A DNA stretch of 64,000 bases from contig JANRKS010000020.1 of the NCBI GenBank assembly GCA_033763315.1, forward strand, positions 32,001-96,000, read 5' to 3'. Position numbers and translations under genes: made by a program. The notes beneath the pieces were generated by a model. It did no database searches. It worked only from the letters and a program-made list of their open reading frames with translations, and was not told the origin of the DNA. This DNA comes from Deltaproteobacteria bacterium (GTDB lineage Bacteria > Myxococcota_A > Polyangia > Fen-1088). Below, piece by piece: positions 1-64,000 of the stretch. How positions within the stretch are numbered: the stretch's first letter is position 1; each line of letters begins with the position of its first letter.

Positions 1-327
1 ACGGGTGAAGTGTTCGTGATTGAGATCAACCCACTGCCGGGGCTGACACCGGGTTATTCGGATTTGTGTTTGATCGCGACGGCCGCGGGCATCGACTACC
101 GCGATCTGATCGGTGAGATCTTGGCGGGCGGACTCAAGCGGATGCGACAGCGGCGACGCCAACCCGCCGCTGAGCCGGCCGACAATGCGCGGACTGAACG
201 GCCCAAACCACCCGTGGTTCAACGCGGCAGCGCGCCCACCACGCATGCCGTGGCCGCACCAGAGTCGGGGCCATTGGCCGTGGATGTGAACAACGACGAT
301 GCCGCGGCGTCTGTGAGGGGGCAGTGA
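1..327 (+). CDS. D-Ala-D-Ala ligase / ATP-grasp family protein, C-terminal part (5' truncated by window edge)
   Basis: Frame is open from base 1; EINPLPGL motif typical of the Ddl-family ATP-grasp C-terminus. Confidence 0.7.
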   Translation, partial: TGEVFVIEINPLPGLTPGYSDLCLIATAAGIDYRDLIGEILAGGLKRMRQRRRQPAAEPADNARTERPKPPVVQRGSAPTTHAVAAPESGPLAVDVNNDDAAASVRGQ

Positions 328-1445
328 CCGCACGTTGCCGGTTTCGCGACCTGGGCTTCGCGATCGGCCGCTTGCCGCCCGGCCCGGGCAACGCCATCAC
401 AGATGTGGCTGGCGTGCGCGTGGGTCACACCACGATCATCACGGGTGAGGGCCCGCTGGTGGAAGGCAAGGGCCCCGTGCGCACGGGCGTAACCGCGATC
501 CTTCCCCCCGATCCGATCTTCGAGAACCGCGTGCTCGCAGGGGCATTTGTGCTCAATGGCGCGGGCGAAGTGTCGGGCCTGACGCAGGTGGTGGAGTGGG
601 GCTTGATGGAGACGCCCATCTTGCTGACCAACACGATGTCGGTGGGCAAGGTCTCCGACGCCACGGTCAAATGGATGACCAAACGTTATCCCGGCATTGG
701 CACCGAATACGACGTGATCATTCCGCTCGTGGGTGAATGCGACGACTCATGGCTCAACGATGCGGTGGGGCGGCACGTGCGATCCGAGCATGTGTATAAG
801 GCGATCGATCAAGCCACGGCGGGGCCGGTGGCCGAAGGCTCGGTGGGGGCAGGCACGGGTTTGATCACGTGCGATTTCAAAGCAGGCATCGGCACCAGCA
901 GCCGCCGCGTGCCCGCTGAACGTGGGCACTACACGTTGGGGGTGCTCGTTCAGTCGAACTTCGGCGTGATGCGTGCGTTGCAAGTGGCTGGCGTGGCGGT
1001 GGGCGACGCTATGGCGAAAGAGTTTGCAGCGATGGGCAAACGCGTGCGCAACGCGGGCTCGATCATCTGCGTCGTGGCCACCGACGCGCCATTGTTGCCC
1101 TCGCAGATCACGCGCTTGTGCAAACGTGCCGCCTTGGGCATCGGCCGCACGGGCTCGTTCGCGGCGCACGGCTCAGGCGAGATCATCGTCGGGTTCTCCA
1201 CAGCCAACAAAGTGCCGCGCGAGAGCACGGGCATGACCACCAACTTGCACGTGTTATTGGACCCCGCGTGTGATGGTCTTTACGAGGCCGTTGTCGAATG
1301 CACCGAGGAGGCGATCATAAATGCCTTGTGTATGGCTGGCGACATGGAGGGGCAATCAGGCCACCACGCACCTGGCATCCCGCTCGATCGCCTGAGCGAA
1401 ATGCTACGCGCCCACGGATTGGGCCGCCGCGAACCGGGACTCTAG
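324..1445 (+). CDS. dmpA: P1/S58 family peptidase (DmpA-like L-aminopeptidase/D-esterase)
   Basis: NAITDVAGVRVGH, GPVRTGVT, EGSVGAGTG, GSI autocleavage site, ATDAP and HGSG motifs; GTGA overlap with the upstream gene. Confidence 0.88.
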   Translation: MTARCRFRDLGFAIGRLPPGPGNAITDVAGVRVGHTTIITGEGPLVEGKGPVRTGVTAILPPDPIFENRVLAGAFVLNGAGEVSGLTQVVEWGLMETPILLTNTMSVGKVSDATVKWMTKRYPGIGTEYDVIIPLVGECDDSWLNDAVGRHVRSEHVYKAIDQATAGPVAEGSVGAGTGLITCDFKAGIGTSSRRVPAERGHYTLGVLVQSNFGVMRALQVAGVAVGDAMAKEFAAMGKRVRNAGSIICVVATDAPLLPSQITRLCKRAALGIGRTGSFAAHGSGEIIVGFSTANKVPRESTGMTTNLHVLLDPACDGLYEAVVECTEEAIINALCMAGDMEGQSGHHAPGIPLDRLSEMLRAHGLGRREPGL

Positions 1446-1460
1446 CGCCTCGGCCCCCGA

Positions 1461-1523
1461 CGGCGGATTTTGACTCCACTCAAATTTTGCCACGGCAGAT
1501 TTTGACCTTGGTCAAATTTTGCC
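1461..1523. promoter_or_regulatory. Two tandem 31-bp imperfect palindromes (operator-like) upstream of the ATPase gene
   Basis: cggcggattttgactccactcaaattttgcc (1461-1491) and cggcagattttgaccttggtcaaattttgcc (1493-1523); each has dyad symmetry around TTTGA-N6-TCAAA. Confidence 0.65.
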
Positions 1524-1536
1524 GTACCTTCATCGG

Positions 1537-2661
1537 GTGACGAAGACCACGACGAGGCGATATCTTCGGGAGCAGGTCACGAACGACCTGGCTCGCAAGA
1601 TGGTCTTTGTCGGTGGGCCCCGACAAGTTGGGAAAACGACGCTTTCACAGTCCCTGCCGGGTGGCAGGGCAGGGTACATGAATTGGGACGCGGCCGACCA
1701 TCGTGAAGCCATCCTGTCGAGGCGTTGGCCAACGTCGAAACTGTGGGTTTTCGACGAGATTCACAAGTATCGAAGTTGGCGTGGCTTGCTCAAGGGGCTT
1801 TATGACACGCGAACACCCAAGCAACAGATATTGGTGACCGGCAGTGCGAGGCTGGACCTGTACCGATACGGGGGAGATTCGCTTCAAGGCAGATACCACT
1901 TCTTGCGATTGCACCCGTTTTCGGTGGCGGAATTGGGCTTGAAGACCGAGTCTGACTTTGCCGATCTTCTGATGCTTGGCGGTTTTCCTGAACCGTTTTT
2001 GTCGGGCTCGGCCGTGCAGGCAAAGCGGTGGTCTCGCGAATATCGAACACGGCTCATCCGCGAAGACGTGGCCGACTTAGAACGCATCTCCGACCTCGGA
2101 AACCTCGAGCTGTTGATGCTTCGGCTGCCCGAGCTTGTCGGCTCGCCGCTGTCGGTAAACTCTCTCAGGGAAGACCTGCAAGTGGCCTTCAAGACAGCTG
2201 AGTCTTGGATCTCGGTGCTAGAGCGCATGTACGCCGTGTTCCGCTTGCCACCTTTCGGCGCGCCCAAACTGCGCGCCGTTCGAAAGGAACAGAAGCTTTA
2301 TCATTTCGACTGGAGCCTCATTCCCTCGCCAGGACCACGCCTCGAGAATCTGGTCGCGTGTCACCTACTGAAGTGGGTTCACCATCAACAGGACACACAA
2401 GGGCGGGAGCTGGAGCTTCGTTATTTCCGCGATCGCGATGGGCGCGAGGTGGATTTTGTGGTCACGGAAGCTCGCAAACCCATTCTGTTCGTTGAGGCGA
2501 AAGTGTCCTCCGGTGCGCTTGACCGCAACCTCGCCTATTTGGCGGGCAAATTTCCGGGAGTACGGGCGTTTCAGGTAAGTGGCACAGGAACGGCCGACCA
2601 CCTAACGGATCACGGCATTCGCGTTTGCCCGGCCCGAACGTTTCTATCGACCTTGGTGTGA
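1537..2661 (+). CDS. AAA_14 ATPase with C-terminal DUF4143 (HTH plus PD-(D/E)xK-like) domain
   Basis: Walker A GPRQVGKTT, Walker B FDEIH, TGS, LQGRY, GGFPE, EVDFVV...VEAK; probable GTG start at 1537. Confidence 0.85.
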   Translation: MTKTTTRRYLREQVTNDLARKMVFVGGPRQVGKTTLSQSLPGGRAGYMNWDAADHREAILSRRWPTSKLWVFDEIHKYRSWRGLLKGLYDTRTPKQQILVTGSARLDLYRYGGDSLQGRYHFLRLHPFSVAELGLKTESDFADLLMLGGFPEPFLSGSAVQAKRWSREYRTRLIREDVADLERISDLGNLELLMLRLPELVGSPLSVNSLREDLQVAFKTAESWISVLERMYAVFRLPPFGAPKLRAVRKEQKLYHFDWSLIPSPGPRLENLVACHLLKWVHHQQDTQGRELELRYFRDRDGREVDFVVTEARKPILFVEAKVSSGALDRNLAYLAGKFPGVRAFQVSGTGTADHLTDHGIRVCPARTFLSTLV

Positions 2662-2689
2662 CATAGCGGCAATGGTCGCGCCGCTGTCG

Positions 2690-2803
2690 TTACTTCTTGA
2701 AGGCCGGGGCCATCGTGATCAAGGTAATGGCGCCAAAGAAGGCGATGATTCCCACGGTCATGAGCCAGGTCAACGGAACGATGGTTGGTGCGTAGATAGA
2801 CAT
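2690..2803 (-). CDS. Small single-pass membrane protein (37 aa)
   Basis: ATG at 2803 preceded by GAAGG; MSIYAPTIVPLTWLMTVGIIAFFGAITLITMAPAFKK is a hydrophobic helix ending in KK. Confidence 0.5.
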   Translation of the reverse strand: MSIYAPTIVPLTWLMTVGIIAFFGAITLITMAPAFKK

Positions 2804-2939
2804 GGTTACCTTCAGAAGTGGCGGTACCATACCAGACTTGGCGGCTGTCGCTGGCCCGAAAACCTGAAACAACGCGAGGCAAAATGGTGGGCCTTTCCCG
2901 CCTGGCGTCAGCGGCGAATGGGCCCTTGGCTGCCTCGGT

Positions 2940-3599
2940 TCAGCGGCGTTTGCGCGCGGCGGCCCGGCTGATGGTCACCTTGGTCAAGGTCACCGGGGTG
3001 CGCGGGCGATCGTTCATGTCCCGCGGGCCTTTGGCGATTTCCCGCACCACCTTGGCTGGTTTGCATTCCCCGAAGATGGTGTAGGCGCCATTGAGATGGT
3101 TGGCGGCCGCCTCCGTGATGAAGAACTGCGCGCTGTTGGTGTCGGGGCCGTAATTCGCCATCCCCAACAAGCCAGGACGGTTGAACTTGAGCTTTGGCGA
3201 ATGTTCGTTCGGGATGCGGTAGCCGGCCTCGCCTGATCCTTTGCCTGAAAAGTCGCCCGTTTGCACCATGAAGCCCGGGATTACGCGGTGAAACAGCAAT
3301 CCGTCGTAGTAAGGGCGCTTTTCCCACTGGTGCGTTCGAGGGTTCAAAAACGAGCGCAAGCCGCGCGCCAACCCGACGAAGTTCGCCACAGTGATCGGTG
3401 ATTCCTTCTCAAACAGTCGACAATCGAGTTGTCCTTTAGACGTGTCTAAGACGGCCGTCAGGGGCCCTTGGCCTTCGAGGCCCGCGGTTGCCTCCTCAAG
3501 CGTGAAGTGCCCTTCATGCGGATCCTTCTCCGCGGCTCCCGCCGGCGCCGCGCACAAATAAAGGGTCAAGCTCCAAACACTCAAGGTGAGATGTCGCAC
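2940..3599 (-). CDS. Cyclophilin-type peptidyl-prolyl cis-trans isomerase, secreted
   Basis: PITVANFVGLA, FHRVIPGFMVQTGD, GMANYGPDTNSAQFFIT, HLNGAYTIFG; N-terminal signal peptide. Confidence 0.93.
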   Translation of the reverse strand: MRHLTLSVWSLTLYLCAAPAGAAEKDPHEGHFTLEEATAGLEGQGPLTAVLDTSKGQLDCRLFEKESPITVANFVGLARGLRSFLNPRTHQWEKRPYYDGLLFHRVIPGFMVQTGDFSGKGSGEAGYRIPNEHSPKLKFNRPGLLGMANYGPDTNSAQFFITEAAANHLNGAYTIFGECKPAKVVREIAKGPRDMNDRPRTPVTLTKVTISRAAARKRR

Positions 3600-3665
3600 A
3601 GCACATACATATCACCAACTTGGTGACCGGTGCAGGGGCCTTACCCTTTGACCAAAAGCCGCGAA

Positions 3666-4910
3666 ATGAATTACGCTCGGATCTTCGTGAGGCATACACT
3701 GTGGCCGGGCGCACCGGAAGAAAGTGGAGAGGGCGCGGTTCCCCAAGCGGTTCGTTTGGAGGAGCCCTCGGTTCCCAACCCTCCCACTCCACCCGGGCCG
3801 ATCCTCACAGTTTCGTCGGAAGAGATCAGCCGCTTTTTTGTGCGCGCCCGGCGCGATCAGGATTGGGAGCGATGGGACATTCGATTGGACGCGGCTCTGC
3901 GTGAAATTCTCGAGCGCGCCAACGACTTTGTACCTTCTGAATCCGGAGGGATCCTCCTTGACGATCCACGGGCAAAGCTGGCCGGTGTTCAAACGCCGCG
4001 TCTGACGTTCATCGCGGTGTACGGGCCTGCGTCGTCTGAGCGTCTGGGCCGGCGCATTCCCTCTGATCGCGGTTTCGTTGGTGAGGTTTACCGCACCGGT
4101 GCGCCTCGCAGTGGCGTGCGTTTGGGCTTTGAAGATCCCATCACGATCTTGTGCCCCCCAAGAGGCACAAGCAAGCCCGCCGTGGATTCGATCATTGGCG
4201 TGCCCGTCATTGTTGGCGAATCAATTTGCGGTGTGCTCACGCTTGTGAACCGCCGATCGGGTGGGCCCTACACCGCGCGCGATGGCGAGCTGTTGCGCAT
4301 CTTTGCGGCGTATATGTCGTCGTCGATTCAAAACGCTTTGGACGCGATCCGCGCGCGCGCCTTGTCGCGGCTTGATCACTTAACGGGCCTGTTCAACAGC
4401 CGCTATTTTCACGTGCGTTTGCAAGATGAGATCGTGCGCTGCGACCGCGATGGCTCGAACTTGTGTGTGTTGTTCATCGACCTCGACAACTTTAAGGTGA
4501 TCAACGATCGTTACGGCCACTTGGCTGGCAGTTGGTCGCTGCGTGAAGTGGCCCGCGTGCTGTCTGAGAAGGTGCCTGCCGCTTCCATTTTGGCTCGCTA
4601 TGGCGGTGATGAATTCGCCGTGTTGTTGCCGGGCAGCGATTTGCCGCATGCATGCCGCGCGGCCGAAGAGCTGCGGCAGGGGATTTGCGATTTGGCTTTG
4701 TTCGACACCGAAACGGACGCGCACGGGCCGGGCATGCGGTTGCCGTCCGTTCAATGCTCGATCGGCGTGGCTTCATATCGCGATCATTTGGGGCCCGGCG
4801 GCACCAAACGCCGACGTGAAAACGTGCTGTTGAGGCTGGCAGACGCGGCCATGTACAAGGCGAAAGCTTCGGGGCGCAACCGCGTGGAAGTGGCCGACGG
4901 CGAAGACTGA
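3666..4910 (+). CDS. GAF-domain diguanylate cyclase
   Basis: GAF (IIGVPVIVGESICGVL), DHLTGLFN, IDLDNFKVINDRYGH, RYGGDEF, ADAAMYKAKASGRN; ATG at 3666 chosen as start. Confidence 0.92.
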   Translation: MNYARIFVRHTLWPGAPEESGEGAVPQAVRLEEPSVPNPPTPPGPILTVSSEEISRFFVRARRDQDWERWDIRLDAALREILERANDFVPSESGGILLDDPRAKLAGVQTPRLTFIAVYGPASSERLGRRIPSDRGFVGEVYRTGAPRSGVRLGFEDPITILCPPRGTSKPAVDSIIGVPVIVGESICGVLTLVNRRSGGPYTARDGELLRIFAAYMSSSIQNALDAIRARALSRLDHLTGLFNSRYFHVRLQDEIVRCDRDGSNLCVLFIDLDNFKVINDRYGHLAGSWSLREVARVLSEKVPAASILARYGGDEFAVLLPGSDLPHACRAAEELRQGICDLALFDTETDAHGPGMRLPSVQCSIGVASYRDHLGPGGTKRRRENVLLRLADAAMYKAKASGRNRVEVADGED

Positions 4911-4925
4911 CGCTAAACACCGGAT

Positions 4926-5552
4926 GTGAAACGCGCATCCGTTCGTTGGGCCGTGGTCTCGTTGGTGTTTGCTTTGGCGGCCTGCCGCTCGAAGCCGCGG
5001 CTTTTGCCGGCCGACAAAATTTTGGCTGAATTGCGCGGCGGCGACGGGCATCTGCTGTTGCAGGTGGGGCCGAGCGGCGACAACTTCGGCGACGAACGCT
5101 TGGGTTGGTATGGAGGGCCTGAGCAAGGTGGAACCTTGCAGCGGTTGCCGGGGCAAGCCGGTTCCGTCTCCGTCGACAACACGCACCTCACTTTGCGGCG
5201 CGCTGACAATGGCGATCTCGCCATGACCTCCAACGCGCAGTTGCGGCTCACCGTCGATCGCCGCGGTGATACCTTGCGGGTTGGCAACGGCGAGGGCTTT
5301 CCTTTGGCACGCATCCGCCTCGAAGGCGACGTGGCGCGCATGCATGGCCCCGGGGGCGAGTTGCAGGCCAGCGCAAAGCAAGAAGGCGGTCGCATCGTTG
5401 TGATGGACCGCGAAAACAAACCTTTGGGATATCTGACGGGATCGTTGGGCCCCGAGCAAGCGCTGCTTGCGTTTTTGCCCAACCTTGCTCCCGTTGAACA
5501 AGCGCTGCTGTTGGTCACCCCGGTGCCCGCGGTTAAAGCCGTGAAGCCTTAA
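4926..5552 (+). CDS. Hypothetical lipoprotein
   Basis: Signal peptide with LAAC lipobox; follows the DGC on the same strand. Confidence 0.65.
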   Translation: MKRASVRWAVVSLVFALAACRSKPRLLPADKILAELRGGDGHLLLQVGPSGDNFGDERLGWYGGPEQGGTLQRLPGQAGSVSVDNTHLTLRRADNGDLAMTSNAQLRLTVDRRGDTLRVGNGEGFPLARIRLEGDVARMHGPGGELQASAKQEGGRIVVMDRENKPLGYLTGSLGPEQALLAFLPNLAPVEQALLLVTPVPAVKAVKP

Positions 5553-5580
5553 CCGCAGGCAGGGGTGTATGTGCCGTCGC

Positions 5581-5793
5581 CTAGCTTTCGCCAGGTCGAC
5601 GGGCTAAGGCTTGCCGGAGGATGCGCTCGGCCAGTTGTTCGGGTTGCACCCGATACCGACCAGCGACCACCAGCCGCCGTAGGTCTTCGACTCGTGACGC
5701 CCGCGCGATGTCTTCGCCAGACTGCGCCGAGAGGAAAGACTGTTTGTTGCCCGCCGCCGCCCGCCGTGATGTGAGCCTACCTGTGCCCTTCAT
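5581..5793 (-). CDS. flgM: FlgM-like anti-sigma-28 factor
   Basis: RASRVEDLRRLVVAGRYRVQPEQLAERIL matches the FlgM C-terminal pattern; directly downstream of fliA; start probably ATG 5793 (MKG...). Confidence 0.75.
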   Translation of the reverse strand: MKGTGRLTSRRAAAGNKQSFLSAQSGEDIARASRVEDLRRLVVAGRYRVQPEQLAERILRQALARRPGES

Positions 5794-5801
5794 GTACATG
5801 G

Positions 5802-5828
5802 ACATCGGTGCACGCCCTGCGGGTCTTA
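5802..5828 (-). promoter_or_regulatory. Sigma-28-type promoter for flgM
   Basis: Minus strand TAAG-N15-ACCGATGT vs consensus TAAA-N15-GCCGATAA, with exact 15-nt spacing. Confidence 0.6.
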
Positions 5829-5950
5829 AGGAAAAAAAGCAACTTTTTGAAAACGGAAAAGAAACCGCGGAGTTACAACTCCCGGTTGGCCCCTTTCCCG
5901 AGCCTTCGCCGCCGTGCCTGCGGGCACCGACTGCGCGATTTGGGGGCGCC

Positions 5951-6976
5951 TTAGGCGGCGGCCTCTTCCAAATCCGTCAACGTCTCACGCAGGCGGCGCG
6001 TGGCCTCACCGTGGATCTGGCACACGCGGCTTTCCGTCACGCCAAGCACAGTGCCAATCTCTTTCAAATTCAAATTCTCAATGTAGTAGAGCGAGAGCAC
6101 CTGTTGCATCTTGTCGGGCAAGCGGCCAATGCCCTGCACAAGGCGGCCCAGCGTTTCCCGGTGTGAGGTGAGCTCAAAGGGATCTGGTGAAGTCTCGTCA
6201 CACGTGCGCTCAAGGAAGTCGGGGCCCGCATCGTCGATGCCCACAACCGAAGAGCCTGAAAGCTTCTGTTGGCGCGCGTAAAGCTCTTCAACGTCAACGC
6301 CTAATGTGTTGGCCAATTCTTGTTGATCGGGCGTGCGACCCAGCTGCGATTCAAGCTTGCGGGTGGCTTCGCGCAGCTCGTTTGAGAGGCGGCGCATGTC
6401 ACGCGAGAGCGTGTCGCGCGAGCGCAGATCGTCAAGCATGGCGCCGCGGATGCGGAACTCGGCGAAGGCTTCAAAACGGTCAACGCGGTTTGGATCGAAA
6501 CGTTCCGCAGCCTCCATCAAACCAATCACGCCCGAGGAAACAAGATCGTCAATCTCCACGTGGGCCGGCAAGCGGCGCGCCAAACGACGTGCAACTTTCT
6601 CGATGTAAGGGAAGAATTGAGCGGCGTATTGACGGCGTTTTTCAGCCAAGGCTTCAGCCGCGGTTTGTACGGGAGCGGCAGCCGCGCGCTTGGGCTTCTT
6701 GCGCTCACCGGCCTGCAGTTCGGTTTGCTTGACCGTCACATCAACGGCGGCGGCTTTGCTGCTGGTGGCTTTGGCAGGCGTCTTGGTCTTTTCGGCAACC
6801 GTCTTGACGGCTTTGGCAGGCGACTTCTCCGCGGGCTTGGTGGCCACAGCCTTTGTGGCAGGTTTAGCGACAGTGGCCTTCACACTTGTTTTGGTGGCGG
6901 CGGGCGCTTTGGTGTTGGCAACTTTGACGGTGGTGGCTTTGCTGACGGGAGGCTTGCGGGTTTGCACGGTGGCCAT
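5951..6976 (-). CDS. fliA: RNA polymerase sigma factor FliA/WhiG with a long Lys/Ala/Thr-rich N-terminal extension
   Basis: DDLVSSGVIGLMEAAERFDP, RIRGAMLDDLRSRD, LNLKEIGTVLGVTESRVCQIH. Confidence 0.92.
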   Translation of the reverse strand: MATVQTRKPPVSKATTVKVANTKAPAATKTSVKATVAKPATKAVATKPAEKSPAKAVKTVAEKTKTPAKATSSKAAAVDVTVKQTELQAGERKKPKRAAAAPVQTAAEALAEKRRQYAAQFFPYIEKVARRLARRLPAHVEIDDLVSSGVIGLMEAAERFDPNRVDRFEAFAEFRIRGAMLDDLRSRDTLSRDMRRLSNELREATRKLESQLGRTPDQQELANTLGVDVEELYARQQKLSGSSVVGIDDAGPDFLERTCDETSPDPFELTSHRETLGRLVQGIGRLPDKMQQVLSLYYIENLNLKEIGTVLGVTESRVCQIHGEATRRLRETLTDLEEAAA

Positions 6977-6988
6977 GCGGGGAATAAG

Positions 6989-7004
6989 TGCACGGCACGT
7001 GCCA
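6989..7004 (-). promoter_or_regulatory. Sigma-54 (-24/-12) promoter for fliA
   Basis: Minus strand TGGCACGTGCCGTGCA = TGGCACG...TGCA with GG-N10-GC spacing, just upstream of the fliA ATG. Confidence 0.75.
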
Positions 7005-7066
7005 GATTTGCGGCGACGGAAAATCGAGGACTTGCTGAACTGTCGCTACGAAAACCGTCGTAAACC

Positions 7067-7114
7067 GTCAGTGGGATGACGATCTCTGTCAGCTGACGCC
7101 GCCAACCGGTTGAC
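7067..7114. promoter_or_regulatory. Candidate upstream activating sequences (GTCA-N6-TGAC dyads)
   Basis: gtcagtgggatgac (7067-7080) and gccaaccggttgac (7101-7114), 63-110 bp upstream of the -24 element; same geometry as the FleQ box. Confidence 0.4.
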
Positions 7115-7184
7115 GGCGTTGCGTTCGCTGACACGTTTCCCATGAGCCGCCGACATGGCTCCAAAAGTAGGAGATTTGCACGAC

Positions 7185-8546
7185 TTAAGCGACGTTACGT
7201 CGGCGCAGTTTTTCGACCAATGTGGTGCGGTTCAATCCCAAAAGTTCTGCCGCACGGTTCTTGTTGCCGCCCGTTCGCTTGAGCGCTTGGCCAATCAAAC
7301 GATCTTCAAGTTGCGAAAGCAGCAAGCGCAGGTCCACGCCTGTGGCGGGCAAATCAAGCGGCGTGTTGGCGAGATCCAAAACGCTCATCCGCAGGTTGGG
7401 CGGCAGATCTTCAAGCGTGATGAACGGGTGGGAGGCCACGATCACCAGACGCTCAACCACATTGGCCAGCTGGCGCACGTTGCCCGGCCACTCATAGCCG
7501 CGCAGACGATCCATGACCTCGCCATCAAAGCCCGAGACGTTGCGGCTGTGGCGGGCGTTCATCTCCATCCGGAAGTGATCCGCCAAACGCGGGATGTCCT
7601 CGGGCCGCTCGCGCAGGGGCGGCATCTCGATCGGAATCACATCCAGTCTGTAAAACAGGTCTTCGCGGAAATCGCCGTCGCGCACCATCTGCTCAAGGTT
7701 GCGATGGGTGGCGGCAATGATGCGCACATTGACGGAGGTGTGATCGTTTCCGCCCAACGGCTGCACCACGCGATCTTGCAGCACGCGCAACACCTTGGCC
7801 TGCAGCGCCTTCGACATGTCGCCGATCTCGTCGAGAAACAGCGTGCCGCCGTCAGCGCTCGCGATCTTGCCTTCGCGGCTGCGGTCAGCGCCCGTGAACG
7901 CTCCACGCACGTGACCGAGCAGCTCTGACTCCGCCAACGCTTCGGGGATGGCGGCCATGTTGACGGCCACGAACGGCCCGGCCCGGCGTTGGCTGGCGGC
8001 GTGGATCAAGCGGGCCACAACTTCCTTGCCCGTGCCTGTCTCGCCGCGAATCAGTACGCTGGCATCGGTGTTCGCCACTTGTTCGATGCGTTCAAGCACC
8101 AGGCGTATGGCGGGGTGCTCGCCAACCAACGCCGCACCCTGCGTGGGACGCCAACCATTGACGGGCAACGTGGCGTCCAGGAACCTCACCACGGCCGCTT
8201 CAACCGCCTTGGGAGAAAACGGCTTGGCCACGAAGTCTAGGGCGCCTGCACGCAGCGCTGCCACGGCCTGGCGAATCGTTCCCGGACCGGAACTCACAAT
8301 CACCGGCACAATGGGTTGGCACCGCAGAGCCGCTTGCAGGATTGCGAAGCTGTCGATGGCCTCGGTCCCTAAGCTGGGAATGCAAAGGTCTGGTGGCGCG
8401 TCTTGCAGGGCCATCAAAGCGGTCTCGCCATCGCTGGCGTGCGACACAATGTAGCCGCGTTCAGCCAGGATCTGGCCCAGCTGTTCACGCGCGTTCTGGT
8501 CGTCATCGACGACAAGGATCGTTTTGCCCATTGGCTTACGTTTCAA
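7185..8546 (-). CDS. Sigma-54-dependent enhancer-binding protein (atypical REC-AAA-Fis HTH; FleQ/FlrA/NtrC-like)
   Basis: GETGTGKE, GAFTGA, LFLDEIGDM, WPGNVRQL, GNKNRAAELLGLNRTTLVEKL; receiver has Ser where the phospho-Asp is expected (PDLCIPSLG). Confidence 0.92.
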   Translation of the reverse strand: MKRKPMGKTILVVDDDQNAREQLGQILAERGYIVSHASDGETALMALQDAPPDLCIPSLGTEAIDSFAILQAALRCQPIVPVIVSSGPGTIRQAVAALRAGALDFVAKPFSPKAVEAAVVRFLDATLPVNGWRPTQGAALVGEHPAIRLVLERIEQVANTDASVLIRGETGTGKEVVARLIHAASQRRAGPFVAVNMAAIPEALAESELLGHVRGAFTGADRSREGKIASADGGTLFLDEIGDMSKALQAKVLRVLQDRVVQPLGGNDHTSVNVRIIAATHRNLEQMVRDGDFREDLFYRLDVIPIEMPPLRERPEDIPRLADHFRMEMNARHSRNVSGFDGEVMDRLRGYEWPGNVRQLANVVERLVIVASHPFITLEDLPPNLRMSVLDLANTPLDLPATGVDLRLLLSQLEDRLIGQALKRTGGNKNRAAELLGLNRTTLVEKLRRRNVA

Positions 8547-8630
8547 TCGGCGGGATGAAGGTGTGGCTGAAGCGATGCTGATCGCGTTTTGTGGGGGCTG
8601 GGGCTAACGCAACGGCGCAACATGGCGGGC

Positions 8631-10250
8631 CTAATCGTCGGTCTTACCAGCACTCCAAGGGCCCGCAAAGCCGGCCCGCGACAAGATCGGACCAAATTCT
8701 TTTTTGTTGGGAGCTTTCGCATACGCCTCCGACGCCTCCACGACGTTGTTTTTCACCAGATCAATCATTGCGTCGTTCAGGGTCTGCATGCCGATGCCTT
8801 TGCCGGTTTGCATGAGCGACGGGATTTGAAAGGTTTTGCCTTCGCGAATCAGGTTGGCCACGGCCGAAGTCACGACCAAGATCTCAAGGGCTGCCACACG
8901 GCCGCCGCCCTTCTTCTTCAGCAGCGTTTGCGCCACCACGCCTTTGAGCGATTCGGACAACATCAAACGGATCTGGCTTTGCCGATCGGTGGGGAATTGG
9001 TCAATCAAGCGATCAACGGTGGAAGGTGCCGTATTGGTATGCAGGGTTCCGAACACCAAGTGGCCCGTTTCCGCCGTTTCGATCGCGATCGCGACCGTCT
9101 CAAGATCGCGCATTTCGCCCACAAGCACGATGTCGGGATCTTCGCGCAAGGCCGCGCGCAAGGCGCTTTTGAAGCCCTTGGTGTGCACGCCAATTTCACG
9201 TTGGTTCACGAGGCACTTGATGTCCTTGTGCACGAACTCGACGGGGTCTTCGATGGTGATCAAGTGATCGTTGCGGTTCTTGTTAATCCAATCGACCATG
9301 GCCGCGAGCGTGGTTGACTTGCCGCTGCCGGTGGGGCCCGTTACCACGACCAAGCCTTTGGTGTGTTGGCACATGTCGATCACGGCCTTGGGCACACCCA
9401 GCTGTTCCACGGTTAAGATCTTGGAGGGGATCTGCCGAAACACGGCGCCGGCGCCCGCCAAGTCACGAAACACGTTGCAACGCATACGCGCGCGTCCCTT
9501 GAGCTCGTACGCAAAGTCGCTGTCGTTCGTCTCGGCGTATTCTTTCTTGTTGCGCTCGGGAGTGATGGGATCAACCAGCCGCGAGATCTGCTCGCTTGTG
9601 AGCGGCTGCCGGTTCGGCATGGCCAAGATGCCGCCATCGACGCGCACCATGGGCACGAGGTTGGATTTGAGGTGCATATCAGAGGCCCGCATATCGAGCA
9701 TCTGGTGGAAAAGTTCATCAATGCTGTCGGGTGTGGTGGCGGCAACCATCACGTTGCTGGCCGCCATTGCCATGTCGGCGCTGTCGGCCGCCGAAATCGA
9801 AATGGGTTCGGGCGCTGGCCGGGGTGCGGGGGCAGGCATCGACACCGGGGCAGGCGCTGGCCGCGCAGGGGCTGGTGCGGGCGCCGCAGCAAATACCGGG
9901 GGTGAGGCAAACGCCATCGCTTGTGGGGGCTGTGGGGCGGGTGCGGTGGCTTGGCCGCGGCCGGGCTCGATCGTCACCACGATGCCGGCGTTGCCCTCCT
10001 CGACCGTGATGGTGACCAGGCCGCTGGGCGAGGGATAGGGAAACGAACGCGTGCCCGAAAGGCCTGGCGTGTAAGACGGTCCTAACACTTCGGCCAAAAG
10101 CGCCACGATTTGATCTTCAGTGGCGGGTTTGGAGGAAACGGGCTTGGATGCGCCCGCGATCACCATGGCCACGGGCGCATCAGCTTTGAACACCAAGGCA
10201 TTCGCCCGGTGCTTCACCATCGCGTCTAGATATCGATCCAGTGTTGCCAT
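8631..10250 (-). CDS. pilT: PilT-family type IV pilus retraction ATPase with N-terminal extension
   Basis: GPTGSGKSTT, TIEDPVE, ALREDPD, GEMRD, TGHLVFGTLHT, NLIRE; ATG 10250 preceded by AAGGA. Confidence 0.92.
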   Translation of the reverse strand: MATLDRYLDAMVKHRANALVFKADAPVAMVIAGASKPVSSKPATEDQIVALLAEVLGPSYTPGLSGTRSFPYPSPSGLVTITVEEGNAGIVVTIEPGRGQATAPAPQPPQAMAFASPPVFAAAPAPAPARPAPAPVSMPAPAPRPAPEPISISAADSADMAMAASNVMVAATTPDSIDELFHQMLDMRASDMHLKSNLVPMVRVDGGILAMPNRQPLTSEQISRLVDPITPERNKKEYAETNDSDFAYELKGRARMRCNVFRDLAGAGAVFRQIPSKILTVEQLGVPKAVIDMCQHTKGLVVVTGPTGSGKSTTLAAMVDWINKNRNDHLITIEDPVEFVHKDIKCLVNQREIGVHTKGFKSALRAALREDPDIVLVGEMRDLETVAIAIETAETGHLVFGTLHTNTAPSTVDRLIDQFPTDRQSQIRLMLSESLKGVVAQTLLKKKGGGRVAALEILVVTSAVANLIREGKTFQIPSLMQTGKGIGMQTLNDAMIDLVKNNVVEASEAYAKAPNKKEFGPILSRAGFAGPWSAGKTDD

Positions 10251-10330
10251 ACCCGTCCTTCGTCGCTGCCGTGCAGCTCCGCCTTGAAACTTCGACGCGG
10301 TGGCACCAAAACTTGAACGCGGTTGCTGGT

Positions 10331-11869
10331 TTAGCGGGCGGCGGTGGCAAGGCGCTGGGTCAAAAGCCGCACCAAAGCGTAGATGGTGAGCTGCGGGTTC
10401 ACGCCCAAAGAAGACGGGAAGAGCGAACCATCCATCACCCAAACGTTGTCATAGCCCGTGAGTTTGCCGTGTTCGTCGGTGGCGCTTGCTCCTGATCGAC
10501 CCATGCCACAGCCACCCATCTGATGGGCCGAGAACAACGTGTGAAGTTGCGTCCCAAAAGCTTGCTGTTGCAAGCGCCCAACATCGGCGACGCTTTTGAG
10601 GCGCAGCGGTTCACGGTGCAAAGTGACCACCTCTTTGGCACCGGCCGCAAACAGAATGCGTGTCATCGTGGCCAAGGCGTGTTTGCCGGCCTCTATCAAG
10701 TTGGGCGCGATGGGATACTTCAATTTGGATCGGCCGTGTGCCGAGACGGATACCGTGCCGCCATGGTCTTTGCCGTGACCATCGATCAGCAAGGCGATGG
10801 TGGCTTGCGCGAACGGCAGTTGCGCGGCCAAATCGCGGTGATCTTGCGCAAAGCCCGGAAACGCCACCGCCGACAGCATCGGGTGCACGGGCGCCGTTTC
10901 CAGAAAATAGCCGGTTTTTCCCGCGCCCCGCTCGGCGAAGTGGTGGCACGCGACGGATTGCGGAGGCCCGTAATAGCCCTCAATGGGATCATCGAACAAG
11001 CCCACGATAGGCACTGTGGGGTGCAAGAATGTGCGTGTGCCCAACCCCGGGGCCTTGAGTTGTGAACGCATCAATAGAGCGGGCGAATTGATGGCGCCGC
11101 CAGCGACGATCACCCCGCGCGTCGGCTTGACCACAAGGGTTGCACCGGTGGTGTTGTCATTGGGTGGCATGATGGCTTCGGCCATCACCTCATCCACGCG
11201 TTTGCCCGCTGACATCTGCAAACGCACCACGCGGCAATCCGAATATAGGGTGGCTCCCGAAGCCGATGCGTCCGCCAAAAACGTTGTGCGCGAGGATTGT
11301 TTGGCGTCGAGCGGGCAACCCATCCCACAATAGCCAAGGCGGGCGCAGCCTTTGACGCTGCGTCGGATGAGCTGCGGCTCGTATCCTAACGCTTTGGCGC
11401 CTTCGAACAGCTTGGCGTTGTTGCGGTTTACGTCATCCGTGCGGCCCTCGTGAACATTCAAGCGTTGTTCAACGTGCTCGTAGTGAGGGCGTAAGGTGGC
11501 GGCGTCGATCGGGAGGCGATGCTGGTCTTGCCAGAACTTCAACGTGCGCTCCGGGATGCGAAAGCTCGAACCCCAATTGACCGTGGTGCCCCCGCCTACG
11601 GATCGGCCTTGCAACAACAACACGCCCAGATCGGCGGTGGTGCGGTTGCCGTGATCTTGATAAAGCGCTGGATAAGCCCAGCCTTCTTGCATGTTAAAGT
11701 CGCGCCGCGTGTGGTGGTGGCCTTCTTCCAACACCACCACTTTGGCACCCGCCGCGGCCAGCACCGCCGCAGCCATGGCGCCGCCGGCGCCGGAGCCCAC
11801 CACGCAAAAGTCGCAGGTCAGTTCAATGCGACCGCTCAAAGATGTGGCCGAAAGGGCCTGCCCCGTCAT
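10331..11869 (-). CDS. GMC family oxidoreductase
   Basis: VGSGAGG FAD-binding motif, GGGTTVN, CARLGYCGMGCP, SAHQMGG, VMDGSLFPSSLGVNPQLTI. Confidence 0.9.
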   Translation of the reverse strand: MTGQALSATSLSGRIELTCDFCVVGSGAGGAMAAAVLAAAGAKVVVLEEGHHHTRRDFNMQEGWAYPALYQDHGNRTTADLGVLLLQGRSVGGGTTVNWGSSFRIPERTLKFWQDQHRLPIDAATLRPHYEHVEQRLNVHEGRTDDVNRNNAKLFEGAKALGYEPQLIRRSVKGCARLGYCGMGCPLDAKQSSRTTFLADASASGATLYSDCRVVRLQMSAGKRVDEVMAEAIMPPNDNTTGATLVVKPTRGVIVAGGAINSPALLMRSQLKAPGLGTRTFLHPTVPIVGLFDDPIEGYYGPPQSVACHHFAERGAGKTGYFLETAPVHPMLSAVAFPGFAQDHRDLAAQLPFAQATIALLIDGHGKDHGGTVSVSAHGRSKLKYPIAPNLIEAGKHALATMTRILFAAGAKEVVTLHREPLRLKSVADVGRLQQQAFGTQLHTLFSAHQMGGCGMGRSGASATDEHGKLTGYDNVWVMDGSLFPSSLGVNPQLTIYALVRLLTQRLATAAR

Positions 11870-12426
11870 GGCGTGCCCTCAAGCGCGTTCGGCACAAACG
11901 GAACGTCGGGTGGCCCGGGATAGCCAAGCGCCGCATACACTTCGGGCGAAGAATAATAGGTGGCGTGGATAAGCCGCGTGAGCGCAAGGTATCCCGACCG
12001 CATGAGGGAAAACGGCGCTGTTCGCCACGAGTTCAATCGGTGTTGTTGTGCGGCCACAGTCAATTGTGAAAAGGGCGTGGGTCGCAACGTGGTCAACAAG
12101 CCGGATAGGCCGTTTTCGAACAAACCAATCAACTGCTTAAATTCGGCGCACGCTTCGGGGTGCAGTTGCGCCACCACGGCGTCCACTTTTTCGGGGCACT
12201 GCAGTTGCCACGGGGTGGGCCACTTTCGATCAGGCAGCGCTTGCGGCCCTAACATGCAATCGGCCAGCGCCACGATGACGGCGAACTCGCTGCGGCTAAG
12301 CGCCTGTAAGGGGCGGCGCGGCTCGGGCCCCAGTTTTGTGGCGCGCAAACCAACCCAAGTTAAGCCGCCGGCCCACAGCAGGGCCCCACCTGTGAGGCCA
12401 AGCTGGAAAGCGGTGCGACGTTTCAT
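11866..12426 (-). CDS. Gluconate-2-dehydrogenase subunit 3-like partner of the GMC oxidoreductase (twin-arginine-like N-terminus)
   Basis: MKRRTAFQ start, YYSSPEVYAALGYPGP C-terminus; overlaps the GMC start. Confidence 0.65.
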   Translation of the reverse strand: MKRRTAFQLGLTGGALLWAGGLTWVGLRATKLGPEPRRPLQALSRSEFAVIVALADCMLGPQALPDRKWPTPWQLQCPEKVDAVVAQLHPEACAEFKQLIGLFENGLSGLLTTLRPTPFSQLTVAAQQHRLNSWRTAPFSLMRSGYLALTRLIHATYYSSPEVYAALGYPGPPDVPFVPNALEGTP

Positions 12427-12538
12427 GGGTGCAGTGACCACGATGTTCAGCATGCAACCACGGTGTGGGCCGTGCCTGCGAATTTTTGACAGCGGACAGC
12501 CAACACCTTAGCGTGAGGCCTTCCCCCGAAAGGCTGCC

Positions 12539-13096
12539 ATGGGTGCGCAGATCGTCAATGCTATGCCGGACTCCGCCCACAACGCCACCGTCTGGGTGGT
12601 CGTGGCGCTGGCGTGCGGCGCCGTGTTGGCGGCGATCGTGGCGATCACGCGGCGAACGGCGTTGGCCACCACGTTGGCGATGTTGGGCGCCGGCCTGTGC
12701 GTCGCGGGGTTGTACGCAGGGCTGTCGTGGCACTTTCTGGGCGCGATACAGTTGATGTTGTGGGCGGGCGGGCTATTGGCGTTCTTCGTATTCAGCGTCA
12801 TGTTGCTCAACCGTGACGACTCCGATCCGGTGGCGATGAGAGGCATCATCACGCGCATCGCCGCCATGTTGGCCTTGTTCGCCGTTTTGTTCTTCGTCGT
12901 GAATCTGGTGGCGTGGTCAGTTTGGCCGCTGCCGCCTGAGACGACGGGGCAAGGATCAACGTCGCGGCTGGGGCGCGCGATGTTCGGCGACGACCTGGTG
13001 TTTCCCCTGCAGATGTTGGCGGTGGGCTTGTTGTTGGGCGTGTTGGGGGCGCTCTCGTTGACCCGCGTTGCCTCGCAGGAGCGTGAGTCGCCATGA
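12539..13096 (+). CDS. NuoJ-like membrane subunit (divergent)
   Basis: FLGAIQLMLWAGG...FSVMLLN resembles NuoJ TM3; LGRAMF...FPLQML; first gene of a J-K-L-M-N order. Confidence 0.7.
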   Translation: MGAQIVNAMPDSAHNATVWVVVALACGAVLAAIVAITRRTALATTLAMLGAGLCVAGLYAGLSWHFLGAIQLMLWAGGLLAFFVFSVMLLNRDDSDPVAMRGIITRIAAMLALFAVLFFVVNLVAWSVWPLPPETTGQGSTSRLGRAMFGDDLVFPLQMLAVGLLLGVLGALSLTRVASQERESP

Positions 13097-13392
13097 CCGT
13101 GTTTTTCTACGCCGTGGCTGCGCTTGCGTTGTTTGCCGTGGGGCTGGTTGCCATATTGCTCCGACGTAACGCGCTTTACGTGGTGGTGGGCGTGTCGTTG
13201 CAGGCCGCGGCCACGGGCGTTCTATTTGCAGCGTTCGCTACTGCTTTTCATAAGGTCGATGGCACGGCGATGGCGATGATTGTGATGGTGTTGGGTGGCC
13301 TGCACGCCGTCGTGGGCTTTGCCGCCTTTACGGGGCTGCACAAGCAACACAGCACACCCAGCCTTGATGATTCGCGGCTGCTCAAAGGCTAG
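13093..13392 (+). CDS. NuoK-like membrane subunit (divergent)
   Basis: LFAVGLVAILLRRNAL, three TM helices, ends LLKG; ATGA overlap with the upstream gene. Confidence 0.75.
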   Translation: MTVFFYAVAALALFAVGLVAILLRRNALYVVVGVSLQAAATGVLFAAFATAFHKVDGTAMAMIVMVLGGLHAVVGFAAFTGLHKQHSTPSLDDSRLLKG

Positions 13393-14658
13393 ATGATGAC
13401 ACCCGCGCCCGTGCTGTTGCTTGCCCCCTTCTTGGTGGCGTTCGCCGTGTGGGCCAGCGCTCAATCGTTCGCCGATCGGCAGATCGCGCGGCTGCGGTTT
13501 CCGATGCAGATGGTGCTGACGCTTGTGCTCGCGCGGGTGCTGTGGGCCGCGCCATGCACCGCCTGGCAAGTGGGCGCGGCGGTTGTGGTTTGGCTTGGCG
13601 CGGGCGTTTGCTTTTGGTGGACGCGTTTGCCAAGCCAGGGCGAGCCTTCCGCACACGTCGACGCCGGTTTGTTTGGCCTGCAAGGCGCGGCGTGGCTTTG
13701 CGTGCTTGCGCCAACGGCTGCAGGGGTCATCACCGGTTTTTGCGCGGCGGGCGTCTGCCTCACAGTGTTTTCTGACGTGCGTGGGGCAGGCTCTGACCGT
13801 GTGTTTCGCTTTCACCGTCTCGCCGATGCGTTGGGGATCGCGTCGCTGTTGGTGTGGCTTTTGTGGACGTCGGACCTCACGGTGGCGCACATCCGATCCG
13901 CACAAGCCAGCGACGACGCTTTGCTGTCTCGCATCGCCGGCTTTGCCGCGGCAACGTGGCTTCTGGGGCTTCTGTGTGCCGCCCTTGCCTTTCGCGCCGC
14001 CGCCGCTGTTTTTGCGTGCGGGCCAGTCCGCGCGCGCTGGCTTGCAACCGTTGTGGCGCTTGGCGCCAGCACGTTTGGCTTCGGACGTTTGTTCGCACCC
14101 GCACAGGTGGCACCGCTTATCCTTGCCTGCGCCGTCGGTGTCGTTTGTGCCTTCGCGCTTTCGCGTTCGCGCGTTGTGGGCGTGGTTGGCGCGCGGCTTT
14201 ATCGCGGCCTGCGGTTGTGCGGTGCATTCATTGCGGGCATCAACCAGTGGGTGCTTTCAACCGTGCTTTTGCAAGCACCGGTGGTGTTTGTGGATGCGTG
14301 TGCACGCGTGCTTAAGCTCCTGGCGGGCGGCGACATCCAACGCTACGTGGCCATCGGTGTCGCCGGCTTGGCCGCCTTGGTATTCATGACCACGCGGCCC
14401 GCGGCGCCGTCGACGCTTCAGATCGAGGCCGATGGATTGATCATCCGCGCCGCCGCGGCTCGCGGGCCCTTGTCTTCGTCACGGCTGCTATATGATTACG
14501 ATTTCGACGGTGACGAGCAATTTGATCGTGTGGGGGTTGGTCCCCACGCCGCGTTCGTGTATGCAGTGCCAGGAACGTATTCGGTGTCAGTGACGATCCG
14601 CGATCCGTTTTGGCATACCAGCAGAACCTTGCGGGCCAAAGTCACGGTGAAGCGATGA
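13393..14658 (+). CDS. Shortened NuoL-like membrane protein fused to a C-terminal PKD-like domain
   Basis: HRLADALG (cf. NRIGD), GGDIQRY (cf. NuoL C-terminal TGxLxxY), then YDFDGD...YAVPGTYSVSVTIRD; position between K and M. Confidence 0.55.
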   Translation: MMTPAPVLLLAPFLVAFAVWASAQSFADRQIARLRFPMQMVLTLVLARVLWAAPCTAWQVGAAVVVWLGAGVCFWWTRLPSQGEPSAHVDAGLFGLQGAAWLCVLAPTAAGVITGFCAAGVCLTVFSDVRGAGSDRVFRFHRLADALGIASLLVWLLWTSDLTVAHIRSAQASDDALLSRIAGFAAATWLLGLLCAALAFRAAAAVFACGPVRARWLATVVALGASTFGFGRLFAPAQVAPLILACAVGVVCAFALSRSRVVGVVGARLYRGLRLCGAFIAGINQWVLSTVLLQAPVVFVDACARVLKLLAGGDIQRYVAIGVAGLAALVFMTTRPAAPSTLQIEADGLIIRAAAARGPLSSSRLLYDYDFDGDEQFDRVGVGPHAAFVYAVPGTYSVSVTIRDPFWHTSRTLRAKVTVKR

Positions 14659-16235
14659 ACTTGCTGCTCGCAAGCGTGGCTCTTCCTCTGTGCGCCGCTC
14701 TGGTTGTGGCCGTCGTTCCGCGTGTGTTTGATCGTTTGCCACGCGCGATCGCCTTGCTTGGATCGGCCGCTGGCGCCTTGGCCGTGGCGGGTGCCACGTT
14801 TCGCTTTGTTCCCAGCGACGCATCGGTGCAGCTAAGATTTACGCAACCGTTCGATGTCGCTTTGGGCGTGGATTTCAGCTTGGCCGTCGATGGCATCTCG
14901 CTTGCTTTTCTGATCGTCGGCACTGGCGTGTGCTTATTGACCCTGCTTGTGCGAACGCAGCTGGGGCCGCGCGCCGGCGATGGGTGCTTTGCGCTGTTGT
15001 TGGTGCAATCGGCTCTGGCCGGCGTGTACACAAGTCAAAATGCGCTGCTTTTCTGGTGTTTTTGGGCGCTGTTCGTGTTTGGCACCTTCTTGTTGGTGGG
15101 CCTTCAGGGAGGCGCGCGTCGCTTGCTGGCTTCGTCCAAGCTTGCCCTCAGTGGTTTCACAAGCTTGGTGATGTTGCTGGGCGTTTTCTTGTATCTGGGC
15201 GCCCAGATGCAACAGCTCACCGGGCGCGTGTCGTTCAATTTTGATGTGCTCACGCGCGTGCTGCTGCCGCTTTCCACGCAGTACGTGGTCATGATTGTGG
15301 CATTGTTGGCCTTGGCCTTGGCCCTGCCCCTGGTGCCTTTGGCGGGCTGGTGGAGCGATACGCACGCGCAATCGCCGAACGTGGCCTCAGTGGTTCTATT
15401 GGTGGGCCCCGCGCTTTACGCGCTCATCCGAATCTTGCTGCCGTGTTTTCCCTTGGCGGCGTTTCATCTTATGCCGCTGCTGGGTGGAGTGGCCGCGGTA
15501 ACCGCGATCATCGCGGCCATTGCCGCTCCCTTCGAGGACGATCTGCGTCGCCGCCTCGCATGGGTGGCGTGCACACAAACCGCCGTCGCGGTTGTGGGTG
15601 TGACCTCGTTGTCAACTCAAGGCATCGTGGGAGCCATCTTACTGATCTGCACTTCGGCTGTTGCGCTTGCAGGGGTGTTTTTGTGCCTCAATCTGTCAGC
15701 CATCGACGCCGTCGCAACGTTCACTTCAGACGAACAACGTGCTTCGTTTTTGCCTAAGGCGTTCGCTTACACGGCAGCGCTGCTGCCCGGTCTGGGTGGC
15801 TTCGCGGCGGCCTTCGCTTGCTTGTCGGGTCTTGCGTCTGCCGAGCGACAAGCCACGCAGCTTCCCGGGCGCCCGTTCGAGCTTGAGCCACTGTGGATCA
15901 TCCTCGCGTGCGTGGGCTCGGCGGTGTTTGTGGGCGCAAGCTTGCTTTCGGCGCTTCGATCACACGCCGGTGTTTTTGAGCGGCTGGGTGTGCGTTCTGT
16001 GCCGCTTTGGGTGACGTTTACGTTGCTGCTGGCGCTTGGCTGGGCACCCGCAACGGTGATGAATTCGCTGTCGCCCACCGTAGACGCGTATCTTCATAAC
16101 CTGCAAAGCAAGATCACCCACGCGGCCAGCAATCCAAGCGCGCCCACGCACTTTTACCCCAACGCACGTTCGGTCATGCTGTCTGCGAAGCCGAAGGTGA
16201 CGCCGCTCGAAAGCACACAAGGTTCCTCGCCATGA
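14655..16235 (+). CDS. NuoM-like antiporter-type subunit (divergent)
   Basis: FSLAVDGIS, PLAGWWSDTHAQSP, YALIR, DDLRRRLAW, LPGLGGF; ATG 14655 overlaps the upstream stop. Confidence 0.75.
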   Translation: MNLLLASVALPLCAALVVAVVPRVFDRLPRAIALLGSAAGALAVAGATFRFVPSDASVQLRFTQPFDVALGVDFSLAVDGISLAFLIVGTGVCLLTLLVRTQLGPRAGDGCFALLLVQSALAGVYTSQNALLFWCFWALFVFGTFLLVGLQGGARRLLASSKLALSGFTSLVMLLGVFLYLGAQMQQLTGRVSFNFDVLTRVLLPLSTQYVVMIVALLALALALPLVPLAGWWSDTHAQSPNVASVVLLVGPALYALIRILLPCFPLAAFHLMPLLGGVAAVTAIIAAIAAPFEDDLRRRLAWVACTQTAVAVVGVTSLSTQGIVGAILLICTSAVALAGVFLCLNLSAIDAVATFTSDEQRASFLPKAFAYTAALLPGLGGFAAAFACLSGLASAERQATQLPGRPFELEPLWIILACVGSAVFVGASLLSALRSHAGVFERLGVRSVPLWVTFTLLLALGWAPATVMNSLSPTVDAYLHNLQSKITHAASNPSAPTHFYPNARSVMLSAKPKVTPLESTQGSSP

Positions 16236-17689
16236 ACGGCCTACCTGTGGCTGAACTCCTGCACGTGTGGATCACCGTAGGCGGCGCGCTGATGGTCATC
16301 GCGGCGGCAGCGTTGTGGCGATTCAGCGCACCTGCCTTGACCACTTTCGCGGCGCTCGTGGCGGCGTCATCGGCCGTGTCAGCCGTGAACACCTATGGCG
16401 TGCTCGCGCCACGGCAAACCGCAGGCGCCGGCGTCATCGTTGATGCCGCCAGCCTCGTGGCTTCCGTGGTATGTTGCTTGGTCACTGCCGCCGTCTTGGC
16501 AACGACGTTAGGCTCGAAGTCATTGGGCAAGGGCATCCTACGCCATTGGCCTGGGCTGGTGTTGTTGACCTCCGCGGCTTTGATGCTCACCGCGCATGCG
16601 GCCTCGCTGCCGGCCCTGCTCGTGGCCACGGAATCCGCCTCGCTTGGTTTCGTTGCCTTGCTGGGCGCGGGCCGGTCGCAACGGCGTGGCACCGAAGCGG
16701 CGATGAAAGCCGTCGTCGTATCTGCAGTGGCTTTCGGTTTTGCCGGCTTAGGGACTGCCTTGATGTACGGCGGCAGTGGCGCTTTGTTGCAGTACGATGC
16801 GCTTGCCGCCAGCTTTGCCGATCACGGTTCCAGCCCCGTGACAATGGTGGGCCTGTTCTTCGTGATCGCGGCTTTTTGCTTTCGCCTCGGGGCGGTTCCC
16901 TTTCACATGGTGGCCCCTGACCTGCTCGATGGCGCACCGCTGCCGGCGGCGATGTTTAGTGTCTCTGCCTTTCGCGTGTGTTTCGTGGTGGCCTTGCTTC
17001 GGCTCTTGCAACTCGGTTTCTTTGCCCCAGCCATCGCCGCCGACGTGACGGGCGTGCCGCTTTTCCTGATGTGGCTCGCGGCGTTGAGCTTGTTGATCGG
17101 TTCGATCGGTGCCGTTCGCCAAGAGCACGTTAAGAGAATGCTTGCCTACCTATCCATCGCGCAACTCGGCTTCGCGCTCATGGCGGTGGTGGCGCTAAGT
17201 CAAGACGCGCCCGCGGCAGCCACAGGCGTAGGCGCGTGTTTGCTCGCACAGGCTGTGGCCTTCTTGGTGGCGTTTGCGGCTCTAAGCGATCTGGGCGCCA
17301 CCAACGAAGGCCACCCATTCGTCGATGACTTGGCGGGGCTTTCGCAATCGCGACCCTTGCTGGCTTTCGCGTTGGCGTTGTCGTTCTTGTCTGCGGCGGG
17401 CATGCCCTTCACTGTGGGCTTTGGCGGCTTTTTCCCGGTGTTGCTTTCGACCTTTAATGTGCCGTTGCTGCTGCCACTGGCGGTGGTGGGGCTGCTGTCA
17501 TTCCTTATCGGACTTTACCCCGCTTTGCGAGTGATCGTGGCGATGTACTTTCGCGAGCCCACGCGCACATGGCCCGAAGCGCACACGGCCGGAGGCAGCG
17601 CCGTCTTGGTGGTGGGCACGATGACCTTGCTGATCTTCGGTGTGCTCACGTCACCGTGGCTTGGTTGGGCTCGGTTGCTGGTCCCCTGA
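16232..17689 (+). CDS. NuoN-like antiporter-type subunit
   Basis: EAAMK, FRLGAVPFHMVAPD, VKRMLAYLSIAQLG, LSAAGMPFTVGF, RVIVAMYFREP. Confidence 0.82.
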   Translation: MNGLPVAELLHVWITVGGALMVIAAAALWRFSAPALTTFAALVAASSAVSAVNTYGVLAPRQTAGAGVIVDAASLVASVVCCLVTAAVLATTLGSKSLGKGILRHWPGLVLLTSAALMLTAHAASLPALLVATESASLGFVALLGAGRSQRRGTEAAMKAVVVSAVAFGFAGLGTALMYGGSGALLQYDALAASFADHGSSPVTMVGLFFVIAAFCFRLGAVPFHMVAPDLLDGAPLPAAMFSVSAFRVCFVVALLRLLQLGFFAPAIAADVTGVPLFLMWLAALSLLIGSIGAVRQEHVKRMLAYLSIAQLGFALMAVVALSQDAPAAATGVGACLLAQAVAFLVAFAALSDLGATNEGHPFVDDLAGLSQSRPLLAFALALSFLSAAGMPFTVGFGGFFPVLLSTFNVPLLLPLAVVGLLSFLIGLYPALRVIVAMYFREPTRTWPEAHTAGGSAVLVVGTMTLLIFGVLTSPWLGWARLLVP

Positions 17690-17782
17690 GCCGAAGATCG
17701 ATCAGGCTCAATGAGCGAATGCGTGCCAAAAGGAAAAGGCCGCCGCAAACATACGACGGCCTCTTCGCCTTTTGCGTGGTGG

Positions 17783-19534
17783 TTACTTTGAAGAGGGATC
17801 GAAGATGGCGAAAAGTTGGCCACCCTCCACCAAGCCTGGATCTGCCGTGAAGGCATAATGAGCCTGGTCAACGGCTAAGAACCAGCCCTGGCCAAGGATC
17901 TCAGAAGCATCGATCATGCCCGAGGCCTCTTCATCGCGGGTGAGGAACATGGGCGCGCCTGGCGTGAACAGCAGGGGGTTGTGCGAAGCGATTTCCGTCA
18001 ACTTGTCGGTGGGGATGTCGTAGCGCCACGTCTTGCCAAGCGCGTCTTGTCCGCCGATGTCTTCTTGCAAGTAGACGTGCCCGAACTTATCGAGCGTGAT
18101 GTTGTCGAACATCTTTCCGCCTTCGGTGGCGCCATCGATCATCAAATCTAGCTTGGCACCCGCCGTTGGGTTTTTGACGTCGTTGAACCGCACGCGCCAC
18201 AGCCGTGTCGACGTTGTGTAGGATGAGGTTGTGACGAAGTAAAAGTCGTTGGGATTCTTGGGGTCCCATGCACCGTCCTCCGGACGCGCGAACTTGGAGA
18301 TGAGAAGCGCGTTGCTTTCGGTTTCGAGCTGGGCGCCTGTTTTATTGATGACAGAAGGCACTTCAACCAACTCGACGGGCGTGCCCGAGGGAATGCCAGC
18401 TGTTGGATCCTCAACCGGGAAACCCACAGCCTTCAGTCCGTAGAGCTTTCCGTTGGTCAAACCGGCCTTCTCGATGGCAGATCCCGTCGACGTTTTGTCG
18501 CCAACGTAGAAGTAGACTTGCCCGCCACCCGAATCGTCCAATCCCACCACAACGGTCTTGGCGCCGCTGGCAGGTGAAGCCACGGCGTTTTCCCACGAGA
18601 ACTTGCCAAGCGCAGGCAATTCATAGCTGTTGCCGTCCATCAGGTGCGCGAACCCCTTGCCCTCGTTGCCGGACTCTTCGCCATTCATGAAGATGCGGCC
18701 GTTGTAGCCAAGGCCGGAAGCGCCGTCGAAGAAGGCGGACAACTCAGGCAGATCCGCAGAGCAGAAGCGGCTGGCGGCGTACGTGCTTGGCACGTAAGCG
18801 TTCGTGGCTGTGTCCCAAAGGTAGACCTTCTTGATGAGATCCTCGCCTGAAAGAACCGTGAGGTCCGACTTGCGCACTGTCCACTTCGACACGAACGCAC
18901 CCTTGGCGCCGTGTGCGCGAACGGCACCCACGGTGTTTCCGATTTCGTGATTGATCAACCACGTGAACGTGCCGTCGCCATTGTCGAAGGCGCCGGTGCC
19001 ATCCACAAGGCCAGCAAGTTTGTAACCGCCCACCGCGTCGCCCACCGTCAACATTTCTTTGACGACCACGCCAGGCTCGGTTGGCACAACGTAAGGCAGC
19101 GGGCCGCTTTCGAAGTCCAAGCCAATCGAAAGGCGGCCGTTGCGGATGAGCTTCAAAAGCACCTTCACAATGTCGCTGCGGTCTACGCGCACGGGGACGG
19201 GCGCTTCGGTCAAGTAGGTGGGCACGCTGCTGGCGCTTACCGCCGCGCAGGCTCCCGCAAAAGCCTCTCCTGAGACTTGCACGATTCCGGCAGGAACGGC
19301 CGTGATGTTGAACGTGGCGTCAGCTCCGGGGCTGACGTCGAACGAACGTACGACCGTGCGCGCGCCCGCCACAGTGACGCGCACGCAAGTGGCGTCGCTG
19401 GGCACCTTCGTTAAAGCGACAGAGATTGTTCCGAGCTCTTCATCTTGAGCAACGGTGGTGGTGTTGCCACACGAAATGAGGCTGTTGCCGGCGAGGCCGG
19501 CGGCCAAAATCGAAGCGAGTGTTGTTTTTTTCAT
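17783..19534 (-). CDS. PhoX/DUF839-like secreted alkaline phosphatase (lipoprotein)
   Basis: LISC lipobox; INHE, RFCSA, NGEE, FSWENAV, RPEDG, DNI, LQED and EASG motifs. Confidence 0.7.
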   Translation of the reverse strand: MKKTTLASILAAGLAGNSLISCGNTTTVAQDEELGTISVALTKVPSDATCVRVTVAGARTVVRSFDVSPGADATFNITAVPAGIVQVSGEAFAGACAAVSASSVPTYLTEAPVPVRVDRSDIVKVLLKLIRNGRLSIGLDFESGPLPYVVPTEPGVVVKEMLTVGDAVGGYKLAGLVDGTGAFDNGDGTFTWLINHEIGNTVGAVRAHGAKGAFVSKWTVRKSDLTVLSGEDLIKKVYLWDTATNAYVPSTYAASRFCSADLPELSAFFDGASGLGYNGRIFMNGEESGNEGKGFAHLMDGNSYELPALGKFSWENAVASPASGAKTVVVGLDDSGGGQVYFYVGDKTSTGSAIEKAGLTNGKLYGLKAVGFPVEDPTAGIPSGTPVELVEVPSVINKTGAQLETESNALLISKFARPEDGAWDPKNPNDFYFVTTSSYTTSTRLWRVRFNDVKNPTAGAKLDLMIDGATEGGKMFDNITLDKFGHVYLQEDIGGQDALGKTWRYDIPTDKLTEIASHNPLLFTPGAPMFLTRDEEASGMIDASEILGQGWFLAVDQAHYAFTADPGLVEGGQLFAIFDPSSK

Positions 19535-19694
19535 TGGGTCGAGATTCTCCTCACCCTGTGTTTACCGGCACCGGCGGTTGCCTGCGTCACAAGTGCTCGA
19601 CTATTGAATCCCTCGCCTGTGACAGCATTTGCCGCCACCGCAACACCTGTGCAACGGGGCGTGCGTGTCTACGTTTTCCGGTTAGTTTTCCGCC

Positions 19695-20789
19695 GTGAGA
19701 ATCATCTTCCTCATGGCCGGCCTAACGTTGGCGGCGGCTTGCGACGCGCGACCCACGGCAACGTTGTTGCCGGCGGATCCAGTGGATCGTCCAGATTCTG
19801 TCTTGCGCTTGGCTACACCCGCCGAACAAGCACGCTTTGACGAAGGCGACACTTTGTTCGAGGTCACGATGCGCGAAGCTGATGGCTTAGGCCCCAAGTT
19901 CTTGCAACGGGCCTGTGCGAGTTGCCACCGTGACGATGGCCGCGGCCCCGCCTTCGTAATCAAAACGTCGCCGTCAAAGCGCGTGTCGCGACGCTTGCCT
20001 CCCGCTGTTTATGGGCGTGGCTATCTTGAAGCCATCGCTGATGAAGAGATTGAGACGCTGGCAATGCAGGCGAAGGGAAGGCGCAATGGCATCGGTGGGC
20101 GCATTCACCGCGTTCGCTACGGCGCGGAACTGAACACCGACAAACGATATCACTCGTACGCACCAGGCACCGGATCGCCAGCGCTGATCGGCCGGTTTGG
20201 CGTCAAGGCGCGCATTGCCACGCTTGACGAGTTTGCGGCGGATGCTCTGCAGAACGACATGGGGCTGACCAGTCCTTTGCGTCCACACGAGCCGCTTGGC
20301 GCCGGCGACGACGGGAAGCCCGGCGTGGACCTCAGCATAGATCGCGTCAATGCGCTGGCTGAGTACACCAGGTTGCTTGAGATACCTCCGCGCGCCGTAC
20401 CCAACCCACGTGGAACCGCTCTGTTCGATTCATGTCACTGCAGCACGTGCCATGTGCCTCGGCTCAAGACCCGCGTTGATTACCCCATCAAGGCTTTGGC
20501 CGGCATTGAGGCCCCTGTGTTTACGGATCTGCTGTTGCACGACATGGGCGAGGCAATGTCGGATGGCATCACTGAAGGTGAGGCGGGGCCGCGTGAGTTT
20601 AGAACCACGCCGCTTATGGGACTGCGCTTTTATCCGGCCTTTCTCCACGATGGCCGCGCGGCATCGGTAACCGAAGCGATACGGGCCCATGGCGCCGTTG
20701 GCTCGGAAGCCACAATATCGGCGACTTCCTTTGAGGCGCTGCCGCCTGATGATCAACAACAACTGGTGCGGTATGTGGAATCCCTTTAG
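19695..20789 (+). CDS. Di-heme oxidoreductase (DHOR) family lipoprotein
   Basis: DGLGP, CASCH and CSTCH heme motifs, GRFG.KA, TDLLLHDMG, EFRTTPLMG, FLHDGRA. Confidence 0.88.
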   Translation: MRIIFLMAGLTLAAACDARPTATLLPADPVDRPDSVLRLATPAEQARFDEGDTLFEVTMREADGLGPKFLQRACASCHRDDGRGPAFVIKTSPSKRVSRRLPPAVYGRGYLEAIADEEIETLAMQAKGRRNGIGGRIHRVRYGAELNTDKRYHSYAPGTGSPALIGRFGVKARIATLDEFAADALQNDMGLTSPLRPHEPLGAGDDGKPGVDLSIDRVNALAEYTRLLEIPPRAVPNPRGTALFDSCHCSTCHVPRLKTRVDYPIKALAGIEAPVFTDLLLHDMGEAMSDGITEGEAGPREFRTTPLMGLRFYPAFLHDGRAASVTEAIRAHGAVGSEATISATSFEALPPDDQQQLVRYVESL

Positions 20790-21807
20790 CCGCACGTTGT
20801 GTTGTTTCGCCTGCTTTGCTGCGCTGGCCGGCTGCAAACGTCAGGAGGACAAACACTCGGCGTTTCACGCACAGGCCACCACGCGGCTCAAGCAGCATCT
20901 TGCGGCAACCGTGAATGACTGGGTGGCGGCCAGCGTTGCCTTGCACGACGCTGCGCCCGTTGGCAACGAACACGGATGGGCGGGGGAGGGGGACGCGCTT
21001 GCACGTATGAAGAAGGCCTGGACCGAGGCGCGACGCGCCTATGAGCTTGTTGAAGGCGCCCTGGCGCCGCTGTTCCCGGAATCTGATGTGGCTACGGACA
21101 GCCGCTACGAGGATTTCCTGGTTCGCAGCGGGGGTGCGATCGATTCCAACATGTTTGATGACGTGGGCGTGGTGGGCATGCATGCCATCGAACGCATTCT
21201 TTGGGCCGATGCCATCGCGCCCTCGGTGCTTGCGTATGAACAAACGTTGCCAGGCTTCGTAAAAGCCGCGCAGCCGGCCACGATGCAAGAAGCCGCTGAC
21301 TTTAAAGCGAAACTGGTGGCCAAACTCGTCGCCGATACGCAGGCGCTGCGTACACAACTGCAGCCATTGCAGCCTGACATCGCGTTTGTGTACCGAGGCC
21401 TGCTTGATCTGGTCCGGGAACAAGTTGAAAAGGTGGATAAGATGGCCAGCGGCGAGGAAGAGTCGCGGTACGCGCAGACGACGATGGCCGATCTGTCTGC
21501 AAACCTCGAGGGGACGTGGGCTGCGTACAACATTCTCGCGCCATGGCTGCGCGACGAAGATCCCGCCAGCCACGCGCAGATCACGGAGGCGTTCGCAGCC
21601 CTGCAAAGCACGTACGCTGAGTATAAGACGATGCCGATGCCACCGCCGGGCTGGAGCAGCCTTGATCCCTCAGCGGCCGCGCTGGCCACGCCGTTTGGCA
21701 AATTATTCTCCACAACGAGACAAGCGGCGGATCCCAAGGCCCCAGGCTCGCTGGTGGCGCTGTTGCGCGCAGCCGCGCCGAAGCTGGGGCTGCCCGAGAT
21801 GCCATGA
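20773..21807 (+). CDS. Imelysin/EfeM-like iron-binding lipoprotein
   Basis: LAGC lipobox, AWTEARRAYELVEG, GMHAIERILW (HxxE), EEESRYA..T.ADL..NLEG; ATG 20773. Confidence 0.8.
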   Translation: MWNPFSRTLCCFACFAALAGCKRQEDKHSAFHAQATTRLKQHLAATVNDWVAASVALHDAAPVGNEHGWAGEGDALARMKKAWTEARRAYELVEGALAPLFPESDVATDSRYEDFLVRSGGAIDSNMFDDVGVVGMHAIERILWADAIAPSVLAYEQTLPGFVKAAQPATMQEAADFKAKLVAKLVADTQALRTQLQPLQPDIAFVYRGLLDLVREQVEKVDKMASGEEESRYAQTTMADLSANLEGTWAAYNILAPWLRDEDPASHAQITEAFAALQSTYAEYKTMPMPPPGWSSLDPSAAALATPFGKLFSTTRQAADPKAPGSLVALLRAAAPKLGLPEMP

Positions 21808-22355
21808 GGCGTTCACTTTTATGGGCCCTGTGTGGCGTGCCCTTGCTGTTTGGCTGCAAAGAGGCGCCTGCCCCACGTCAGCTGCCGGCACTCGCGCCAG
21901 GGCAATCGTTCATCGCGTTTGAACGGGACTTCGCAGGCTTTCGCGATTGGGCACGCGTGCCTGTGCCTAAGGAAGCCCGTGCCGCCGGAATCACTCACAC
22001 CGCGGGACGGCGCAACGAATGGATCAACGTTAAGCCGCCCAAGCACGCAAGCGTCTTTCCCGTCGGGACAATCCTCATCAAGGAAATCGAAGCGGGCATG
22101 CCCGAAAATCACAAAATCTTCGCTATGGTTAAGCGGGGCGGCGGCTACAACCCTGAGGGAGCCAAAGGCTGGGAGTGGTTTGAGCTGTTTGAGCGTTCCA
22201 CGGGCGAACTTGGCATCCAATGGCGAGGCATCAATGCGCCGGTGGGTGAATCCTATGGTAGCGGTGATCCCTTTGGCGGCTGCAACGGGTGCCACGAGAC
22301 CGCCCAATCAAACGATTACGTGAAGGCAGAGGCGGCAAGTCTGCAGCGCCTTTGA
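21804..22355 (+). CDS. Cytochrome P460-like monoheme lipoprotein
   Basis: FPVGTILIKE, FAMVKR, GWEWF, C-terminal CNGCH...DYV; LFGC lipobox. Confidence 0.7.
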   Translation: MRRSLLWALCGVPLLFGCKEAPAPRQLPALAPGQSFIAFERDFAGFRDWARVPVPKEARAAGITHTAGRRNEWINVKPPKHASVFPVGTILIKEIEAGMPENHKIFAMVKRGGGYNPEGAKGWEWFELFERSTGELGIQWRGINAPVGESYGSGDPFGGCNGCHETAQSNDYVKAEAASLQRL

Positions 22356-22425
22356 TGCGGCTGCTGTCGCCTGGTCGTTTAGGCGCGTTTGCGTCTTAGA
22401 GTACGTCGCTGCAATGATCAAGTGC

Positions 22426-22887
22426 CTAACGCCCCGACGGGCTCAGGTGATCCAACGGCGTGCCATCTGCTTGCGCACGCCTTTGTTGCAGCCACTTCGC
22501 CGCCGATTGCGCCGCCGACGCCAGACCCATCGGTGCGTTTTGCTGCGACCATGCCGACAACGTCGTCTCCGACAAGGCTCGCACGCGCGCGTCAGCATCG
22601 AACAAAGCGAGGTGTCGCAGCAGGTGCACCGTGTCGGGGTGTTTGATCCGCGACATCACCTCAACCAACCGAAGGCGGCCATCTGGCTTTGCAGAATGCA
22701 ACGCCGTTTCGATTTGAGGCAGCGCGCGCAAACCATGGTTCACCAGCGCGGCGGCCGCCGGCGGCACGAACGCATCGTCACGGTTCACCACCACGTGGAT
22801 GTTGCCGTGAATGTCTTTGTGAACGTCGCCTTCACAGGCAGCCACCGTCAAGACAGCCAGCAAGCTTATGCGGGCTAAGCCAAACAA
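22426..22887 (-). CDS. Hypothetical HEAT-repeat-like lipoprotein
   Basis: VAAC lipobox; helical ALPQIETAL...DADARVRA pattern; start uncertain. Confidence 0.5.
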   Translation of the reverse strand: MFGLARISLLAVLTVAACEGDVHKDIHGNIHVVVNRDDAFVPPAAAALVNHGLRALPQIETALHSAKPDGRLRLVEVMSRIKHPDTVHLLRHLALFDADARVRALSETTLSAWSQQNAPMGLASAAQSAAKWLQQRRAQADGTPLDHLSPSGR

Positions 22888-23963
22888 AGTTCTTCCGCCT
22901 CGACGCGCTCGCCGTTGCGGCGGCTGTGGCGCGCCATTGATTTTTTCAAAGGGTCAGCGGGCTCCACATAGATATCGTCGCCCAACCCGCGCAGCTTCTC
23001 GAAGAAGCTTTCACCAAGGTCAATCAATGCGGCGGGCGACGTGTGTGCGAAAGCCGCCTGGCGCAAATGAGCGCCACCATGCAGCCCCTTTGAGTACCAC
23101 GCCAAAGTTTTGCGCAGCTCGTGCAGCACCATGCGAGGAGGGCTGTGCTCTTGCACCAAGGCCGCGTGGCGCGACCACACGGTTTGTCGCTCTTGCAGTG
23201 TGGGCTCGCCTGGATCTTCTTCGCCTTGCTCCAGCGCCAACAGCGAGCGGAAGATCCAAGGGTTGCCGCGCGAGCCGCGTCCGATCATCACGCCATCACA
23301 GTTGGTGACGGACTTCATACGCTGGTAATCGGCCACCGTTTTCACATCGCCGTTGCCCAACAGCGGGATCTCTTTCGGCAGCCGGTGACGCACTTGCGCG
23401 ATGGGCTCAAGCTGCGCGTCGCCCGCAAACCCTTGCGCACGCGTTCGGCCATGCACGGTGATCATCGCTGCACCCGCGTCCACCATTTGCAATGCAAACT
23501 CAGGCGCGTTGATGCTGCACTCATCCCACCCCAAACGGTGTTTCACCGTCACGGGAATGTGGCTCGATAAGGCCGCGCGCACGGATCTGACCAGCGTTGC
23601 CGCCAAATCAGGTTCACGCATCAGCGCTGAGCCACACAGGCCTGAAACGACCTTCTTGGCCGGACACCCCATGTTGATGTCCACGATGGACGCGCCCGCT
23701 TGCTCTGCCATACGCGCCGCCGCCGCCAAACTTTGCGGATCGCGCCCAAAAATCTGCACCACGAAGGCGCGGTTTTCGTAGCTTGGCCACATGCGGCTGA
23801 CGGCTTTTTCGGCACCGCGAGTCAAAGCTTCCGCTGAGAGGAACTCAGTGAACGTGATCGAAGCGCCTTGCTCTTCGCACACCGTGCGGAACGAAAGATC
23901 GGTCACCGCCTCCATAGGAGCCAAGACAAGGCCTGGTCCCAGATCAACATTGCCGACGCGCAT
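22875..23963 (-). CDS. dusB: tRNA-dihydrouridine synthase B family
   Basis: LAPMEAVTD, DINMGCP, TVKHRLGWD, TVHGRT, GNGDV, VMIGRG. Confidence 0.9.
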   Translation of the reverse strand: MRVGNVDLGPGLVLAPMEAVTDLSFRTVCEEQGASITFTEFLSAEALTRGAEKAVSRMWPSYENRAFVVQIFGRDPQSLAAAARMAEQAGASIVDINMGCPAKKVVSGLCGSALMREPDLAATLVRSVRAALSSHIPVTVKHRLGWDECSINAPEFALQMVDAGAAMITVHGRTRAQGFAGDAQLEPIAQVRHRLPKEIPLLGNGDVKTVADYQRMKSVTNCDGVMIGRGSRGNPWIFRSLLALEQGEEDPGEPTLQERQTVWSRHAALVQEHSPPRMVLHELRKTLAWYSKGLHGGAHLRQAAFAHTSPAALIDLGESFFEKLRGLGDDIYVEPADPLKKSMARHSRRNGERVEAEELCLA

Positions 23964-24017
23964 AAGGCGCCCAGTATACGGGACGCCCCCAAGCGGCGCC
24001 GCCGCAAAACCTGGGCC

Positions 24018-25355
24018 TCAAAACACTGTGATGGTCGCGGTCCCCGTGACGCCGTCAAAAACGCCACTAATGGTGGCTTTGCCCGCCGACACCGCCGTGG
24101 CTTGGCCGCGCGACATCACGGCCACCACCGCGGTATCCAGGCTGGAAAACCGCGTTTGGTCGGTGACGATGCGGCTGGTGCCATCGGAGAAGAACGCCGT
24201 GGCTGTGTATTGCAAGCGTGTGCCGCGCGGCACCTCGGTCTCCACGGGCGTCAGTCGCAGTAGCGCAACGGTCAGGTCGCGGCAGGTGAGCGTGCCAGAC
24301 GTTGAAAAGCCGTCGAAGGACGCAACAACCATCGTTTCGCCGATGCCTCGGCATGTGGCTTGCCCCCGCTCAACCGTGGCCACAAGTGGGTTGGTCGCGA
24401 GCCAAACCCCCGCATTTGTGACGTTGCGCTGGGTGCCGTCGTTAAACAGCGCGGTGGCCCTAAACGACACCGTTTCACCCACGCGACGTGCGGCATCTGG
24501 CGGTTCGAGAACAAGTGACAAGCGCGCGTCTTGCGTGACGTTGATGACCGCCGCGGCCTCTTGGCCCGACATCTTGGCCAGGATTTTGGCGGTGCCCACC
24601 GCCTGTCCCAACGCCAGTCCAGGAACGTCCAGGTGGTTGACGGCGGCCACCTCGGGAGCGGTGCTGGTCCACGTGACGTCCGCCGTAACGTCGCGCTGTT
24701 GCCCCGACGCGAAGATCCCTAAGGCGAAGAACTGCACCACACCGGCTGTGTTGATCGTGGTTTCAGTGGGGCGCAGAGACAATGCCGTGAGTGTGTCGGC
24801 CGTGACGCGCACTGTGGCCGTCGCCTTTTGGCCCATGAACTCGGCCACCACCCGCGCCTCCCCCACGAGGACGCCCGTGATGCGGCCAGGGCGGTTCGGC
24901 ACGGTGGCCGCGATCATCGACTCAACGAACCACGTCGCCATGTTGGTCACGTCGCGGCTAGGGGCATCCGGAAAAGCCAGCGAAACCCTCAATTGAACGC
25001 TTTGCCCCACTGTGACAGAGGACGAAGCCGGGTCGATAACGAGCTTGCCTGCCACGCTCCCTCCCGCGCCGCCCAACCCACCCCGGCCACCCACCACAAC
25101 GCCGCCCCCTGCGCCGCCGCGGGCGCCGGACCCGCCGGTGCCACCGCGGGCGCCAAACCCGCCGGTGCCAGGCGCGCCGCCACCGGCAAAGAATCCGCCT
25201 TCGCCCCCCTCGTCCAACCCTCCCGGGCCCCCCACGTCGCCCTCTGGGCCTAAAGACGTGCGTCCGCAGGCCGTGGCGATGAACGCCAACAAAATCAAGG
25301 TGGCGGGTGCGGCCCCCGAACCACTTAACCACCGGCAACGCGTAATCTCGTGCAT
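24018..25355 (-). CDS. Lipoprotein with a Gly-rich linker and four Ig-like (Big_2) repeats
   Basis: ATAC lipobox; repeated F.DG..RDVT...W.S..P.VA.V pattern. Confidence 0.8.
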   Translation of the reverse strand: MHEITRCRWLSGSGAAPATLILLAFIATACGRTSLGPEGDVGGPGGLDEGGEGGFFAGGGAPGTGGFGARGGTGGSGARGGAGGGVVVGGRGGLGGAGGSVAGKLVIDPASSSVTVGQSVQLRVSLAFPDAPSRDVTNMATWFVESMIAATVPNRPGRITGVLVGEARVVAEFMGQKATATVRVTADTLTALSLRPTETTINTAGVVQFFALGIFASGQQRDVTADVTWTSTAPEVAAVNHLDVPGLALGQAVGTAKILAKMSGQEAAAVINVTQDARLSLVLEPPDAARRVGETVSFRATALFNDGTQRNVTNAGVWLATNPLVATVERGQATCRGIGETMVVASFDGFSTSGTLTCRDLTVALLRLTPVETEVPRGTRLQYTATAFFSDGTSRIVTDQTRFSSLDTAVVAVMSRGQATAVSAGKATISGVFDGVTGTATITVF

Positions 25356-25419
25356 AAGAAACTCCCGCGGTGGAACAGCCGCGTGTGGCTCATGATGTCG
25401 CAGGCGCGGCGCAAGAGCA

Positions 25420-26142
25420 ATGAATCCGTCGGCCTTGCTGCCTTGCCCCTGCTACGCTCGGCTAACGATGCCCAGCCCGGCCGAACGCTTTCGGATGCGC
25501 GCCAAAGCCCGCAAAAGCTCGTTGCCCGGCAGCGACGGTCCGTTCGCTTCGTTCCTCGAACGGCACAAAGAGCGCGAGCAGCGGGAGCGTCGCAAACGCC
25601 GCATCTTCTTGGCCTCCTTGGCGGTGCACGTTGTGGTGTTTAGCGTAGTGTTTCTGCTATCGGCGTGGAAGGTCGACGAACTTTTTGGCCGCCGCGTCGA
25701 GGTGAGTGTGGTGCCTGCGAGCCAAGGCGAGGGCCAAGGAGCGGATGGCAAACCAAAGCACACCAATCCCACCAACATCAGCCGCGCCCTGGGCCTGCGG
25801 CTGGTGGTGACGCCGGGGGGCTCGCGCACGGAGCCGCGCGGCGACACGTCGCCCGTCTCTCCCGAAGTGCTGCAACAACTGCAACCTTTGGTGCTGAACA
25901 AGTTGCTGCCTGCGCTCACATATCCAGCGCTTGCCAAAGATCAGCAATTGCGCGGAGCCGTAACCGTGCTTGTCGACGTGGACGACGCAGGCAAAGCCAC
26001 CGCGCTTGACGTAAAGCTGCCTTGCTCGAACACCTTGCTGTGCCAAGCCACCAAAGACGCTGTCGCGCAACTTAAGGGATGGCCCAGCGCCAGCTTGGGT
26101 GTTCGCTCGTTTGCTGTGCCCGTCGACTACCGCTTCGAATAG
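25420..26142 (+). CDS. TonB C-terminal domain (energy transducer) protein
   Basis: SLAVH TM motif, YPALAKDQQLRGAVTV.VDVDDAG, VPVDYRF; start uncertain. Confidence 0.7.
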   Translation: MNPSALLPCPCYARLTMPSPAERFRMRAKARKSSLPGSDGPFASFLERHKEREQRERRKRRIFLASLAVHVVVFSVVFLLSAWKVDELFGRRVEVSVVPASQGEGQGADGKPKHTNPTNISRALGLRLVVTPGGSRTEPRGDTSPVSPEVLQQLQPLVLNKLLPALTYPALAKDQQLRGAVTVLVDVDDAGKATALDVKLPCSNTLLCQATKDAVAQLKGWPSASLGVRSFAVPVDYRFE

Positions 26143-26150
26143 CGTTTGCG

Positions 26151-27116
26151 CTAGCGCACGCAGCGCACCCAATGGGCTTCGCTCATGCCCGCTTCTTCAG
26201 TGGTGCCGTCGCGCACGTCGACGAATACGTAGTTCATCAATCCGGATTTGTTGACGGGCGTCGCCGTCCAGAACAGCGCCGCGGGCGTGTTGGGAAAAAG
26301 CGCCGCATCGATCGCCGGCTGTTGCTTCGTTTCGTCCACAATTGTTTGCAGCTCTTTGGTTGAAGGCAACCGCCACCCATTCTTCAAACCGGCGCAATAG
26401 TCCTTCGCAGACTCCCACACGAGCTCTTGATCCAAGATGTTGCGTTGCCACGTCAGCAGTGTGTTTCGATCAAACACAGTTGCGCTTGTGATGTCATAAC
26501 GAGGCAGCACGCCCGGGCCACCCCCGCGCACACAGCGCACATGCCCGCTGGGGCCGGCGGTTTGCCCAAACGCCGTGAGCCCTGCACCGAAGTAAACGCT
26601 GAACGCATACACCGTTCCGTTGGCCGTAGGCGAAGACGACCAGAAATAATCGTTGGCTGTGTTGGGAAACGCTTCCTGATCAATGCTGGGCAAGCGCGTA
26701 AAATCAACCAGGGATACAAGCTCAATGCGGCTTGGTACACGCCAATCGCCGCGACCTTCGAGCTCAAGCTCCTCGCAATATTGTTTGGCGTCGGCCCACG
26801 TTTTCTTTTCCGTAAATCCCCGCTGCCACGTCAACCCGGATGTGGTCTCTGTCGCGGTCGCCGCCGTCAGCACATACGTGGCTGTGGCCGACGAAGGCAC
26901 GCCGGGCGGGCTCGGCATGCGCCACGTGGCATACGTCAATGGGGGGCAGGGCAAAGGAGCGTTGGCGCCGCAAACGCTCAGCGTGTCAACACTGGCATCG
27001 GCGGCCACAGCGTCAACCGAAGCATCGGTGTTGCCTGCATCGACCACAGCGTCCTGATCGTCGTGACACGCCGCCACGGCGAGCGCCGCAAACCACAAGC
27101 GTCGCGCTCCTGTCAT
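26151..27116 (-). CDS. Lipoprotein with two DUF1566 (Lcl C-terminal-like) domains
   Basis: Duplicated TGL.WQR...W..AK.YC...WR.PS..EL..FWS...VRCVR. Confidence 0.85.
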   Translation of the reverse strand: MTGARRLWFAALAVAACHDDQDAVVDAGNTDASVDAVAADASVDTLSVCGANAPLPCPPLTYATWRMPSPPGVPSSATATYVLTAATATETTSGLTWQRGFTEKKTWADAKQYCEELELEGRGDWRVPSRIELVSLVDFTRLPSIDQEAFPNTANDYFWSSSPTANGTVYAFSVYFGAGLTAFGQTAGPSGHVRCVRGGGPGVLPRYDITSATVFDRNTLLTWQRNILDQELVWESAKDYCAGLKNGWRLPSTKELQTIVDETKQQPAIDAALFPNTPAALFWTATPVNKSGLMNYVFVDVRDGTTEEAGMSEAHWVRCVR

Positions 27117-27125
27117 ACCTACGTC

Positions 27126-28454
27126 CTAACGCTTACGCCGCCGGCGCGCAATCCCCCTGAACACCAGTGCCACCATAGCCCAGCCAAGCAGCGACGCCAC
27201 GCCGATACGCCCGCGCCCGCCCACGCTGCAAAACCCACCACTTGCGTCACCGCCAGCGCGTTTATACCCGTCGAAGAAGTCTCGCGTGGGGATGGGCTTT
27301 TGCAACAAGACAGATGTGATCGGGCTCGCGTTGCCGTTCAAGTCAAGCGTGGCCACGCCCACGAGATAGGGGATGTTGTTCTGCAGCCCTGTGATCCGCA
27401 CTGATCGTTGTGTACGCAAAAGATCAGAACACACATACGCGGGGTTCAAGCTCCGAAACGGGTCAGGCGCCCCATATTCAACACCTTTGCTGGCATTCGA
27501 CTCATCGGTGCCGGCGTCATCCGGAGCGGCCGCGTCGGTGTTTCCCGCATTGTCGTCTGGAGTCACAACCGTCAGCGCCTGACGCAAAGGCCCCAAGTCG
27601 CCTTGCGACAACGATTGGCTCACCACCTTGCCCGGGCACTCGGTGGTGGGTGTGTGAAATTGCCCGTCGTAAGGACTCTCCTTAAAAACGCTAAACTCAC
27701 CGCGGCTGCAGAAGACGGTGTAACCACGAAAATCCGCAACGCCCTGGCTTTGCTGCCAACTGACTTCAAGCGCTTCGTTGCCCGGGGTCACTTTGATCGA
27801 TTCGCGATCGGGAGGGGAGGGTGGCTGGCCGTCGTAGTCCACCGACAGCGTCGGGGCCGCGTCGTCGTTCAGATCCGGAATGCCGTCTCCATTCGTGTCG
27901 ATTGCTAAACGAATCGACTGTTGTCCCTGCGCACCGCACGCATTGCCTTCTCGCCCAAACAACCAGCTTACCGGGAAGGTGAACGTCGGCCGATCGGGGG
28001 ATCGAGCGAAAGCGGCCAAATTGATGTTATCGATGGTTCGGCAAGCCGCCGCAGACATCGTGGTGGGGTTATTGGAAACGCATGCGGCATCGCCAATCAA
28101 AATCTTGATGGTGTCCTTGCGCTGGGTAAACAACGTCTTTTTGGCGGCACCCTGGGAGGAGAAATAGAGTTCAAGCCTGATCTGCGTGCCGCATTGGCAG
28201 CGCGCATTGTTGAAATAGTATTTTTGTTCGAAGTCGGAGAACACGCTCCATTCGCCGTTATCCTTCTTGCGCAGCAAACGCATGAGGAAATCGGCTTTCA
28301 CCGGTACACCGGGGTTCGCGGTTCCCGAGGCCCCACCGGTGCCCGTGGTGGTTCCTGTGGGGTTCGTTTGAGCTTGGACGAAGCCGAGCGGCGAACCGAC
28401 GATACACATCGTTAAAAGGGCGACAGCGACATAAACAGAGCGCACACCGCGCAT
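27126..28454 (-). CDS. Secreted FN3-like protein with a MYXO-CTERM-like sorting signal
   Basis: Signal peptide; VTPGNEALEVSW; ITGLQNNIPYLVGV; C-terminal GGFCSVGG + TM + RRRRKR; ATG 28454 chosen as start. Confidence 0.7.
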   Translation of the reverse strand: MRGVRSVYVAVALLTMCIVGSPLGFVQAQTNPTGTTTGTGGASGTANPGVPVKADFLMRLLRKKDNGEWSVFSDFEQKYYFNNARCQCGTQIRLELYFSSQGAAKKTLFTQRKDTIKILIGDAACVSNNPTTMSAAACRTIDNINLAAFARSPDRPTFTFPVSWLFGREGNACGAQGQQSIRLAIDTNGDGIPDLNDDAAPTLSVDYDGQPPSPPDRESIKVTPGNEALEVSWQQSQGVADFRGYTVFCSRGEFSVFKESPYDGQFHTPTTECPGKVVSQSLSQGDLGPLRQALTVVTPDDNAGNTDAAAPDDAGTDESNASKGVEYGAPDPFRSLNPAYVCSDLLRTQRSVRITGLQNNIPYLVGVATLDLNGNASPITSVLLQKPIPTRDFFDGYKRAGGDASGGFCSVGGRGRIGVASLLGWAMVALVFRGIARRRRKR

Positions 28455-28499
28455 CCTAGCACCTTGGCGCCCCCCGAGGTGCAGCCCCTCCATGCGGCT

Positions 28500-30782
28500 T
28501 TACGCCGCTTTTCGCGTCTGCAGCCGCTCTTTGCAAAGCGCTTCCACGGCGGTTACCTGGTGCGCCAGTTCGTTCAATTGCGCGGTGTTGAGCTGCCGCG
28601 TGCCAAATCGGACGGCCTCGTACGTCGCGACGATGCCCCCATAATCTTTCGCCAATGCGGACTCGGCTCGGCAAGCACGCTGCAAATGTTCCCGTGGTGT
28701 CTCTGATGCCTGCTTGGTGACGCCCAACGAACCCACCGCGCGAACGGACCGCTCGTAAAGCTTCTGCACAGCCCCTTGCGCCCCCGCGCGCGGCACCAGC
28801 CGTTGGCCAGGTTTCACGCGGCGCTTGCGGATGCGAAGCGCCACGTAGACTGCCAAACCAAAGGCCACCACACCGTAAACGAGGCGTTTATCGGGCTTAG
28901 GCAACGAGAAAGCTGACCCCGGCTGGCGTTTGAACCCGAGCGACTTTGCCAGCCCTCGTGCCAGATCAAGCTGGCGGCTGGCGTCGTATTCAATCACCCA
29001 CTGCCCCCACCACAACTCAATCGAGTCTGCGACTTGTTTAAGCCGGCTCATGCGCGAAGGCCGCGAGATGGCGGGGGTCGCATCCATGCGCGTCCAACCG
29101 AACCCAGAAAAATACACTTCCGTCCACGAGTGCGCGCGGTTGTCACGCACTGTCACCAGATTGGATAGATCGTTCCACTCGCCGCCCAAAAAGCCATTCA
29201 CATACCGGGTGGGCACGTCCGCGATCCGCAGCATGATGGCGGCCGCCGTCGCGAAGTATTCGCAATGACCGCTGCTTTGAACCATCAGGAAATCTTCAAG
29301 TGGATCTTTAACGGAAGGATCGCGCTTAAGATCGAGCGAGTACGTCTTGCTCCTGTGCAGCCACGTCATCACCGCCTGCGCTCGCGCGGCCGGTGTCTTG
29401 TGGTCAGCGGTGATGCGTCTCACCAACCCCGACAGACGCTTCCGTAGATCTGCAGGCACTTGCAGGTATGGTGCAAGCAAGCCCTCGGGCAGCTCGGTTA
29501 TGGCTTTGGCCGCGCCTGGGCGCGCACGCCGCAAGCTATCAATGGAGTAGGCCACGTAGCGTGCCCCCGCAAAATCCGCCAACGGCAACGCCCGCCCATA
29601 AGGCGAGGTACGCATCGTGCGCAGAGCGGCTTCGCCCGAATACCGAGCCTCAATTTGTGTTGATAAGAAGGCACCTGTCGCCGGCTCCTCCACTTCAAAC
29701 GCCACAGGCGAATCCAACGCAAACGCCACCGGCAAGCTCACTCCCATGATTTGAATCTCCTGCCGATCGGCCAACGCAAGCAGTTCCTTTCTCGACGGAG
29801 GTTTATCGGGCGTCTCGGGACCAGAAACCCATCTCCATTGATTGGGCCCTTGGCCAAACCCCGTGGAAAGCTTGGTGCGCGTGAGATCGGATCGTGACCG
29901 CAACCACTGGCCGTTTTCGTACGTGTCGTAAACGGTGCCACGCCAATAAAGGCTTGCAATCACGGCGTCGCGTGCTTCTTCTGAGGGCTGGTCAAGCAAA
30001 CGTGGCATTCCCACGCGCAAGATCACCGTTTGGTTGTCGCTTGAGATGTTGCCGTGGTGGCCAAGCTCCACTTGATCACTAAAGCCTGCCACGCTGCCAT
30101 GGCGTCGCACGCCGCCCGTCAAAAAACCAATGCCGATGCGGGGCGCCAGCGCGAACACAATGGTTGCCCCAGCCAGCACGGCCAATGCCGCGGCGGCCGT
30201 GGCATAAAAAAACGGGCGCCCCACCACGCGACGTGAATCCAACACGCGTGCGGCTGTCACCCGTTGTGCGGCCGTGGAAGCTTCGTGCTTCACTAAGTAA
30301 TTGTCTTCAATCTCTCGGCGCAAGTGAAACAAGATGAGCGCCCACACCAACGCCACCACATACACCGCGAATCCCAGCGCAAACAAAGCGCTTTGCGCCA
30401 ACCACGAGGCGGCCAAGATTAACAGAAAGGCCAGAATGTAAAGCTGCATGTAATCGCGGTTGGTTTTCCGCTGCATCAGCTTGTAGCCCACCAACACCAA
30501 TACTAAATCAAGCAGCGCGGTCAGATCGGGTTCAGGGAAGGACTGAACCAACGAAAACACCGTGATGCAGAAGTACCCCAGGACCAGAACTTTGAACGGC
30601 AAATCAAGCCGCACGAGCCACGCGCTCAGCTGGCTTTCGGGCTCCGCGAACCACGACAAAGTTCCCACGATCAGGCACGCGGCGATCTGAGCGAACGTCA
30701 AATTGCCTGCCGCTGCCAAAGTGCCAATGGCGGCGGCCACCATCAAATAAGACGAAGCTTTATGAGCGGCTCTGAACCTCAC
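28500..30782 (-). CDS. TgpA-like membrane transglutaminase-domain protein (DUF3488-TGase-DUF4129)
   Basis: N-terminal TM helices, GFSDQVELG, YWRG, GHCEYFA, RYVNGF.GGE, HSWTEVY..G.GW..MDATP. Confidence 0.9.
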   Translation of the reverse strand: MRFRAAHKASSYLMVAAAIGTLAAAGNLTFAQIAACLIVGTLSWFAEPESQLSAWLVRLDLPFKVLVLGYFCITVFSLVQSFPEPDLTALLDLVLVLVGYKLMQRKTNRDYMQLYILAFLLILAASWLAQSALFALGFAVYVVALVWALILFHLRREIEDNYLVKHEASTAAQRVTAARVLDSRRVVGRPFFYATAAAALAVLAGATIVFALAPRIGIGFLTGGVRRHGSVAGFSDQVELGHHGNISSDNQTVILRVGMPRLLDQPSEEARDAVIASLYWRGTVYDTYENGQWLRSRSDLTRTKLSTGFGQGPNQWRWVSGPETPDKPPSRKELLALADRQEIQIMGVSLPVAFALDSPVAFEVEEPATGAFLSTQIEARYSGEAALRTMRTSPYGRALPLADFAGARYVAYSIDSLRRARPGAAKAITELPEGLLAPYLQVPADLRKRLSGLVRRITADHKTPAARAQAVMTWLHRSKTYSLDLKRDPSVKDPLEDFLMVQSSGHCEYFATAAAIMLRIADVPTRYVNGFLGGEWNDLSNLVTVRDNRAHSWTEVYFSGFGWTRMDATPAISRPSRMSRLKQVADSIELWWGQWVIEYDASRQLDLARGLAKSLGFKRQPGSAFSLPKPDKRLVYGVVAFGLAVYVALRIRKRRVKPGQRLVPRAGAQGAVQKLYERSVRAVGSLGVTKQASETPREHLQRACRAESALAKDYGGIVATYEAVRFGTRQLNTAQLNELAHQVTAVEALCKERLQTRKAA

Positions 30783-31963
30783 GCGGCTTGCCCTCGCGCA
30801 CCACTGGCCAATGTCACGCGGGGCGCGCTATCCGCCATTGTTACGCGCGCCACGACCACGGCCGTGCCCAATGCGCCGCTTGGTGCCTTCACATCGTCCA
30901 TGGTCACGAGCGCCAAAGCAGCCAGCAGCGCGTGGCTTTGCTGGTTGCCTGCGCGCGATCCCACGCTCACCTGGCCGGCGGACAAGCCCACCTCATAGCC
31001 GCGCTTCAAGAACCACAACCCCACCGACGCGGCCATAGAAACGGCCTGCTCGAAAGCCTGGTTTTCGTTTTCCTGCCGCACTTCGGCCCACTGAAGTTTC
31101 ACCACCACGCGGCCGCCCGCATCGTCTTCATGCTCGCGCACGAGCCATCGACCGCGTCGTGCCGAACTTCGCCAGTGGATCTGCCGTGGATCATCGCCTT
31201 CGCGGTATTCGCGCAGCCCGTGAAATTCCCCTGACCGCGATGCACGTGCGTTGCGGCGATCCGGCAAAGGCGCGCCGCCCTCGGCCGCCAATAACTGTGG
31301 CACCGGCACAAGCGCGGGGTACACCAACATCTGCGCGTTGGCTGGGATATCGTGCGCTTTGCGAATCAACCCGAATGGAAACCGCGTTGACACGCGAAAG
31401 CCCACTAAGCGATGCACGCCCCGGTGGTTCACCACATTGCGGTACGCCGTCTCTTGTTCGCGTCCGGCGGGGATCTTTAAGAAATAGCAACGCCGCTCCA
31501 CAGGGCGCTCGTCCGTGAGATCTTCCACTTCCAAGGAAAACGTGGGCGTGCGCTTCTTGTTGTTGCGTACGCCAATGCCCATCAAAAACGGCGTGCCCGC
31601 ATGGATGGCCGTGGGCAACTTGCGCGTCACCACCAAATGCCGCAGGCACAACTCCGACATGATGCCGCTGGCCAAGATCAAAAACAGCATCATGCCGAAC
31701 ACCAAGAACAGCAGGTTCAACCCAGCGTTCACAGCGGCGGCGCCCACCACCAACGTGGCGCACATGAACCAAACGCCTTCACGCGTGGTTGGCAGACGTT
31801 TCCATAAACTGCGCTTCTTGCGAGCCCCGCCCGCGCGCGCAGGTGGCTCAGGCATCAACGTGCCGTGAATCGACGACGGCCGCGGCGGCGTGGTGCGTTC
31901 ACGAGCCGAACTCATCTGACCACTCCTAACCCGGCACAGGGAACTGATTGACGATCTCGCCAA
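30779..31963 (-). CDS. DUF58 domain protein (MoxR partner)
   Basis: TRFPFGL, EFHGLREYREGDDPRQIHWRSSAR; start may be further downstream. Confidence 0.88.
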   Translation of the reverse strand: MARSSISSLCRVRSGQMSSARERTTPPRPSSIHGTLMPEPPARAGGARKKRSLWKRLPTTREGVWFMCATLVVGAAAVNAGLNLLFLVFGMMLFLILASGIMSELCLRHLVVTRKLPTAIHAGTPFLMGIGVRNNKKRTPTFSLEVEDLTDERPVERRCYFLKIPAGREQETAYRNVVNHRGVHRLVGFRVSTRFPFGLIRKAHDIPANAQMLVYPALVPVPQLLAAEGGAPLPDRRNARASRSGEFHGLREYREGDDPRQIHWRSSARRGRWLVREHEDDAGGRVVVKLQWAEVRQENENQAFEQAVSMAASVGLWFLKRGYEVGLSAGQVSVGSRAGNQQSHALLAALALVTMDDVKAPSGALGTAVVVARVTMADSAPRVTLASGARGQAA

Positions 31964-32912
31964 TCACACGTTCGGCGTCATCGCGCGCGCGCCCACCTTC
32001 GGTGTGGTGGGCCAGCAGCACGCGGTGTGAAAGCGCTGCTACGGCGGTGCCCTTGAGATCATCGGGCAAAACAAAGTCCCGCCCGTCGGCCAAAGCGGAG
32101 GCCTTCGCTATGTTCCGCCACGCCAACTGGCCCCGCGGTGAAATGCCCAACGACAAAAACGGCGACCGGCGCGTCTCCCCCGCCACCGCCACGATGTAAT
32201 CCGCGAGCTCCGGCGACAGCCGCACGCGATCAGCAGCCTCTTGCAACGAAAGAATGTCGCGCAACAAAACGGCCGGCTTAATGGCCTCTACGGCCGCACC
32301 GGCCTTGCCCGGCATTTCCAGCAGCAAACGGCGCTCGTCTTCGGGCTTGGGGTAATCCAGCCGAATCCGCAGCACGAACCGATCCATTTGCGATTCAGGC
32401 AAAGGATAGGTGCCGTAGTGTTCTTCGGGATTCTGCGTGGCGATCACCATGAACGGCGTATCAAGTTTGTGCGTCTTGCCATCCACCGACACCTGGCCAT
32501 CGTTCATCGCCTCAAGCAGCGCGCTTTGCGTGCGCGGTGTGGTTCGGTTGATCTCGTCGGCCAAAACAACGTTCGCAAAAATCGCCCCGGGCTTAAAATC
32601 AAACATTCCGGTGCGCTGATCGAGCAACGACACGCCAATGATGTCGGAGGGCAACAGATCGCTTGTGAACTGAATGCGGTGAAACGTTCCACCGATCGAC
32701 CCGGCCAGCGCGCGCGCCAGTGTGGTCTTGCCCACCCCCGGTACGTCCTCAATTAACAAATGCCCCCGCGCCACCAGCGCCATGACAGCGCTGCGAATGG
32801 CCTCCGCCTTCCCGCGAATCACCTTCGCGATGTTCGCCTCAAGGCGGGCGATTAACTCCGACGAGTCTGCTTCGTAACCCTCGGCGGCAACAATACGGGT
32901 CATTTTTTCCAC
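31926..32912 (-). CDS. moxR: MoxR-family AAA+ ATPase
   Basis: EDVPGVGKT, RIQFTSDLLPSD, DEINRTTPRTQSALLEAM, ATQNP, GTYPLPESQMDRF. Confidence 0.95.
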   Translation of the reverse strand: MEKMTRIVAAEGYEADSSELIARLEANIAKVIRGKAEAIRSAVMALVARGHLLIEDVPGVGKTTLARALAGSIGGTFHRIQFTSDLLPSDIIGVSLLDQRTGMFDFKPGAIFANVVLADEINRTTPRTQSALLEAMNDGQVSVDGKTHKLDTPFMVIATQNPEEHYGTYPLPESQMDRFVLRIRLDYPKPEDERRLLLEMPGKAGAAVEAIKPAVLLRDILSLQEAADRVRLSPELADYIVAVAGETRRSPFLSLGISPRGQLAWRNIAKASALADGRDFVLPDDLKGTAVAALSHRVLLAHHTEGGRARDDAERVIGEIVNQFPVPG

Positions 32913-32981
32913 TATACCAGCCTTCCTATCCTCGGCTCTCTGGCGGCTGGCTTGAGGGGAACCAGCGAATTGGGAAGGCGA

Positions 32982-33413
32982 TTAAAGAGGGTTTCTTACG
33001 TCCAGAAATGCGAAGCGTCGAAAATCAGCATCGTTGGTGTAAAGCACCCTGACCTTGTGCTGAAGTAAAATGACGGCGATGTGTGCGTCGGGCACAAGAT
33101 TGCCTCTAACGGGCGCCTCCCCGGCGATTTTTTTGAACCGCATGAGCACGTCGGATTGCTCTGATAACAACCGCACGTGAGGCAACGAGAACAACGCCTC
33201 TAGATTCCCCATCGCCACTTCGGGTGCCAAGGGATTCCTGAGAATGCGCGGGTGTGTGACGATTCGCAGATACGCCATCGCCGCTGGGCACGGCACATAG
33301 ACCATCTCGTTCCCCCTGGCGCATTCGGTGAGGAACGCTTTCGCTCTGACGGCCTCCTGGCTACCTTCGTTCGAGGCGTAAATCAGAATGTTCGCGTCAA
33401 TAGCGAAGCTCAT
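32982..33413 (-). CDS. vapC: VapC-type PIN-domain toxin
   Basis: IDANILIYA, GNLVPDAHIA, TNDADFRRF, NPL. Confidence 0.9.
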   Translation of the reverse strand: MSFAIDANILIYASNEGSQEAVRAKAFLTECARGNEMVYVPCPAAMAYLRIVTHPRILRNPLAPEVAMGNLEALFSLPHVRLLSEQSDVLMRFKKIAGEAPVRGNLVPDAHIAVILLQHKVRVLYTNDADFRRFAFLDVRNPL

Positions 33414-33658
33414 CTCGGTAATGTGTCCTTATCCAACGCGTTGGCCAAAGCGTCCTTGTCCTTGAGGTTGACCATGGGCTCAAGGGGTTGCGACACCCAC
33501 TTGAAGGCAGGCGGCGCCTTCTTTGCCTTCTTGCGGGCGGCGAGGCCCAGGGCTAGAGCTTCTGAAACCACGTCGCTCAGACTCGCATTTTCTTCCTTAC
33601 CGATTGCTTTTAGCTCCTCCAAGAGCGGGTCCTCGATATTCACTGTCGTGCGTGCCAT
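33410..33658 (-). CDS. vapB: VapB-type (RHH) antitoxin
   Basis: MARTTVNIEDPLL..LK, SLSDVV.EAL; ATGA overlap with vapC. Confidence 0.85.
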   Translation of the reverse strand: MARTTVNIEDPLLEELKAIGKEENASLSDVVSEALALGLAARKKAKKAPPAFKWVSQPLEPMVNLKDKDALANALDKDTLPR

Positions 33659-33684
33659 GCATCTGATGGTACCATTAGATGCAT
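33657..33684. promoter_or_regulatory. 28-bp near-perfect palindrome, probable VapB operator
   Basis: atgcatctgatggtaccattagatgcat abuts the antitoxin start; catctgat recurs three times nearby. Confidence 0.65.
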
Positions 33685-33770
33685 CTGATGCGTTGACTTT
33701 TATCATCTGATTCCCCCTGCGACGGCAATCATCTGGGTTGCGTTACCGACGCTTGCAACAAGCTGAATCG

Positions 33771-34392
33771 TCATTCATCGGTGGTCGCCCCCGAAGCGGC
33801 GTCCCAAAGCTCGAAAAACTTCGGCCGAACGTACGCATGGAGTTCCTCGCCGAGGGTGCGTGGTAGGTGGGCAGCCCGAATCACTTCGAGCACGTCCGCC
33901 AAATCCTTTAACCGATGCGGCGCCGTCATCCCGGACGCAAGCTTTAACTCGAGGAACCGTGGCACGGGCAGCAGACGGACGGCATGACCTTGCTCTGCGA
34001 TGGCGGGATCGGGGAACGCCACTGGCTTAACCTTTCCATCACCCGGGTAGTCTCCCACTCAAAACCAGGTCAATCTCGACATTGTTCTCGGTGTCTCTAA
34101 AGCCGCGGCTGCCGGGAAATTTTTCTAAGTAACCCAGGCCCAAGCAGCCGGCCTTGAACTTCGCCAACCCGGCGGGCGTTAAAAGAACGTTCACGTCGCT
34201 GGTCATGCGGCGGTACCCAAGTTCGTTCAACGCCATCGCGCCCACGACCGCATACGGTATCTCGTGCTCCTCCAGCAGGTGCGCAAGCTTCTCCATGGCC
34301 TTGCGAACGTCTGATCCACCCATAAAAAACCGGCTGGCAGCGTCAACCCCCGCCCAGAAAGCGGCTTCGGCGGTTGGGTTCAGGGGTGGCAT
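33771..34392 (-). pseudogene. Frameshifted nucleotidyltransferase-like gene
   Basis: ...EIDLVLSG continues as GDYPGDGKVKPV in another frame at the GGG near 34055; VVGAMA and TSDVNV motifs, ending HRLKDLADV. Confidence 0.65.
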
Positions 34393-34450
34393 GGGTGGGC
34401 ACCTCAAGAAAGTTTACCACTGCCGGCGTTTGCGGGGCTATGAAGCGTTT

Positions 34451-35140
34451 ATGAGCGAAACGAACGTTGTGAATGCGCTGGATTGGCTGGACGAGGAGGG
34501 TTGGATCCCGGCGGATCCGGCACTGCGTGGGCGGGCCATCCGCATGGCACAAGCGATTGAATACGCCAGCACGCTTGAACCGGATGAATACCGGGGCACG
34601 ATGATTCCCTGCCAGCGGCAAACAGATGGGCAGCCGTGTCTCGGCTTTCTGATCGTCACGATGATGGACAATTACGATTTCGTCGCCCATTGCGATGAGT
34701 GCAACGAAGAAGAATTCGTCATCACGAACTGGCAGGGCACGGCTTGGGACGAAGGGGGCGACGATGAAGACGACGATGATGGCCCGTCGGTTTTTGCAAC
34801 GGAAGAGGTACAGGCGCGCTTTGAAGCGGCCTTGGAGGCGATCGCCTGCCCGTTGTCGGCCAACCGCTTGCTGGGGATCATGAGCTCCGCAGAATCACCC
34901 GCGGTTGTGATGGAAAAGATCATGAACGTGACGCCAGATCCGCCCAGCCAAAAGGCTGTAGACAAGTTTATCGCCGTCCTTATGGACACCTGGAACAACG
35001 TGCGGCGCCCCGAGCTTGGGGGCAAGACGCCTGCCGAGATGCGTTCCTCCGGCCCCATTGTGAAGGCCGCTTCACCGGGTAGAAACGCTCCCTGTCCCTG
35101 TGGCAGTGGGAAAAAATATAAACGGTGTTGTGCGAATTAA
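34451..35140 (+). CDS. SEC-C motif protein with an N-terminal Cys/Zn-like domain
   Basis: C-terminal PGRNAPCPCGSGKKYKRCC; WNN.RRPELGGKTP; ATG 34451. Confidence 0.8.
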   Translation: MSETNVVNALDWLDEEGWIPADPALRGRAIRMAQAIEYASTLEPDEYRGTMIPCQRQTDGQPCLGFLIVTMMDNYDFVAHCDECNEEEFVITNWQGTAWDEGGDDEDDDDGPSVFATEEVQARFEAALEAIACPLSANRLLGIMSSAESPAVVMEKIMNVTPDPPSQKAVDKFIAVLMDTWNNVRRPELGGKTPAEMRSSGPIVKAASPGRNAPCPCGSGKKYKRCCAN

Positions 35141-35355
35141 TTGTGCCATTGCCTACACAGGCGCACCTGTGAAACGCGTGTTTGCGACAGCGACCGGCGG
35201 CGAAAGTTACATTTGCGCCGATGGCTTCAGGTTTGCTGTGGGGCAATCGATGGTTGGTGCTGGATTTTATGCGTCAACGCAAAGTATTATTTTGCGGCCA
35301 GCGAACTAGCCCTGATACTCGCAGCAAAGCAATGAGAGTCCCGGTGGGAGGAATT

Positions 35356-38300
35356 ATGCGAAAAGTAGCCCTAGCAGCAGCGTTTTTGTCCGCGACAGTT
35401 GTCGCAGGATGTGGTGATGACCTTCCGTCGAACATCGACGCCAACGTCGTCGTAGCCGATGGCGGCGGCGGCAACACGGGCGAAGGTGGGGTCCTCCCGG
35501 ACGCAGGTTGCCCCAGCGCTACGTTTATCTCGCCGGTACCGGCTGCGAAGCTCACCGCGGCGGATGACGTGGACGATCAGTGCAAAGCCAATGGCTTTCA
35601 GATTGACGTGAAGCTGGCCGTTGGCGCTCCCGATGGCACCCCGGTTACCTTGCTGGCGAACAACACACCGGTGGGGACTCCCGGTGTGGTTACAGGGGGC
35701 ACGGTGACTTTTGCGGGTGTTTCGCTGGCGACGAGCGGTGCATCGGCACTGGTCGCGCAGATTGGCAACGCGACGGGCTGTACGGCAAGCAACACGGTAG
35801 ACATCAATTGTTCTGCGGTCACCTGTAACATCACGAAGCCGGTAATCAGCGAGGCTCACCCCAAGCTGAACGACGTACCGGTGGCAGAAGGCGGAGACCG
35901 CGTGAGCTCGCCCGGGTCTGACTACCAGGCCGCGTTTGAAGTGACGACGAACGCAGGCGACAACAGTGTTGTGCAGCTGCAGGTTCGCCGCGCCGATGCG
36001 CCTGACGCTGTCGTTAACGTGAACGCCACCGTTTTGGGCGGAAAAGCGAATTTCCCCGGCGTGGCTTTGCGGCCGGATGGTGCTTTTCAAATTCAAGCAG
36101 TGTGTAGGTCCGGAGCCGTTGAGGGACGCTCGCAGTTAGGCACCTTCACAGTGGATACGGCGAAGCCTGATTTGACGGTGACGTCACCGATCGCGAATCA
36201 GTTCTACGGTCCTAGCACGGGACCTGGCGACCTTGATGGCAAGGTTGTCAATGGCAAATTCAAGGTTTGCGCCAGCACCATGGCGGCTGACGCAACCAAT
36301 GTGGGGATGGCCATAAACGGCGGCAAGAACTTGGGAGCAGCGATAGGGACATCAGCGATGACCTACGTCCCTGTTGCCGTTGGCGGTTCTGCTGGCAGCG
36401 GATGCGTCGAATTGGATTGCCTCGGCGGTGCGCCGTTCTCAGTCAACGTGTCTCTACGAGACGATGCTGGCAACGTTGCGACTAAGTCGATTGCGGGCGT
36501 CACCTGTGCCTCTGCGCTTCCAGGCGTGCAGATTGTTCAGCCAGTATCAGACTCAGCACCATACACTGATCCTTCCAAGCATCTCCTTGCTGCGAACGCA
36601 ACGCAGGCGTTCAAGGACAACGATCCGGCGATTGGCGGCGCGCAAACCCTTGTGGTCGCTTGTACGGACAAGAAGCTTGCGAAGGCTAAACTCTTCGTCG
36701 GGGTGGAAGGCGGCGCGCTTGACCAGGTGGGGTCGGAAGTAGATGTTGTCGATGCCGTGACGGGCGATGGCTGTCCTGCGGGTCTCGGGTTCGTCGCAAA
36801 ATGGCCGAAAGCTACTCTGCGCGACAGCACAATGAACACCGCAGGGGGGCTCATCTCGCCGACTCAGCTTCGTGTCGAAGTAACGGAGGTTTCTTCGGCC
36901 AAGGGTCAAAGTCCCATCGTGAGCCTGTGGGTTGATTCTACTGCTCCTACAGCAGATCCCCGAACACCCGCATGCGGAACACTGATCGAATCCACTGTGG
37001 ACCAGACACGCGAGCTCACCCTGATAACGTCATCCGCCTTGATCAAGCTGGTGGTGACGTCGAACGGCGCTCCGGCTGAATACGACCCGACAAGTATCCT
37101 TGGTAGCGTCGCGACTTTCTCAAACGTGCTCTTAAAGGTAGGCGAGAACGTACTAACGGCGGTTGTGCGGGATCCAGCCGGCAACCAGTCAGGCTTGAGC
37201 GGGGCTGCCTGCGCCATCAAGGTGGGCACGCCCCCCATCGTGAATTTCGTTTCGCCGGCGACAAATGCAAAACTCTGTGCTGTAGGTGGTTCAGGCTGCG
37301 TCGCAGATGCAGACGGCGCTACGGATGGTTGGCAGGGCACCGTCACTGTTTCGGTTACTGTTGCCGGAACTCCAGCTACGACAGGCACCGTGACTCTATC
37401 TAAGACAGGAGGAGATGCTATTGGGACTTCCAACGTGGTCAATGGCGTGGCCACCTTTTCAAGCGTCACGATTCCTGAAGGCACCGTGGCTATTTTAGCT
37501 GCCACCAGCGAATACCCATCGGCCGGAGTTGGTACAACAGCCTCCGCATTCACAGTCGATTCAAAAGTTCCCTCGGCGGTCGCCTCTTTGAGTGCGGAGA
37601 TACTTACAAGGCGAGAGTCGTCGTTTAAGCTTCGCTGGACGGCCCCTGACGACAATGGCCAACCCGCCGCGGCCTACGATATTCGAGTCTCCGAGGCCCC
37701 CTTGACCGAAGGAAATTTTTCTGCGGCTGAGGCGCTGACGTTTGCCGGTGTTCCGGCCGCTTCGGGCCAAGCAGAAGCCCTGGATGTTCGAGGCCGGAAA
37801 ATCGAAGCTGACTACTACTTCGGTGTCGTACCAGTCGACGCGGCCGGCAACCGTGGCCCCCTAGTGAAGCTCGATTTACCCACCCGCGCCTCCTTCAATA
37901 GGACCATCCTCAGCCCGCCGAGCATCGACCCCGACCAAACCAAAGAAGACGAGGCCGGCTATTCTGTCTCAGGGTACGGAGATCTAAACGGAGACGGCCG
38001 TGGCGACGTCATCGTGGGGACTCGACTAGGCAAGCGGGTGTTGGTCTATTTCGGCACGGCAATGTTCTCTCCCGACGCTCCCTCGCTGACTATCACCGGA
38101 ACCAGCGCCGGCTTTGGGCGGCATGCCATGCTTGTAGGCGATGTTGTTCAAAACCCTGATGAGCCGTCTAGTAGCAGCAAACCGGACCTAGCTGTGGCGT
38201 CTTCGGCCAACAAGATGTTCATTTTCGCGGGTCGGACGACCTGGCCCGCGACATTATCGGAGGCTGACGCTGATTTCGTTATCGACGGCGCTGGTAGCTC

Positions 38301-39222
38301 TGGACTTTTCGGTTACGTCTTGGCTCCTCTCGGGGATTTCGACTCGGATGGCATAGACGATTTGGCAATAGGAAATCCAACCTATGCCAGCAAAGGCCGG
38401 GTAGTGATTCTCCGTGGCTCCAAGTCTATGCCCGACACGGTATCGGTACCGGATGCTGCGAGGACCATACTGATCGACGGTTCGGCTGCTAACGGCCTCT
38501 TTGGCCTCAACTTGCAGGGTCTAGGCAAATTCTATTCTGGCGCAGGGGCGAGCCTCGTCGTTGGCGCTGACAGGGCCAACAGTGACGCCGGCAAAGTCTA
38601 CGTTTACAAGGGGCAGGCGGCGTTGTCTGGTTCGATTACTTCCTTCGATGCCAGTATTGACGGATCGCCGGGCAGTCGCTTGGGAGGGAATTTGGCAACG
38701 CTGGGACCAGTTAATGGCAGCACGAATGCCATCGGGCTGGCTTCGCTGTTCGCCGGAACCGGCGTCGTTCAATTGTACTTCGGCAACGAAACGGCAGGTC
38801 CCCTTGGTGGCACCTCAAAATCACTCACGAATGCGTCAGCGGTTGGTACGAACCAGTTCGGAATCGTCACCATCGGTGGGGCCTTCTCGGGTTCGGTGGC
38901 GGCATTTTCGCTGATAGGCAACGATGCTCCTGATATCGTTGTCGCTCCAACCCGCGAAGGCTCGGCTCCAGGCAAGCTCTATGTTTTGGATGGCTCGCAA
39001 TTGGGTAGCTTGGCGGCGTCCTCCGACGTAACGACCGCGGGAATAGCGTCCGTGGTATTGCCTTTGCCCAACGGCGAGAATGGAACGCGACCGTGGTTGG
39101 GGAATTCCAGCTTCAGTCGCCTCGTAAGGGATGTGGATGGTGATGGATACGTTGACCTTGCCATAGGCGAAGGCTCGTTGCCGGCATCCGACCGGCGTGG
39201 GCGAGTTCTTGTCTTCTGGTAA
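35356..39222 (+). CDS. Large surface lipoprotein with Ig-like, FN3 and FG-GAP (integrin-like) repeats
   Basis: GGAGG RBS, MRKVAL...VAGC lipobox; D.AGN repeats, LRWTAP.D (FN3), GDLNGDGRGDVIVG, GDFDSDGIDDLAIG, DVDGDGYVDLAIG. Confidence 0.85.
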   Translation: MRKVALAAAFLSATVVAGCGDDLPSNIDANVVVADGGGGNTGEGGVLPDAGCPSATFISPVPAAKLTAADDVDDQCKANGFQIDVKLAVGAPDGTPVTLLANNTPVGTPGVVTGGTVTFAGVSLATSGASALVAQIGNATGCTASNTVDINCSAVTCNITKPVISEAHPKLNDVPVAEGGDRVSSPGSDYQAAFEVTTNAGDNSVVQLQVRRADAPDAVVNVNATVLGGKANFPGVALRPDGAFQIQAVCRSGAVEGRSQLGTFTVDTAKPDLTVTSPIANQFYGPSTGPGDLDGKVVNGKFKVCASTMAADATNVGMAINGGKNLGAAIGTSAMTYVPVAVGGSAGSGCVELDCLGGAPFSVNVSLRDDAGNVATKSIAGVTCASALPGVQIVQPVSDSAPYTDPSKHLLAANATQAFKDNDPAIGGAQTLVVACTDKKLAKAKLFVGVEGGALDQVGSEVDVVDAVTGDGCPAGLGFVAKWPKATLRDSTMNTAGGLISPTQLRVEVTEVSSAKGQSPIVSLWVDSTAPTADPRTPACGTLIESTVDQTRELTLITSSALIKLVVTSNGAPAEYDPTSILGSVATFSNVLLKVGENVLTAVVRDPAGNQSGLSGAACAIKVGTPPIVNFVSPATNAKLCAVGGSGCVADADGATDGWQGTVTVSVTVAGTPATTGTVTLSKTGGDAIGTSNVVNGVATFSSVTIPEGTVAILAATSEYPSAGVGTTASAFTVDSKVPSAVASLSAEILTRRESSFKLRWTAPDDNGQPAAAYDIRVSEAPLTEGNFSAAEALTFAGVPAASGQAEALDVRGRKIEADYYFGVVPVDAAGNRGPLVKLDLPTRASFNRTILSPPSIDPDQTKEDEAGYSVSGYGDLNGDGRGDVIVGTRLGKRVLVYFGTAMFSPDAPSLTITGTSAGFGRHAMLVGDVVQNPDEPSSSSKPDLAVASSANKMFIFAGRTTWPATLSEADADFVIDGAGSSGLFGYVLAPLGDFDSDGIDDLAIGNPTYASKGRVVILRGSKSMPDTVSVPDAARTILIDGSAANGLFGLNLQGLGKFYSGAGASLVVGADRANSDAGKVYVYKGQAALSGSITSFDASIDGSPGSRLGGNLATLGPVNGSTNAIGLASLFAGTGVVQLYFGNETAGPLGGTSKSLTNASAVGTNQFGIVTIGGAFSGSVAAFSLIGNDAPDIVVAPTREGSAPGKLYVLDGSQLGSLAASSDVTTAGIASVVLPLPNGENGTRPWLGNSSFSRLVRDVDGDGYVDLAIGEGSLPASDRRGRVLVFW

Positions 39223-40999
39223 ACCAACGTTCTCCCACTTTTGTGCGGTCTTTACGGATGAGGACGGCGCAATGTGGGCCAGTCTCCCGGCGACGGCGAT
39301 ACGCGTTCGTTGGGAAGACTGGCCGGCAAATACCGCCACACATGCCCTTTATTCGGACGGTGATAGAATTTGCCTCGCAACTGGACGTGTAGATAACCTC
39401 AGCGACTTAGGGAAAACAGCAGGCATCAATGTCCCCTTTGGGACAAATCTTCCCTTCTGTATAGCGGCGCTGTACCGAAAATTGGGCAGCAGGCTGTTTG
39501 ACAAGATCGAAGGCGACTTATCGGTTGTAATTGGAGATCGTCCAAGCCGAAGTGTGCTTGCGTATCGAGACGCATTCGGCGTAGGACAACTATTTTCTTG
39601 GGAATCAGGGCGAACCCAGATTCTGTCTTCGTCCTGCGACCTTTTGCTTTCGCTATTGCCGCGGAGGCCAGCGATCGATGAAGTGACGGTGTGCGAATAC
39701 CTTTCGGGACGCCCTCGCTTCCTAGATCGCACTTACTTCAAGACGATACGTTCGATCAGGCCCGGTCATGTCGACGTGACATCCGGGGGCCGTCGGCAGA
39801 CCAGTTGCTCAACCCGCTTGACGCCCAAAGGCGACGCCGAGGAGAGCGACGTGATTTTCGCTCTACGGAAGTCCGTGTGGCATCGCCTTTTCGACACGCG
39901 GAGCGCAGTTGTTCATTTGAGCGGGGGTCTTGACTCATCAGCGATATCCGCTCTGGCGGATGCTTTGAAGAATGATGGTGAACTCCCTTCGACTGATCTC
40001 CACCTCCTTTCTTCTCTTTTCCCTGGGACGGCCTCGGATGAGAGCCGGGGGATACGGAGGACCTTGACGCAGCTCCGCTTGCCCTGGAAATCACGTGACG
40101 CGACATCCTTCCCATTCTTCTGCCCTTCAACGATTGCTCTCGATCGCCCATCGTTTCGCCCGTGGTTACTAAACCCCGATCCTACCGAGTTCGCCCTAGC
40201 CCGCGAAGTCCACGCAGAAGCGAGCTTAACTGGCTTCGGTGGTGACGAACTCTTCTATTCAGTCGGGGCGATAGCCGAGGCCTTGAAGGCTGGCCACCTA
40301 GCAACGTTCGCCAAACAGTTGTTTAGGTTTACTCGGTGGCACCATAGAGGTGCCGTTCTGGCGACTATCAGGGACGCATTACAGGCTGAGAAGCTTGGTA
40401 AATGGCCGTGCGCACCCGTAACACCTCCACCCGAGTGGTTGGCCCCAAATGCAAGACCTTACTGGGAAGAAATGAACCGGTCACCCGTCGACTATGCGAT
40501 CGAACCATCCGAAGCGACCGAGAACGTGACACTCAGTAGGATTTTCGGGCCATCTATGCTGCGATCAGCGCATTCGAGGACTTGGATTGGAGCTGAAAAT
40601 GGCGTTGCGATGAGATTTCCGTACCTTGAGAAGGACGTTGTCGAGACGGTCCTGGGATTGTCCCGACGCCCACCGAATGGCGATGCGCGCCATCTTCAAA
40701 GGAACATGCTCAAAACCCTCCTTCCTTTTGTCGGGGTCCAGAGGCGGAAGAAGACATCCGTAGGCCCGGTGATGTGGTCTAACCTTCGAAAAATACGAAC
40801 CGAAATCGCCGACTATTGGCGTTCCGATTGGCTGGTGGGGAGTTATGTCGAGCGCAGCTTCGTGGGGGCTGCGGACAAGGCACTGTCGAAAGTATTAGAT
40901 CCTGGCCCACATACGCCTGTCTGGAGTCTGCCAATCCTTAGGGTGCTTACGCTAGAAGCTTGGCTGCGAAGGATTTCTGGCTATAATAGACTGTCTTAA
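39197..40999 (+). CDS. Lasso peptide cyclase (asparagine synthetase-like, C protein)
   Basis: RDAFGVGQL, HLSGGLDSS, LTGFGGDELF, RFPYL.KDVVE; no N-terminal catalytic Cys of AsnB; immediately upstream of the precursor and B2; start could be ATG 39272. Confidence 0.85.
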   Translation: MGEFLSSGKPTFSHFCAVFTDEDGAMWASLPATAIRVRWEDWPANTATHALYSDGDRICLATGRVDNLSDLGKTAGINVPFGTNLPFCIAALYRKLGSRLFDKIEGDLSVVIGDRPSRSVLAYRDAFGVGQLFSWESGRTQILSSSCDLLLSLLPRRPAIDEVTVCEYLSGRPRFLDRTYFKTIRSIRPGHVDVTSGGRRQTSCSTRLTPKGDAEESDVIFALRKSVWHRLFDTRSAVVHLSGGLDSSAISALADALKNDGELPSTDLHLLSSLFPGTASDESRGIRRTLTQLRLPWKSRDATSFPFFCPSTIALDRPSFRPWLLNPDPTEFALAREVHAEASLTGFGGDELFYSVGAIAEALKAGHLATFAKQLFRFTRWHHRGAVLATIRDALQAEKLGKWPCAPVTPPPEWLAPNARPYWEEMNRSPVDYAIEPSEATENVTLSRIFGPSMLRSAHSRTWIGAENGVAMRFPYLEKDVVETVLGLSRRPPNGDARHLQRNMLKTLLPFVGVQRRKKTSVGPVMWSNLRKIRTEIADYWRSDWLVGSYVERSFVGAADKALSKVLDPGPHTPVWSLPILRVLTLEAWLRRISGYNRLS

Positions 41000-41017
41000 C
41001 TGATAGCGGAACCGCAT

Positions 41018-41185
41018 ATGACCAAGCAAAGCTCGAAGGCCAAGTCCGTCACTGAACTGAAAGAGAAATCCTACAGGGCTCCCGAGGTGAGGGCTGTGGG
41101 AAACCTAAAGGACTTAGTGTCAGGTGGACTGGGAACTGTCCAGGACGGAGGAGAGCTTCCAGGTGAGGATCGACAGGCTCAATAG
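41018..41185 (+). CDS. Lasso peptide precursor (55 aa)
   Basis: Hand translation: MTKQSSKAKSVTELKEKSYRAPEVRAVGNLKDLVS-GGLGTVQDGGELPGEDRQAQ; YxxPxVxxxG leader motif; Gly1 and Asp8 in the core. Confidence 0.85.
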   Translation: MTKQSSKAKSVTELKEKSYRAPEVRAVGNLKDLVSGGLGTVQDGGELPGEDRQAQ

Positions 41186-41197
41186 CAAAGGTGACTG

Positions 41198-41554
41198 TTG
41201 CTCAGAGCGGGCATCCTAGTGTGTCTGGTGGCGCCCTTGGTTGAAGCCTTGCGAAGGTCTTCTGATGCCGCCACTGCGCTTGGGATTTGTAGAGCCGTAG
41301 GACGTTATCAACCGACGAAGGAAGGAAGATTCAAGGACAGCCTCGCCCGATGTGTGTCGGGAGTGGATCTTCGGATGCCTGGAGGACCAAACTGTTTTCG
41401 GAGAGTACTTCTGCTCTCCGCATGTGATAGGTCTGCTGCGCTGACGTCGGTTAAATTCGGAATTGTGGCGGGTGGCGGGGCTAAGTCCGGTCACGCCTGG
41501 CTGGCATCTGAAAGTGTGGATGTAAGCCTCTACGACGCGGTCTTCGACCTATAG
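41198..41554 (+). CDS. Lasso peptide leader peptidase B2 (transglutaminase-like)
   Basis: NCFRR (cf. CLxRS), VKFGI, GHAWL; directly after the precursor. Confidence 0.8.
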   Translation: MLRAGILVCLVAPLVEALRRSSDAATALGICRAVGRYQPTKEGRFKDSLARCVSGVDLRMPGGPNCFRRVLLLSACDRSAALTSVKFGIVAGGGAKSGHAWLASESVDVSLYDAVFDL

Positions 41555-42570
41555 TTTCTGATCGCGGCTTGAAGACTGTCAAGGTTGCTTGGACTGTCGA
41601 GTGCCGCTGAACGGCAATTAGCAGCGAGGTGGCACGCGGACCTAAATGCCCCTATCAACGTGGGTGGTTGCGAAGTTCCGATAAAGAGATTCTGAAACAA
41701 CTCAGTAGCAGCTTCAAGGGGCGCAAGCTGTCGAAATCCGAACTCCTCTCTGTCGCTACGTCTCTGGGCGCTAATGTGCCATATCCACGAAAGCGGCTCC
41801 CACGAGTCGGTCGAAAGCACTGGGAATTCTAAGTACGAGTGGTGATCAGCTGCGAGGTGGGTTGCTGCGGCCCGAGCCCATTCCCGAACTTGGCTTTCAA
41901 ATGTAGAGGCCACAAGCGGCTGCGACTCCTTGTTAGCGGATCGGAGACCCTGTACTACGCAGAGATCCTCTGATACCAGCCTAGCTCCTTGGCTCTGAAA
42001 GGCACGTGCGAGTGTCGTCTTGCCGGCCCCACTGTGACCGACGGCCATAACGGTTTCTCCTTCCACTTGAAATGCGGAAGCGTGCACTACGAAGTGTCCC
42101 CGCGCGGAGAGCAACTTGGGTGCCACCGCTAGAAGCGCTCGATAGGCGAAGGACATTTGTCCCTCCAAAGGACCAGCGAGCCATCGAATGACGAAGTCTT
42201 CTTTTTCGATGTTTACGATTGCCGATTTTTCGAGCGTGAGTTCCCAGCAGTCCGCCTTTTCAACAAAGGAGAAGTCGCCGGTCCATCTCGCTCGTTCGAG
42301 GGGTACAAAGTCCAACAGGTGTGACAACAATGTCGAACTAATTCCGACCGCCTCCGGCAACGATACCTTCATCAACTCAGCTACCTGGGAGAAGGCAGCT
42401 TCCATGCTGGGAGAGCTTAGGAGCACCTTTATGACCAGCTGCGCCTCGTCATTGAGGCTGAAGAGCTCACCAGTCTCGGCATCAAGGAGTAGGGAATCGA
42501 GAGCCACAGATTGCAGAAAGAAGCGGCTCTTAAGGTCCTTGATTTCCATGTGAGGTTTCGATGTAGTCAT
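41530..42570 (-). CDS. RRE(PqqD)-fused HPr-kinase-like P-loop protein, candidate lasso tailoring kinase
   Basis: N-terminal LLLDAETGELFSLNDEAQLVIKVL (PqqD-like); VVHASA, GHSGAGKTT, LVSED. Confidence 0.75.
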   Translation of the reverse strand: MTTSKPHMEIKDLKSRFFLQSVALDSLLLDAETGELFSLNDEAQLVIKVLLSSPSMEAAFSQVAELMKVSLPEAVGISSTLLSHLLDFVPLERARWTGDFSFVEKADCWELTLEKSAIVNIEKEDFVIRWLAGPLEGQMSFAYRALLAVAPKLLSARGHFVVHASAFQVEGETVMAVGHSGAGKTTLARAFQSQGARLVSEDLCVVQGLRSANKESQPLVASTFESQVREWARAAATHLAADHHSYLEFPVLSTDSWEPLSWIWHISAQRRSDREEFGFRQLAPLEAATELFQNLFIGTSQPPTLIGAFRSACHLAANCRSAALDSPSNLDSLQAAIRNYRSKTAS

Positions 42571-42851
42571 TCGGGTTGGCCCGGTTGGATATCCAGCAAA
42601 CCCCAGGCTTGTAGTTTGCCAACCACCGACGACACATCGGAAGTTGCTGCCTCACCTCCGCCGCACTCATTCTTAACCTCTTTGATCAAGTCTTCGAGAG
42701 ATGTCGGCTTGGAGAGCATCCTCCATACGAAGTAAGCAGTCTCGTTGAGTTCCCAGCAGTCCCCCGAGCGCGCGTCAACGAGTACTGCTCCGGCGCTGGT
42801 TGGGCGGCTCAGGACGTTAGGATTGGTCTGATATCGCATCCGCACATTCAT
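42567..42851 (-). CDS. Stand-alone PqqD/RRE (lasso B1) protein
   Basis: AVLVDARSGDCWELNETAYFVWRML..P.SLEDLI...DV..VV.KL..WGLL; overlaps the kinase start. Confidence 0.85.
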   Translation of the reverse strand: MNVRMRYQTNPNVLSRPTSAGAVLVDARSGDCWELNETAYFVWRMLSKPTSLEDLIKEVKNECGGGEAATSDVSSVVGKLQAWGLLDIQPGQPE

Positions 42852-43671
42852 GGCTGTCAGCAAGGTCTTTAGCTCTTGACCCCTCCCATAGCGTGGCTAT
42901 CCCTGCAAGTTAACACTGCCGAAGCATCAGTTAGCGCCTGAGCGTTGGCACGATGAAGGCATTGACGTTGATCTCTCTCCTAGGATACCAGGAACCAGGG
43001 TGTTGTTGTAAGGCGAGGTGCATCCATCACCCCTTCACGCGATGGCCTCGCAGTCGGGCAATCAACCCGTCGGACGATTGATCCGGTGGTACTGCCTGCC
43101 GTTTTTAACGCTGGCTCGTGTTTGTACGGCTTGGCTCGCTGCCAATCAAACCAACTGCGAGGAGAGAGGACCTCACGCTGCAACAGTGCCCCAATCACTA
43201 GCAATGCCTCTTTACCTTGTCCTCCAGCACGACCCAAAAGATCGAAACAATACACTGGACGTTCGGCCGCGCGCAGGCTCGACGCTCCTCCATGACCGGT
43301 TCGGGCGAAGGCGCATCGCATCCTACCTAGAGCTGGTGGCGCGGTTCCTTACAAGAGAGGTGGGGGGCCCGGAGACGATGAAGAGACGTCCGCCTTGTTC
43401 GATGCGGCTCAGCTTGCCAACCCATGACGAAGCGCCCTACATCCGCGTCCGGGGGTTCACCGCTGCTTTGCCTGCCGTAATCGTCACCCCCTCGCGGACG
43501 ACTTGCACCCGAACGATGCCGGGGATGTGGTGTTGAGCCAGACTGATGGCCAGCCGTATCGAGCCTCCCCAACTGACGAAGATGAGGCGATCCGTCGTGC
43601 GGATGGCGCCCCCATTTCAAAGCTTCTTTGCACGAGCGCTCCGTGCGGCCGCTGCGCAAGAAAGACCCGCA

Positions 43672-44181
43672 TCAGCCCCCCAAGACATCGCGCACAGAAG
43701 CCGCCGTCAGGGCCGCCGCATGCCACTTCCGCAACAACGCAACGTCGCGGCTGCGTTCAATGCGTTCGCGCTCTTCTTCCAGCGGTTCCAATCCCCGTAG
43801 GCGCAGCACGGCGAGAACCGCTTGCGCTAGGCGATAGGCCTCTCCCTCCGCCTTGCCCTCCGCCTTGCCTTCCGCCTTGCCTTCGCTGTGGGCCCGTCGA
43901 AGGCTTTGGTCTTGGAATTGGTAGTTTTGTGGAATCATGTTCAAAGCCTTTTTGACTTGATCGCTCAGTGCAGCCCGGATGAGATCGTAATAATACATCG
44001 CCGTTCGACCGTCGGGCAGGCTCAGCGCCGCCTCGATGGCCGTGCGAGCTATCTTGACTGCGCGGGTCGTGTTTTTGTCGTGCCCGTGGCAGATCGCCGA
44101 AAGAACCGCTAACGCTGTGTTCTGTTCAGCTTGCGCCAAGTCCCCTACGGCAGGCATTTGGTCCGGCCCCAGGACAACACG
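43672..44181 (-). pseudogene. 5'-truncated remnant of an Rpn/transposase_31-like (EGKAEG-repeat) protein
   Basis: VLGPDQMP..., LAVLSAICHG, EGKAEGKAEGKAEG, VLRLRGL, L..W..AALTA.S; an in-frame stop lies just upstream, so the N-terminal domain is missing. Confidence 0.6.
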
Positions 44182-44350
44182 AGGAAGGCTGCTCTCGAAG
44201 CATTTCTACGATCGCTTGGTGTCGTTGCGACGGCACACCCGGTCTTCGGCACACGCTCGCAACTGTTGCTTACAAAACGCAACCGCCCTCAACACACTTA
44301 AGCGGTGGTATTCTTGGCGTTTCGAAACGAACGTCTTTAAGCGATATCAG

Positions 44351-45271
44351 ATGCCTCAAAGCAACGACGATCTCTTCTCCCGCAATCTCACGCACACCCA
44401 GCAGCTCTTGCGGGAGGCCGAGGAGGTGCTGCAACGGCTTGCTAGGAACCGCGCGGCCATGGCGCGGCCGCGCGTGATGGTTCCAGCTTTGGTCGAGCCG
44501 CCACCGCCCCACGTGCCCGAACCCCCACCGCCTTTGGAGCTCTTGGCCAAGCGGCGACGAGCGCCGAACGAAATAACGCATGAGGAACGAAGTGGTTTTA
44601 CGCGCCTTTTCGCCAAGCGCGGATTTATCGTCAATGCCGACCTGCGCGCTATTTCCGGGTTGGACGTGGCGCAGGCAAGCGTGCGTCTGCGTGTTTTCCG
44701 TAACGCAGAATTATTGCGACAAGATGGCCTTGGTTCCCTGACAAAATATTACCCCGGTCCACGGTGGCAGCCCCTAGAGCTGGAACCGCATGCCGCGCCC
44801 CCGCCCAATCCCGCTGAGATAAACGTCACCATTGGCACGCCACGCGATGTACAAGCGCTTGCAAATCTGCGCGCGCAACAGGTGCAACCAATGACCGTTG
44901 TTACATCAAGCGAGGCGTCAGGCAAAATCGAGAATTTATTGCGGCAGTTGCGCTCGCGCCGCAATGTTCTGCTTCTTGCATCCGATGTGGAGGGCAATCT
45001 CGTCGGTTATTTGCACTGCGGCTTGGACGAAAAACGGGGCGATCGCATCGGCTCTATCTATGCGTTCTATCTTGCCCCTGGTGCGCACCAGAACGCTCGG
45101 CTTCGTTTATTTGAAACCGCGAAGCGGTGGTTGACCCAACAAGGCGCCTTAAGGATTCGTGTGCAGGTGCCGCATGAGGCCTCGCCCGCGCAAGCCTTCT
45201 TTGCAGAGCAACAATTTAACCCCGCCAGCGTTGAAATGGAGCTGTTTGTGGGAGCCACGGTCAAGACGTAA
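44351..45271 (+). CDS. Winged-HTH plus GNAT acetyltransferase fusion protein
   Basis: IVNADLRAISGLDVAQAS.RL...LLRQDGLGSLTKY (wHTH-like); LVGYL...IYAFYLAP...LFETAKRWL...AQAFF (GNAT); ATG 44351. Confidence 0.6.
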   Translation: MPQSNDDLFSRNLTHTQQLLREAEEVLQRLARNRAAMARPRVMVPALVEPPPPHVPEPPPPLELLAKRRRAPNEITHEERSGFTRLFAKRGFIVNADLRAISGLDVAQASVRLRVFRNAELLRQDGLGSLTKYYPGPRWQPLELEPHAAPPPNPAEINVTIGTPRDVQALANLRAQQVQPMTVVTSSEASGKIENLLRQLRSRRNVLLLASDVEGNLVGYLHCGLDEKRGDRIGSIYAFYLAPGAHQNARLRLFETAKRWLTQQGALRIRVQVPHEASPAQAFFAEQQFNPASVEMELFVGATVKT

Positions 45272-45428
45272 CGGCCGGGCGCCTATGTGCACGAGTCGTG
45301 TTGCTGTCGCGCCCGTGACAGATTGCAGAAAGGACAGCCAAGCCTGAGACATTTCGGCGTTGAGATGGACCTTGTGGTCGCGCTTAAGGTCAAAAAGAAG
45401 CGCCCGCAGCCGCCTTGACGTTGCTGGT

Positions 45429-45998
45429 TTAACCTCGAAACACGGCATCAAGCGCGACGCTGACTTCAGCGAATGCAGGCCAGGTCAGTGATGAGGTGCT
45501 GCCCACCACTGCACTCTGTTGATAGCGGCCATCGACTGAATTCAATCGCCATTGCGTAACCGTACGCAGATCTGGATCCGCTACCCAGTATTCGGGAATG
45601 CCGAAACGTTCATAAAGGTGCAGCTTCAGCTGCAGATCGCGCTCTCCTGAACTTGGTGACAAAATCTCCACCACGAGATCCGGAACACCTTCGATGCCTC
45701 GGTTTGTGATGATGCCTTCGCGCGCCTTCGAAACAACCACGAGGTCTGGCTGCACCACGGTCTCGTCATCCAGCATAAGGTCGATGGGCGCGTCGAATAC
45801 CTGTGCAAGCCCTGTCTCCTCAAGTTGCTTCATAAGCGCAAACTGAAGACGGCGAGACACCGTCTGGTGGCGCGGAGCGGGGGCGGGGGTCACGTAGAAG
45901 TCTCCTTCGATAAGCTCGTGACGCTTGCCATCCTCGGGAAGCAGGCAGTACTCCCGGTATGTGAAGGGGCGGGGGCGTGGAGCCGACTGAGAACGCAC
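45429..45998 (-). CDS. Uma2-family (DUF820) endonuclease-like protein
   Basis: RHELIEG, PAPRHQ, VQPDL, PDLVVEILSPS, GIPEYWVADP. Confidence 0.92.
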   Translation of the reverse strand: MRSQSAPRPRPFTYREYCLLPEDGKRHELIEGDFYVTPAPAPRHQTVSRRLQFALMKQLEETGLAQVFDAPIDLMLDDETVVQPDLVVVSKAREGIITNRGIEGVPDLVVEILSPSSGERDLQLKLHLYERFGIPEYWVADPDLRTVTQWRLNSVDGRYQQSAVVGSTSSLTWPAFAEVSVALDAVFRG

Positions 45999-46065
45999 GT
46001 CCCAAGTCTAGCATAGGCAGGAGCGGGTCCCGCTCGACCCGTCGCCCCCCGCCATGTGCTTGCGC

Positions 46066-47016
46066 CTACTTCTTCAGCTCGGCCATCAGCGCTGGGATCG
46101 CCTTTTCCCAATCCGCCACCAGGCCGTAATCGGCCACTTGGAAGATCGGGGCTTCGGCATCCTTGTTGATCGCCACGATCACCTTCGAATTCTTCATGCC
46201 CGCCAAGTGTTGAATGGCGCCTGAGATCGCCACGGCGATGTAGAGTTTCGGGGCCACCACTTTGCCGGTTTGCCCCACCTGCAGATCATTGGGCACCATG
46301 CCAGCGTCAGCGGCCGCGCGGCTGGCACCCAGGGCGCCACCCAATTGATCCGTGAGCTGTTCAAGCAGCTTGAAGTTCTCGGTGGATTTCATGCCGCGGC
46401 CACCGGAGACAACGATTGATGCATCGGCCAGATCGGGCCGCTCGCTCTTGGAGGCATGCAAAGCCACGAACGCCGCGCCTTTCGCGTCGAGTGCTGGCAC
46501 AGATTGAGACTCAACGGCGCCTGCGTTGGCCGCGGGGGCAGCGGCTTCGAACGCCGTTTGACGGACCGACACAACGACCGTGGGCGTGCCCACCTCAACG
46601 GTGCTGATGGCATTTCCCGCATAGGTAGGGCGGCGGAACTTGGCGGCGCCATCGACGCCTGAAATTTCGCTCGCCATACCGGCGCCGAGCAGGGCCGCCG
46701 CGCGCGGCAGGACGTCTTTGCCTGTGGAAGTGGCACATGCCACTAGGGCATCTGCACCTGCGGCCTTAAGCGCTTGCACCATCACTGGTGCGTAAGTTTC
46801 AGCCAGCGGCGCCTGCAACGTGGGTGCATCGTAGACGAGCACTTTGTCGACGTACTTTGCTGCCTCGGCCGCTGCGGCAGTAACACCCGCGCCGATTACC
46901 ACACCCACCAACGGGCCGGGTCGATGTTTGGCAAGCTCACGAGCGGCGGTGACCGCCGACAACGAGGCTGAGCGAACGGTGGACTCTGTTGTTTCCAGAT
47001 AAACAAGCACTGACAT
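46066..47016 (-). CDS. etfA: Electron transfer flavoprotein alpha subunit
   Basis: [45 protein letters not shown]. Confidence 0.96.
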
Positions 47017-47026
47017 GGCAGCCTCC

Positions 47027-47848
47027 TCAGAGCACCTTGGCTTCGTTGCGAAGTTTGGAAACGAGCTCTTCCACAGAAGCCACCTTCACGCCCGCGCGGC
47101 GGCTGGGCGGCGCTGTGTGGCTGACGTGCTTCACGAGCACCTGCGGCGAAGCCCCAAGCGATGCCGCCGTGACCTCTTTCACTTCTTTCTTCTTGGCCGC
47201 CATGATGCCCTTGAGGGCTGCGTAGCGCGGGCCTTCTTCCCATTCGGCGTCGGCACCCACCAGCGCCAGGTTGTGTACGGATTTTTTGCCGATGATCCTC
47301 AAATCAACCGTGAGCACGGCAGGCAAGGGCACGCGTTTTTCTTCGACGCCCGCATCCACTTCGCGCGTGCCGAGGGCTGACTTGCCGTCGGCCGCTAACG
47401 TGAGCGTGGCCAAGAACGTGGCTTGTGGCCAGCCGAGGTAACCCGCCAGCAGTTGTCCCACCTGATTCGAATCACCATCGACGGTTTGTTTGCCCATGAT
47501 GACAGCGTCGGGCTTCTCGGCCGCCACAACCGCGGCCAGAATCTGCGCCACCGCGTTTGCGTCGAGCTCTTGATCTTGGCCGTCCACCAAGATCGCGCGG
47601 TCGGCGCCCATCGCCAGCAAGCCACGAACCTGTTGAGTGGCGTCTTTGGGGCCAATCGCCACCAAAACAACTTCGCCAGATCGCTCGCCGCCTTTGCCTT
47701 TTTCGGTCAGGCGCAGTGCCGCTTCCACGGCGTACTCATCGAAGGGATTCACCTGCCAACCCGGGTTAGAAAGATCTAACCCGGTGCCAGCGAACTTTAG
47801 CTTTTGTTCAGGGTTGGGAACCCGTTTGCAAGGAACGAGGATTTTCAC
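47027..47848 (-). CDS. etfB: Electron transfer flavoprotein beta subunit
   Basis: KILVPCKRVP, NPFDEYAVE, LAMGADRA, GKQTVDGD, PRYA.LKGIMAAKKK. Confidence 0.96.
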   Translation of the reverse strand: MKILVPCKRVPNPEQKLKFAGTGLDLSNPGWQVNPFDEYAVEAALRLTEKGKGGERSGEVVLVAIGPKDATQQVRGLLAMGADRAILVDGQDQELDANAVAQILAAVVAAEKPDAVIMGKQTVDGDSNQVGQLLAGYLGWPQATFLATLTLAADGKSALGTREVDAGVEEKRVPLPAVLTVDLRIIGKKSVHNLALVGADAEWEEGPRYAALKGIMAAKKKEVKEVTAASLGASPQVLVKHVSHTAPPSRRAGVKVASVEELVSKLRNEAKVL

Positions 47849-47893
47849 GTTGGCTGCTCCTCTAATTTGGATGCGTGCAAGTGCGTGGAGGAA

Positions 47894-48397
47894 TCAACTG
47901 GTGGCAACTTCGAGCGCTTCTTGCAGGTACTCGACAGTTTCCTCGTCAACATCAACCAAATAAACGGTGGCCGGCTTCTCTGAGCGATGGGCGCGCAGTT
48001 CGTCCGCAATGGCCCGTGCGGCGTCGCCTGGGTCCACGCCGCCCAAGCCCGCGCCCAAACCCGGGATCGCGATGATCTCGAACTTGTGGTGGCTTGCAGC
48101 CAACAGCGCGGCCCGCGTGGCGCGGCGAACGTTTTCGACAGTCGACTTGTGGCCAGGCTCGTCGATTGTGGGCACGTGAATGATCCGCTTGGCCCACAAC
48201 TTCCCGGCGTTTGTGACCACGGCGGCGCCGACGGCGATAGGAGCTAACGACATGGCCTCCTTTTGAATGGTGGGTCCGCCTTTGCGGGAAATGGCGCCAG
48301 CCACCCCTCCGCCCATGATTCCCCAAGAATTTGCCGGGCTTACGAGAGCGTCTACGGCCAACTCAGTGATGTCTGCTTGTGCCAAATGAACAATCAT
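47894..48397 (-). CDS. Macro domain protein
   Basis: DITE..VDA.V.PAN...MGGGVAGAI, IAIPGLGAGLGG. Confidence 0.9.
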   Translation of the reverse strand: MIVHLAQADITELAVDALVSPANSWGIMGGGVAGAISRKGGPTIQKEAMSLAPIAVGAAVVTNAGKLWAKRIIHVPTIDEPGHKSTVENVRRATRAALLAASHHKFEIIAIPGLGAGLGGVDPGDAARAIADELRAHRSEKPATVYLVDVDEETVEYLQEALEVATS

Positions 48398-48567
48398 GAT
48401 CGCCTGGCGGGGTGCCCAGGACCTCCTTGGCTCACCGTACCACAGGGCTAAACCACGTCACAGGAATTGGTGCACGCAAAACGCGACATTGAGGTGCTGC
48501 CCCTGCCGCACGCTCATCGATCCCGTTACCTAACGGTGCCCCCTGACGGCAGGGAGCACTGGACACG

Positions 48568-49146
48568 CTAGTCCGAGATGCCTTCGGCCAGGGCCTGCGT
48601 GAGCACATGGTCGACGGCGTCCGGGGCGGTGGCTTGCGCCACGCACAGTTCCTGAACGATCAGATCTTTGGCGGTATCCAACATGCGCCGCTCGCCAAAT
48701 GAAAGCGGTTTCGTACGCTTCAAGCGATGCAGGTCGCGAAACACTTCGGCTACCTCGAAAAGCGAACCCGACTTGATCTTGTCCATGAAACCGCGGTACC
48801 GACGGTTCCAGGTGTGACGGTCTAGTGGCACGTCTTTCTCGCGCAGGATCTGGAGGACCTCCTCTACCTCACTCGTGCCAGCCACGGGACGCAAACCCAC
48901 CTGTTGTGCCTTGTGTACGGGTACCAAAATACGCAGCCCGGATTCCGCCAGGCGCAGGACGTAAAAGTGCTGAATTTTGCCGTGGATCTCGCGACGTTCG
49001 AGATCTGTCACTTCGGCTATGCCTTGCGATGGGTAAACCGCTTTGTCACCGATTTTGAAGGTTAACGGAACACCAAGATCTGCTCCACTTGAGTCATCGC
49101 AGAAGCTTGCTTTGTCCCAGTTCGAAGTGTCGCTGCGATGGCTCAT
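48568..49146 (-). CDS. cdnL: CarD family transcriptional regulator (CdnL-like)
   Basis: FKIGDKAVYPSQG, GLR, WNRRYR, AEVFRDL, LSFGERRML; start uncertain. Confidence 0.85.
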   Translation of the reverse strand: MSHRSDTSNWDKASFCDDSSGADLGVPLTFKIGDKAVYPSQGIAEVTDLERREIHGKIQHFYVLRLAESGLRILVPVHKAQQVGLRPVAGTSEVEEVLQILREKDVPLDRHTWNRRYRGFMDKIKSGSLFEVAEVFRDLHRLKRTKPLSFGERRMLDTAKDLIVQELCVAQATAPDAVDHVLTQALAEGISD

Positions 49147-49392
49147 GGTGTTTACTTTCCCCTAGAAAACACTATCGACATGCTCTTTGTCGGTAGTTCT
49201 GCTTACAAGTCTGACATGAAACTTCTCGCGGAGGCAATCACACGATGCGTCGACCTCCAGATGCACGAACAAGCTTGCCGAGTTTACCAGACACCGGTAA
49301 AAGCATGCGGGGCTTGCGGCGCGGTGTTGGTGGTAGGACGTGGCCGCTCGCAGAGGGTGTTTCCCGCTTAACTAAGAACTTAAAGAGGTTCC

Positions 49393-52300
49393 ATGGCAGC
49401 GTATCGAGCTTATGTTGCGTTGGTGTTTGGGGTGGCCTTATCGGCAGTGCTTGGCGCCTGCACCACAAGATCAACAGGGTTGGTCACGCCAGGTGACGAT
49501 AGCCTGGGCGGAGGCGGCATGATGGGTGGTGGCGGCGGCGACGCAGGAACCTCGGGAACTGATCGCGATGGCGGCGGTCGACCCGATGTTGGCACCTGCG
49601 TGCCACCCGAGAAACTCAAGGAACTGGGCCTTGCGTGTGGTTGTCACGACGAATGTGATTCCGGCAGCTGCGTTGATGGCGTTTGCTGTTCGGGCAAGTG
49701 TGATGGCACATGCCAGGCGTGCAACGTACCCGGAAAGATGGGCACGTGTTCACCCATTCCCGCAGGCATGTCGCCCGTGGTGGTTGGTCAATGCAAACGC
49801 GACGACGTCGCCACGTGCGGTTTCGATGGCACCTGTGACGGCAACGGTGCGTGCCGGCGCTATCCCGACGGCACGACATGCGACAAGGGCGTTTGCGATG
49901 GCGCCACAATCAAGAATTCAAAGGCCTGCAAAGCGGGCAAATGCGAAACGGGGTCGAACACCGTGTGTTCGCCGTTTGCCTGCAACGCAGACAACGTTCA
50001 ATGCTTCACAGAGTGCCAAGCAGACAATCAATGCGCGCCTGGGCAGCAGTGTAAGAACGGCAGCTGTGGCAAAAAGAACCTGGGCGCCAAATGCGACACC
50101 GCCGCGCAATGCGAATCTGGTTTCTGTGCCGATGGCGTGTGTTGCAACACAAGTTGCGACGGCTCCTGCGTCAGCTGTAACCAACCGAGCAAGATGGGGG
50201 AGTGTACCCCCGTCGCTAAAGACCAGCTGGATCCGCACAAAGTGTGCAAAGACAACGGTCCCTCGGCGTGCGGCACAAGCGGCGCTTGTGATGGCAACGG
50301 CGGTTGCGCGAAGTATGGCCCAACCACTGTGTGCCGGCCGGGGCGCTGTGAAGGTGCGAATCAAATTCCACCCAGCAACTGTGACGGCAAGGGATCATGT
50401 TTGACGTCAAACCAGGTGGCATGCGCGCCATTCGCTTGTTCGGGCACGGCATGCAACCAGAGCTGCACGAGTGACGCCCAATGCTCGGGCGGCAACGTTT
50501 GCAGAAACAACATTTGTGGTCCGCGTGGCAAGGGCCAAGATTGCACAGCCAACAGCCAATGCGGCAGCGGCTTTTGCGTGGACGGCGTGTGTTGCGAGAG
50601 CGCGTGCACGGGGCAATGCAAGTTCTGCGCTTCTCCGCAGGCGCGCGGCTCTTGCGTCAACGTGGCAGCGTCAACGCCTGATCCCCGCGCGGCAGCGGGC
50701 GTGACGGATCCATCCCGTGTATGTGTGGCACAGGATCGAACAACGTGTGGCCGCAACGGCATGTGCAATGGCAACGGTGGTTGCCAACTTTGGGACAATC
50801 AAACCGTTTGCGAAAACCAAAGTTGCTCCACGGGGACGAACACGGCGTCGTTTGCGAAGAAGTGCGATGGCTTCGGCATGTGCAAGACCACGGGGTCGCA
50901 AACGTGCGCGCCCTATAAGTGCAATGGCACCGCGTGTAGCAACGCTTGCGGTTCGGATAGTGAATGCGTGGCGCCGAATACGTGCGTCGCCGGCAAATGC
51001 GGCCCGAAACCTCCAGGGGCATTGTGCAACAACGACACTGAATGTGGCAGTAAGTTTTGCCGCCAAGGCGTGTGCTGCCAAACGGATTGCAAAGGTAGCT
51101 GCTTTTCATGTTCGTTGTCTGCGAGCCGCGGCTTGTGTACGGCGGTGCCCGCCGGCTCGAAGGATCCCGCCAATGTGTGCAAAGACGATGGCGTCGCCAG
51201 TTGCGATCGCGATGGCACCTGCGATGGCACGGGCAAGTGCCGGCTCTACGGCGCAGGGCAGATTTGTGCAGGAGCCACCTGCGTATCTGGCACCGCGACG
51301 GCAACGTCAACGTGTGACGGCGTGGGCAATTGCAACAAAGGCTCAACGCGCTCCTGCGGAAATTTCAAGTGCAACGCGGAAGGAACGGCTTGTTATGAGT
51401 CGTGCGTTGACAACAACCAATGCATCACAGGGCGCGTGTGCCAAGGCAGCTCGTGCGGTCTGAAGCCGAATGGGGCCCTGTGTCCCTCCGGATTGGGCAG
51501 CGAGTGTATGTCCGGCCAGTGTTACCAGGGCTTTTGCTGCAACGTGAAGTGTGACGGCATCTGCAAGAGCTGCGGCTTGGCCGGCAGTTCTGGAACCTGC
51601 ACGAACATCCCGAAAGGTTCGCCCGATCTGGCGGCGCGCTGTGTGGCTGCCGCGCCAGCCACGTGTGGCAACGATGGCACGTGCGATGGAGCTGGCGCGT
51701 GCGCCAAGTTCGCGAACACGGTCACGTGTCGCGATCAATCTTGCCCCGCCGATTCAAACACCCAGACGAACAGCGCCAAGTGCGATGGCGCCGGCAACTG
51801 TCCGGCCGTGCAAACCACAAGCTGTCAGTTGATCAAATGCGATCCGCAGACGAAGTCATGTTTAACCAGCTGCTCAAGCGACGTTCAGTGTGTGTCCAAT
51901 AGCTTCTGCGACATAGCGACCATGTCTTGTGGTGGCTTGAAGGACAACGGCACCGCATGCACCGCGGGCACGCAGTGCAAATCGGGCAAATGCATCGAAG
52001 GCGTATGCTGCGGCGGCTTGGCCGCGGGGGCCAACAGCTGCCCCGCTTGCCAAAGTTGCAAGAATGCCCAAGGGACGTGTCAGGCACTTCCTGCAGGTCC
52101 CGAAGGCGCGGGCTCGTGCACGGCGGGCGCGGGTGTGTGCGGGCAACAAACCTGTAATGGTGCGGGGGCATGTGTGGCGGCGAACCCAGTGGGCACAAGT
52201 TGCGGATCGCCAACCTGTGTGGGTGAAGACAAGGTTCAGGCGCAGGCCTGCAACGCCGGTGGCGTGTGCGCCAATGCTGGTGCCCCGACGTTGTGTGCCG

Positions 52301-53313
52301 GCAGCTTCAAGTGCGTGGCTGGTGCTTGCAAGACATCCTGTACGCCCGAGACATCGAGCACTGATTGCGTGACCGGCAAAGTCTGTTTGGGCAACCAGTG
52401 CGTCGATCCAAAGAAGGCCAACGGCGTCGCATGTTCAGCGAGCGATGAATGCGTTTCTGGTTTCTGCGCCGGCACTGGAGACACGAAGGTGTGCTGTAAC
52501 TCAGCGTGTACGGGCGCCTGTAATTCATGCACACTGACGGGTACGGTCGGCACCTGCACGCCTGTCGCCGCTGGCACCGCGGACACGAACTGCAGCGCCA
52601 CGGCCACCAATAACCTCTGCACCTATGGCGTGTGCGGCGCCAATGGGGCCTGCGCGACCGTAAATTGCTCGGCTACGTCCAGCTGCAGCGCTGACGGAAA
52701 CGGCGTACAAGGGGCCACTTGCAACGGGACCATGACGTGTGCGGCAGGCGCGACGGTGACGCCTTGCCCTGGCGGTTTCAAATGCACGGCGGGCGCATGC
52801 CGCACGACCTGCTCCGACGATACTCAATGCCAAAGCGGCTTCTATTGTTCGGGCACGGCCTGCGTGGCGAAGAAGGCCACAGCCGACACCTGCATGATGA
52901 ATAACGAATGCATGACGGGAAACTGCGCTCAGGGGGTGTGTTGCGCAACGGCGTGCACAGGAAGTTGCAAGACGTGTGCGGGTGCCAACAAGGGTACGTG
53001 TGAGAATGTTGCTGCCGATGGGGTTGACCCAGCCGGGATGTGCACGGATGAGGTTTCTTTGTGCGGCACGAATGGCAAGTGCAATGGCTCCGGCGGTTGT
53101 CAGTTCCGCCCGACCACCACCAGTTGCGGAAGCGCGTGCTCCTCCGACTTGATGAGCACCGTGGCCAAGGTTTGCAACGGGGCAGGCTCTTGTGTAGATG
53201 GAGCTTCCACTCCCTGTGTTGGATTTTTGTGTGCGGTGACGGACGGCAACGCCTCGTGCAGTGCGACTCTGCCTCCACCACCCCCCGCGCCGGCGTCTCT
53301 GCTAAACCCGTAG
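49393..53313 (+). CDS. Very Cys-rich repeat lipoprotein (eight ~155-aa modules)
   Basis: LGAC lipobox, Gly linker, eight copies of C..xx.C.SG.C..GVCC...C.G.C..C. Confidence 0.85.
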   Translation: MAAYRAYVALVFGVALSAVLGACTTRSTGLVTPGDDSLGGGGMMGGGGGDAGTSGTDRDGGGRPDVGTCVPPEKLKELGLACGCHDECDSGSCVDGVCCSGKCDGTCQACNVPGKMGTCSPIPAGMSPVVVGQCKRDDVATCGFDGTCDGNGACRRYPDGTTCDKGVCDGATIKNSKACKAGKCETGSNTVCSPFACNADNVQCFTECQADNQCAPGQQCKNGSCGKKNLGAKCDTAAQCESGFCADGVCCNTSCDGSCVSCNQPSKMGECTPVAKDQLDPHKVCKDNGPSACGTSGACDGNGGCAKYGPTTVCRPGRCEGANQIPPSNCDGKGSCLTSNQVACAPFACSGTACNQSCTSDAQCSGGNVCRNNICGPRGKGQDCTANSQCGSGFCVDGVCCESACTGQCKFCASPQARGSCVNVAASTPDPRAAAGVTDPSRVCVAQDRTTCGRNGMCNGNGGCQLWDNQTVCENQSCSTGTNTASFAKKCDGFGMCKTTGSQTCAPYKCNGTACSNACGSDSECVAPNTCVAGKCGPKPPGALCNNDTECGSKFCRQGVCCQTDCKGSCFSCSLSASRGLCTAVPAGSKDPANVCKDDGVASCDRDGTCDGTGKCRLYGAGQICAGATCVSGTATATSTCDGVGNCNKGSTRSCGNFKCNAEGTACYESCVDNNQCITGRVCQGSSCGLKPNGALCPSGLGSECMSGQCYQGFCCNVKCDGICKSCGLAGSSGTCTNIPKGSPDLAARCVAAAPATCGNDGTCDGAGACAKFANTVTCRDQSCPADSNTQTNSAKCDGAGNCPAVQTTSCQLIKCDPQTKSCLTSCSSDVQCVSNSFCDIATMSCGGLKDNGTACTAGTQCKSGKCIEGVCCGGLAAGANSCPACQSCKNAQGTCQALPAGPEGAGSCTAGAGVCGQQTCNGAGACVAANPVGTSCGSPTCVGEDKVQAQACNAGGVCANAGAPTLCAGSFKCVAGACKTSCTPETSSTDCVTGKVCLGNQCVDPKKANGVACSASDECVSGFCAGTGDTKVCCNSACTGACNSCTLTGTVGTCTPVAAGTADTNCSATATNNLCTYGVCGANGACATVNCSATSSCSADGNGVQGATCNGTMTCAAGATVTPCPGGFKCTAGACRTTCSDDTQCQSGFYCSGTACVAKKATADTCMMNNECMTGNCAQGVCCATACTGSCKTCAGANKGTCENVAADGVDPAGMCTDEVSLCGTNGKCNGSGGCQFRPTTTSCGSACSSDLMSTVAKVCNGAGSCVDGASTPCVGFLCAVTDGNASCSATLPPPPPAPASLLNP

Positions 53314-53317
53314 CGCT

Positions 53318-54451
53318 TTGTCCGAAAACCTCATCCGCGTCGAAATCGAATCACTGGCACCCGGAGGCGATGCTTTCGGGCGCCAAGTGGGGGGCGCCGC
53401 GGAGGGGCGAGCCACATTCGTGCCGTTGGCGGCGCCGGGGGAATTGGTGACCGCGCGGCTGGGGCGGCAAAAGCGTGACGTCGCGTGGGCAACGTTGGAG
53501 AAGGTCGAGCGCGAGAGCCACCTGCGTGCGGTGCCGCCGTGCCCTGTGTTCGGGGTTTGCGGCGGCTGTCAGTGGCAACACGTGACCATCGAAACGCAAC
53601 GGGCCGCCAAGCTGGCGATCGTGAAGCGCGCGCTGCGATTCGAGAACGTCACCTTGTCGGCGCCTTGCGCGCCCTTTGGTTACCGCGAGCGGGCCAAACT
53701 GGTAAGCGTGCACCGAGGGCCAACGCGGGTGCTGGGATTCAAGAAGGCGCAGTCGCATGAAGTGGTGGACATAGAGCGTTGCCCCTTGCTCGCCGAACCT
53801 TTGAACACGGCGCTGGCCAAGCTGCGCTCACAAGCGCTGCCCGTGGGAGAAGTGGCCTTGCAGTTGGGTGCGGGCGGCCTGGTGGGTGTGGCGGGGGCCG
53901 GGCAGCCTGCCTCGACCATCAACTTGGCGGGTGTTGATGAGCCGGTCCTCGAAATCAGCGTGGGCGGCTTTGCGCAGGTGAGCCGTGCGGCGAACAACGC
54001 GCTCGTGCAGGCGGTGCTTGCCCAGGTGGGGCCCCAGCCCGGACGCGTGCTTGAGCTTTATGCCGGGGCCGGCAACTTCACGCGTTTTCTCGTGTCGCGG
54101 GCGGCCCAGGTGATGGCAAGCGATGGCGACGGTGTGGCGGTGCAGCTCGGTGCCAAGAATGTACCCCAAGCATCTTGGGTGGCTCCCGACGCTGTGCCTT
54201 TGCATGACGTGTTCGATACCGTGGTCGTGGATCCACCGCGGGCGGGGTTGGACGCGTTGGCGTTGGATCTGGCGCGCCTGGCCCGCAAAACCATCGTTTA
54301 TGTTTCTTGCGATCCCCAAACCTTGGGCCGCGACGCCCGCCTGCTGGCCGGCTTCGGCTTTCAACTGACCCACGCGGAGGCATTTGATCTGATGCCCCAG
54401 ACGCATCACGTGGAAGTCGTGGCGCGGTTTAGCGCCGCGGGTACCGGGTAG
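53318..54451 (+). CDS. RlmD/RumA-like RNA m5U methyltransferase
   Basis: TRAM domain, CPVFGVCGGCQWQH, LELYAGAGNF, VDPPRAG, YVSCDP, PQTHHVE. Confidence 0.88.
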   Translation: MSENLIRVEIESLAPGGDAFGRQVGGAAEGRATFVPLAAPGELVTARLGRQKRDVAWATLEKVERESHLRAVPPCPVFGVCGGCQWQHVTIETQRAAKLAIVKRALRFENVTLSAPCAPFGYRERAKLVSVHRGPTRVLGFKKAQSHEVVDIERCPLLAEPLNTALAKLRSQALPVGEVALQLGAGGLVGVAGAGQPASTINLAGVDEPVLEISVGGFAQVSRAANNALVQAVLAQVGPQPGRVLELYAGAGNFTRFLVSRAAQVMASDGDGVAVQLGAKNVPQASWVAPDAVPLHDVFDTVVVDPPRAGLDALALDLARLARKTIVYVSCDPQTLGRDARLLAGFGFQLTHAEAFDLMPQTHHVEVVARFSAAGTG

Positions 54452-54485
54452 AACTACCCCGCGCTTTTTCCGCTACACTGCGGCC

Positions 54486-55676
54486 GTGCGCGAGCGAGCT
54501 CGAATTTTGGTGACCGTGACCGGCCCTGATAAGCCGGGCGTGACGTCGACGTTGATGGGCATCCTGGCTGAAAAAAACGCCGGCCTGGAGGACATTGAGC
54601 AGGTGGTCGTGCAGGGCCAACTGACCTTGTGCTTGCTCATCACCGTGCCCCCTTCGAGTGACGTGCTCAAAGAGTTGCTGTTCACGTCGAAGCAGCTCGG
54701 CATGGAGCTCGACTTCAAGCCGGTGGAAGACGACAGCCAGGCCACGACGCACGCGGATATCGGACGTCGATACGTGATCACCGCCATTGGTCGGTCGCTC
54801 GGCCCCACGGCCTTGCACGCGTTGGCATCCACGCTGGCGGGCGAAGGCGCCAACATTGAGAAGATTTCGCGGCTTTCAGAAGGGCCTTTGGCCTCGCTTG
54901 AGATTCACGCGAAAATTCCTTCCGATCGGGATCACGAAAACCTCAAGCGCTTGCTGCTGGCTGTGGCCACGCGTTCTGCGTTTGACGTTTCGCTGCAACG
55001 AGAAAGCCTTTACCGTCGGTCAAAGCGCTTGGTGGTCATGGATATGGATTCCACCTTGATCCAGATCGAGGTGATCGATGAATTGGCACGCCGCCACAAG
55101 GTGGGCGATCGCGTGTCGCGCATCACCGAGCAAGCCATGCGCGGCGAAATGGATTACGACGATTCGCTTCGTCAACGTGTCGCCTTGCTCAAAGGCTTGG
55201 ACGCCAAGGTCTTAGAGAGCATCTGCGCCGAGCTGCCCTTGACCGAAGGTGCGGAGATCTTGGTTCGCGTGCTCAAGCGTTTGGGTTACCGCATCGCCGT
55301 GTTAAGCGGTGGCTTCTCGCAGGCCGCGGAGGCTTTAAAGCGCCGTTTGGGCCTGGACTATGCGTTCTCAAACCAGCTTGAGATCGCTGACGGCAAGCTC
55401 ACCGGACGCGTGACCGGCCCCATCGTGAACGCACAACGCAAAGCAGAGCTGCTTGAGTTGATCGCGCAACTGGAAGGCGTGCTGTTGGATCAAACGATCG
55501 CCGTGGGCGACGGTGCCAATGACGCCTTGATGTTGGAGCGCGCCGGCTTGGGTATCGCGTTTCATGCCAAGCCAACCCTGCGCGAGCGGGCCGACACGGC
55601 GATTTCGGCTGGTGGCCTCGACTCGGTTCTATATTTGCTGGGTCTGAGCGCGCGCGAGATCAAAGAGATCCAGTAG
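54486..55676 (+). CDS. serB: Phosphoserine phosphatase with ACT domains
   Basis: GPDKPG ACT motif, DMDSTL, LSGGF, GDGAND. Confidence 0.95.
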   Translation: MRERARILVTVTGPDKPGVTSTLMGILAEKNAGLEDIEQVVVQGQLTLCLLITVPPSSDVLKELLFTSKQLGMELDFKPVEDDSQATTHADIGRRYVITAIGRSLGPTALHALASTLAGEGANIEKISRLSEGPLASLEIHAKIPSDRDHENLKRLLLAVATRSAFDVSLQRESLYRRSKRLVVMDMDSTLIQIEVIDELARRHKVGDRVSRITEQAMRGEMDYDDSLRQRVALLKGLDAKVLESICAELPLTEGAEILVRVLKRLGYRIAVLSGGFSQAAEALKRRLGLDYAFSNQLEIADGKLTGRVTGPIVNAQRKAELLELIAQLEGVLLDQTIAVGDGANDALMLERAGLGIAFHAKPTLRERADTAISAGGLDSVLYLLGLSAREIKEIQ

Positions 55677-55685
55677 CGCGCGTGC

Positions 55686-56375
55686 TTATCGTTTGCGCGT
55701 TTTCGCGCTTGTTTTCGGCGCCCCGGCCGCTTCAGTCAACCCGCCCAACGGGTCGTTGTCGAGCTGCTTCTTGTTGAACGTGGGCAGCGGCGCGGCGGGC
55801 TTGGCGGCCTCGGGTTCTGCGTTAGGCGCACTGGCGGCCGCGTTCGGCGCCGCCGCATTGAGGGCGGCGTTGCGTTCCGCGCGCAACGCTTGCAACGCGG
55901 CTGCGTGCTCGGCACGTTCAACCGCCAACGTATTCTCCACTTCGGCGCGCGCCTCCTGTGCTGCGCTTTTTTGCGCTTCCATGCGCTGCAATTGCTGATC
56001 TTTGGCGCGCATGAGCCGCGTGTGCTCTTGCTGCTGCCAAAGCCACGCGCCGGTTGCCAGCGCGCCCACCACCAAACTTGTGACGATGATGGTGCCCATG
56101 GAGCTCTTTGGCTTCGTCACCGGGGGCGCCGCCCAGGCGGCCTGCTCGTGCACGCGCAGGGCGTGACCAGGCTCGGGGCGGATCACTGGGCCGGCCGATA
56201 CGATCTTGTCCTCCCAGTGTGTGGCTGACGCAGGCTCGGGGCCTTCATAGGTCTGGCGCCGCGCGCGCGTGAGCGCCGCTTGCCACTCGTCGCCATCTTC
56301 TGCTGGCTCCTGATTGTCGCCTTCGGCAAAAGGTGTTGAGGGAATGCTGCCATAGGGCTGACGGGTCGCGGACAT
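55686..56375 (-). CDS. Hypothetical membrane-anchored coiled-coil protein
   Basis: One TM helix followed by a coiled coil; C-terminal NDPLGGL; AAAGGAAG upstream of the ATG. Confidence 0.6.
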   Translation of the reverse strand: MSATRQPYGSIPSTPFAEGDNQEPAEDGDEWQAALTRARRQTYEGPEPASATHWEDKIVSAGPVIRPEPGHALRVHEQAAWAAPPVTKPKSSMGTIIVTSLVVGALATGAWLWQQQEHTRLMRAKDQQLQRMEAQKSAAQEARAEVENTLAVERAEHAAALQALRAERNAALNAAAPNAAASAPNAEPEAAKPAAPLPTFNKKQLDNDPLGGLTEAAGAPKTSAKTRKR

Positions 56376-56457
56376 GTGGAACTTCCTTTCGCGAGAGCGC
56401 TAAGAACTCAACACACCGCTGGAGACGTTTGGGAAAACGTCCCTGTTTTTTGCCCGC

Positions 56458-58044
56458 CTAAGCCATGGGACCGTCTCCGCGCGCCAAAACAGTGTCCTTT
56501 TGGAAGCGGACATCCTTTTCCGGGTGATCGATGTTGTAGTGAAGACCGCGGCTTTCAGGTCGCCGGCGCGCGCATTCAACGATGAGGTCGGCTACGAGCG
56601 CCAGGTTGCGCAGTTCAAGGAAATCGCTGGTGACGGTGAAGTTCCAGTAATACTGGCGAAGTTCGCTGCGAATGATGTCGATGCGTCGGGCGGCGCGTTC
56701 AAGGCGCGAATCAGACCGCACAATGCCTACGTAGTTCCACATCAAGCGGCGCAGCTCGTCCCAGCTGTGGCTAACCACGACCGCTTCGTCGGGTGAACGT
56801 GCTTCGCCTGCATACCAAGGCGCGGGTGAAGCCGGGTGTTCGACCTTGATCTTCGCCACATCGTCCGCGGCACGGGCGGCAAAGACCAACGCTTCAAGCA
56901 ACGAATTGGAAGCGAGACGACAAGCGCCATGCAGACCCGTCATCGCCACTTCGCCGATGGCATAAAGGTTCTTCACGCTGGTGCGCCCTTGTGGATCCAC
57001 AACCACGCCACCGCAGCTGTAATGCGCCGCCGGCACCACAGGGATCGGCATCGTGCGCATATCGATCCCAAGCTCCATGCAGCGCTTGAAAATGTTGGGG
57101 AAACGGTTCTCGAGGAAGTCGGGCGCTAGGTGAGTCATGTCGAGCAGCACTGAATCATCACCGCTGCGCTTGAGCTCAGAGTCGATCGCGCGTGCGACGA
57201 CATCGCGAGGCGCGAGATCTTTCATCTCGTGGTACCGCGGCATGAACGCGTTGCCGTTGAGCGTGCGCAAAATACCGCCTTCGCCTCGCAAGGCCTCGCT
57301 GATCAAGAACGACTTGGCTTGGGGGTGGTAAAGGCAGGTGGGGTGAAATTGGAAGAACTCCATGTTCGCCACGCGCGCGCCCACGCGATACGCGATCGCG
57401 ACGCCATCGCCGGTGGCCACGTCAGGATTGGTTGTGTAGAGGTAGACCTTGCCGGCGCCGCCCGTCGCCAACACAACCGCTTTGGCGGTGATGGTCTTCA
57501 TCAGTTGTTGGTGCTGATCGTAAACGTAGGCACCAAAGACGGCGTTGGGGCCGCCATACTTGGCCGTGGTCAGCAGATCGGCCGCCATGTGGTTCGGCAG
57601 CAAGGTGATGCGATCGGCGCGCTCGCGGATGCGATCCATGAGCGCGGCCTGAATGGCGGCGCCCGTCATGTCGCGCGCGTGGACGATGCGGCGGGCGCTG
57701 TGCCCGCCTTCGCGGCCGAGGTCAAAGTTGCCGTCGTTGCCGCGGTCAAAGGGCACGCCCACTTCGTTGGCCAGGTTCAGGATGTGAGCCGGCCCCTCCG
57801 CCACGCATGCTTCCACCACATCGCGTTTGCACAGGCCTTCGCCCACGGTCAACGTATCAGCCACGTGCATTTCGGCGGTGTCGTCCGCGCCCAGCACGCC
57901 CGCCACGCCGCCTTGCGCGTAATTGGTGTTCGCTTCAGACGGGCTGCGCTTGGTGACAACCACAACACGTCCGTGTTTTGACGCCTGTAAAGCGAAGTAA
58001 AGGCCAGCAAGCCCAGAGCCCAGCACCAGATAATCGGTTTCCAC
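56458..58044 (-). CDS. nadB: L-aspartate oxidase
   Basis: GSGLAG, YAQGG, REGGHS, QFHPT, SEALRGEG, PAAHY.CGG, GLHGA.RLASNSLLE, ESRGLH. Confidence 0.96.
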   Translation of the reverse strand: METDYLVLGSGLAGLYFALQASKHGRVVVVTKRSPSEANTNYAQGGVAGVLGADDTAEMHVADTLTVGEGLCKRDVVEACVAEGPAHILNLANEVGVPFDRGNDGNFDLGREGGHSARRIVHARDMTGAAIQAALMDRIRERADRITLLPNHMAADLLTTAKYGGPNAVFGAYVYDQHQQLMKTITAKAVVLATGGAGKVYLYTTNPDVATGDGVAIAYRVGARVANMEFFQFHPTCLYHPQAKSFLISEALRGEGGILRTLNGNAFMPRYHEMKDLAPRDVVARAIDSELKRSGDDSVLLDMTHLAPDFLENRFPNIFKRCMELGIDMRTMPIPVVPAAHYSCGGVVVDPQGRTSVKNLYAIGEVAMTGLHGACRLASNSLLEALVFAARAADDVAKIKVEHPASPAPWYAGEARSPDEAVVVSHSWDELRRLMWNYVGIVRSDSRLERAARRIDIIRSELRQYYWNFTVTSDFLELRNLALVADLIVECARRRPESRGLHYNIDHPEKDVRFQKDTVLARGDGPMA

Positions 58045-58187
58045 TGGGGGTTCACTTTAGCGGCATTTGCTCGTCGCGGCAGGTATCACGGCCACGCCCC
58101 GCGCCCCGCTGTGCGCGGTTTCGTGGAGCCGCGGTTGCAGGGCTGCTACCATGGGCTTGCCTTGTGGTGCGCCATCCGGGGGTTTTG

Positions 58188-59042
58188 GTGAAGCTTCGGC
58201 TCGGTTCCGTATGCGTGTTTCTCAGCTTGATGCCTGTGGCTTCGGGCCAGGCGGGCGTGTGGAAACGCGAGAAGAATGACGGCACCGTGGAATACACGAA
58301 CGTGCCCCGTGGCGGATCTGATCGCCGCGCCGCGAACCCTGCATCGCCTCCGACGCCCACCCCAGCACGTCGCTCAACCCCGAGCGGGGGCGCGTTTTGG
58401 TTCCGCGAGCGCGCCGACGGCGTCATGGAGTTCACCAACCTGCACCCCATCGGCTCAAAGTGGAAGGTGTTGTTTCGCACCGGCCCGGGCAAGGCGGCTT
58501 CCATGCGTGGCGAAACCGATCGTGTGCGCGCCAGCGATCGATCAAGCGAACGTTTCACGCGCTACGACGAGCACATTCGCGATCAGCAAGTGCTTTACGG
58601 CATCCCGCCGTCGTTGGTGCGGGCGGTGATCCGCAGCGAAAGCGATTTCGATCCACACGTCATATCGAGCGCGGGCGCCATGGGCCTGATGCAATTGATG
58701 CCAGGGACGGCGCGCGACATGGGGGTGACCGATCCCTTTGATCCGCGGCAGAACATCATGGGCGGCTGCCGCTATCTGCAAATTCTGGCGCGCAAGTTCT
58801 GTCGCACGCCGGCGCCGGCGGGCCAGGGTGTTTTGTTCCATTGCTCGGCAGAAGAGAACATCAAGGTGATCTCCGGTTACCACGCGGGGCCTGGTGCGGT
58901 AGACAAGTACGGCGGCATGCCTCCTTACCAAACGACGCGCGAATATGTGGCCACGGTGTTGGCGCGGTTTGATCGCTACATCGGGGACGAGCGTGCGGCG
59001 GGCGTTTTCGCTGCCGACACCGGCCCGGAGGAAACGCCATGA
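58188..59042 (+). CDS. Lytic transglycosylase (SLT) with two DUF4124-like N-terminal repeats
   Basis: IRSES, GAMGLMQLMP, D.FDP.QNI.GG..YL, YHAGPG; repeats W.RE..DG..E.TN; GTG 58188 chosen as start. Confidence 0.85.
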   Translation: MKLRLGSVCVFLSLMPVASGQAGVWKREKNDGTVEYTNVPRGGSDRRAANPASPPTPTPARRSTPSGGAFWFRERADGVMEFTNLHPIGSKWKVLFRTGPGKAASMRGETDRVRASDRSSERFTRYDEHIRDQQVLYGIPPSLVRAVIRSESDFDPHVISSAGAMGLMQLMPGTARDMGVTDPFDPRQNIMGGCRYLQILARKFCRTPAPAGQGVLFHCSAEENIKVISGYHAGPGAVDKYGGMPPYQTTREYVATVLARFDRYIGDERAAGVFAADTGPEETP

Positions 59043-60502
59043 CCGTGCAGGGCGAGGGCAACGCCAATGGCGACAGCATGGGGATGACCCGCGAGCCTAC
59101 CGTGAATGTTCATGTGGCCGAGGCGGGCCAAATGGACGAGCCGCGCTTCTTAGAACACCTGGCGCGGGTGGGTGCTTTGGTCAAAGGCGACCATCTGCCC
59201 GAAGCCGAGCTTGAAGCCTTACGAGCGCTGCAGCTGCGGCCTACCGATATGCGTGGGCTCAAGCTGTTGGGCCTGGTGCGGTTCAAACGCGGTCGCTACG
59301 CGGAGGCCCGCGAGGTTTACGAAGCCTTGGCGCGCGCCACCCCCGATGATCTAGGCGTGCGAATGTCGTTGGGCCTTATCGCGCTCAAGATGGACTGGGC
59401 CGATGAAGCGGTGGCGGAGCTTGAGATGGCGTCCCGCTCGCCTGCCGCCCCCGCCAAAGTGTGGACGTACTTGGGTTATGCGTACGCGCGGCTGGGGAAG
59501 AACGCGCGTGCCGCCGAGGCGTTTCGTCGGGTGGGGCAGGACGCATTGGCGGCAGAGGCTGAATCGGGAGAACTCGCGGGCAAAGGCTTGCCAGACGACT
59601 CGGACGTGCGCCGGGTGAGCGCGCCCAAGGAAGCGCCCGCACCCGCTGTGGAAGCGCCCGCCGCGCAGGAACCTTCGGCGGGCTGGTCCCGCGGCAAGAG
59701 CGGATTTTTCTCACCCGATCCGAAGGAGCTGACCGGAGAGCCCAGCCAGCCGGTGACGGCCGAACTGGAAGTGGAAGGCTTCGCGCCCGCCTCGGACGAC
59801 ATCGCCAGCGAAACGGGCGAGCACCAAGGCACCACGCTGACCAATTTCGTGCTGGGGCGTTTGTTGGACGTGCCCGTCACGGACGAGTTCACGTCGCCGT
59901 TTGCTTCGCTGGTGGGAGAGGTGCTGCGGTTCTCTGTGAACGGCCAGGCGTGCGTGCGTGCACCGGCGCTCCTGGCGGCCACCGGGGCGTTGCAAGTGAC
60001 CACCGCGCAACGCCGGTCGAGGGGTCGCACGGAGGACGTCCCGCTTGGCGATGCCGCGGGCGATTTTGTGATCTACGACGGCCGCGGCGAGTTGTGGTTG
60101 GCGCCCTCGGGCACGCAGACGCGGCTTTTGGCCCTGACTTTGGAAGACGACATCCTGTTTATGCGGCAGTCGCGCGTGGTGGCGTTTGACCAGGACGTTG
60201 TCTGGGAGGCCGGCCGGCTGCCGGGCGACGCCCTGCCGCTGTTGCAGCTGCGCGGCACGGGGCGAGCCATTTTAGACATCGGCGAGGAGCGCTTTCGGGC
60301 GTTCAACGTGCCCCAGAACCGGCCACTGTGGGTGGAACGAGACCGTTTGCTGGGTTGGGTGGGGCGTGTTGTTGCGCAGGCCGTCAGACCCGCTGGCGCT
60401 TTGGGACGCCGGCGCGGATGTTTGGTCGCCTGCGAGGGTGAAGGGGTGCTATTGGTGAGTACGCATGGGCTCCTTGACCAGCCAACTGACGAACGCCCCT
60501 AA
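59039..60502 (+). CDS. TPR plus AIM24-like domain protein
   Basis: TPR helices (LGLVRFKRGRYAEA, LGYAYARLG) and C-terminal GRGELWL, LRGTG, CEGEGVLL repeats. Confidence 0.7.
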   Translation: MTVQGEGNANGDSMGMTREPTVNVHVAEAGQMDEPRFLEHLARVGALVKGDHLPEAELEALRALQLRPTDMRGLKLLGLVRFKRGRYAEAREVYEALARATPDDLGVRMSLGLIALKMDWADEAVAELEMASRSPAAPAKVWTYLGYAYARLGKNARAAEAFRRVGQDALAAEAESGELAGKGLPDDSDVRRVSAPKEAPAPAVEAPAAQEPSAGWSRGKSGFFSPDPKELTGEPSQPVTAELEVEGFAPASDDIASETGEHQGTTLTNFVLGRLLDVPVTDEFTSPFASLVGEVLRFSVNGQACVRAPALLAATGALQVTTAQRRSRGRTEDVPLGDAAGDFVIYDGRGELWLAPSGTQTRLLALTLEDDILFMRQSRVVAFDQDVVWEAGRLPGDALPLLQLRGTGRAILDIGEERFRAFNVPQNRPLWVERDRLLGWVGRVVAQAVRPAGALGRRRGCLVACEGEGVLLVSTHGLLDQPTDERP

Positions 60503-61076
60503 CCTTGTGACCATGGGGCGGGTGGCGCTGATTCCCGCGGTGCTGCTGTTTCTCGACAACTTCAGCCCTCTGCGCAGCTTCATCGCCGCCATCTTGTATT
60601 TGCTCGCGGCGGCGGGTGACGGCTTGGATGGCTACCTCGCGCGCAGCCGCGGCCAGGTGAGCGTGTTGGGCAAATTCCTTGATCCGTTGGCCGATAAGCT
60701 GATGGTCACCGCGACCCTGGTTTACCTCGTGGCGATGGGGCGCGTGCCTGCGTGGGTGGTGGTGTTGTTGATTGCGCGCGACGTGGCCATCACGGGTTTG
60801 CGCAGCATCGCTTCGGCCGAAGGTTTGGTGATCGCGGCCAGCGAGGGCGGCAAGATCAAAACGGCGTTGCAGTTCGCTGGCACCGTCATGTTGATGATCC
60901 ACTTTCGCTATCCGATGCTGGGCCTCAACATTCCTCCGATCGATTTTCACGCGGCAGGCGTTGTGATCCTCTACATGTCGTTGGCGATGTCGTTGCTGTC
61001 GGCGGCCGAATACATCCGCTTCTTCTTTCGCGCCGTGGCCGTGCACGATCGCGGCATGGCACCTCCGGCGTCGTGA
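60465..61076 (+). CDS. pgsA: CDP-diacylglycerol--glycerol-3-phosphate 3-phosphatidyltransferase
   Basis: PN.VT.GR, DGLDGYLAR..GQVS.LGKFLDPLADK, GKIKT..Q. Confidence 0.92.
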   Translation: MGSLTSQLTNAPNLVTMGRVALIPAVLLFLDNFSPLRSFIAAILYLLAAAGDGLDGYLARSRGQVSVLGKFLDPLADKLMVTATLVYLVAMGRVPAWVVVLLIARDVAITGLRSIASAEGLVIAASEGGKIKTALQFAGTVMLMIHFRYPMLGLNIPPIDFHAAGVVILYMSLAMSLLSAAEYIRFFFRAVAVHDRGMAPPAS

Positions 61077-62368
61077 TCGTTCTTGCTGGGCCCGCGCTCA
61101 CCGCTGTTGAGGCGGCCGAAAGGCTGGCCACGTTCGGTGGTGTGTCATGGGTGAAGAGTCCCGGCGTTGAAGGTGAGCGAAGCTTCGTGGCGTGCGCGCC
61201 TGTTCAAGTGGTGTCAGCCGCACAACCCGAAGCGTTGCAGATCGCGTGGCTTGAGCATCGGAAGCGCTGGGCCCCTGCGCCCCCTCGCTGCCCGTTGGCT
61301 GTAGGGTTTTTCACGTACGAGTACGGCAAGGCATTGGTGGGTGGCGCGTACGCGGCGCAGGTGCCGAGCGGCTGGTCGGCGATGGAGTTTCGTTTCTACG
61401 ACGCCATGTTTGAAATCAGCGACACCACGCGTGTTCTGGCTGTGGATGAAGCGGCCGCCCAGCGTTTGTTGCAGCGCTTGCGGCACGAACCAGCGGAGCC
61501 CGACGACTCGCTGTTGGGCAGCTTGAGCGCCGCTGAACCCGACGACCTGTTCTTGGAAGGTGTGGCGCGCGTGCAAGAATACCTGCGTGCCGGTGACACG
61601 TATCAAGTCAACTTGGCGCGGCGTTTGGTGGCGCCACTTGCGAACCAAGGCGCGCTTACTGGCCTGAGCCTCTCGGCACAGCTTGAGCAGCATACACCAG
61701 CTCCGTTTGGCATTTGGTACGGTCCGGCGGCTGAAGGCGTTGCGCGCGCTTTGGTGGGCAACTCTCCTGAATGTTTCATTCGCATCACCGTTGATGGCGT
61801 GATCGAGACGTCCCCCATCAAAGGCACGCGGCCTCGCGTGCACGAACATTCACTCGATGATAACCGTGTGGTGCAGGAGCTTGCCACATCACAAAAAGAC
61901 CGAGCGGAACACGACATGATCGTGGATCTCGAACGCAACGATCTCGGCCGCATTTGCACCACCGGAAGCGTGCGTGTGGTGGAGCACGCTCGCGTGATGC
62001 ACTTGCCCACCGTGCATCATCTGGTTTCAACAGTGCGAGGGCAGCTAGTGCAGCCGCGGCCCAGCCTGCGCGAGATCCTGGCGGCCACGTTCCCCGGCGG
62101 TTCGATCACAGGCGCACCGAAACGTCGAGCGATGGAGATCATCGCGGAGCTTGAGAGCCACGAGCGCGGCCCTTACACCGGCGCCACGGGGTGGTTGGGC
62201 GCGGCGGGCGATATTGAAATGGCGATCGCCATTCGCACGGCGGCGTTGTCAAACGATCGGCTGGTGTTGTGGGTGGGCGGCGGCATCGTTGTGGATTCTG
62301 ATGCCGAAGCTGAGCTCGCCGAGACGAACGCGAAAGCCCAAGCGTTCACGCGGCTGTGGGCCGTGTAA
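61073..62368 (+). CDS. pabB: Aminodeoxychorismate synthase component I (PabB/TrpE family)
   Basis: GDTYQVNL, SPE, PIKGTRPR, KDRAEH.MIVDLERNDLG, FPGGSITGAPK; GTG 61073 overlaps the pgsA stop. Confidence 0.85.
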   Translation: MIVLAGPALTAVEAAERLATFGGVSWVKSPGVEGERSFVACAPVQVVSAAQPEALQIAWLEHRKRWAPAPPRCPLAVGFFTYEYGKALVGGAYAAQVPSGWSAMEFRFYDAMFEISDTTRVLAVDEAAAQRLLQRLRHEPAEPDDSLLGSLSAAEPDDLFLEGVARVQEYLRAGDTYQVNLARRLVAPLANQGALTGLSLSAQLEQHTPAPFGIWYGPAAEGVARALVGNSPECFIRITVDGVIETSPIKGTRPRVHEHSLDDNRVVQELATSQKDRAEHDMIVDLERNDLGRICTTGSVRVVEHARVMHLPTVHHLVSTVRGQLVQPRPSLREILAATFPGGSITGAPKRRAMEIIAELESHERGPYTGATGWLGAAGDIEMAIAIRTAALSNDRLVLWVGGGIVVDSDAEAELAETNAKAQAFTRLWAV

Positions 62369-62448
62369 ACAAAGGCACTCTCGACGCTTTAATTCGCATG
62401 CCACGCCTGTGGGGGGTGATCTACGGAAAGCCGCTTGTAAGGCCTTCG

Positions 62449-64000
62449 TCACCAACACATAGTCTGCACATCTAGTTCATAAGGGCACGGGCCTCCTTGG
62501 GTGCCGCATGAACTTGGACACGTTTGCAGCGTCTCGATGGAACTCTGTGTGCCGTCGGCGTTGTAGTAATTCACAACGCGGCAGTCGTTGGAGGGAACGC
62601 AGCCTGTAAGCGGCGTCAGTTGATAGCGTTTGAGGCAAACGTACCGGAGGGTGTCGGGCTCACCGGTGACTATCGATGTACCTTCCCAGTTTCCCATGGC
62701 GTTTCGGCGCAGAGTCCACACGTATCGCTTGCCCAAATCAACCGGGTTGGGATACTTCGGCGCAACGCACTCGTTAAGCGAAAGTGTCTCACCCGCCAAC
62801 GACCAGGCGCCCTGAACGAAGCTGTACATCACGCCGCCCGCCGAGGTGCATTTGCGGCTGTTGTTGGCCGGGTACACCATCGCGCCGTTGGGATAGAGCG
62901 CTATCCGAAGCGCGGCGCGAAACTCGCCATCACAAGGGTTTATCGCGGTGGTGGAAGTGGCGGAGTAGCTCCAAACGCCCACCGGGCCTTCGTCGCCCAC
63001 CGAGAACAGTTTGCCATTGGATGTTTCTTCGTTGCCAGCGGCACCGCGCTGAACCGATACAAGCCAGGTTGCGATGGCCGGGTCGAGCGTAGGCACAACC
63101 ACGGTTAGCTGCGTGTCGGAAGCGACGTTTACGGTGGTTGCGAACACCGCCTTCGCGACGCTTGGCGAGACGCCCGCTTGCATGAACAGCACTTTAACCG
63201 GGGTCCCCGGGCGGCCTTGAAAGCCCTTCCCTGTGAGGGTCAACGTATCGCTTACCTTGCCTGTGGCAGGCGTCAACGCATCGACCACGAAACCTGACAT
63301 CACTCGAATCGTCTCCGCGGCTGCAACGATGTCAGTGCCGACCTTCACGCTGACCTTGATGGGACCTGCCGCTCGCTTCGCATAGCTGCCTGGCATCGTG
63401 ACCAGGATGCGACGTCCGTCTGAGGCAATGAACATCTTGTCCACATCGTGCAAAAGTTCAAGACGGCCTGCACCACCGATGTCCTGATCTTCAAGCACCA
63501 CAGAAGGAATCGCGAACACGCCGCCTACGGTCCTTGGGTAAAGGAAATGCCCTTTGAGCTCAAGTTCGTTCGCCACATCCTGCTTAGCAACGAGGGGAGG
63601 CAAAAGGCGCGTGATCGACATTTTGAATATGACGTCAAAGGTAAGCCGCGAAGGAAGGCTCGCAAGATCGATGAAGGCTTTCAAAGATCCGACAACTGCC
63701 GTTCCAATGCTAAATGCCTCAAGCGCCGAGTTGATCCCTGGCACCACCTTCTTTGCGAGGTTTGCCGCGAACGATGCAACCACCGACGCCGTCGCGCTGC
63801 CGATGACACGCGTCGCAAGCGCCTTGAGAAATGGCCCCTGATCTTCAAGCTCGCGCTTGAGCGCTGACAGCATGATGGCCGACGCCACCTTGGCGCCCTG
63901 GTCGAGGTAGGCCTGGTACGCGTCCGAAAGCGCGGGAAACATGTGCGTCACCAACAACTGCGCAAGGAGCTTATCGGGCACCACTTTGCCGACAGCTTCC
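62449..64000 (-). CDS. Large secreted-type protein with IPT/TIG-like domains, C-terminal part (5' end outside the window)
   Basis: Frame is open to the window edge; LTPATGKVSDTLTLTGKGF...SDTQLTVVVP (IPT-like); Cys-rich C-terminus. Confidence 0.65.
   Translation of the reverse strand, partial: EAVGKVVPDKLLAQLLVTHMFPALSDAYQAYLDQGAKVASAIMLSALKRELEDQGPFLKALATRVIGSATASVVASFAANLAKKVVPGINSALEAFSIGTAVVGSLKAFIDLASLPSRLTFDVIFKMSITRLLPPLVAKQDVANELELKGHFLYPRTVGGVFAIPSVVLEDQDIGGAGRLELLHDVDKMFIASDGRRILVTMPGSYAKRAAGPIKVSVKVGTDIVAAAETIRVMSGFVVDALTPATGKVSDTLTLTGKGFQGRPGTPVKVLFMQAGVSPSVAKAVFATTVNVASDTQLTVVVPTLDPAIATWLVSVQRGAAGNEETSNGKLFSVGDEGPVGVWSYSATSTTAINPCDGEFRAALRIALYPNGAMVYPANNSRKCTSAGGVMYSFVQGAWSLAGETLSLNECVAPKYPNPVDLGKRYVWTLRRNAMGNWEGTSIVTGEPDTLRYVCLKRYQLTPLTGCVPSNDCRVVNYYNADGTQSSIETLQTCPSSCGTQGGPCPYELDVQTMCW

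Follow-up and report, generated by a model that had tools for sequence, protein, structure and literature searches.

A probable split-B lasso peptide cluster in a myxobacterial genome, with a leader-binding kinase predicted to phosphorylate ring Thr5

Does a compact group of convergent genes in the 64,000-nucleotide stretch of DNA analysed here (the window) encode a lasso peptide pathway, and what does its kinase modify? All five open reading frames described in an earlier sequence-only reading were recovered at their positions. On the plus strand these are C (39197-40999, 600 aa), an Asn-synthetase-like, ATP-dependent macrolactam synthetase homologous to lasso cyclases; the precursor A (41018-41185, 55 aa); and B2 (41198-41554, 118 aa), a putative transglutaminase-like Cys/His leader peptidase. 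Facing them on the minus strand are K (41530-42570, 346 aa), an RRE fused to a kinase core of HPrK/PEPCK fold, and B1 (42567-42863), a stand-alone PqqD-type RRE. The coding ends of B2 and K do overlap by 25 bp (41530-41554), and the B1 stop overlaps the K start as ATGA, through which B1 is translationally coupled to K. Position 42851, previously given as the end coordinate of the cluster, is an internal ATG of the B1 frame. Among named relatives, the nearest are MAGs labelled 'Polyangia bacterium' and 'Myxococcales bacterium', in agreement with the myxobacterial host proposed before.

In 19 other loci, from Polyangia/Myxococcales MAGs and their relatives, C-A-B2 again faces K. At protein identities of only 23-46%, all five genes are found in this convergent order in related genomes, a recurrence far beyond chance. 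B2 and K converge in all 20 loci; in 15 of these the coding ends share 8-31 bp, and in 8 exactly 25 bp. The cluster is kept at one chromosomal site across many genera of a Polyangia family.

The closest studied system is not paeninodin but the bsf cluster of Bradymonas sediminis FA350 (BsfA, B1, B2, C, D, K and N; Duan et al. 2023, PMC10368454), whose precursor BsfA has Ile at leader position -2, Tyr at -17 and a Gly1-Asp8 ring (PMC10368454). This precedent, with Tyr at -17, was used to set the core register of A. Profile searches gave no family match for A; its leader and core motifs are kept in relatives, with Y19, P22, G28 and D43 invariant in 20 of 20 aligned precursors. The related precursors share a YxxPxLxxxG leader and a hydrophobic -2 residue, and most have Gly1 (14 of the 16 family cores) and Asp8 (13 of 16). 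In A the leader takes up the first 35 residues and has Y(-17), P(-14), V(-12), G(-8) and V(-2), Val replacing the Leu(-12) of the motif; a 20-aa core, GGLGTVQDGGELPGEDRQAQ, follows. A has the YxxPxL-type leader and the first residue joinable to an Asp/Glu at positions 7-9 that characterize lasso precursors, and, by register with Y(-17), the hydrophobic -2 residue and the Gly1 and Asp8 of a bsf-type ring.

Thr5 is the sole hydroxyl residue of the core, which has no Ser and ends in Gln. All 16 family cores contain Ser or Thr within ring positions 2-5; at position 5 it occurs in 11, compared with an overall Ser/Thr share of 16%, and at position 3, which is Leu here, in 5. Given this single hydroxyl residue, the predicted product is a very acidic lasso peptide phosphorylated at Thr5 of the ring, with a computed mass of 2044.885 Da (1964.919 Da when unphosphorylated). 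Reading the core sequence, we also observed that it is rich in Gly and acidic residues, lacks aromatic plug residues and has few bulky tail residues to lock a thread. Two Cys are found in the cores of 9 of the 16 relatives and not in this one.

C matched Pfam Asn_synthase (PF00733) at 75.6 bits (cut-off 21), with SGGLDS starting at residue 242 and TGFGGDE at 345. In all 18 aligned homologues the PP-loop motif SGGxDS was present and Cys at position 2 absent, bearing out the earlier description of an Asn-synthetase-like protein without an N-terminal Cys and giving C the features of a lactam synthetase that lacks the glutaminase Cys. Scores on the AsnB model TIGR01536 (82.3 bits, cut-off 267.1) and on the NCBIfam lasso cyclase model NF033535 (78.8 bits, cut-off 525) were both low. 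We rejected a glutamine-dependent AsnB as the identity of C because of the missing Cys2 and the TIGR01536 score. As to its start, the alignment of relatives favours GTG 39197 or TTG 39209 over ATG 39273.

The family scores of B2 also fell below cut-offs (Transglut_core3, PF13471, 16.3 bits vs 26; NF033537, 16.9 vs 33). Cys66 and His99 were invariant in 12 of 12 aligned B2 homologues, 10 of which matched PF13471 at E<=0.01. B1 exceeded the cut-off for PqqD (PF05402, 52.2 bits vs 23.4), scored 50.3 on the NCBIfam lasso-PqqD model (cut-off 70), and matched TfuB1 (6jx3_B) with an E value of 2.5e-5, supplying the PqqD-type RRE of a lasso cluster. It is 32% identical over 38 residues to the RRE of K.

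The structure model of K (pLDDT 91) begins with an RRE (residues ~10-86), followed by a small beta subdomain (101-130); its kinase core of HPrK/PEPCK fold (~157-346) holds a P-loop (G178-T186), H163, E201 and D202. Residues 27-71 matched the lasso-PqqD model (E 4e-5), and residues 161-209 matched Hpr_kinase_C at 21.8 bits, below the 33.3 cut-off. By VIA-align, residues 9-89 superposed on the lasso B1 structure 6jx3_B (Z 7.9, 81 aligned) and residues 157-346 on HPrK/P (Z 8.0-8.2; 1jb1_A, Z 8.2), while the score against PEPCK 1ii2_B was Z 9.6; a Foldseek search with the model had HPrK/P and PEPCK among its matches. The predicted fold thus confirms both halves of the RRE-HPr-kinase fusion that had been recognized from sequence, and it is this fold, the sequence match alone being below cut-off, that places an HPr-kinase homologue in the cluster, as in paeninodin-type systems. 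All 18 homologues keep H163, G178, G181, G183 and K184, and D202 is nearly invariant; these six correspond to H148, G163, G166, G168, K169 and D187 of BsfK, a correspondence recovered again in alignment A5, and the BsfK residues shown to be important are H148, G163, K169, S170, D186 and D187 (PMC10368454).

We also modelled K together with A. The complex reached an ipSAE of 0.82 (runs 0.81, 0.85 and 0.82), against 0.01 for the best of 3 controls; in the tool's own benchmark, the mark for this score was reached by 116 of 157 solved complexes and by 2 of 215 mismatched pairs. The runs shared at least 64% of contacts, with a partner pLDDT of at least 53. Leader residues 23-31 of A pair with K strand 33-40, and residue 40 of A, which is Thr5 of the core, marks the far end of the confident interface. 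The model supports binding of the A leader by the RRE of K, and its score may reflect likeness to RRE-leader complexes already solved. In two relatives (L016 and P0003) B1 and K are joined in one protein, B1 at the N-terminal end, which supports the two working together. Among representatives of 50%-identity clusters, ~200 relatives of the fused RRE-kinase reach E<=1e-10, and the few named ones are annotated 'hypothetical' or 'PqqD'.

The explanation we prefer, and hold to be probable, is a split-B lasso cluster of two convergent operons in which K phosphorylates Thr5 of linear A. An RRE would first capture the YxxPxV...G leader of A, a role that the structure model supports for K and that homology and bsf biochemistry suggest for B1. 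The HPrK-fold core of K would then phosphorylate Thr5 of the linear precursor. B1 would hand the leader to B2, whose Cys66/His99 pair may cut after Ser35, with Val at -2, as the BsfA register suggests. C would finally adenylate Asp8 and join it to the Gly1 amine, giving a predicted 8-residue ring and 12-residue tail. Sequence, fold and comparative evidence together support the earlier proposal of a complete split-B set (C, A, B1, B2) with a kinase. Against the preferred explanation stand the sub-cut-off scores of B2, Hpr_kinase_C and the NCBIfam lasso cyclase model; against Thr5 as acceptor, the use of position 3 in the nearest studied system and the 5 of 16 cores without Ser/Thr at position 5; and against cyclization, the bsf precedent, since the mature bsf lasso went undetected in five heterologous hosts (PMC10368454), leaving this step unproven even for the closest relative.

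Among the alternatives, the one that survives best accepts the lasso cluster and denies that K phosphorylates Thr5: K would act on another substrate, or be an ATP-binding scaffold or a second leader-binding chaperone, and the product would be the unphosphorylated 1964.919-Da peptide. The P-loop of K indeed lies outside the confident K-A interface, the Hpr_kinase_C match is below cut-off, one of two RREs serving a single peptide could be structural, and only 11 of 16 cores have Ser/Thr at position 5. We nevertheless judge it unlikely, as K keeps the catalytic residues important in BsfK, every family core offers a Ser/Thr at ring positions 2-5, and all studied kinases of this kind, as far as the cited portions of the reports describe them, act on their own precursor peptide (PMC10368454; PMC8498205; PMC13381572).

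Slightly less probable again is that the genes are intact and the product is not a threaded lasso, being instead a branched-cyclic or linear phosphopeptide, or that the pathway is silent or decaying here. This would fit the Gly-/acid-rich core without aromatic plugs, the absence of the two Cys that could disulfide-lock the fold in 9 of 16 relatives, the hyper-divergence of the lasso genes and the fact that the bsf product has never been observed (PMC10368454), whereas the five open frames with intact catalytic motifs, and the retention of one chromosomal site across many genera, which argues for selection, speak against it. That there is no RiPP cluster at all, C being a true asparagine synthetase or amidotransferase and A a chance ORF, is very improbable: although the AsnB and lasso cyclase scores of C are about equal, both are far below cut-offs (267 and 525), the Ntn Cys is missing in 18 of 18 homologues, and the small ORF has a conserved lasso leader, a ring Asp invariant in 20 of 20 and flanking RRE and peptidase genes in every locus.

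The preferred lasso pathway has a further conserved neighbour. Directly upstream of C, on the same strand, lies a large Ig-like/fn3/FG-GAP propeller lipoprotein gene (35356-39222, plus strand); its ORF spans 35182-39222, with a likely start at ATG 35356, read from MRKVALAAAFLSATVVAGC, and a VAGC lipobox. It matched FG-GAP at 55.1 bits, and its orthologues have Big_13, fn3 and FG-GAP domains. The gene holds this position and strand in 13 of 19 related loci, its stop overlaps the C start, and it is probably co-transcribed with C. We consider an organization in two convergent operons, (FG-GAP lipoprotein)-C-A-B2 on the plus strand and B1-K on the minus strand, to be the likely one. Compared with a genome of the same genus, the six-gene block, lipoprotein gene included, is only 24-38% identical, whereas flanking genes are 72-89% identical. 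This contrast is what chiefly sets the locus apart.

To our knowledge, the native functions of lasso peptides are mostly unknown. Strong divergence at a fixed site, together with the lipoprotein link, points to a role in biotic interactions. The sequence-only reading noted that no ABC exporter is adjacent, and none was found among the ORFs scanned from ~23.8 to 48 kb of the window; the non-antibiotic role it proposed is speculation. A long shot in the same direction is that the lasso genes diversify as a unit with the lipoprotein gene: the (phospho)lasso peptide, acidic and hypervariable, would act at the cell surface as ligand, cofactor or 'key' of the propeller protein, serving strain-level recognition (such as kin discrimination, prey/partner adhesion or phage/predator evasion) and not antibiosis. 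Such a unit would account at once for the operon link, the six-gene divergence and the lack of exporter and immunity genes.

How does the cluster compare with known systems? The published description of the bsf cluster is fitted by one locus in our set (L070 of genome G052). Bsf and the window cluster have in common the phylum, the split B1/B2 (B2 being putative here), the Y(-17)xxP(-14) leader, a predicted Gly1-Asp8 ring with Gly4, the kinase motif and a hydrophobic -2 residue (Ile in bsf, Val here). Action of an HPrK-like kinase on a ring Ser/Thr of the linear precursor has been shown for bsf, where BsfK phosphorylates Ser3 of the linear precursor only and is accelerated by BsfB1 (PMC10368454), and is predicted here. 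The acceptor differs: core position 3 is Leu instead of Ser/Thr, and Thr5 alone is available. The kinase differs as well; BsfK has a beta-rich N-terminal domain, an HPrK core and a need for a separate RRE, and the bsf-type model shows an all-beta N-terminal region without RRE, whereas K has a B1-like RRE and aligns with the bsf-type kinase in its catalytic half only (hhalign columns 155-337; BLASTP 44 residues). Further, bsf is co-linear on one strand, unlike the two convergent operons with overlapping ends seen here, and comes with an ABC exporter and a nucleotidyltransferase (PF14907), neither of which was found at the window locus. An FG-GAP protein borders both clusters, the one in G052 on the opposite strand and with an FG-GAP + PKD architecture.

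The analogy to paeninodin drawn previously fails on its defining point. As described in the cited excerpts, the paeninodin-type kinases PadeK, ThcoK and SyanK (poly)phosphorylate a C-terminal Ser, and their clusters include an ABC transporter (PMC8498205; PMC5067487), whereas the core here ends in Gln and a terminal Ser occurs in only 2 of 16 family cores. What the two types share, to the extent that those excerpts cover it, is the B1/B2 split, with B2 putative in the window, and an HPr-kinase homologue tailoring the linear precursor before leader removal, here predicted. Pseudomycoidin, with PsmK and the nucleotidyltransferase PsmN, is likewise a kinase-linked lasso pathway in the cited part of its report (PMC8498205). 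PF14907 nucleotidyltransferases occur in some relatives of the window cluster (L017 and L021) and nowhere above cut-off in the window's whole genome (best 25.5 bits vs 31.2), so that a phosphoglycosylated product is not expected.

Kinases and RREs are paired in other systems as well. The LPP family of Bacillota, in the portion of the report cited, pairs the HprK-like kinase LppK with a discrete RRE, LppB, to act on a Ser (S3) near the core N-terminus, and has a [Y/W]xxPx[V/L] leader motif akin to that of A; it is described there without cyclase or B2, with a signal-peptidase-like protease and the RRE as a separate protein (PMC13381572). HPrK-like proteins are paired with PqqD-type chaperones in the 'HPr-rel-A system' (TIGR04352 kinase, TIGR04353 PqqD) and the SynChlorMet cassette (ScmC PF27840, ScmD TIGR04248), to whose models K and B1 gave weak matches far below cut-offs (25 vs 200; 23.4 vs 35; 25.8 vs 100); PF27840 is recorded on two relatives (P0006 and P0007).

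The earlier label of 'uncharacterised' holds for the window cluster and the RRE-kinase fusion and not for the wider type, as a related Myxococcota kinase-lasso system was partly characterized in 2023 (PMC10368454). Kinase-tailored lasso peptides are not new in themselves, and bsf is the one case in which phosphorylation of the ring has been shown. Thr5, as the single possible acceptor, makes a clean prediction of a new phosphosite register, and a kinase with its own leader-binding RRE beside a separate B1 offers a natural system on two RREs sharing one leader. The window cluster is probably a split-B lasso set of known kind, and what is new in it is K with its own RRE, the lipoprotein neighbour and the divergence of the block.

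We examined the cluster gene by gene in its host genome (7.6 Mb, 40 contigs), where all five open reading frames claimed by the sequence-only reading were present. On the + strand lie the Asn-synthetase-like cyclase C (39197-40999), the 55-aa precursor A (41018-41185) and the leader peptidase B2 (41198-41554); facing them on the − strand are the stand-alone RRE B1 (42567-42863) and the kinase K (41530-42570), whose start codon overlaps the B1 stop in an ATGA. The 25-bp overlap claimed for the coding ends of B2 and K was seen at 41530-41554. The lasso finding is real and its earlier interpretation was largely right; we are confident of the gene set, of how well it is conserved and of the RRE-kinase architecture.

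Cyclase C scored 75.6 bits against the Asn_synthase family (cut-off 21), with a weak N-terminal GATase_7 match, and carries the motifs SGGLDS (PP-loop, residue 242) and TGFGGDE (residue 345). It had been described as lacking the N-terminal Cys, and in an alignment of C with 17 homologues the PP-loop was present in 18/18 and the amidotransferase nucleophile Cys in 0/18. It fell far short both of the 267 bits required by the AsnB equivalog (82.3) and of the 525 required by the NCBIfam lasso cyclase model (78.8), and matched no PDB sequence at E ≤ 0.001. B1 has a clear PqqD domain (52.2 bits) and, among solved structures, hits the lasso B1 protein TfuB1 (E 2.5e-5). B2 matches Transglut_core3 weakly; like that to lasso_biosyn_B2, the match lies under cut-off. 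Cys66 and His99 of B2 are nonetheless invariant across the 12 homologues aligned (12/12), 10 of which match PF13471; a B2 profile gave chance-level matches only against PDB. A genome search with the B2 model NF033537 returned two weak matches elsewhere and missed the window's own B2, and is therefore uninformative on further lasso clusters. PADLOC defence models matched none of the five proteins (0/5), and a look-up of sequencing runs, RNA included, listed none that contain the locus. Scanning for promoters and terminators gave no signal, since the counts were below expectation (2 promoter-like sites vs 3.2 expected; 7 terminator-like vs 9.7 expected). One sigma-70-like site (TTGGCT, 16 nt spacer, TATAAT; 10/12 matches) falls within C, at its 3′ end (40960-40987, +), 31 bp ahead of the precursor gene start; given a whole scan below chance (2 vs 3.2), we treat it as a lead.

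We then compared the cluster with related loci. A search of 40 relatives, which include 24 same-family genomes, gave K homologues of full or nearly full length (25-32% identity) in 11 of these 24. Together with eight loci from named MAGs (L022-L029), found via an 8-row kinase alignment, and the window itself, these give 20 loci; the record titles of the eight ("Polyangia bacterium", "Myxococcales bacterium", "uncultured proteobacterium") include myxobacterial names that support the host first proposed. K and B2 converge in 20/20 loci, window included; in 15/20 the coding ends of the two genes overlap, by 8-31 bp, and in 8 of the loci the overlap is exactly 25 bp. Of the loci, 18 have C and 19 have B2. 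As there is no room for a terminator between B2 and K, the transcript ends may be complementary. The conserved K C-terminus ..TAS is the antisense of the B2 ..YDA motif. Relatives also vary module by module: B1 is fused ahead of the RRE-kinase at L016:7270-8541 and in the related protein P0003, giving two PqqD domains; at L072:8338-9774, B2 is joined to a SAM methyltransferase; and at L017:4235-5155 and L021:6420-7295 the cluster contains an inserted PF14907 nucleotidyltransferase.

The domain organization of K was investigated by profile matching and by an AlphaFold model built from an 18-row alignment (mean pLDDT 91). A lasso PqqD model matches residues 27-71 and Hpr_kinase_C residues 161-209. 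In the model, residues 10-86 fold into three strands and then three helices, and this N-terminal part superposes on the leader-bound lasso B1 6jx3_B (Z 7.9, rmsd 3.0, 81 of 85 aligned) and, at the same Z of 7.9, on TbiB1 (5v1u_A). Further along the chain, the model superposes on HPr kinase/phosphatase through residues 157-346 (Z 8.0-8.2) and on PEPCK through residues 97-344 (Z 9.6), with Foldseek in agreement. H163, G178, S180-K184 and T186 are invariant in 18/18 homologues, and D202 nearly so; these conserved residues align with H148, G163, K169, S170, D186 and D187 of BsfK, the kinase of the Bradymonas sediminis bsf cluster, all residues that mutagenesis showed to matter (PMC10368454). PqqD was matched at E ≤ 0.01 in 10/10 K homologues scanned, and the RRE of K shares 32% identity with B1 over 38 residues. 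On the predicted structure, K is a true RRE-kinase fusion.

Searching 1.84 billion cluster representatives exhaustively with K, we obtained 1910 proteins at E ≤ 0.001; the count was 204 for E ≤ 1e-10 and 3 for E ≤ 1e-30. Of the best 150, most have a length of 320-345 aa and an alignment that begins near residue 15 and runs to the end; of ten representatives looked up, the five with names were called "hypothetical protein" (four) or "PqqD" (one). In the Atlas, K falls among PqqD-bearing clusters of Myxococcota, Pseudomonadota and Bacillota. A phylum-wide kinase-profile search matched 129/401 genomes at E ≤ 1e-8, nearly all over the kinase core alone, so that we derive no distribution from this tally; full length was reached only in genome G346 (5-338), and the match in G430 spans 59-338. 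The literature searched, a scope outside which the primary paeninodin papers lie, yielded no description of an RRE-kinase fusion or of a Polyangia kinase-lasso cluster, and the supplementary text of the bsf paper (one file, figures excluded) makes no mention of PqqD, "fused", Myxococc- or Polyangi- (PMC10368454).

Across 20 aligned precursors, Y, P, G(-8) and the ring Asp are invariant. Setting the cleavage register by Tyr at -17, as established for BsfA (PMC10368454), the window leader ends ...DLVS, with Val at -2, leaving the core GGLGTVQDGGELPGEDRQAQ. Of 16 family cores, 14 have Gly1 and 13 have Asp8; Ser/Thr is found at ring positions 2-5 in 16/16 and at position 5 in 11/16, against an overall Ser/Thr content of 16%. 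Cleavage after Ser35, a Gly1-Asp8 ring, threading and Thr5 phosphorylation are each predicted; the corresponding monoisotopic masses would be 1982.929 Da for the linear core, 1964.919 Da for the lasso and 2044.885 Da for the phospho-lasso. Exactly two Cys occur in 9/16 family cores (L012-L018, L021, L025), and in most of these one Cys sits at the C-terminus or close to it; this pattern suggests candidate disulfide-locked lasso classes. Cys is absent from the window core and six other family cores.

Modelling K together with A gave a complex score of 0.82 (runs 0.81, 0.85, 0.82), against 0.01 for the best of three controls; by the tool's stated calibration, the mark is reached by 116/157 solved complexes and 2/215 mismatched pairs. 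At least 64% of contacts agreed among runs, and partner pLDDT was at least 53. Leader residues 23-31 of A pair with K strand 33-40, and the confident interface extends to residue 40, which is core Thr5; the P-loop of K lies outside it. The score may mirror likeness to known structures, because solved RRE-leader complexes exist. The model supports a predicted binding of A by K.

The cluster lies within a conserved frame, between MoxR-DUF58-TgpA and ETF alpha/beta. Compared with the same-genus genome G001 (locus L020), the flanking genes are 89% (MoxR), 85% (ETF beta), 81% (ETF alpha) and 72% (DUF58, partial, 126 residues aligned) identical, whereas 35356-42863, which holds an upstream lipoprotein gene and the five lasso genes, retains just 24-38% identity (lipoprotein 37%, B1 34%, K 25%, C 24%). 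By this difference the block is a hyper-divergent island whose chromosomal site is fixed. Pairwise matrices of the lipoprotein, K and C over nine loci agree on which two pairs lie closer, L020-L021 and L018-L026, and the six genes thus travel and diverge as one. The MoxR AAA ATPase, DUF58 protein and TgpA-like transglutaminase form an operon-like row at 28500-32912 (−), syntenic in at least eight related loci. The island borders (32982-35140 and 42864-46000) hold extra genes absent from G001, whose MoxR and lipoprotein genes adjoin and whose B1 is separated from ETF alpha by about 500 bp. The extra genes on the left are a PIN-domain protein (32982-33413), a SEC-C-motif protein (34154-35140) and small ORFs; on the right, two ORFs without Pfam match (43672-44157, −; 44036-45271, +, the latter GNAT-like by eye at its C-terminal end) and a Uma2 endonuclease-like gene (45429-45998).

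The lipoprotein gene, immediately 5′ of C, encodes roughly 1290 aa with a lipobox (by eye) and an FG-GAP propeller, and its stop overlaps the C start; its orthologues also bear Big_13 and fn3. In 13 of the 19 other loci an orthologue directly precedes C, on the same strand, and orthologues at 39-47% identity occur in 13/24 family genomes. That the (phospho)lasso peptide acts as ligand or partner of this surface protein is, in our estimate, improbable. Against an obligatory functional link, genomes G011 and G013 carry lasso genes without an orthologous lipoprotein, and surface proteins often evolve fast for reasons of their own. A third point comes from outside the family, where FG-GAP adjacency was rejected as a general rule: only one of eight loci (L070 of genome G052) has such a neighbour, differing in strand and architecture.

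Finally, we compared the cluster with known kinase-lasso systems. BsfK phosphorylates core Ser3 on the linear precursor only, and its reaction is accelerated by BsfB1; the bsf leader has Ile at -2, the ring was inferred as Gly1-Asp8, and mature lasso went undetected in five heterologous hosts (PMC10368454). The G052 locus, from another class of the same phylum, fits the bsf description: its order is FG-GAP protein, C, A, ABC transporter, B1, K, B2, PF14907 nucleotidyltransferase and rpsL/rpsG, its precursor has a 21-aa core ending in Asp, and its kinase-family alignment reproduces exactly the residue numbers printed for bsf (PMC10368454). Between the window K and the bsf-type kinase, hhalign gave a probability of 98.5 over columns 155-337, and BLASTP aligned 44 residues; by these alignments, K is kin to the bsf-type kinase over the catalytic half only. 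In a model of the bsf-type kinase (pLDDT 88.9), the N-terminal region is all-beta and an RRE is absent.

Unlike bsf, the window has an RRE-fused kinase besides B1, and its two operons converge with overlapping ends. As the sequence-only reading had noted, no ABC exporter was found among the ORFs scanned (~23.8-48 kb); the nucleotidyltransferase is also missing, the best PF14907 match genome-wide being 25.5 bits against a cut-off of 31.2. The sole possible acceptor in the window core is Thr5, rather than Ser/Thr3. The earlier analogy to paeninodin does not hold on the feature that defines that type: the C-terminal Ser (PMC8498205) occurs in just 2/16 family cores. The window cluster is a variant of the known kinase-lasso kind, not a new class.

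What the first reader, a model, noticed from the sequence alone, without database searches (positions are those of the whole stretch)
41530..42570. RRE-fused HPr-kinase-like enzyme whose canonical substrate residue is absent
Seen: the first ~85 aa resemble the neighbouring PqqD (LLLDAETGELFSLNDEA vs VLVDARSGDCWELNETA), followed by HASA, Walker A GHSGAGKTT and SED (ED rather than DD). Established: paeninodin-type lasso kinases phosphorylate the C-terminal Ser of the precursor. Here the core ends in Gln and has no Ser; its only hydroxyl residue is Thr5 inside the ring (plus Ser at leader position -1). Inference: the fused RRE suggests a leader-directed modification with new regiochemistry, such as ring Thr phosphorylation, carboxylate activation, or control of leader cleavage.
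Basis: partly seen in the sequence, partly recalled or inferred. Interest (0 to 1): 0.8.

Follow-up and report, generated by a model that had tools for sequence, protein, structure and literature searches.

The report
RRE-fused lasso peptide kinase
This gene encodes a lasso-peptide tailoring kinase that carries its own leader-binding domain and most likely phosphorylates a threonine inside the peptide ring, a variant of an enzyme type already shown to phosphorylate ring serines.

Summary
Window 41530-42570(-) encodes a 346-aa protein. Residues 9-89 fold as a lasso B1-type RRE (Z 8.1 to TfuB1). Residues 98-346 fold as an HprK/PEPCK-type P-loop kinase (Z 8.5-9.6). It sits in a C-A-B2 / K-B1 lasso cluster. 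The core ends in Gln, and Thr5 is its only hydroxyl residue.

The fusion is a real family, with 204 cluster representatives at E<=1e-10. It is strictly linked to one precursor family: 37 of 37 strong precursor matches share a contig with it. Precursors keep Ser/Thr at core position 5 in 25 of 33 cases and a C-terminal Ser in only 2 of 33. The catalytic motif H163-G178-G181-G183-K184-T185-E201-D202 has the same spacing as in BsfK. A complex model places leader residues -17 to core 4 on the fused RRE (0.86 versus control 0.01).

BsfK (Duan 2023) already phosphorylates ring Ser3 of a precursor that lacks a C-terminal Ser. Three things appear new: the built-in RRE with a separate B1 retained, Glu in place of the first Asp, and a probable position-5 acceptor. 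I found no paper on such a fusion. Nothing has been tested biochemically. I rate it a new variant of a known kind, of moderate interest.

The parts
39197..40999 (+). Lasso cyclase C (600 aa, asparagine-synthase-like)
   Evidence: Pfam Asn_synthase 7.8e-21 and GATase_7. NCBIfam macrolactam and lasso cyclase models at 1e-22 to 1e-25, below their cut-offs. It is the only copy in the genome. Conserved in 15 of 17 loci.
41018..41185 (+). Precursor peptide A (55 aa). Leader is 41018-41122 (35 aa, with Tyr-17, Pro-14, Val-12, Val-2, Ser-1). Core is 41123-41182 (20 aa, Gly1 to Asp8 ring, ends in Gln).
   Evidence: ORF and DNA. Family alignment A2 of 33 distinct precursors. Cleavage-site ruler from PMC10368454 section 22. 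The precursor profile finds 37 places at E<=1e-10 in 89 genomes.
41135..41137 (+). Codon of core Thr5, the proposed phosphate acceptor
   Evidence: Thr5 is the only Ser/Thr/Tyr in the window's core. Position 5 is Ser or Thr in 25 of 33 precursors. This is an inference and has not been assayed.
41198..41554 (+). Leader peptidase B2 (118 aa, transglutaminase-like). Its 3' end overlaps the 3' end of K by 25 nt, convergently.
   Evidence: Weak hits: NF033537 lasso_biosyn_B2 at 0.0063 and Transglut_core3 at 0.0096. Conserved in 17 of 17 loci.
41530..42570 (-). K: RRE-fused HprK-like lasso peptide kinase (346 aa). This is the finding.
42304..42546 (-). K residues 9-89: RRE / PqqD-like winged-helix module (three strands then three helices)
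   Evidence: DSSP on the model. Z 8.1 and 8.0 to the lasso B1 proteins 6jx3_B and 5v1u_A. Profile hits to B1 genes. In the complex model the leader contacts residues 27-29, 33-43, 77-93 and others.
41533..42279 (-). K residues 98-346: HprK/PEPCK-type P-loop kinase domain
   Evidence: PEPCK 1ii2_B Z 9.6 over residues 98-344. HprK/P 1ko7, 1jb1 and 3tqf Z 8.5 over 159-346. Foldseek E from 5.5e-5 (PEPCK) to 3.9e-4 (HprK/P).
42013..42039 (-). Walker A, residues G178-T186 (GHSGAGKTT)
   Evidence: G178, G183 and K184 are invariant. S180, G181, A182, T185 and T186 are conserved in at least 90% of 96 sequences.
42082..42084 (-). His163 (in the HASA motif), invariant
   Evidence: Corresponds to H148 of BsfK by spacing.
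41965..41970 (-). Glu201-Asp202 (in the SED motif), in place of Asp-Asp
   Evidence: D202 is invariant and E201 is conserved in at least 90%. BsfK has D186-D187 at the same distance from its His and Lys.
42567..42863 (-). B1: stand-alone PqqD/RRE (98 aa). Its stop codon overlaps the K start (ATGA).
   Evidence: Pfam PqqD 7.6e-14, above its cut-off. lasso_PqqD_Strm 2.1e-13. Overlap read.

Best explanation
K is a leader-guided Ser/Thr kinase of a lasso peptide pathway.

Proposed mechanism:
1. The N-terminal RRE of K binds the YxxPxL...GN part of the leader of the linear precursor, by strand addition to its third beta-strand.
2. The core is thereby held against the attached HprK-type P-loop domain.
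3. That domain transfers the gamma-phosphate of ATP (or another NTP) to a ring-forming Ser/Thr. In this window that is Thr5, the only hydroxyl residue in the core.
4. The phosphorylated precursor then passes to B1/B2 for leader removal.
5. C closes the Gly1-Asp8 ring.

Because the kinase has its own RRE, it should not need B1 in trans. BsfK, by contrast, does.

Shown here: the two folds, the family-wide catalytic motif, the gene linkage, the conserved position-5 Ser/Thr, and a controlled model of leader docking.

Inferred: catalysis, the acceptor residue, the order of steps and independence from B1.
For: Folds: RRE Z 8.1/8.0 and HprK/P Z 8.5 on a model with pLDDT 94.4.

Catalytic motif: H163-G178-G181-G183-K184-T185-E201-D202 has exactly the spacing of BsfK's H148-G163-G166-G168-K169-S170-D186-D187. 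Ala variants at six of these eight positions lowered activity or solubility; G166A and G168A did not. H163, G178, G183, K184 and D202 are invariant in 96 sequences.

Linkage: the C-A-B2 / K-B1 arrangement recurs in relatives. All 37 of 37 precursor matches at E<=1e-10 lie on a contig that also holds a K match. The B1 stop overlaps the K start. Natural B1-RRE-kinase fusions exist: P0003, P0054 and P0088 each show two PqqD stretches.

Acceptor: Ser/Thr at core position 5 in 25 of 33 precursors, at position 4 only in 5, and somewhere in positions 2-7 in 33 of 33. C-terminal Ser in 2 of 33. Position -1 is Ala in most, so Ser(-1) is not conserved.

Docking: complex model ipSAE 0.86 (median of three runs) against a best control of 0.01. 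That mark was reached by 58 of 80 solved complexes and 2 of 110 mismatched pairs. The runs agree in at least 67% of contacts, and partner pLDDT is at least 52. The interface covers precursor residues 19-39 and K residues 27-43 and 77-93, plus 289-309. The nearly invariant RRE residues G34 and N40 lie within that interface.

Precedent: BsfK phosphorylates ring Ser3 before leader removal and needs the leader.
Against: - There is no biochemical evidence.
- The confident interface of the complex model stops at core residue 4. It names no P-loop residue, nor His163 or Asp202, so the model does not place Thr5 in the active site.
- Solved RRE-leader complexes (6jx3, 5v1u) exist, so the docking pass may reflect likeness to them rather than binding by this copy. 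The job also differed from its calibration, because it used my own alignments and carried ATP and Mg.
- 3 of 33 precursors lack Ser/Thr at positions 4 and 5.
- 15 of 33 also have Ser/Thr at position 3, the BsfK site, so position 5 is not singled out across the family.
- The 33 precursors are related, and no kinase-free control set exists in this order. The motif could therefore serve B2 or C instead.
- The window's RRE is divergent: it fails the Pfam PqqD threshold and its tree branch is 2.59 against a median of 0.75.
- The first Asp of the His-Lys-Asp-Asp set is Glu.
- A separate B1 is retained, which leaves the purpose of a second RRE unexplained.
Confidence: 0.6

Rival explanations
1. K is an active kinase, but its acceptor is not ring Thr5. 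It could be a leader Ser/Thr such as Ser(-1), another protein, or a small molecule. In that case the RRE only tethers K to the pathway.
For: The complex model does not place Thr5 at the P-loop. The window's leader holds several Ser/Thr, including Ser(-1). 3 of 33 precursors lack Ser/Thr at positions 4 and 5.
Against: Position -1 is Ala in nearly all relatives (at least 90% in A2). The N-terminal parts of the leaders do not align. Every core has a Ser/Thr in positions 2-7 (33 of 33). The characterised relatives act on core residues.
Confidence: 0.1
2. K is mainly a non-catalytic or regulatory second RRE protein. It would act as a chaperone or scaffold that holds the precursor and gates B2 cleavage or C cyclisation, with ATP binding serving only as a switch.
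For: A stand-alone B1 is kept beside it. The leader groove is modelled at the RRE-kinase domain interface. Glu replaces the first catalytic Asp.
Against: His163, Lys184, Asp202 and the P-loop glycines are invariant across 96 diverged sequences at 22-39% identity. That pattern is expected for catalysis. Glu for Asp is conservative and family-wide, so it is not a decay of this one copy.
Confidence: 0.1
3. K starts a different end chemistry on the ring Ser/Thr. Options are polyphosphorylation as in ThcoK, SyanK and LppK, phosphorylation followed by elimination to dehydrobutyrine, or a phosphate that a further enzyme decorates.
For: Polyphosphorylation is reported for ThcoK, SyanK, BsfK variants and LppK. 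An NTP_transf_5 gene of the PsmN type lies near K in 8 of 16 related loci.
Against: The window and its genome lack that nucleotidyltransferase. There is no match in the window, and only one sub-threshold, stop-containing fragment elsewhere in the genome. No lyase or glycosyltransferase is conserved in the cluster.
Confidence: 0.12

Closest known systems
BsfK, lasso peptide kinase of Bradymonas sediminis (Duan et al. 2023, PMC10368454)
   Same: Both are HprK-like kinases in lasso clusters with split B1/B2. The His-Gly-Gly-Gly-Lys-Ser/Thr-acid-Asp motif has identical spacing. In both, the precursor has no C-terminal Ser, a hydrophobic residue at -2 rather than Thr, YxxPxL at -17 to -12, a Gly1-Asp8 ring, and a hydroxyl residue inside the ring. 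BsfK acts on the leader-bearing precursor.
   Different: By my reading of the printed gene, BsfK has no RRE of its own, and it is strongly stimulated by B1 in trans. Its site is Ser3; here position 3 is Leu and the only candidate is Thr5. BsfK has Asp-Asp where this protein has Glu-Asp. The bsf cluster also has D and N genes, which this one lacks.
PadeK / ThcoK / SyanK / PsmK (paeninodin-type lasso kinases)
   Same: All are HprK-like tailoring kinases of lasso precursors that act before leader removal. [quoted passage not shown]
   Different: Those enzymes phosphorylate, and can polyphosphorylate, a conserved C-terminal Ser. Here the core ends in Gln, and only 2 of 33 family precursors end in Ser.
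LppK (HprK-like kinase of the LPP RiPP family, PMC13381572)
   Same: It is an HprK-like kinase that phosphorylates a core Ser near the N-terminus (Ser3), in a pathway that depends on an RRE.
   Different: Its RRE (LppB) is a discrete protein. The pathway is not a lasso pathway and uses signal-peptidase-type cleavage. It occurs in Bacillota.
Lasso B1 proteins TfuB1 (6jx3) and TbiB1 (5v1u)
   Same: Residues 9-89 of K have the same fold (Z 8.1 and 8.0) and are homologous to the cluster's own B1. The leader is modelled on the same strand edge.
   Different: In K the domain is fused to a kinase. On the tree the K RREs form a side of their own, separate from the B1 proteins (branch support 100/100).
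HPr kinase/phosphorylase (HprK/P; 1ko7, 1jb1, 3tqf)
   Same: The C-terminal P-loop fold and the His, Lys and Asp positions match.
   Different: Scores fall far below family cut-offs: PF07475 21.8 versus 33.3 bits, and TIGR00679 20.6 versus 240. The N-terminal domain is different, the substrate is a peptide, and the gene sits in a RiPP cluster.

Membership tests
Lasso-peptide tailoring kinases (HprK-like; PadeK/ThcoK/SyanK/PsmK/BsfK) | HprK/PEPCK-type P-loop kinase fold | tested here: met
   VIA-align Z 8.5 to HprK/P (113-117 residues aligned, rmsd 3.1-3.5) and Z 9.6 to PEPCK. Foldseek E 5.5e-5 to 1e-3.
Lasso-peptide tailoring kinases (HprK-like; PadeK/ThcoK/SyanK/PsmK/BsfK) | Conserved His...GxxGxGK[ST]...Asp-Asp motif with fixed spacing | tested here: met
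   The spacing of H163, G178, G181, G183, K184, T185, E201, D202 is identical to that of BsfK's H148, G163, G166, G168, K169, S170, D186, D187 as printed in the paper. The first Asp is Glu, which is a conservative change and family-wide.
Lasso-peptide tailoring kinases (HprK-like; PadeK/ThcoK/SyanK/PsmK/BsfK) | Encoded in a lasso cluster beside A, B1, B2 and C | tested here: met
   (37 of 37 precursor matches share a contig with K).
Lasso-peptide tailoring kinases (HprK-like; PadeK/ThcoK/SyanK/PsmK/BsfK) | ATP-dependent phosphorylation of the leader-bearing precursor | not testable with these tools
   Needs an enzyme assay with MS.
Paeninodin subtype of lasso kinases | Conserved C-terminal Ser of the precursor as acceptor | tested here: not met
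   The core ends in Gln and has no Ser. 2 of 33 family precursors end in Ser.
Bsf subtype of lasso kinases | Ring Ser/Thr at core position 3 as acceptor; kinase without an RRE, helped by B1 | tested here: not met
   Position 3 is Leu in the window and Ser/Thr in 15 of 33 relatives. K carries its own RRE. The acceptor itself has not been assayed.
RiPP recognition element / PqqD (PF05402) | Winged-helix fold: three-stranded sheet followed by three helices | tested here: met
   Strands 17-22, 25-30 and 35-38; helices 41-52, 56-67 and 71-86. Z 8.1 and 8.0 to lasso B1 proteins and 6.4 to PqqD 5sxy.
RiPP recognition element / PqqD (PF05402) | Sequence score above the curated cut-off | tested here: not met
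   The window copy has no Pfam PqqD hit at E<=0.1. lasso_PqqD_Strm scores 23.8 bits against a cut-off of 70. 82 of 96 relatives match PqqD at E<=1e-3, and the family's N-terminal profile hits B1 genes at 1e-10 to 1e-18.
RiPP recognition element / PqqD (PF05402) | Binds the leader peptide | tested here: inconclusive
   The model supports binding: 0.86 against a best control of 0.01, a mark reached by 58 of 80 solved and 2 of 110 mismatched pairs. It is a prediction, and like complexes have been solved.
HPr kinase/phosphorylase proper (TIGR00679, PF07475) | Score above the curated cut-off | tested here: not met
   20.6 versus 240 bits, and 21.8 versus 33.3 bits.
HprK-related kinase A / B (TIGR04352, TIGR04355) | Score above the curated cut-off | tested here: not met
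   25.1 and 25.0 bits against a cut-off of 200. Only about 50 residues around the P-loop match.

The most novel reading that the evidence does not exclude
A self-sufficient lasso kinase. Its built-in RRE, which arose from a single ancient split from the B1 line, would let it phosphorylate ring position 5 (Thr5 here) without B1. That site has not been reported for any lasso peptide. The same leader would then be handed from one RRE to the other, kinase first and peptidase second. The cluster is chromosomally fixed, has no exporter, and is syntenic across a whole myxobacterial-type family. That pattern hints at a physiological phospho-lasso rather than an antibiotic.
Probability: 0.4. Interest if true: 0.55.

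Novelty: new variant of a known kind. Interest (0 to 1): 0.45.

Why it matters
Lasso kinases are among the few enzymes that place phosphate on RiPPs, and only two site types are documented: C-terminal Ser and ring Ser3. A family with its own leader-binding domain gives a compact two-component system of kinase plus precursor. Such a system could be used to study how an RRE positions a core at an active site, and to engineer site-specific peptide phosphorylation. It also bears on why a pathway keeps two RREs for one leader. The 33 precursors with a shared G-x-x-G-[ST]-x-x-D ring motif give a ready set for testing regioselectivity.

Tried and rejected
- **C-terminal Ser as acceptor:** rejected. 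The core ends in Gln, and 2 of 33 relatives end in Ser.
- **Membership of HprK/P proper and of HprK-related kinase A/B:** rejected on score.
- **Whole-model Foldseek:** listed only PEPCK and HprK/P, so the RRE was not seen there. VIA-align against all representatives showed it.
- **Kinase-free control for the position-5 Ser/Thr:** none exists in this order. Every strong precursor match lies beside K.
- **Direct alignment with BsfK, PadeK or ThcoK:** BsfK appears only as codon-optimised DNA in a paper. I used the motif positions printed in that paper.
- **Paeninodin JBC paper (PMC4919450):** not held.
- **PF27840:** precomputed for two homologues, but not in the local Pfam, so its meaning is unknown.
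- **Literature:** eight searches found no paper describing an RRE-fused lasso kinase. Subscription papers (Tietz 2017, Zhu 2016 JBC and FEBS Lett) and the supplements of Duan 2023 could not be seen and may bear on this. Those supplements hold the kinase alignment and the Acidobacteriaceae and Sphingomonadales precursors.
- **First position-statistics script:** not run. The computation was done from the stored alignment instead.
Full report
**What is there**

The ORF at 41530-42570(-) is open and encodes 346 aa. It lies in a five-gene lasso peptide cluster:
- cyclase C, 39197-40999(+)
- a 55-aa precursor, 41018-41185(+)
- peptidase B2, 41198-41554(+)
- K (the finding), convergent to these
- a stand-alone PqqD/B1, 42567-42863(-)

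The B1 stop codon overlaps the first ATG of K (ATGA). The 3' ends of K and B2 overlap by 25 nt. The genome holds only this one lasso cyclase.

**The observation**

Curated models barely see K:
- Hpr_kinase_C scores 21.8 bits against a cut-off of 33.3.
- HprK_rel_A and HprK_rel_B score 25 bits against 200.
- lasso_PqqD_Strm scores 23.8 bits against 70, on residues 27-71.
- There is no Pfam PqqD hit.
- PDB sequences give only P-loop noise and a weak TfuB1 hit at E 0.57.

Deeper evidence settles the matter.

Searching the full library of representatives finds 1910 relatives at E<=1e-3, 204 at E<=1e-10 and 3 at E<=1e-30. Most of the 150 listed are 320-345 aa and align from about residue 15 to about 340. 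The word-indexed search had found only 8.

I aligned the window protein with 95 of those 150. I chose near-full-length rows and left out fragments and longer fusions (A1).
- H163, G178, G183, K184, D202 and P327 are invariant.
- G34, N40, A74, S180, G181, A182, T185, T186, E201 and others are conserved in at least 90%.
- 82 of the 96 members match Pfam PqqD at E<=1e-3. Only 13 of 96 match Hpr_kinase_C.

With A1, AlphaFold2 gives a model with pLDDT 94.4 and pTM 0.91. It has three strands and three helices in residues 17-86, followed by an alpha/beta domain.

Foldseek on the whole model lists PEPCK (from 5.5e-5) and HprK/P (3tqf 3.9e-4, 1kkl 1e-3). VIA-align against 48,161 representative chains gives:

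| Match | Z | K residues |
|---|---|---|
| PEPCK 1ii2_B | 9.6 | 98-344 |
| HprK/P 1ko7, 1jb1, 3tqf | 8.5 | 159-346 |
| TfuB1 with leader, 6jx3_B (rmsd 3.0, 81 of 85 residues) | 8.1 | 9-89 |
| TbiB1 with leader, 5v1u_A | 8.0 | 11-89 |

Further RREs follow in the list: CteB, TbtB, PqqD and McbB. Z values near 8 are in the range the tool calls common. However, both RRE matches cover a whole domain, and they are the lasso B1 proteins specifically.

Three more results tie the N-terminus of K to B1:
- An HMM of only the first 95 residues of the K family hits 28 distinct small ORFs in the related loci at 5e-10 to 3e-18. The window's own B1 is among them at 5.3e-14.
- The full K profile also hits the adjacent B1 genes at about 1e-12.
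- On a tree of 65 RRE modules, 34 K modules lie on one side of a branch with 100/100 support. The other side holds all 29 B1 modules plus 2 modules from long ORFs that carry a B1-type module in front.

That tree has few columns and is midpoint-rooted, so it shows separation, not direction. The window's K module sits on a long branch (2.59 against a median of 0.75). This explains why it escapes Pfam.

**The precursor**

Duan et al. place Tyr, Pro and Leu of the YxxPxL motif at -17, -14 and -12 (PMC10368454, section 22). In the window these positions hold Tyr, Pro and Val. The leader therefore ends ...DLVS, and the 20-residue core starts GGLGT, has Asp8 and ends in Gln. Thr5 is its only Ser/Thr/Tyr.

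**Comparative evidence**

Among 61 genomes of relatives, 40 match K at E<=0.01. Outside the window's own taxonomic family, however, only the region around the P-loop matches. In the order, which is a single family of 89 genomes:
- 46 genomes match the K profile at E<=1e-10.
- 35 places in 34 genomes match over the full length.

I fetched extended loci. By tblastn and clustering, B2 is present in 17 of 17 loci, K and B1 in 17 of 17, and C in 15 of 17. The misses are at contig ends.

Between C and B2 there is always a small ORF with the leader Y-E-x-P-x-L-x-x-x-G-N-x-x-D-L-[LV]-A. I analysed 33 distinct precursors:

| Feature | Count |
|---|---|
| Gly at position 1 | 27 of 33 |
| Asp at position 8 | 28 of 33 |
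| Ser/Thr at position 5 | 25 of 33 |
| Ser/Thr at position 4 but not 5 | 5 of 33 |
| Ser/Thr at neither 4 nor 5 | 3 of 33 |
| Ser/Thr at position 3 | 15 of 33 |
| Some Ser/Thr in positions 2-7 | 33 of 33 |
| C-terminal Ser | 2 of 33 |

The overall Ser/Thr content is 19%. None of 20,000 within-core shuffles reached 25 at any of positions 2-7. The sequences are kin, so this is not a probability.

A precursor profile finds 37 places at E<=1e-10 in the 89 genomes. Comparing the two tables, all 37 lie on contigs that also hold a K match. In one genome (G061) that K match contains 2 TGA stops; in two others (G029, G101) the match is partial, one of them at a contig end. I analysed 33 of these precursors and did not fetch the rest. 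No kinase-free set of this precursor family exists to serve as a control.

Some relatives encode B1 and K as one chain. P0003, P0054 and P0088 each show two PqqD stretches followed by the kinase, and G019 looks the same.

**Docking**

I modelled K (alignment A1) with ATP, Mg and the precursor (alignment A2).
- The score was ipSAE 0.86 (runs 0.87, 0.86, 0.84) against a best control of 0.01.
- That mark was reached by 58 of 80 solved complexes and 2 of 110 mismatched pairs.
- The runs agree in at least 67% of contacts, and the partner's pLDDT is at least 52.
- The calibration holds only roughly here, because my own alignments and riding ligands were used.
- Precursor residues 19-39 (Tyr-17 to core Gly4) touch K residues 27-29, 33-43, 45-46, 67-93, 100-104, 148, 152 and 289-309. 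The tightest pairs are leader 23-31 against strand 33-38, which is the usual RRE mode.
- Solved B1-leader complexes exist, so the pass may come from likeness to them.
- Thr5 and the P-loop are not in the confident interface.

**What is known**

Reviews and primary papers describe PadeK, ThcoK, SyanK and PsmK as HprK-like kinases. They (poly)phosphorylate a conserved C-terminal Ser of the linear precursor and share a His-Lys-Asp-Asp set (PMC9266682, passages).

Duan et al. 2023 (abstract and sections 10, 22 and 23 read) report the following for BsfK:
- It phosphorylates ring Ser3 of BsfA, whose core ends in Asp.
- B1 strongly stimulates the reaction.
- The core alone is not a substrate.
- Position -2 is Ile.
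- The motif is H148-G163-G166-G168-K169-S170-D186-D187.

K has the same spacing: H163, +15, +18, +20, +21, +22, +38, +39. It has Thr in place of Ser, and Glu in place of the first Asp. LppK phosphorylates core Ser3 in a non-lasso RiPP that uses a discrete RRE (PMC13381572, passages).

Ring phosphorylation is therefore established. What I did not find in eight literature searches is a lasso kinase with a fused RRE, or phosphorylation at position 5. Subscription papers and all supplements were out of reach.

**Mechanism proposed**

The sequence of events would be:
1. The RRE of K binds the leader.
2. The kinase domain phosphorylates the ring Ser/Thr, which is Thr5 in this window.
3. B1 and B2 remove the leader.
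4. C closes the Gly1-Asp8 ring.

The folds, motif, linkage and conservation are shown. The docking is modelled with controls. Catalysis, acceptor, order of steps and independence from B1 are inferred. My confidence is 0.6. The rivals are another acceptor (0.1), a mainly non-catalytic scaffold (0.1) and a different end chemistry on the same residue (0.12).

**Context**

An NTP_transf_5 gene of the PsmN type lies near K in 8 of 16 related loci. It is absent from the window, and the genome holds only a sub-threshold fragment with a stop codon. No transporter is conserved in the cluster.

The cluster sits in a conserved chromosomal neighbourhood. A 1346-aa FG-GAP protein lies upstream in 15 of 17 loci, and EtfAB lies downstream in 8. 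The one named relative is a MAG titled Polyangia bacterium.

**Verdict**

This is a new variant of a known kind, with an interest score of 0.45.

Noticed in passing
window 35182-39222 (+): A 1346-aa protein with FG-GAP repeats lies directly upstream of the cyclase. Its end overlaps the cyclase start. A homologue is present in 15 of 17 related loci. Whether this is a link to the lasso cluster or plain synteny is open.
   Followed up: partly
L012:9293-10312(-), and L018, L005, L025, L023, L021, L016, L020: An NTP_transf_5 (PF14907) gene lies near K/B1 in 8 of 16 related loci. This is the kind of N gene known from the pseudomycoidin and bsf clusters. It is absent from the window, and the genome holds only a sub-threshold fragment with a stop codon.
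   Followed up: partly
P0003, P0054, P0088; L019 (G019): Natural single-chain fusions exist in which a B1-type RRE is followed by the K-type RRE and the kinase. Each shows two PqqD stretches.
   Followed up: partly
L072, L073 (G020), L075 (G023), L061: Relatives in the same taxonomic family also hold a second type of cluster, with an HprK-like kinase that lacks the RRE. These kinases match the K profile only from about position 95. They lie beside a cyclase, B1 and sometimes N. Candidate precursors there again start G-x-x-G-[ST] (L072, L073). One has Thr at -2 and a C-terminal Thr; the other has Val at -2.
   Followed up: partly
A2 (33 precursors): 18 of 33 cores have two or more Cys, which suggests disulfide-bridged lasso peptides. 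The window's core has none. The residue at -2 is Leu or Val instead of the classical Thr in all 33.
   Followed up: no
window 42864-45428: The stretch between B1 and the Uma2 gene holds ORFs with no family (43018-43536 +, 43672-44157 -) and a 411-aa ORF with a weak C-terminal GNAT match (44036-45271 +). None falls into a cluster shared with four or more related loci, so the stretch looks specific to this genome.
   Followed up: no
window 45429-45998 (-): A gene for a Uma2-family putative restriction endonuclease (PF05685, 2.4e-35).
   Followed up: no
G061:C3:1345956-1346917: In one relative the K match is split and contains 2 TGA codons, while the precursor next to it is intact. This may be a decaying copy.
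   Followed up: no
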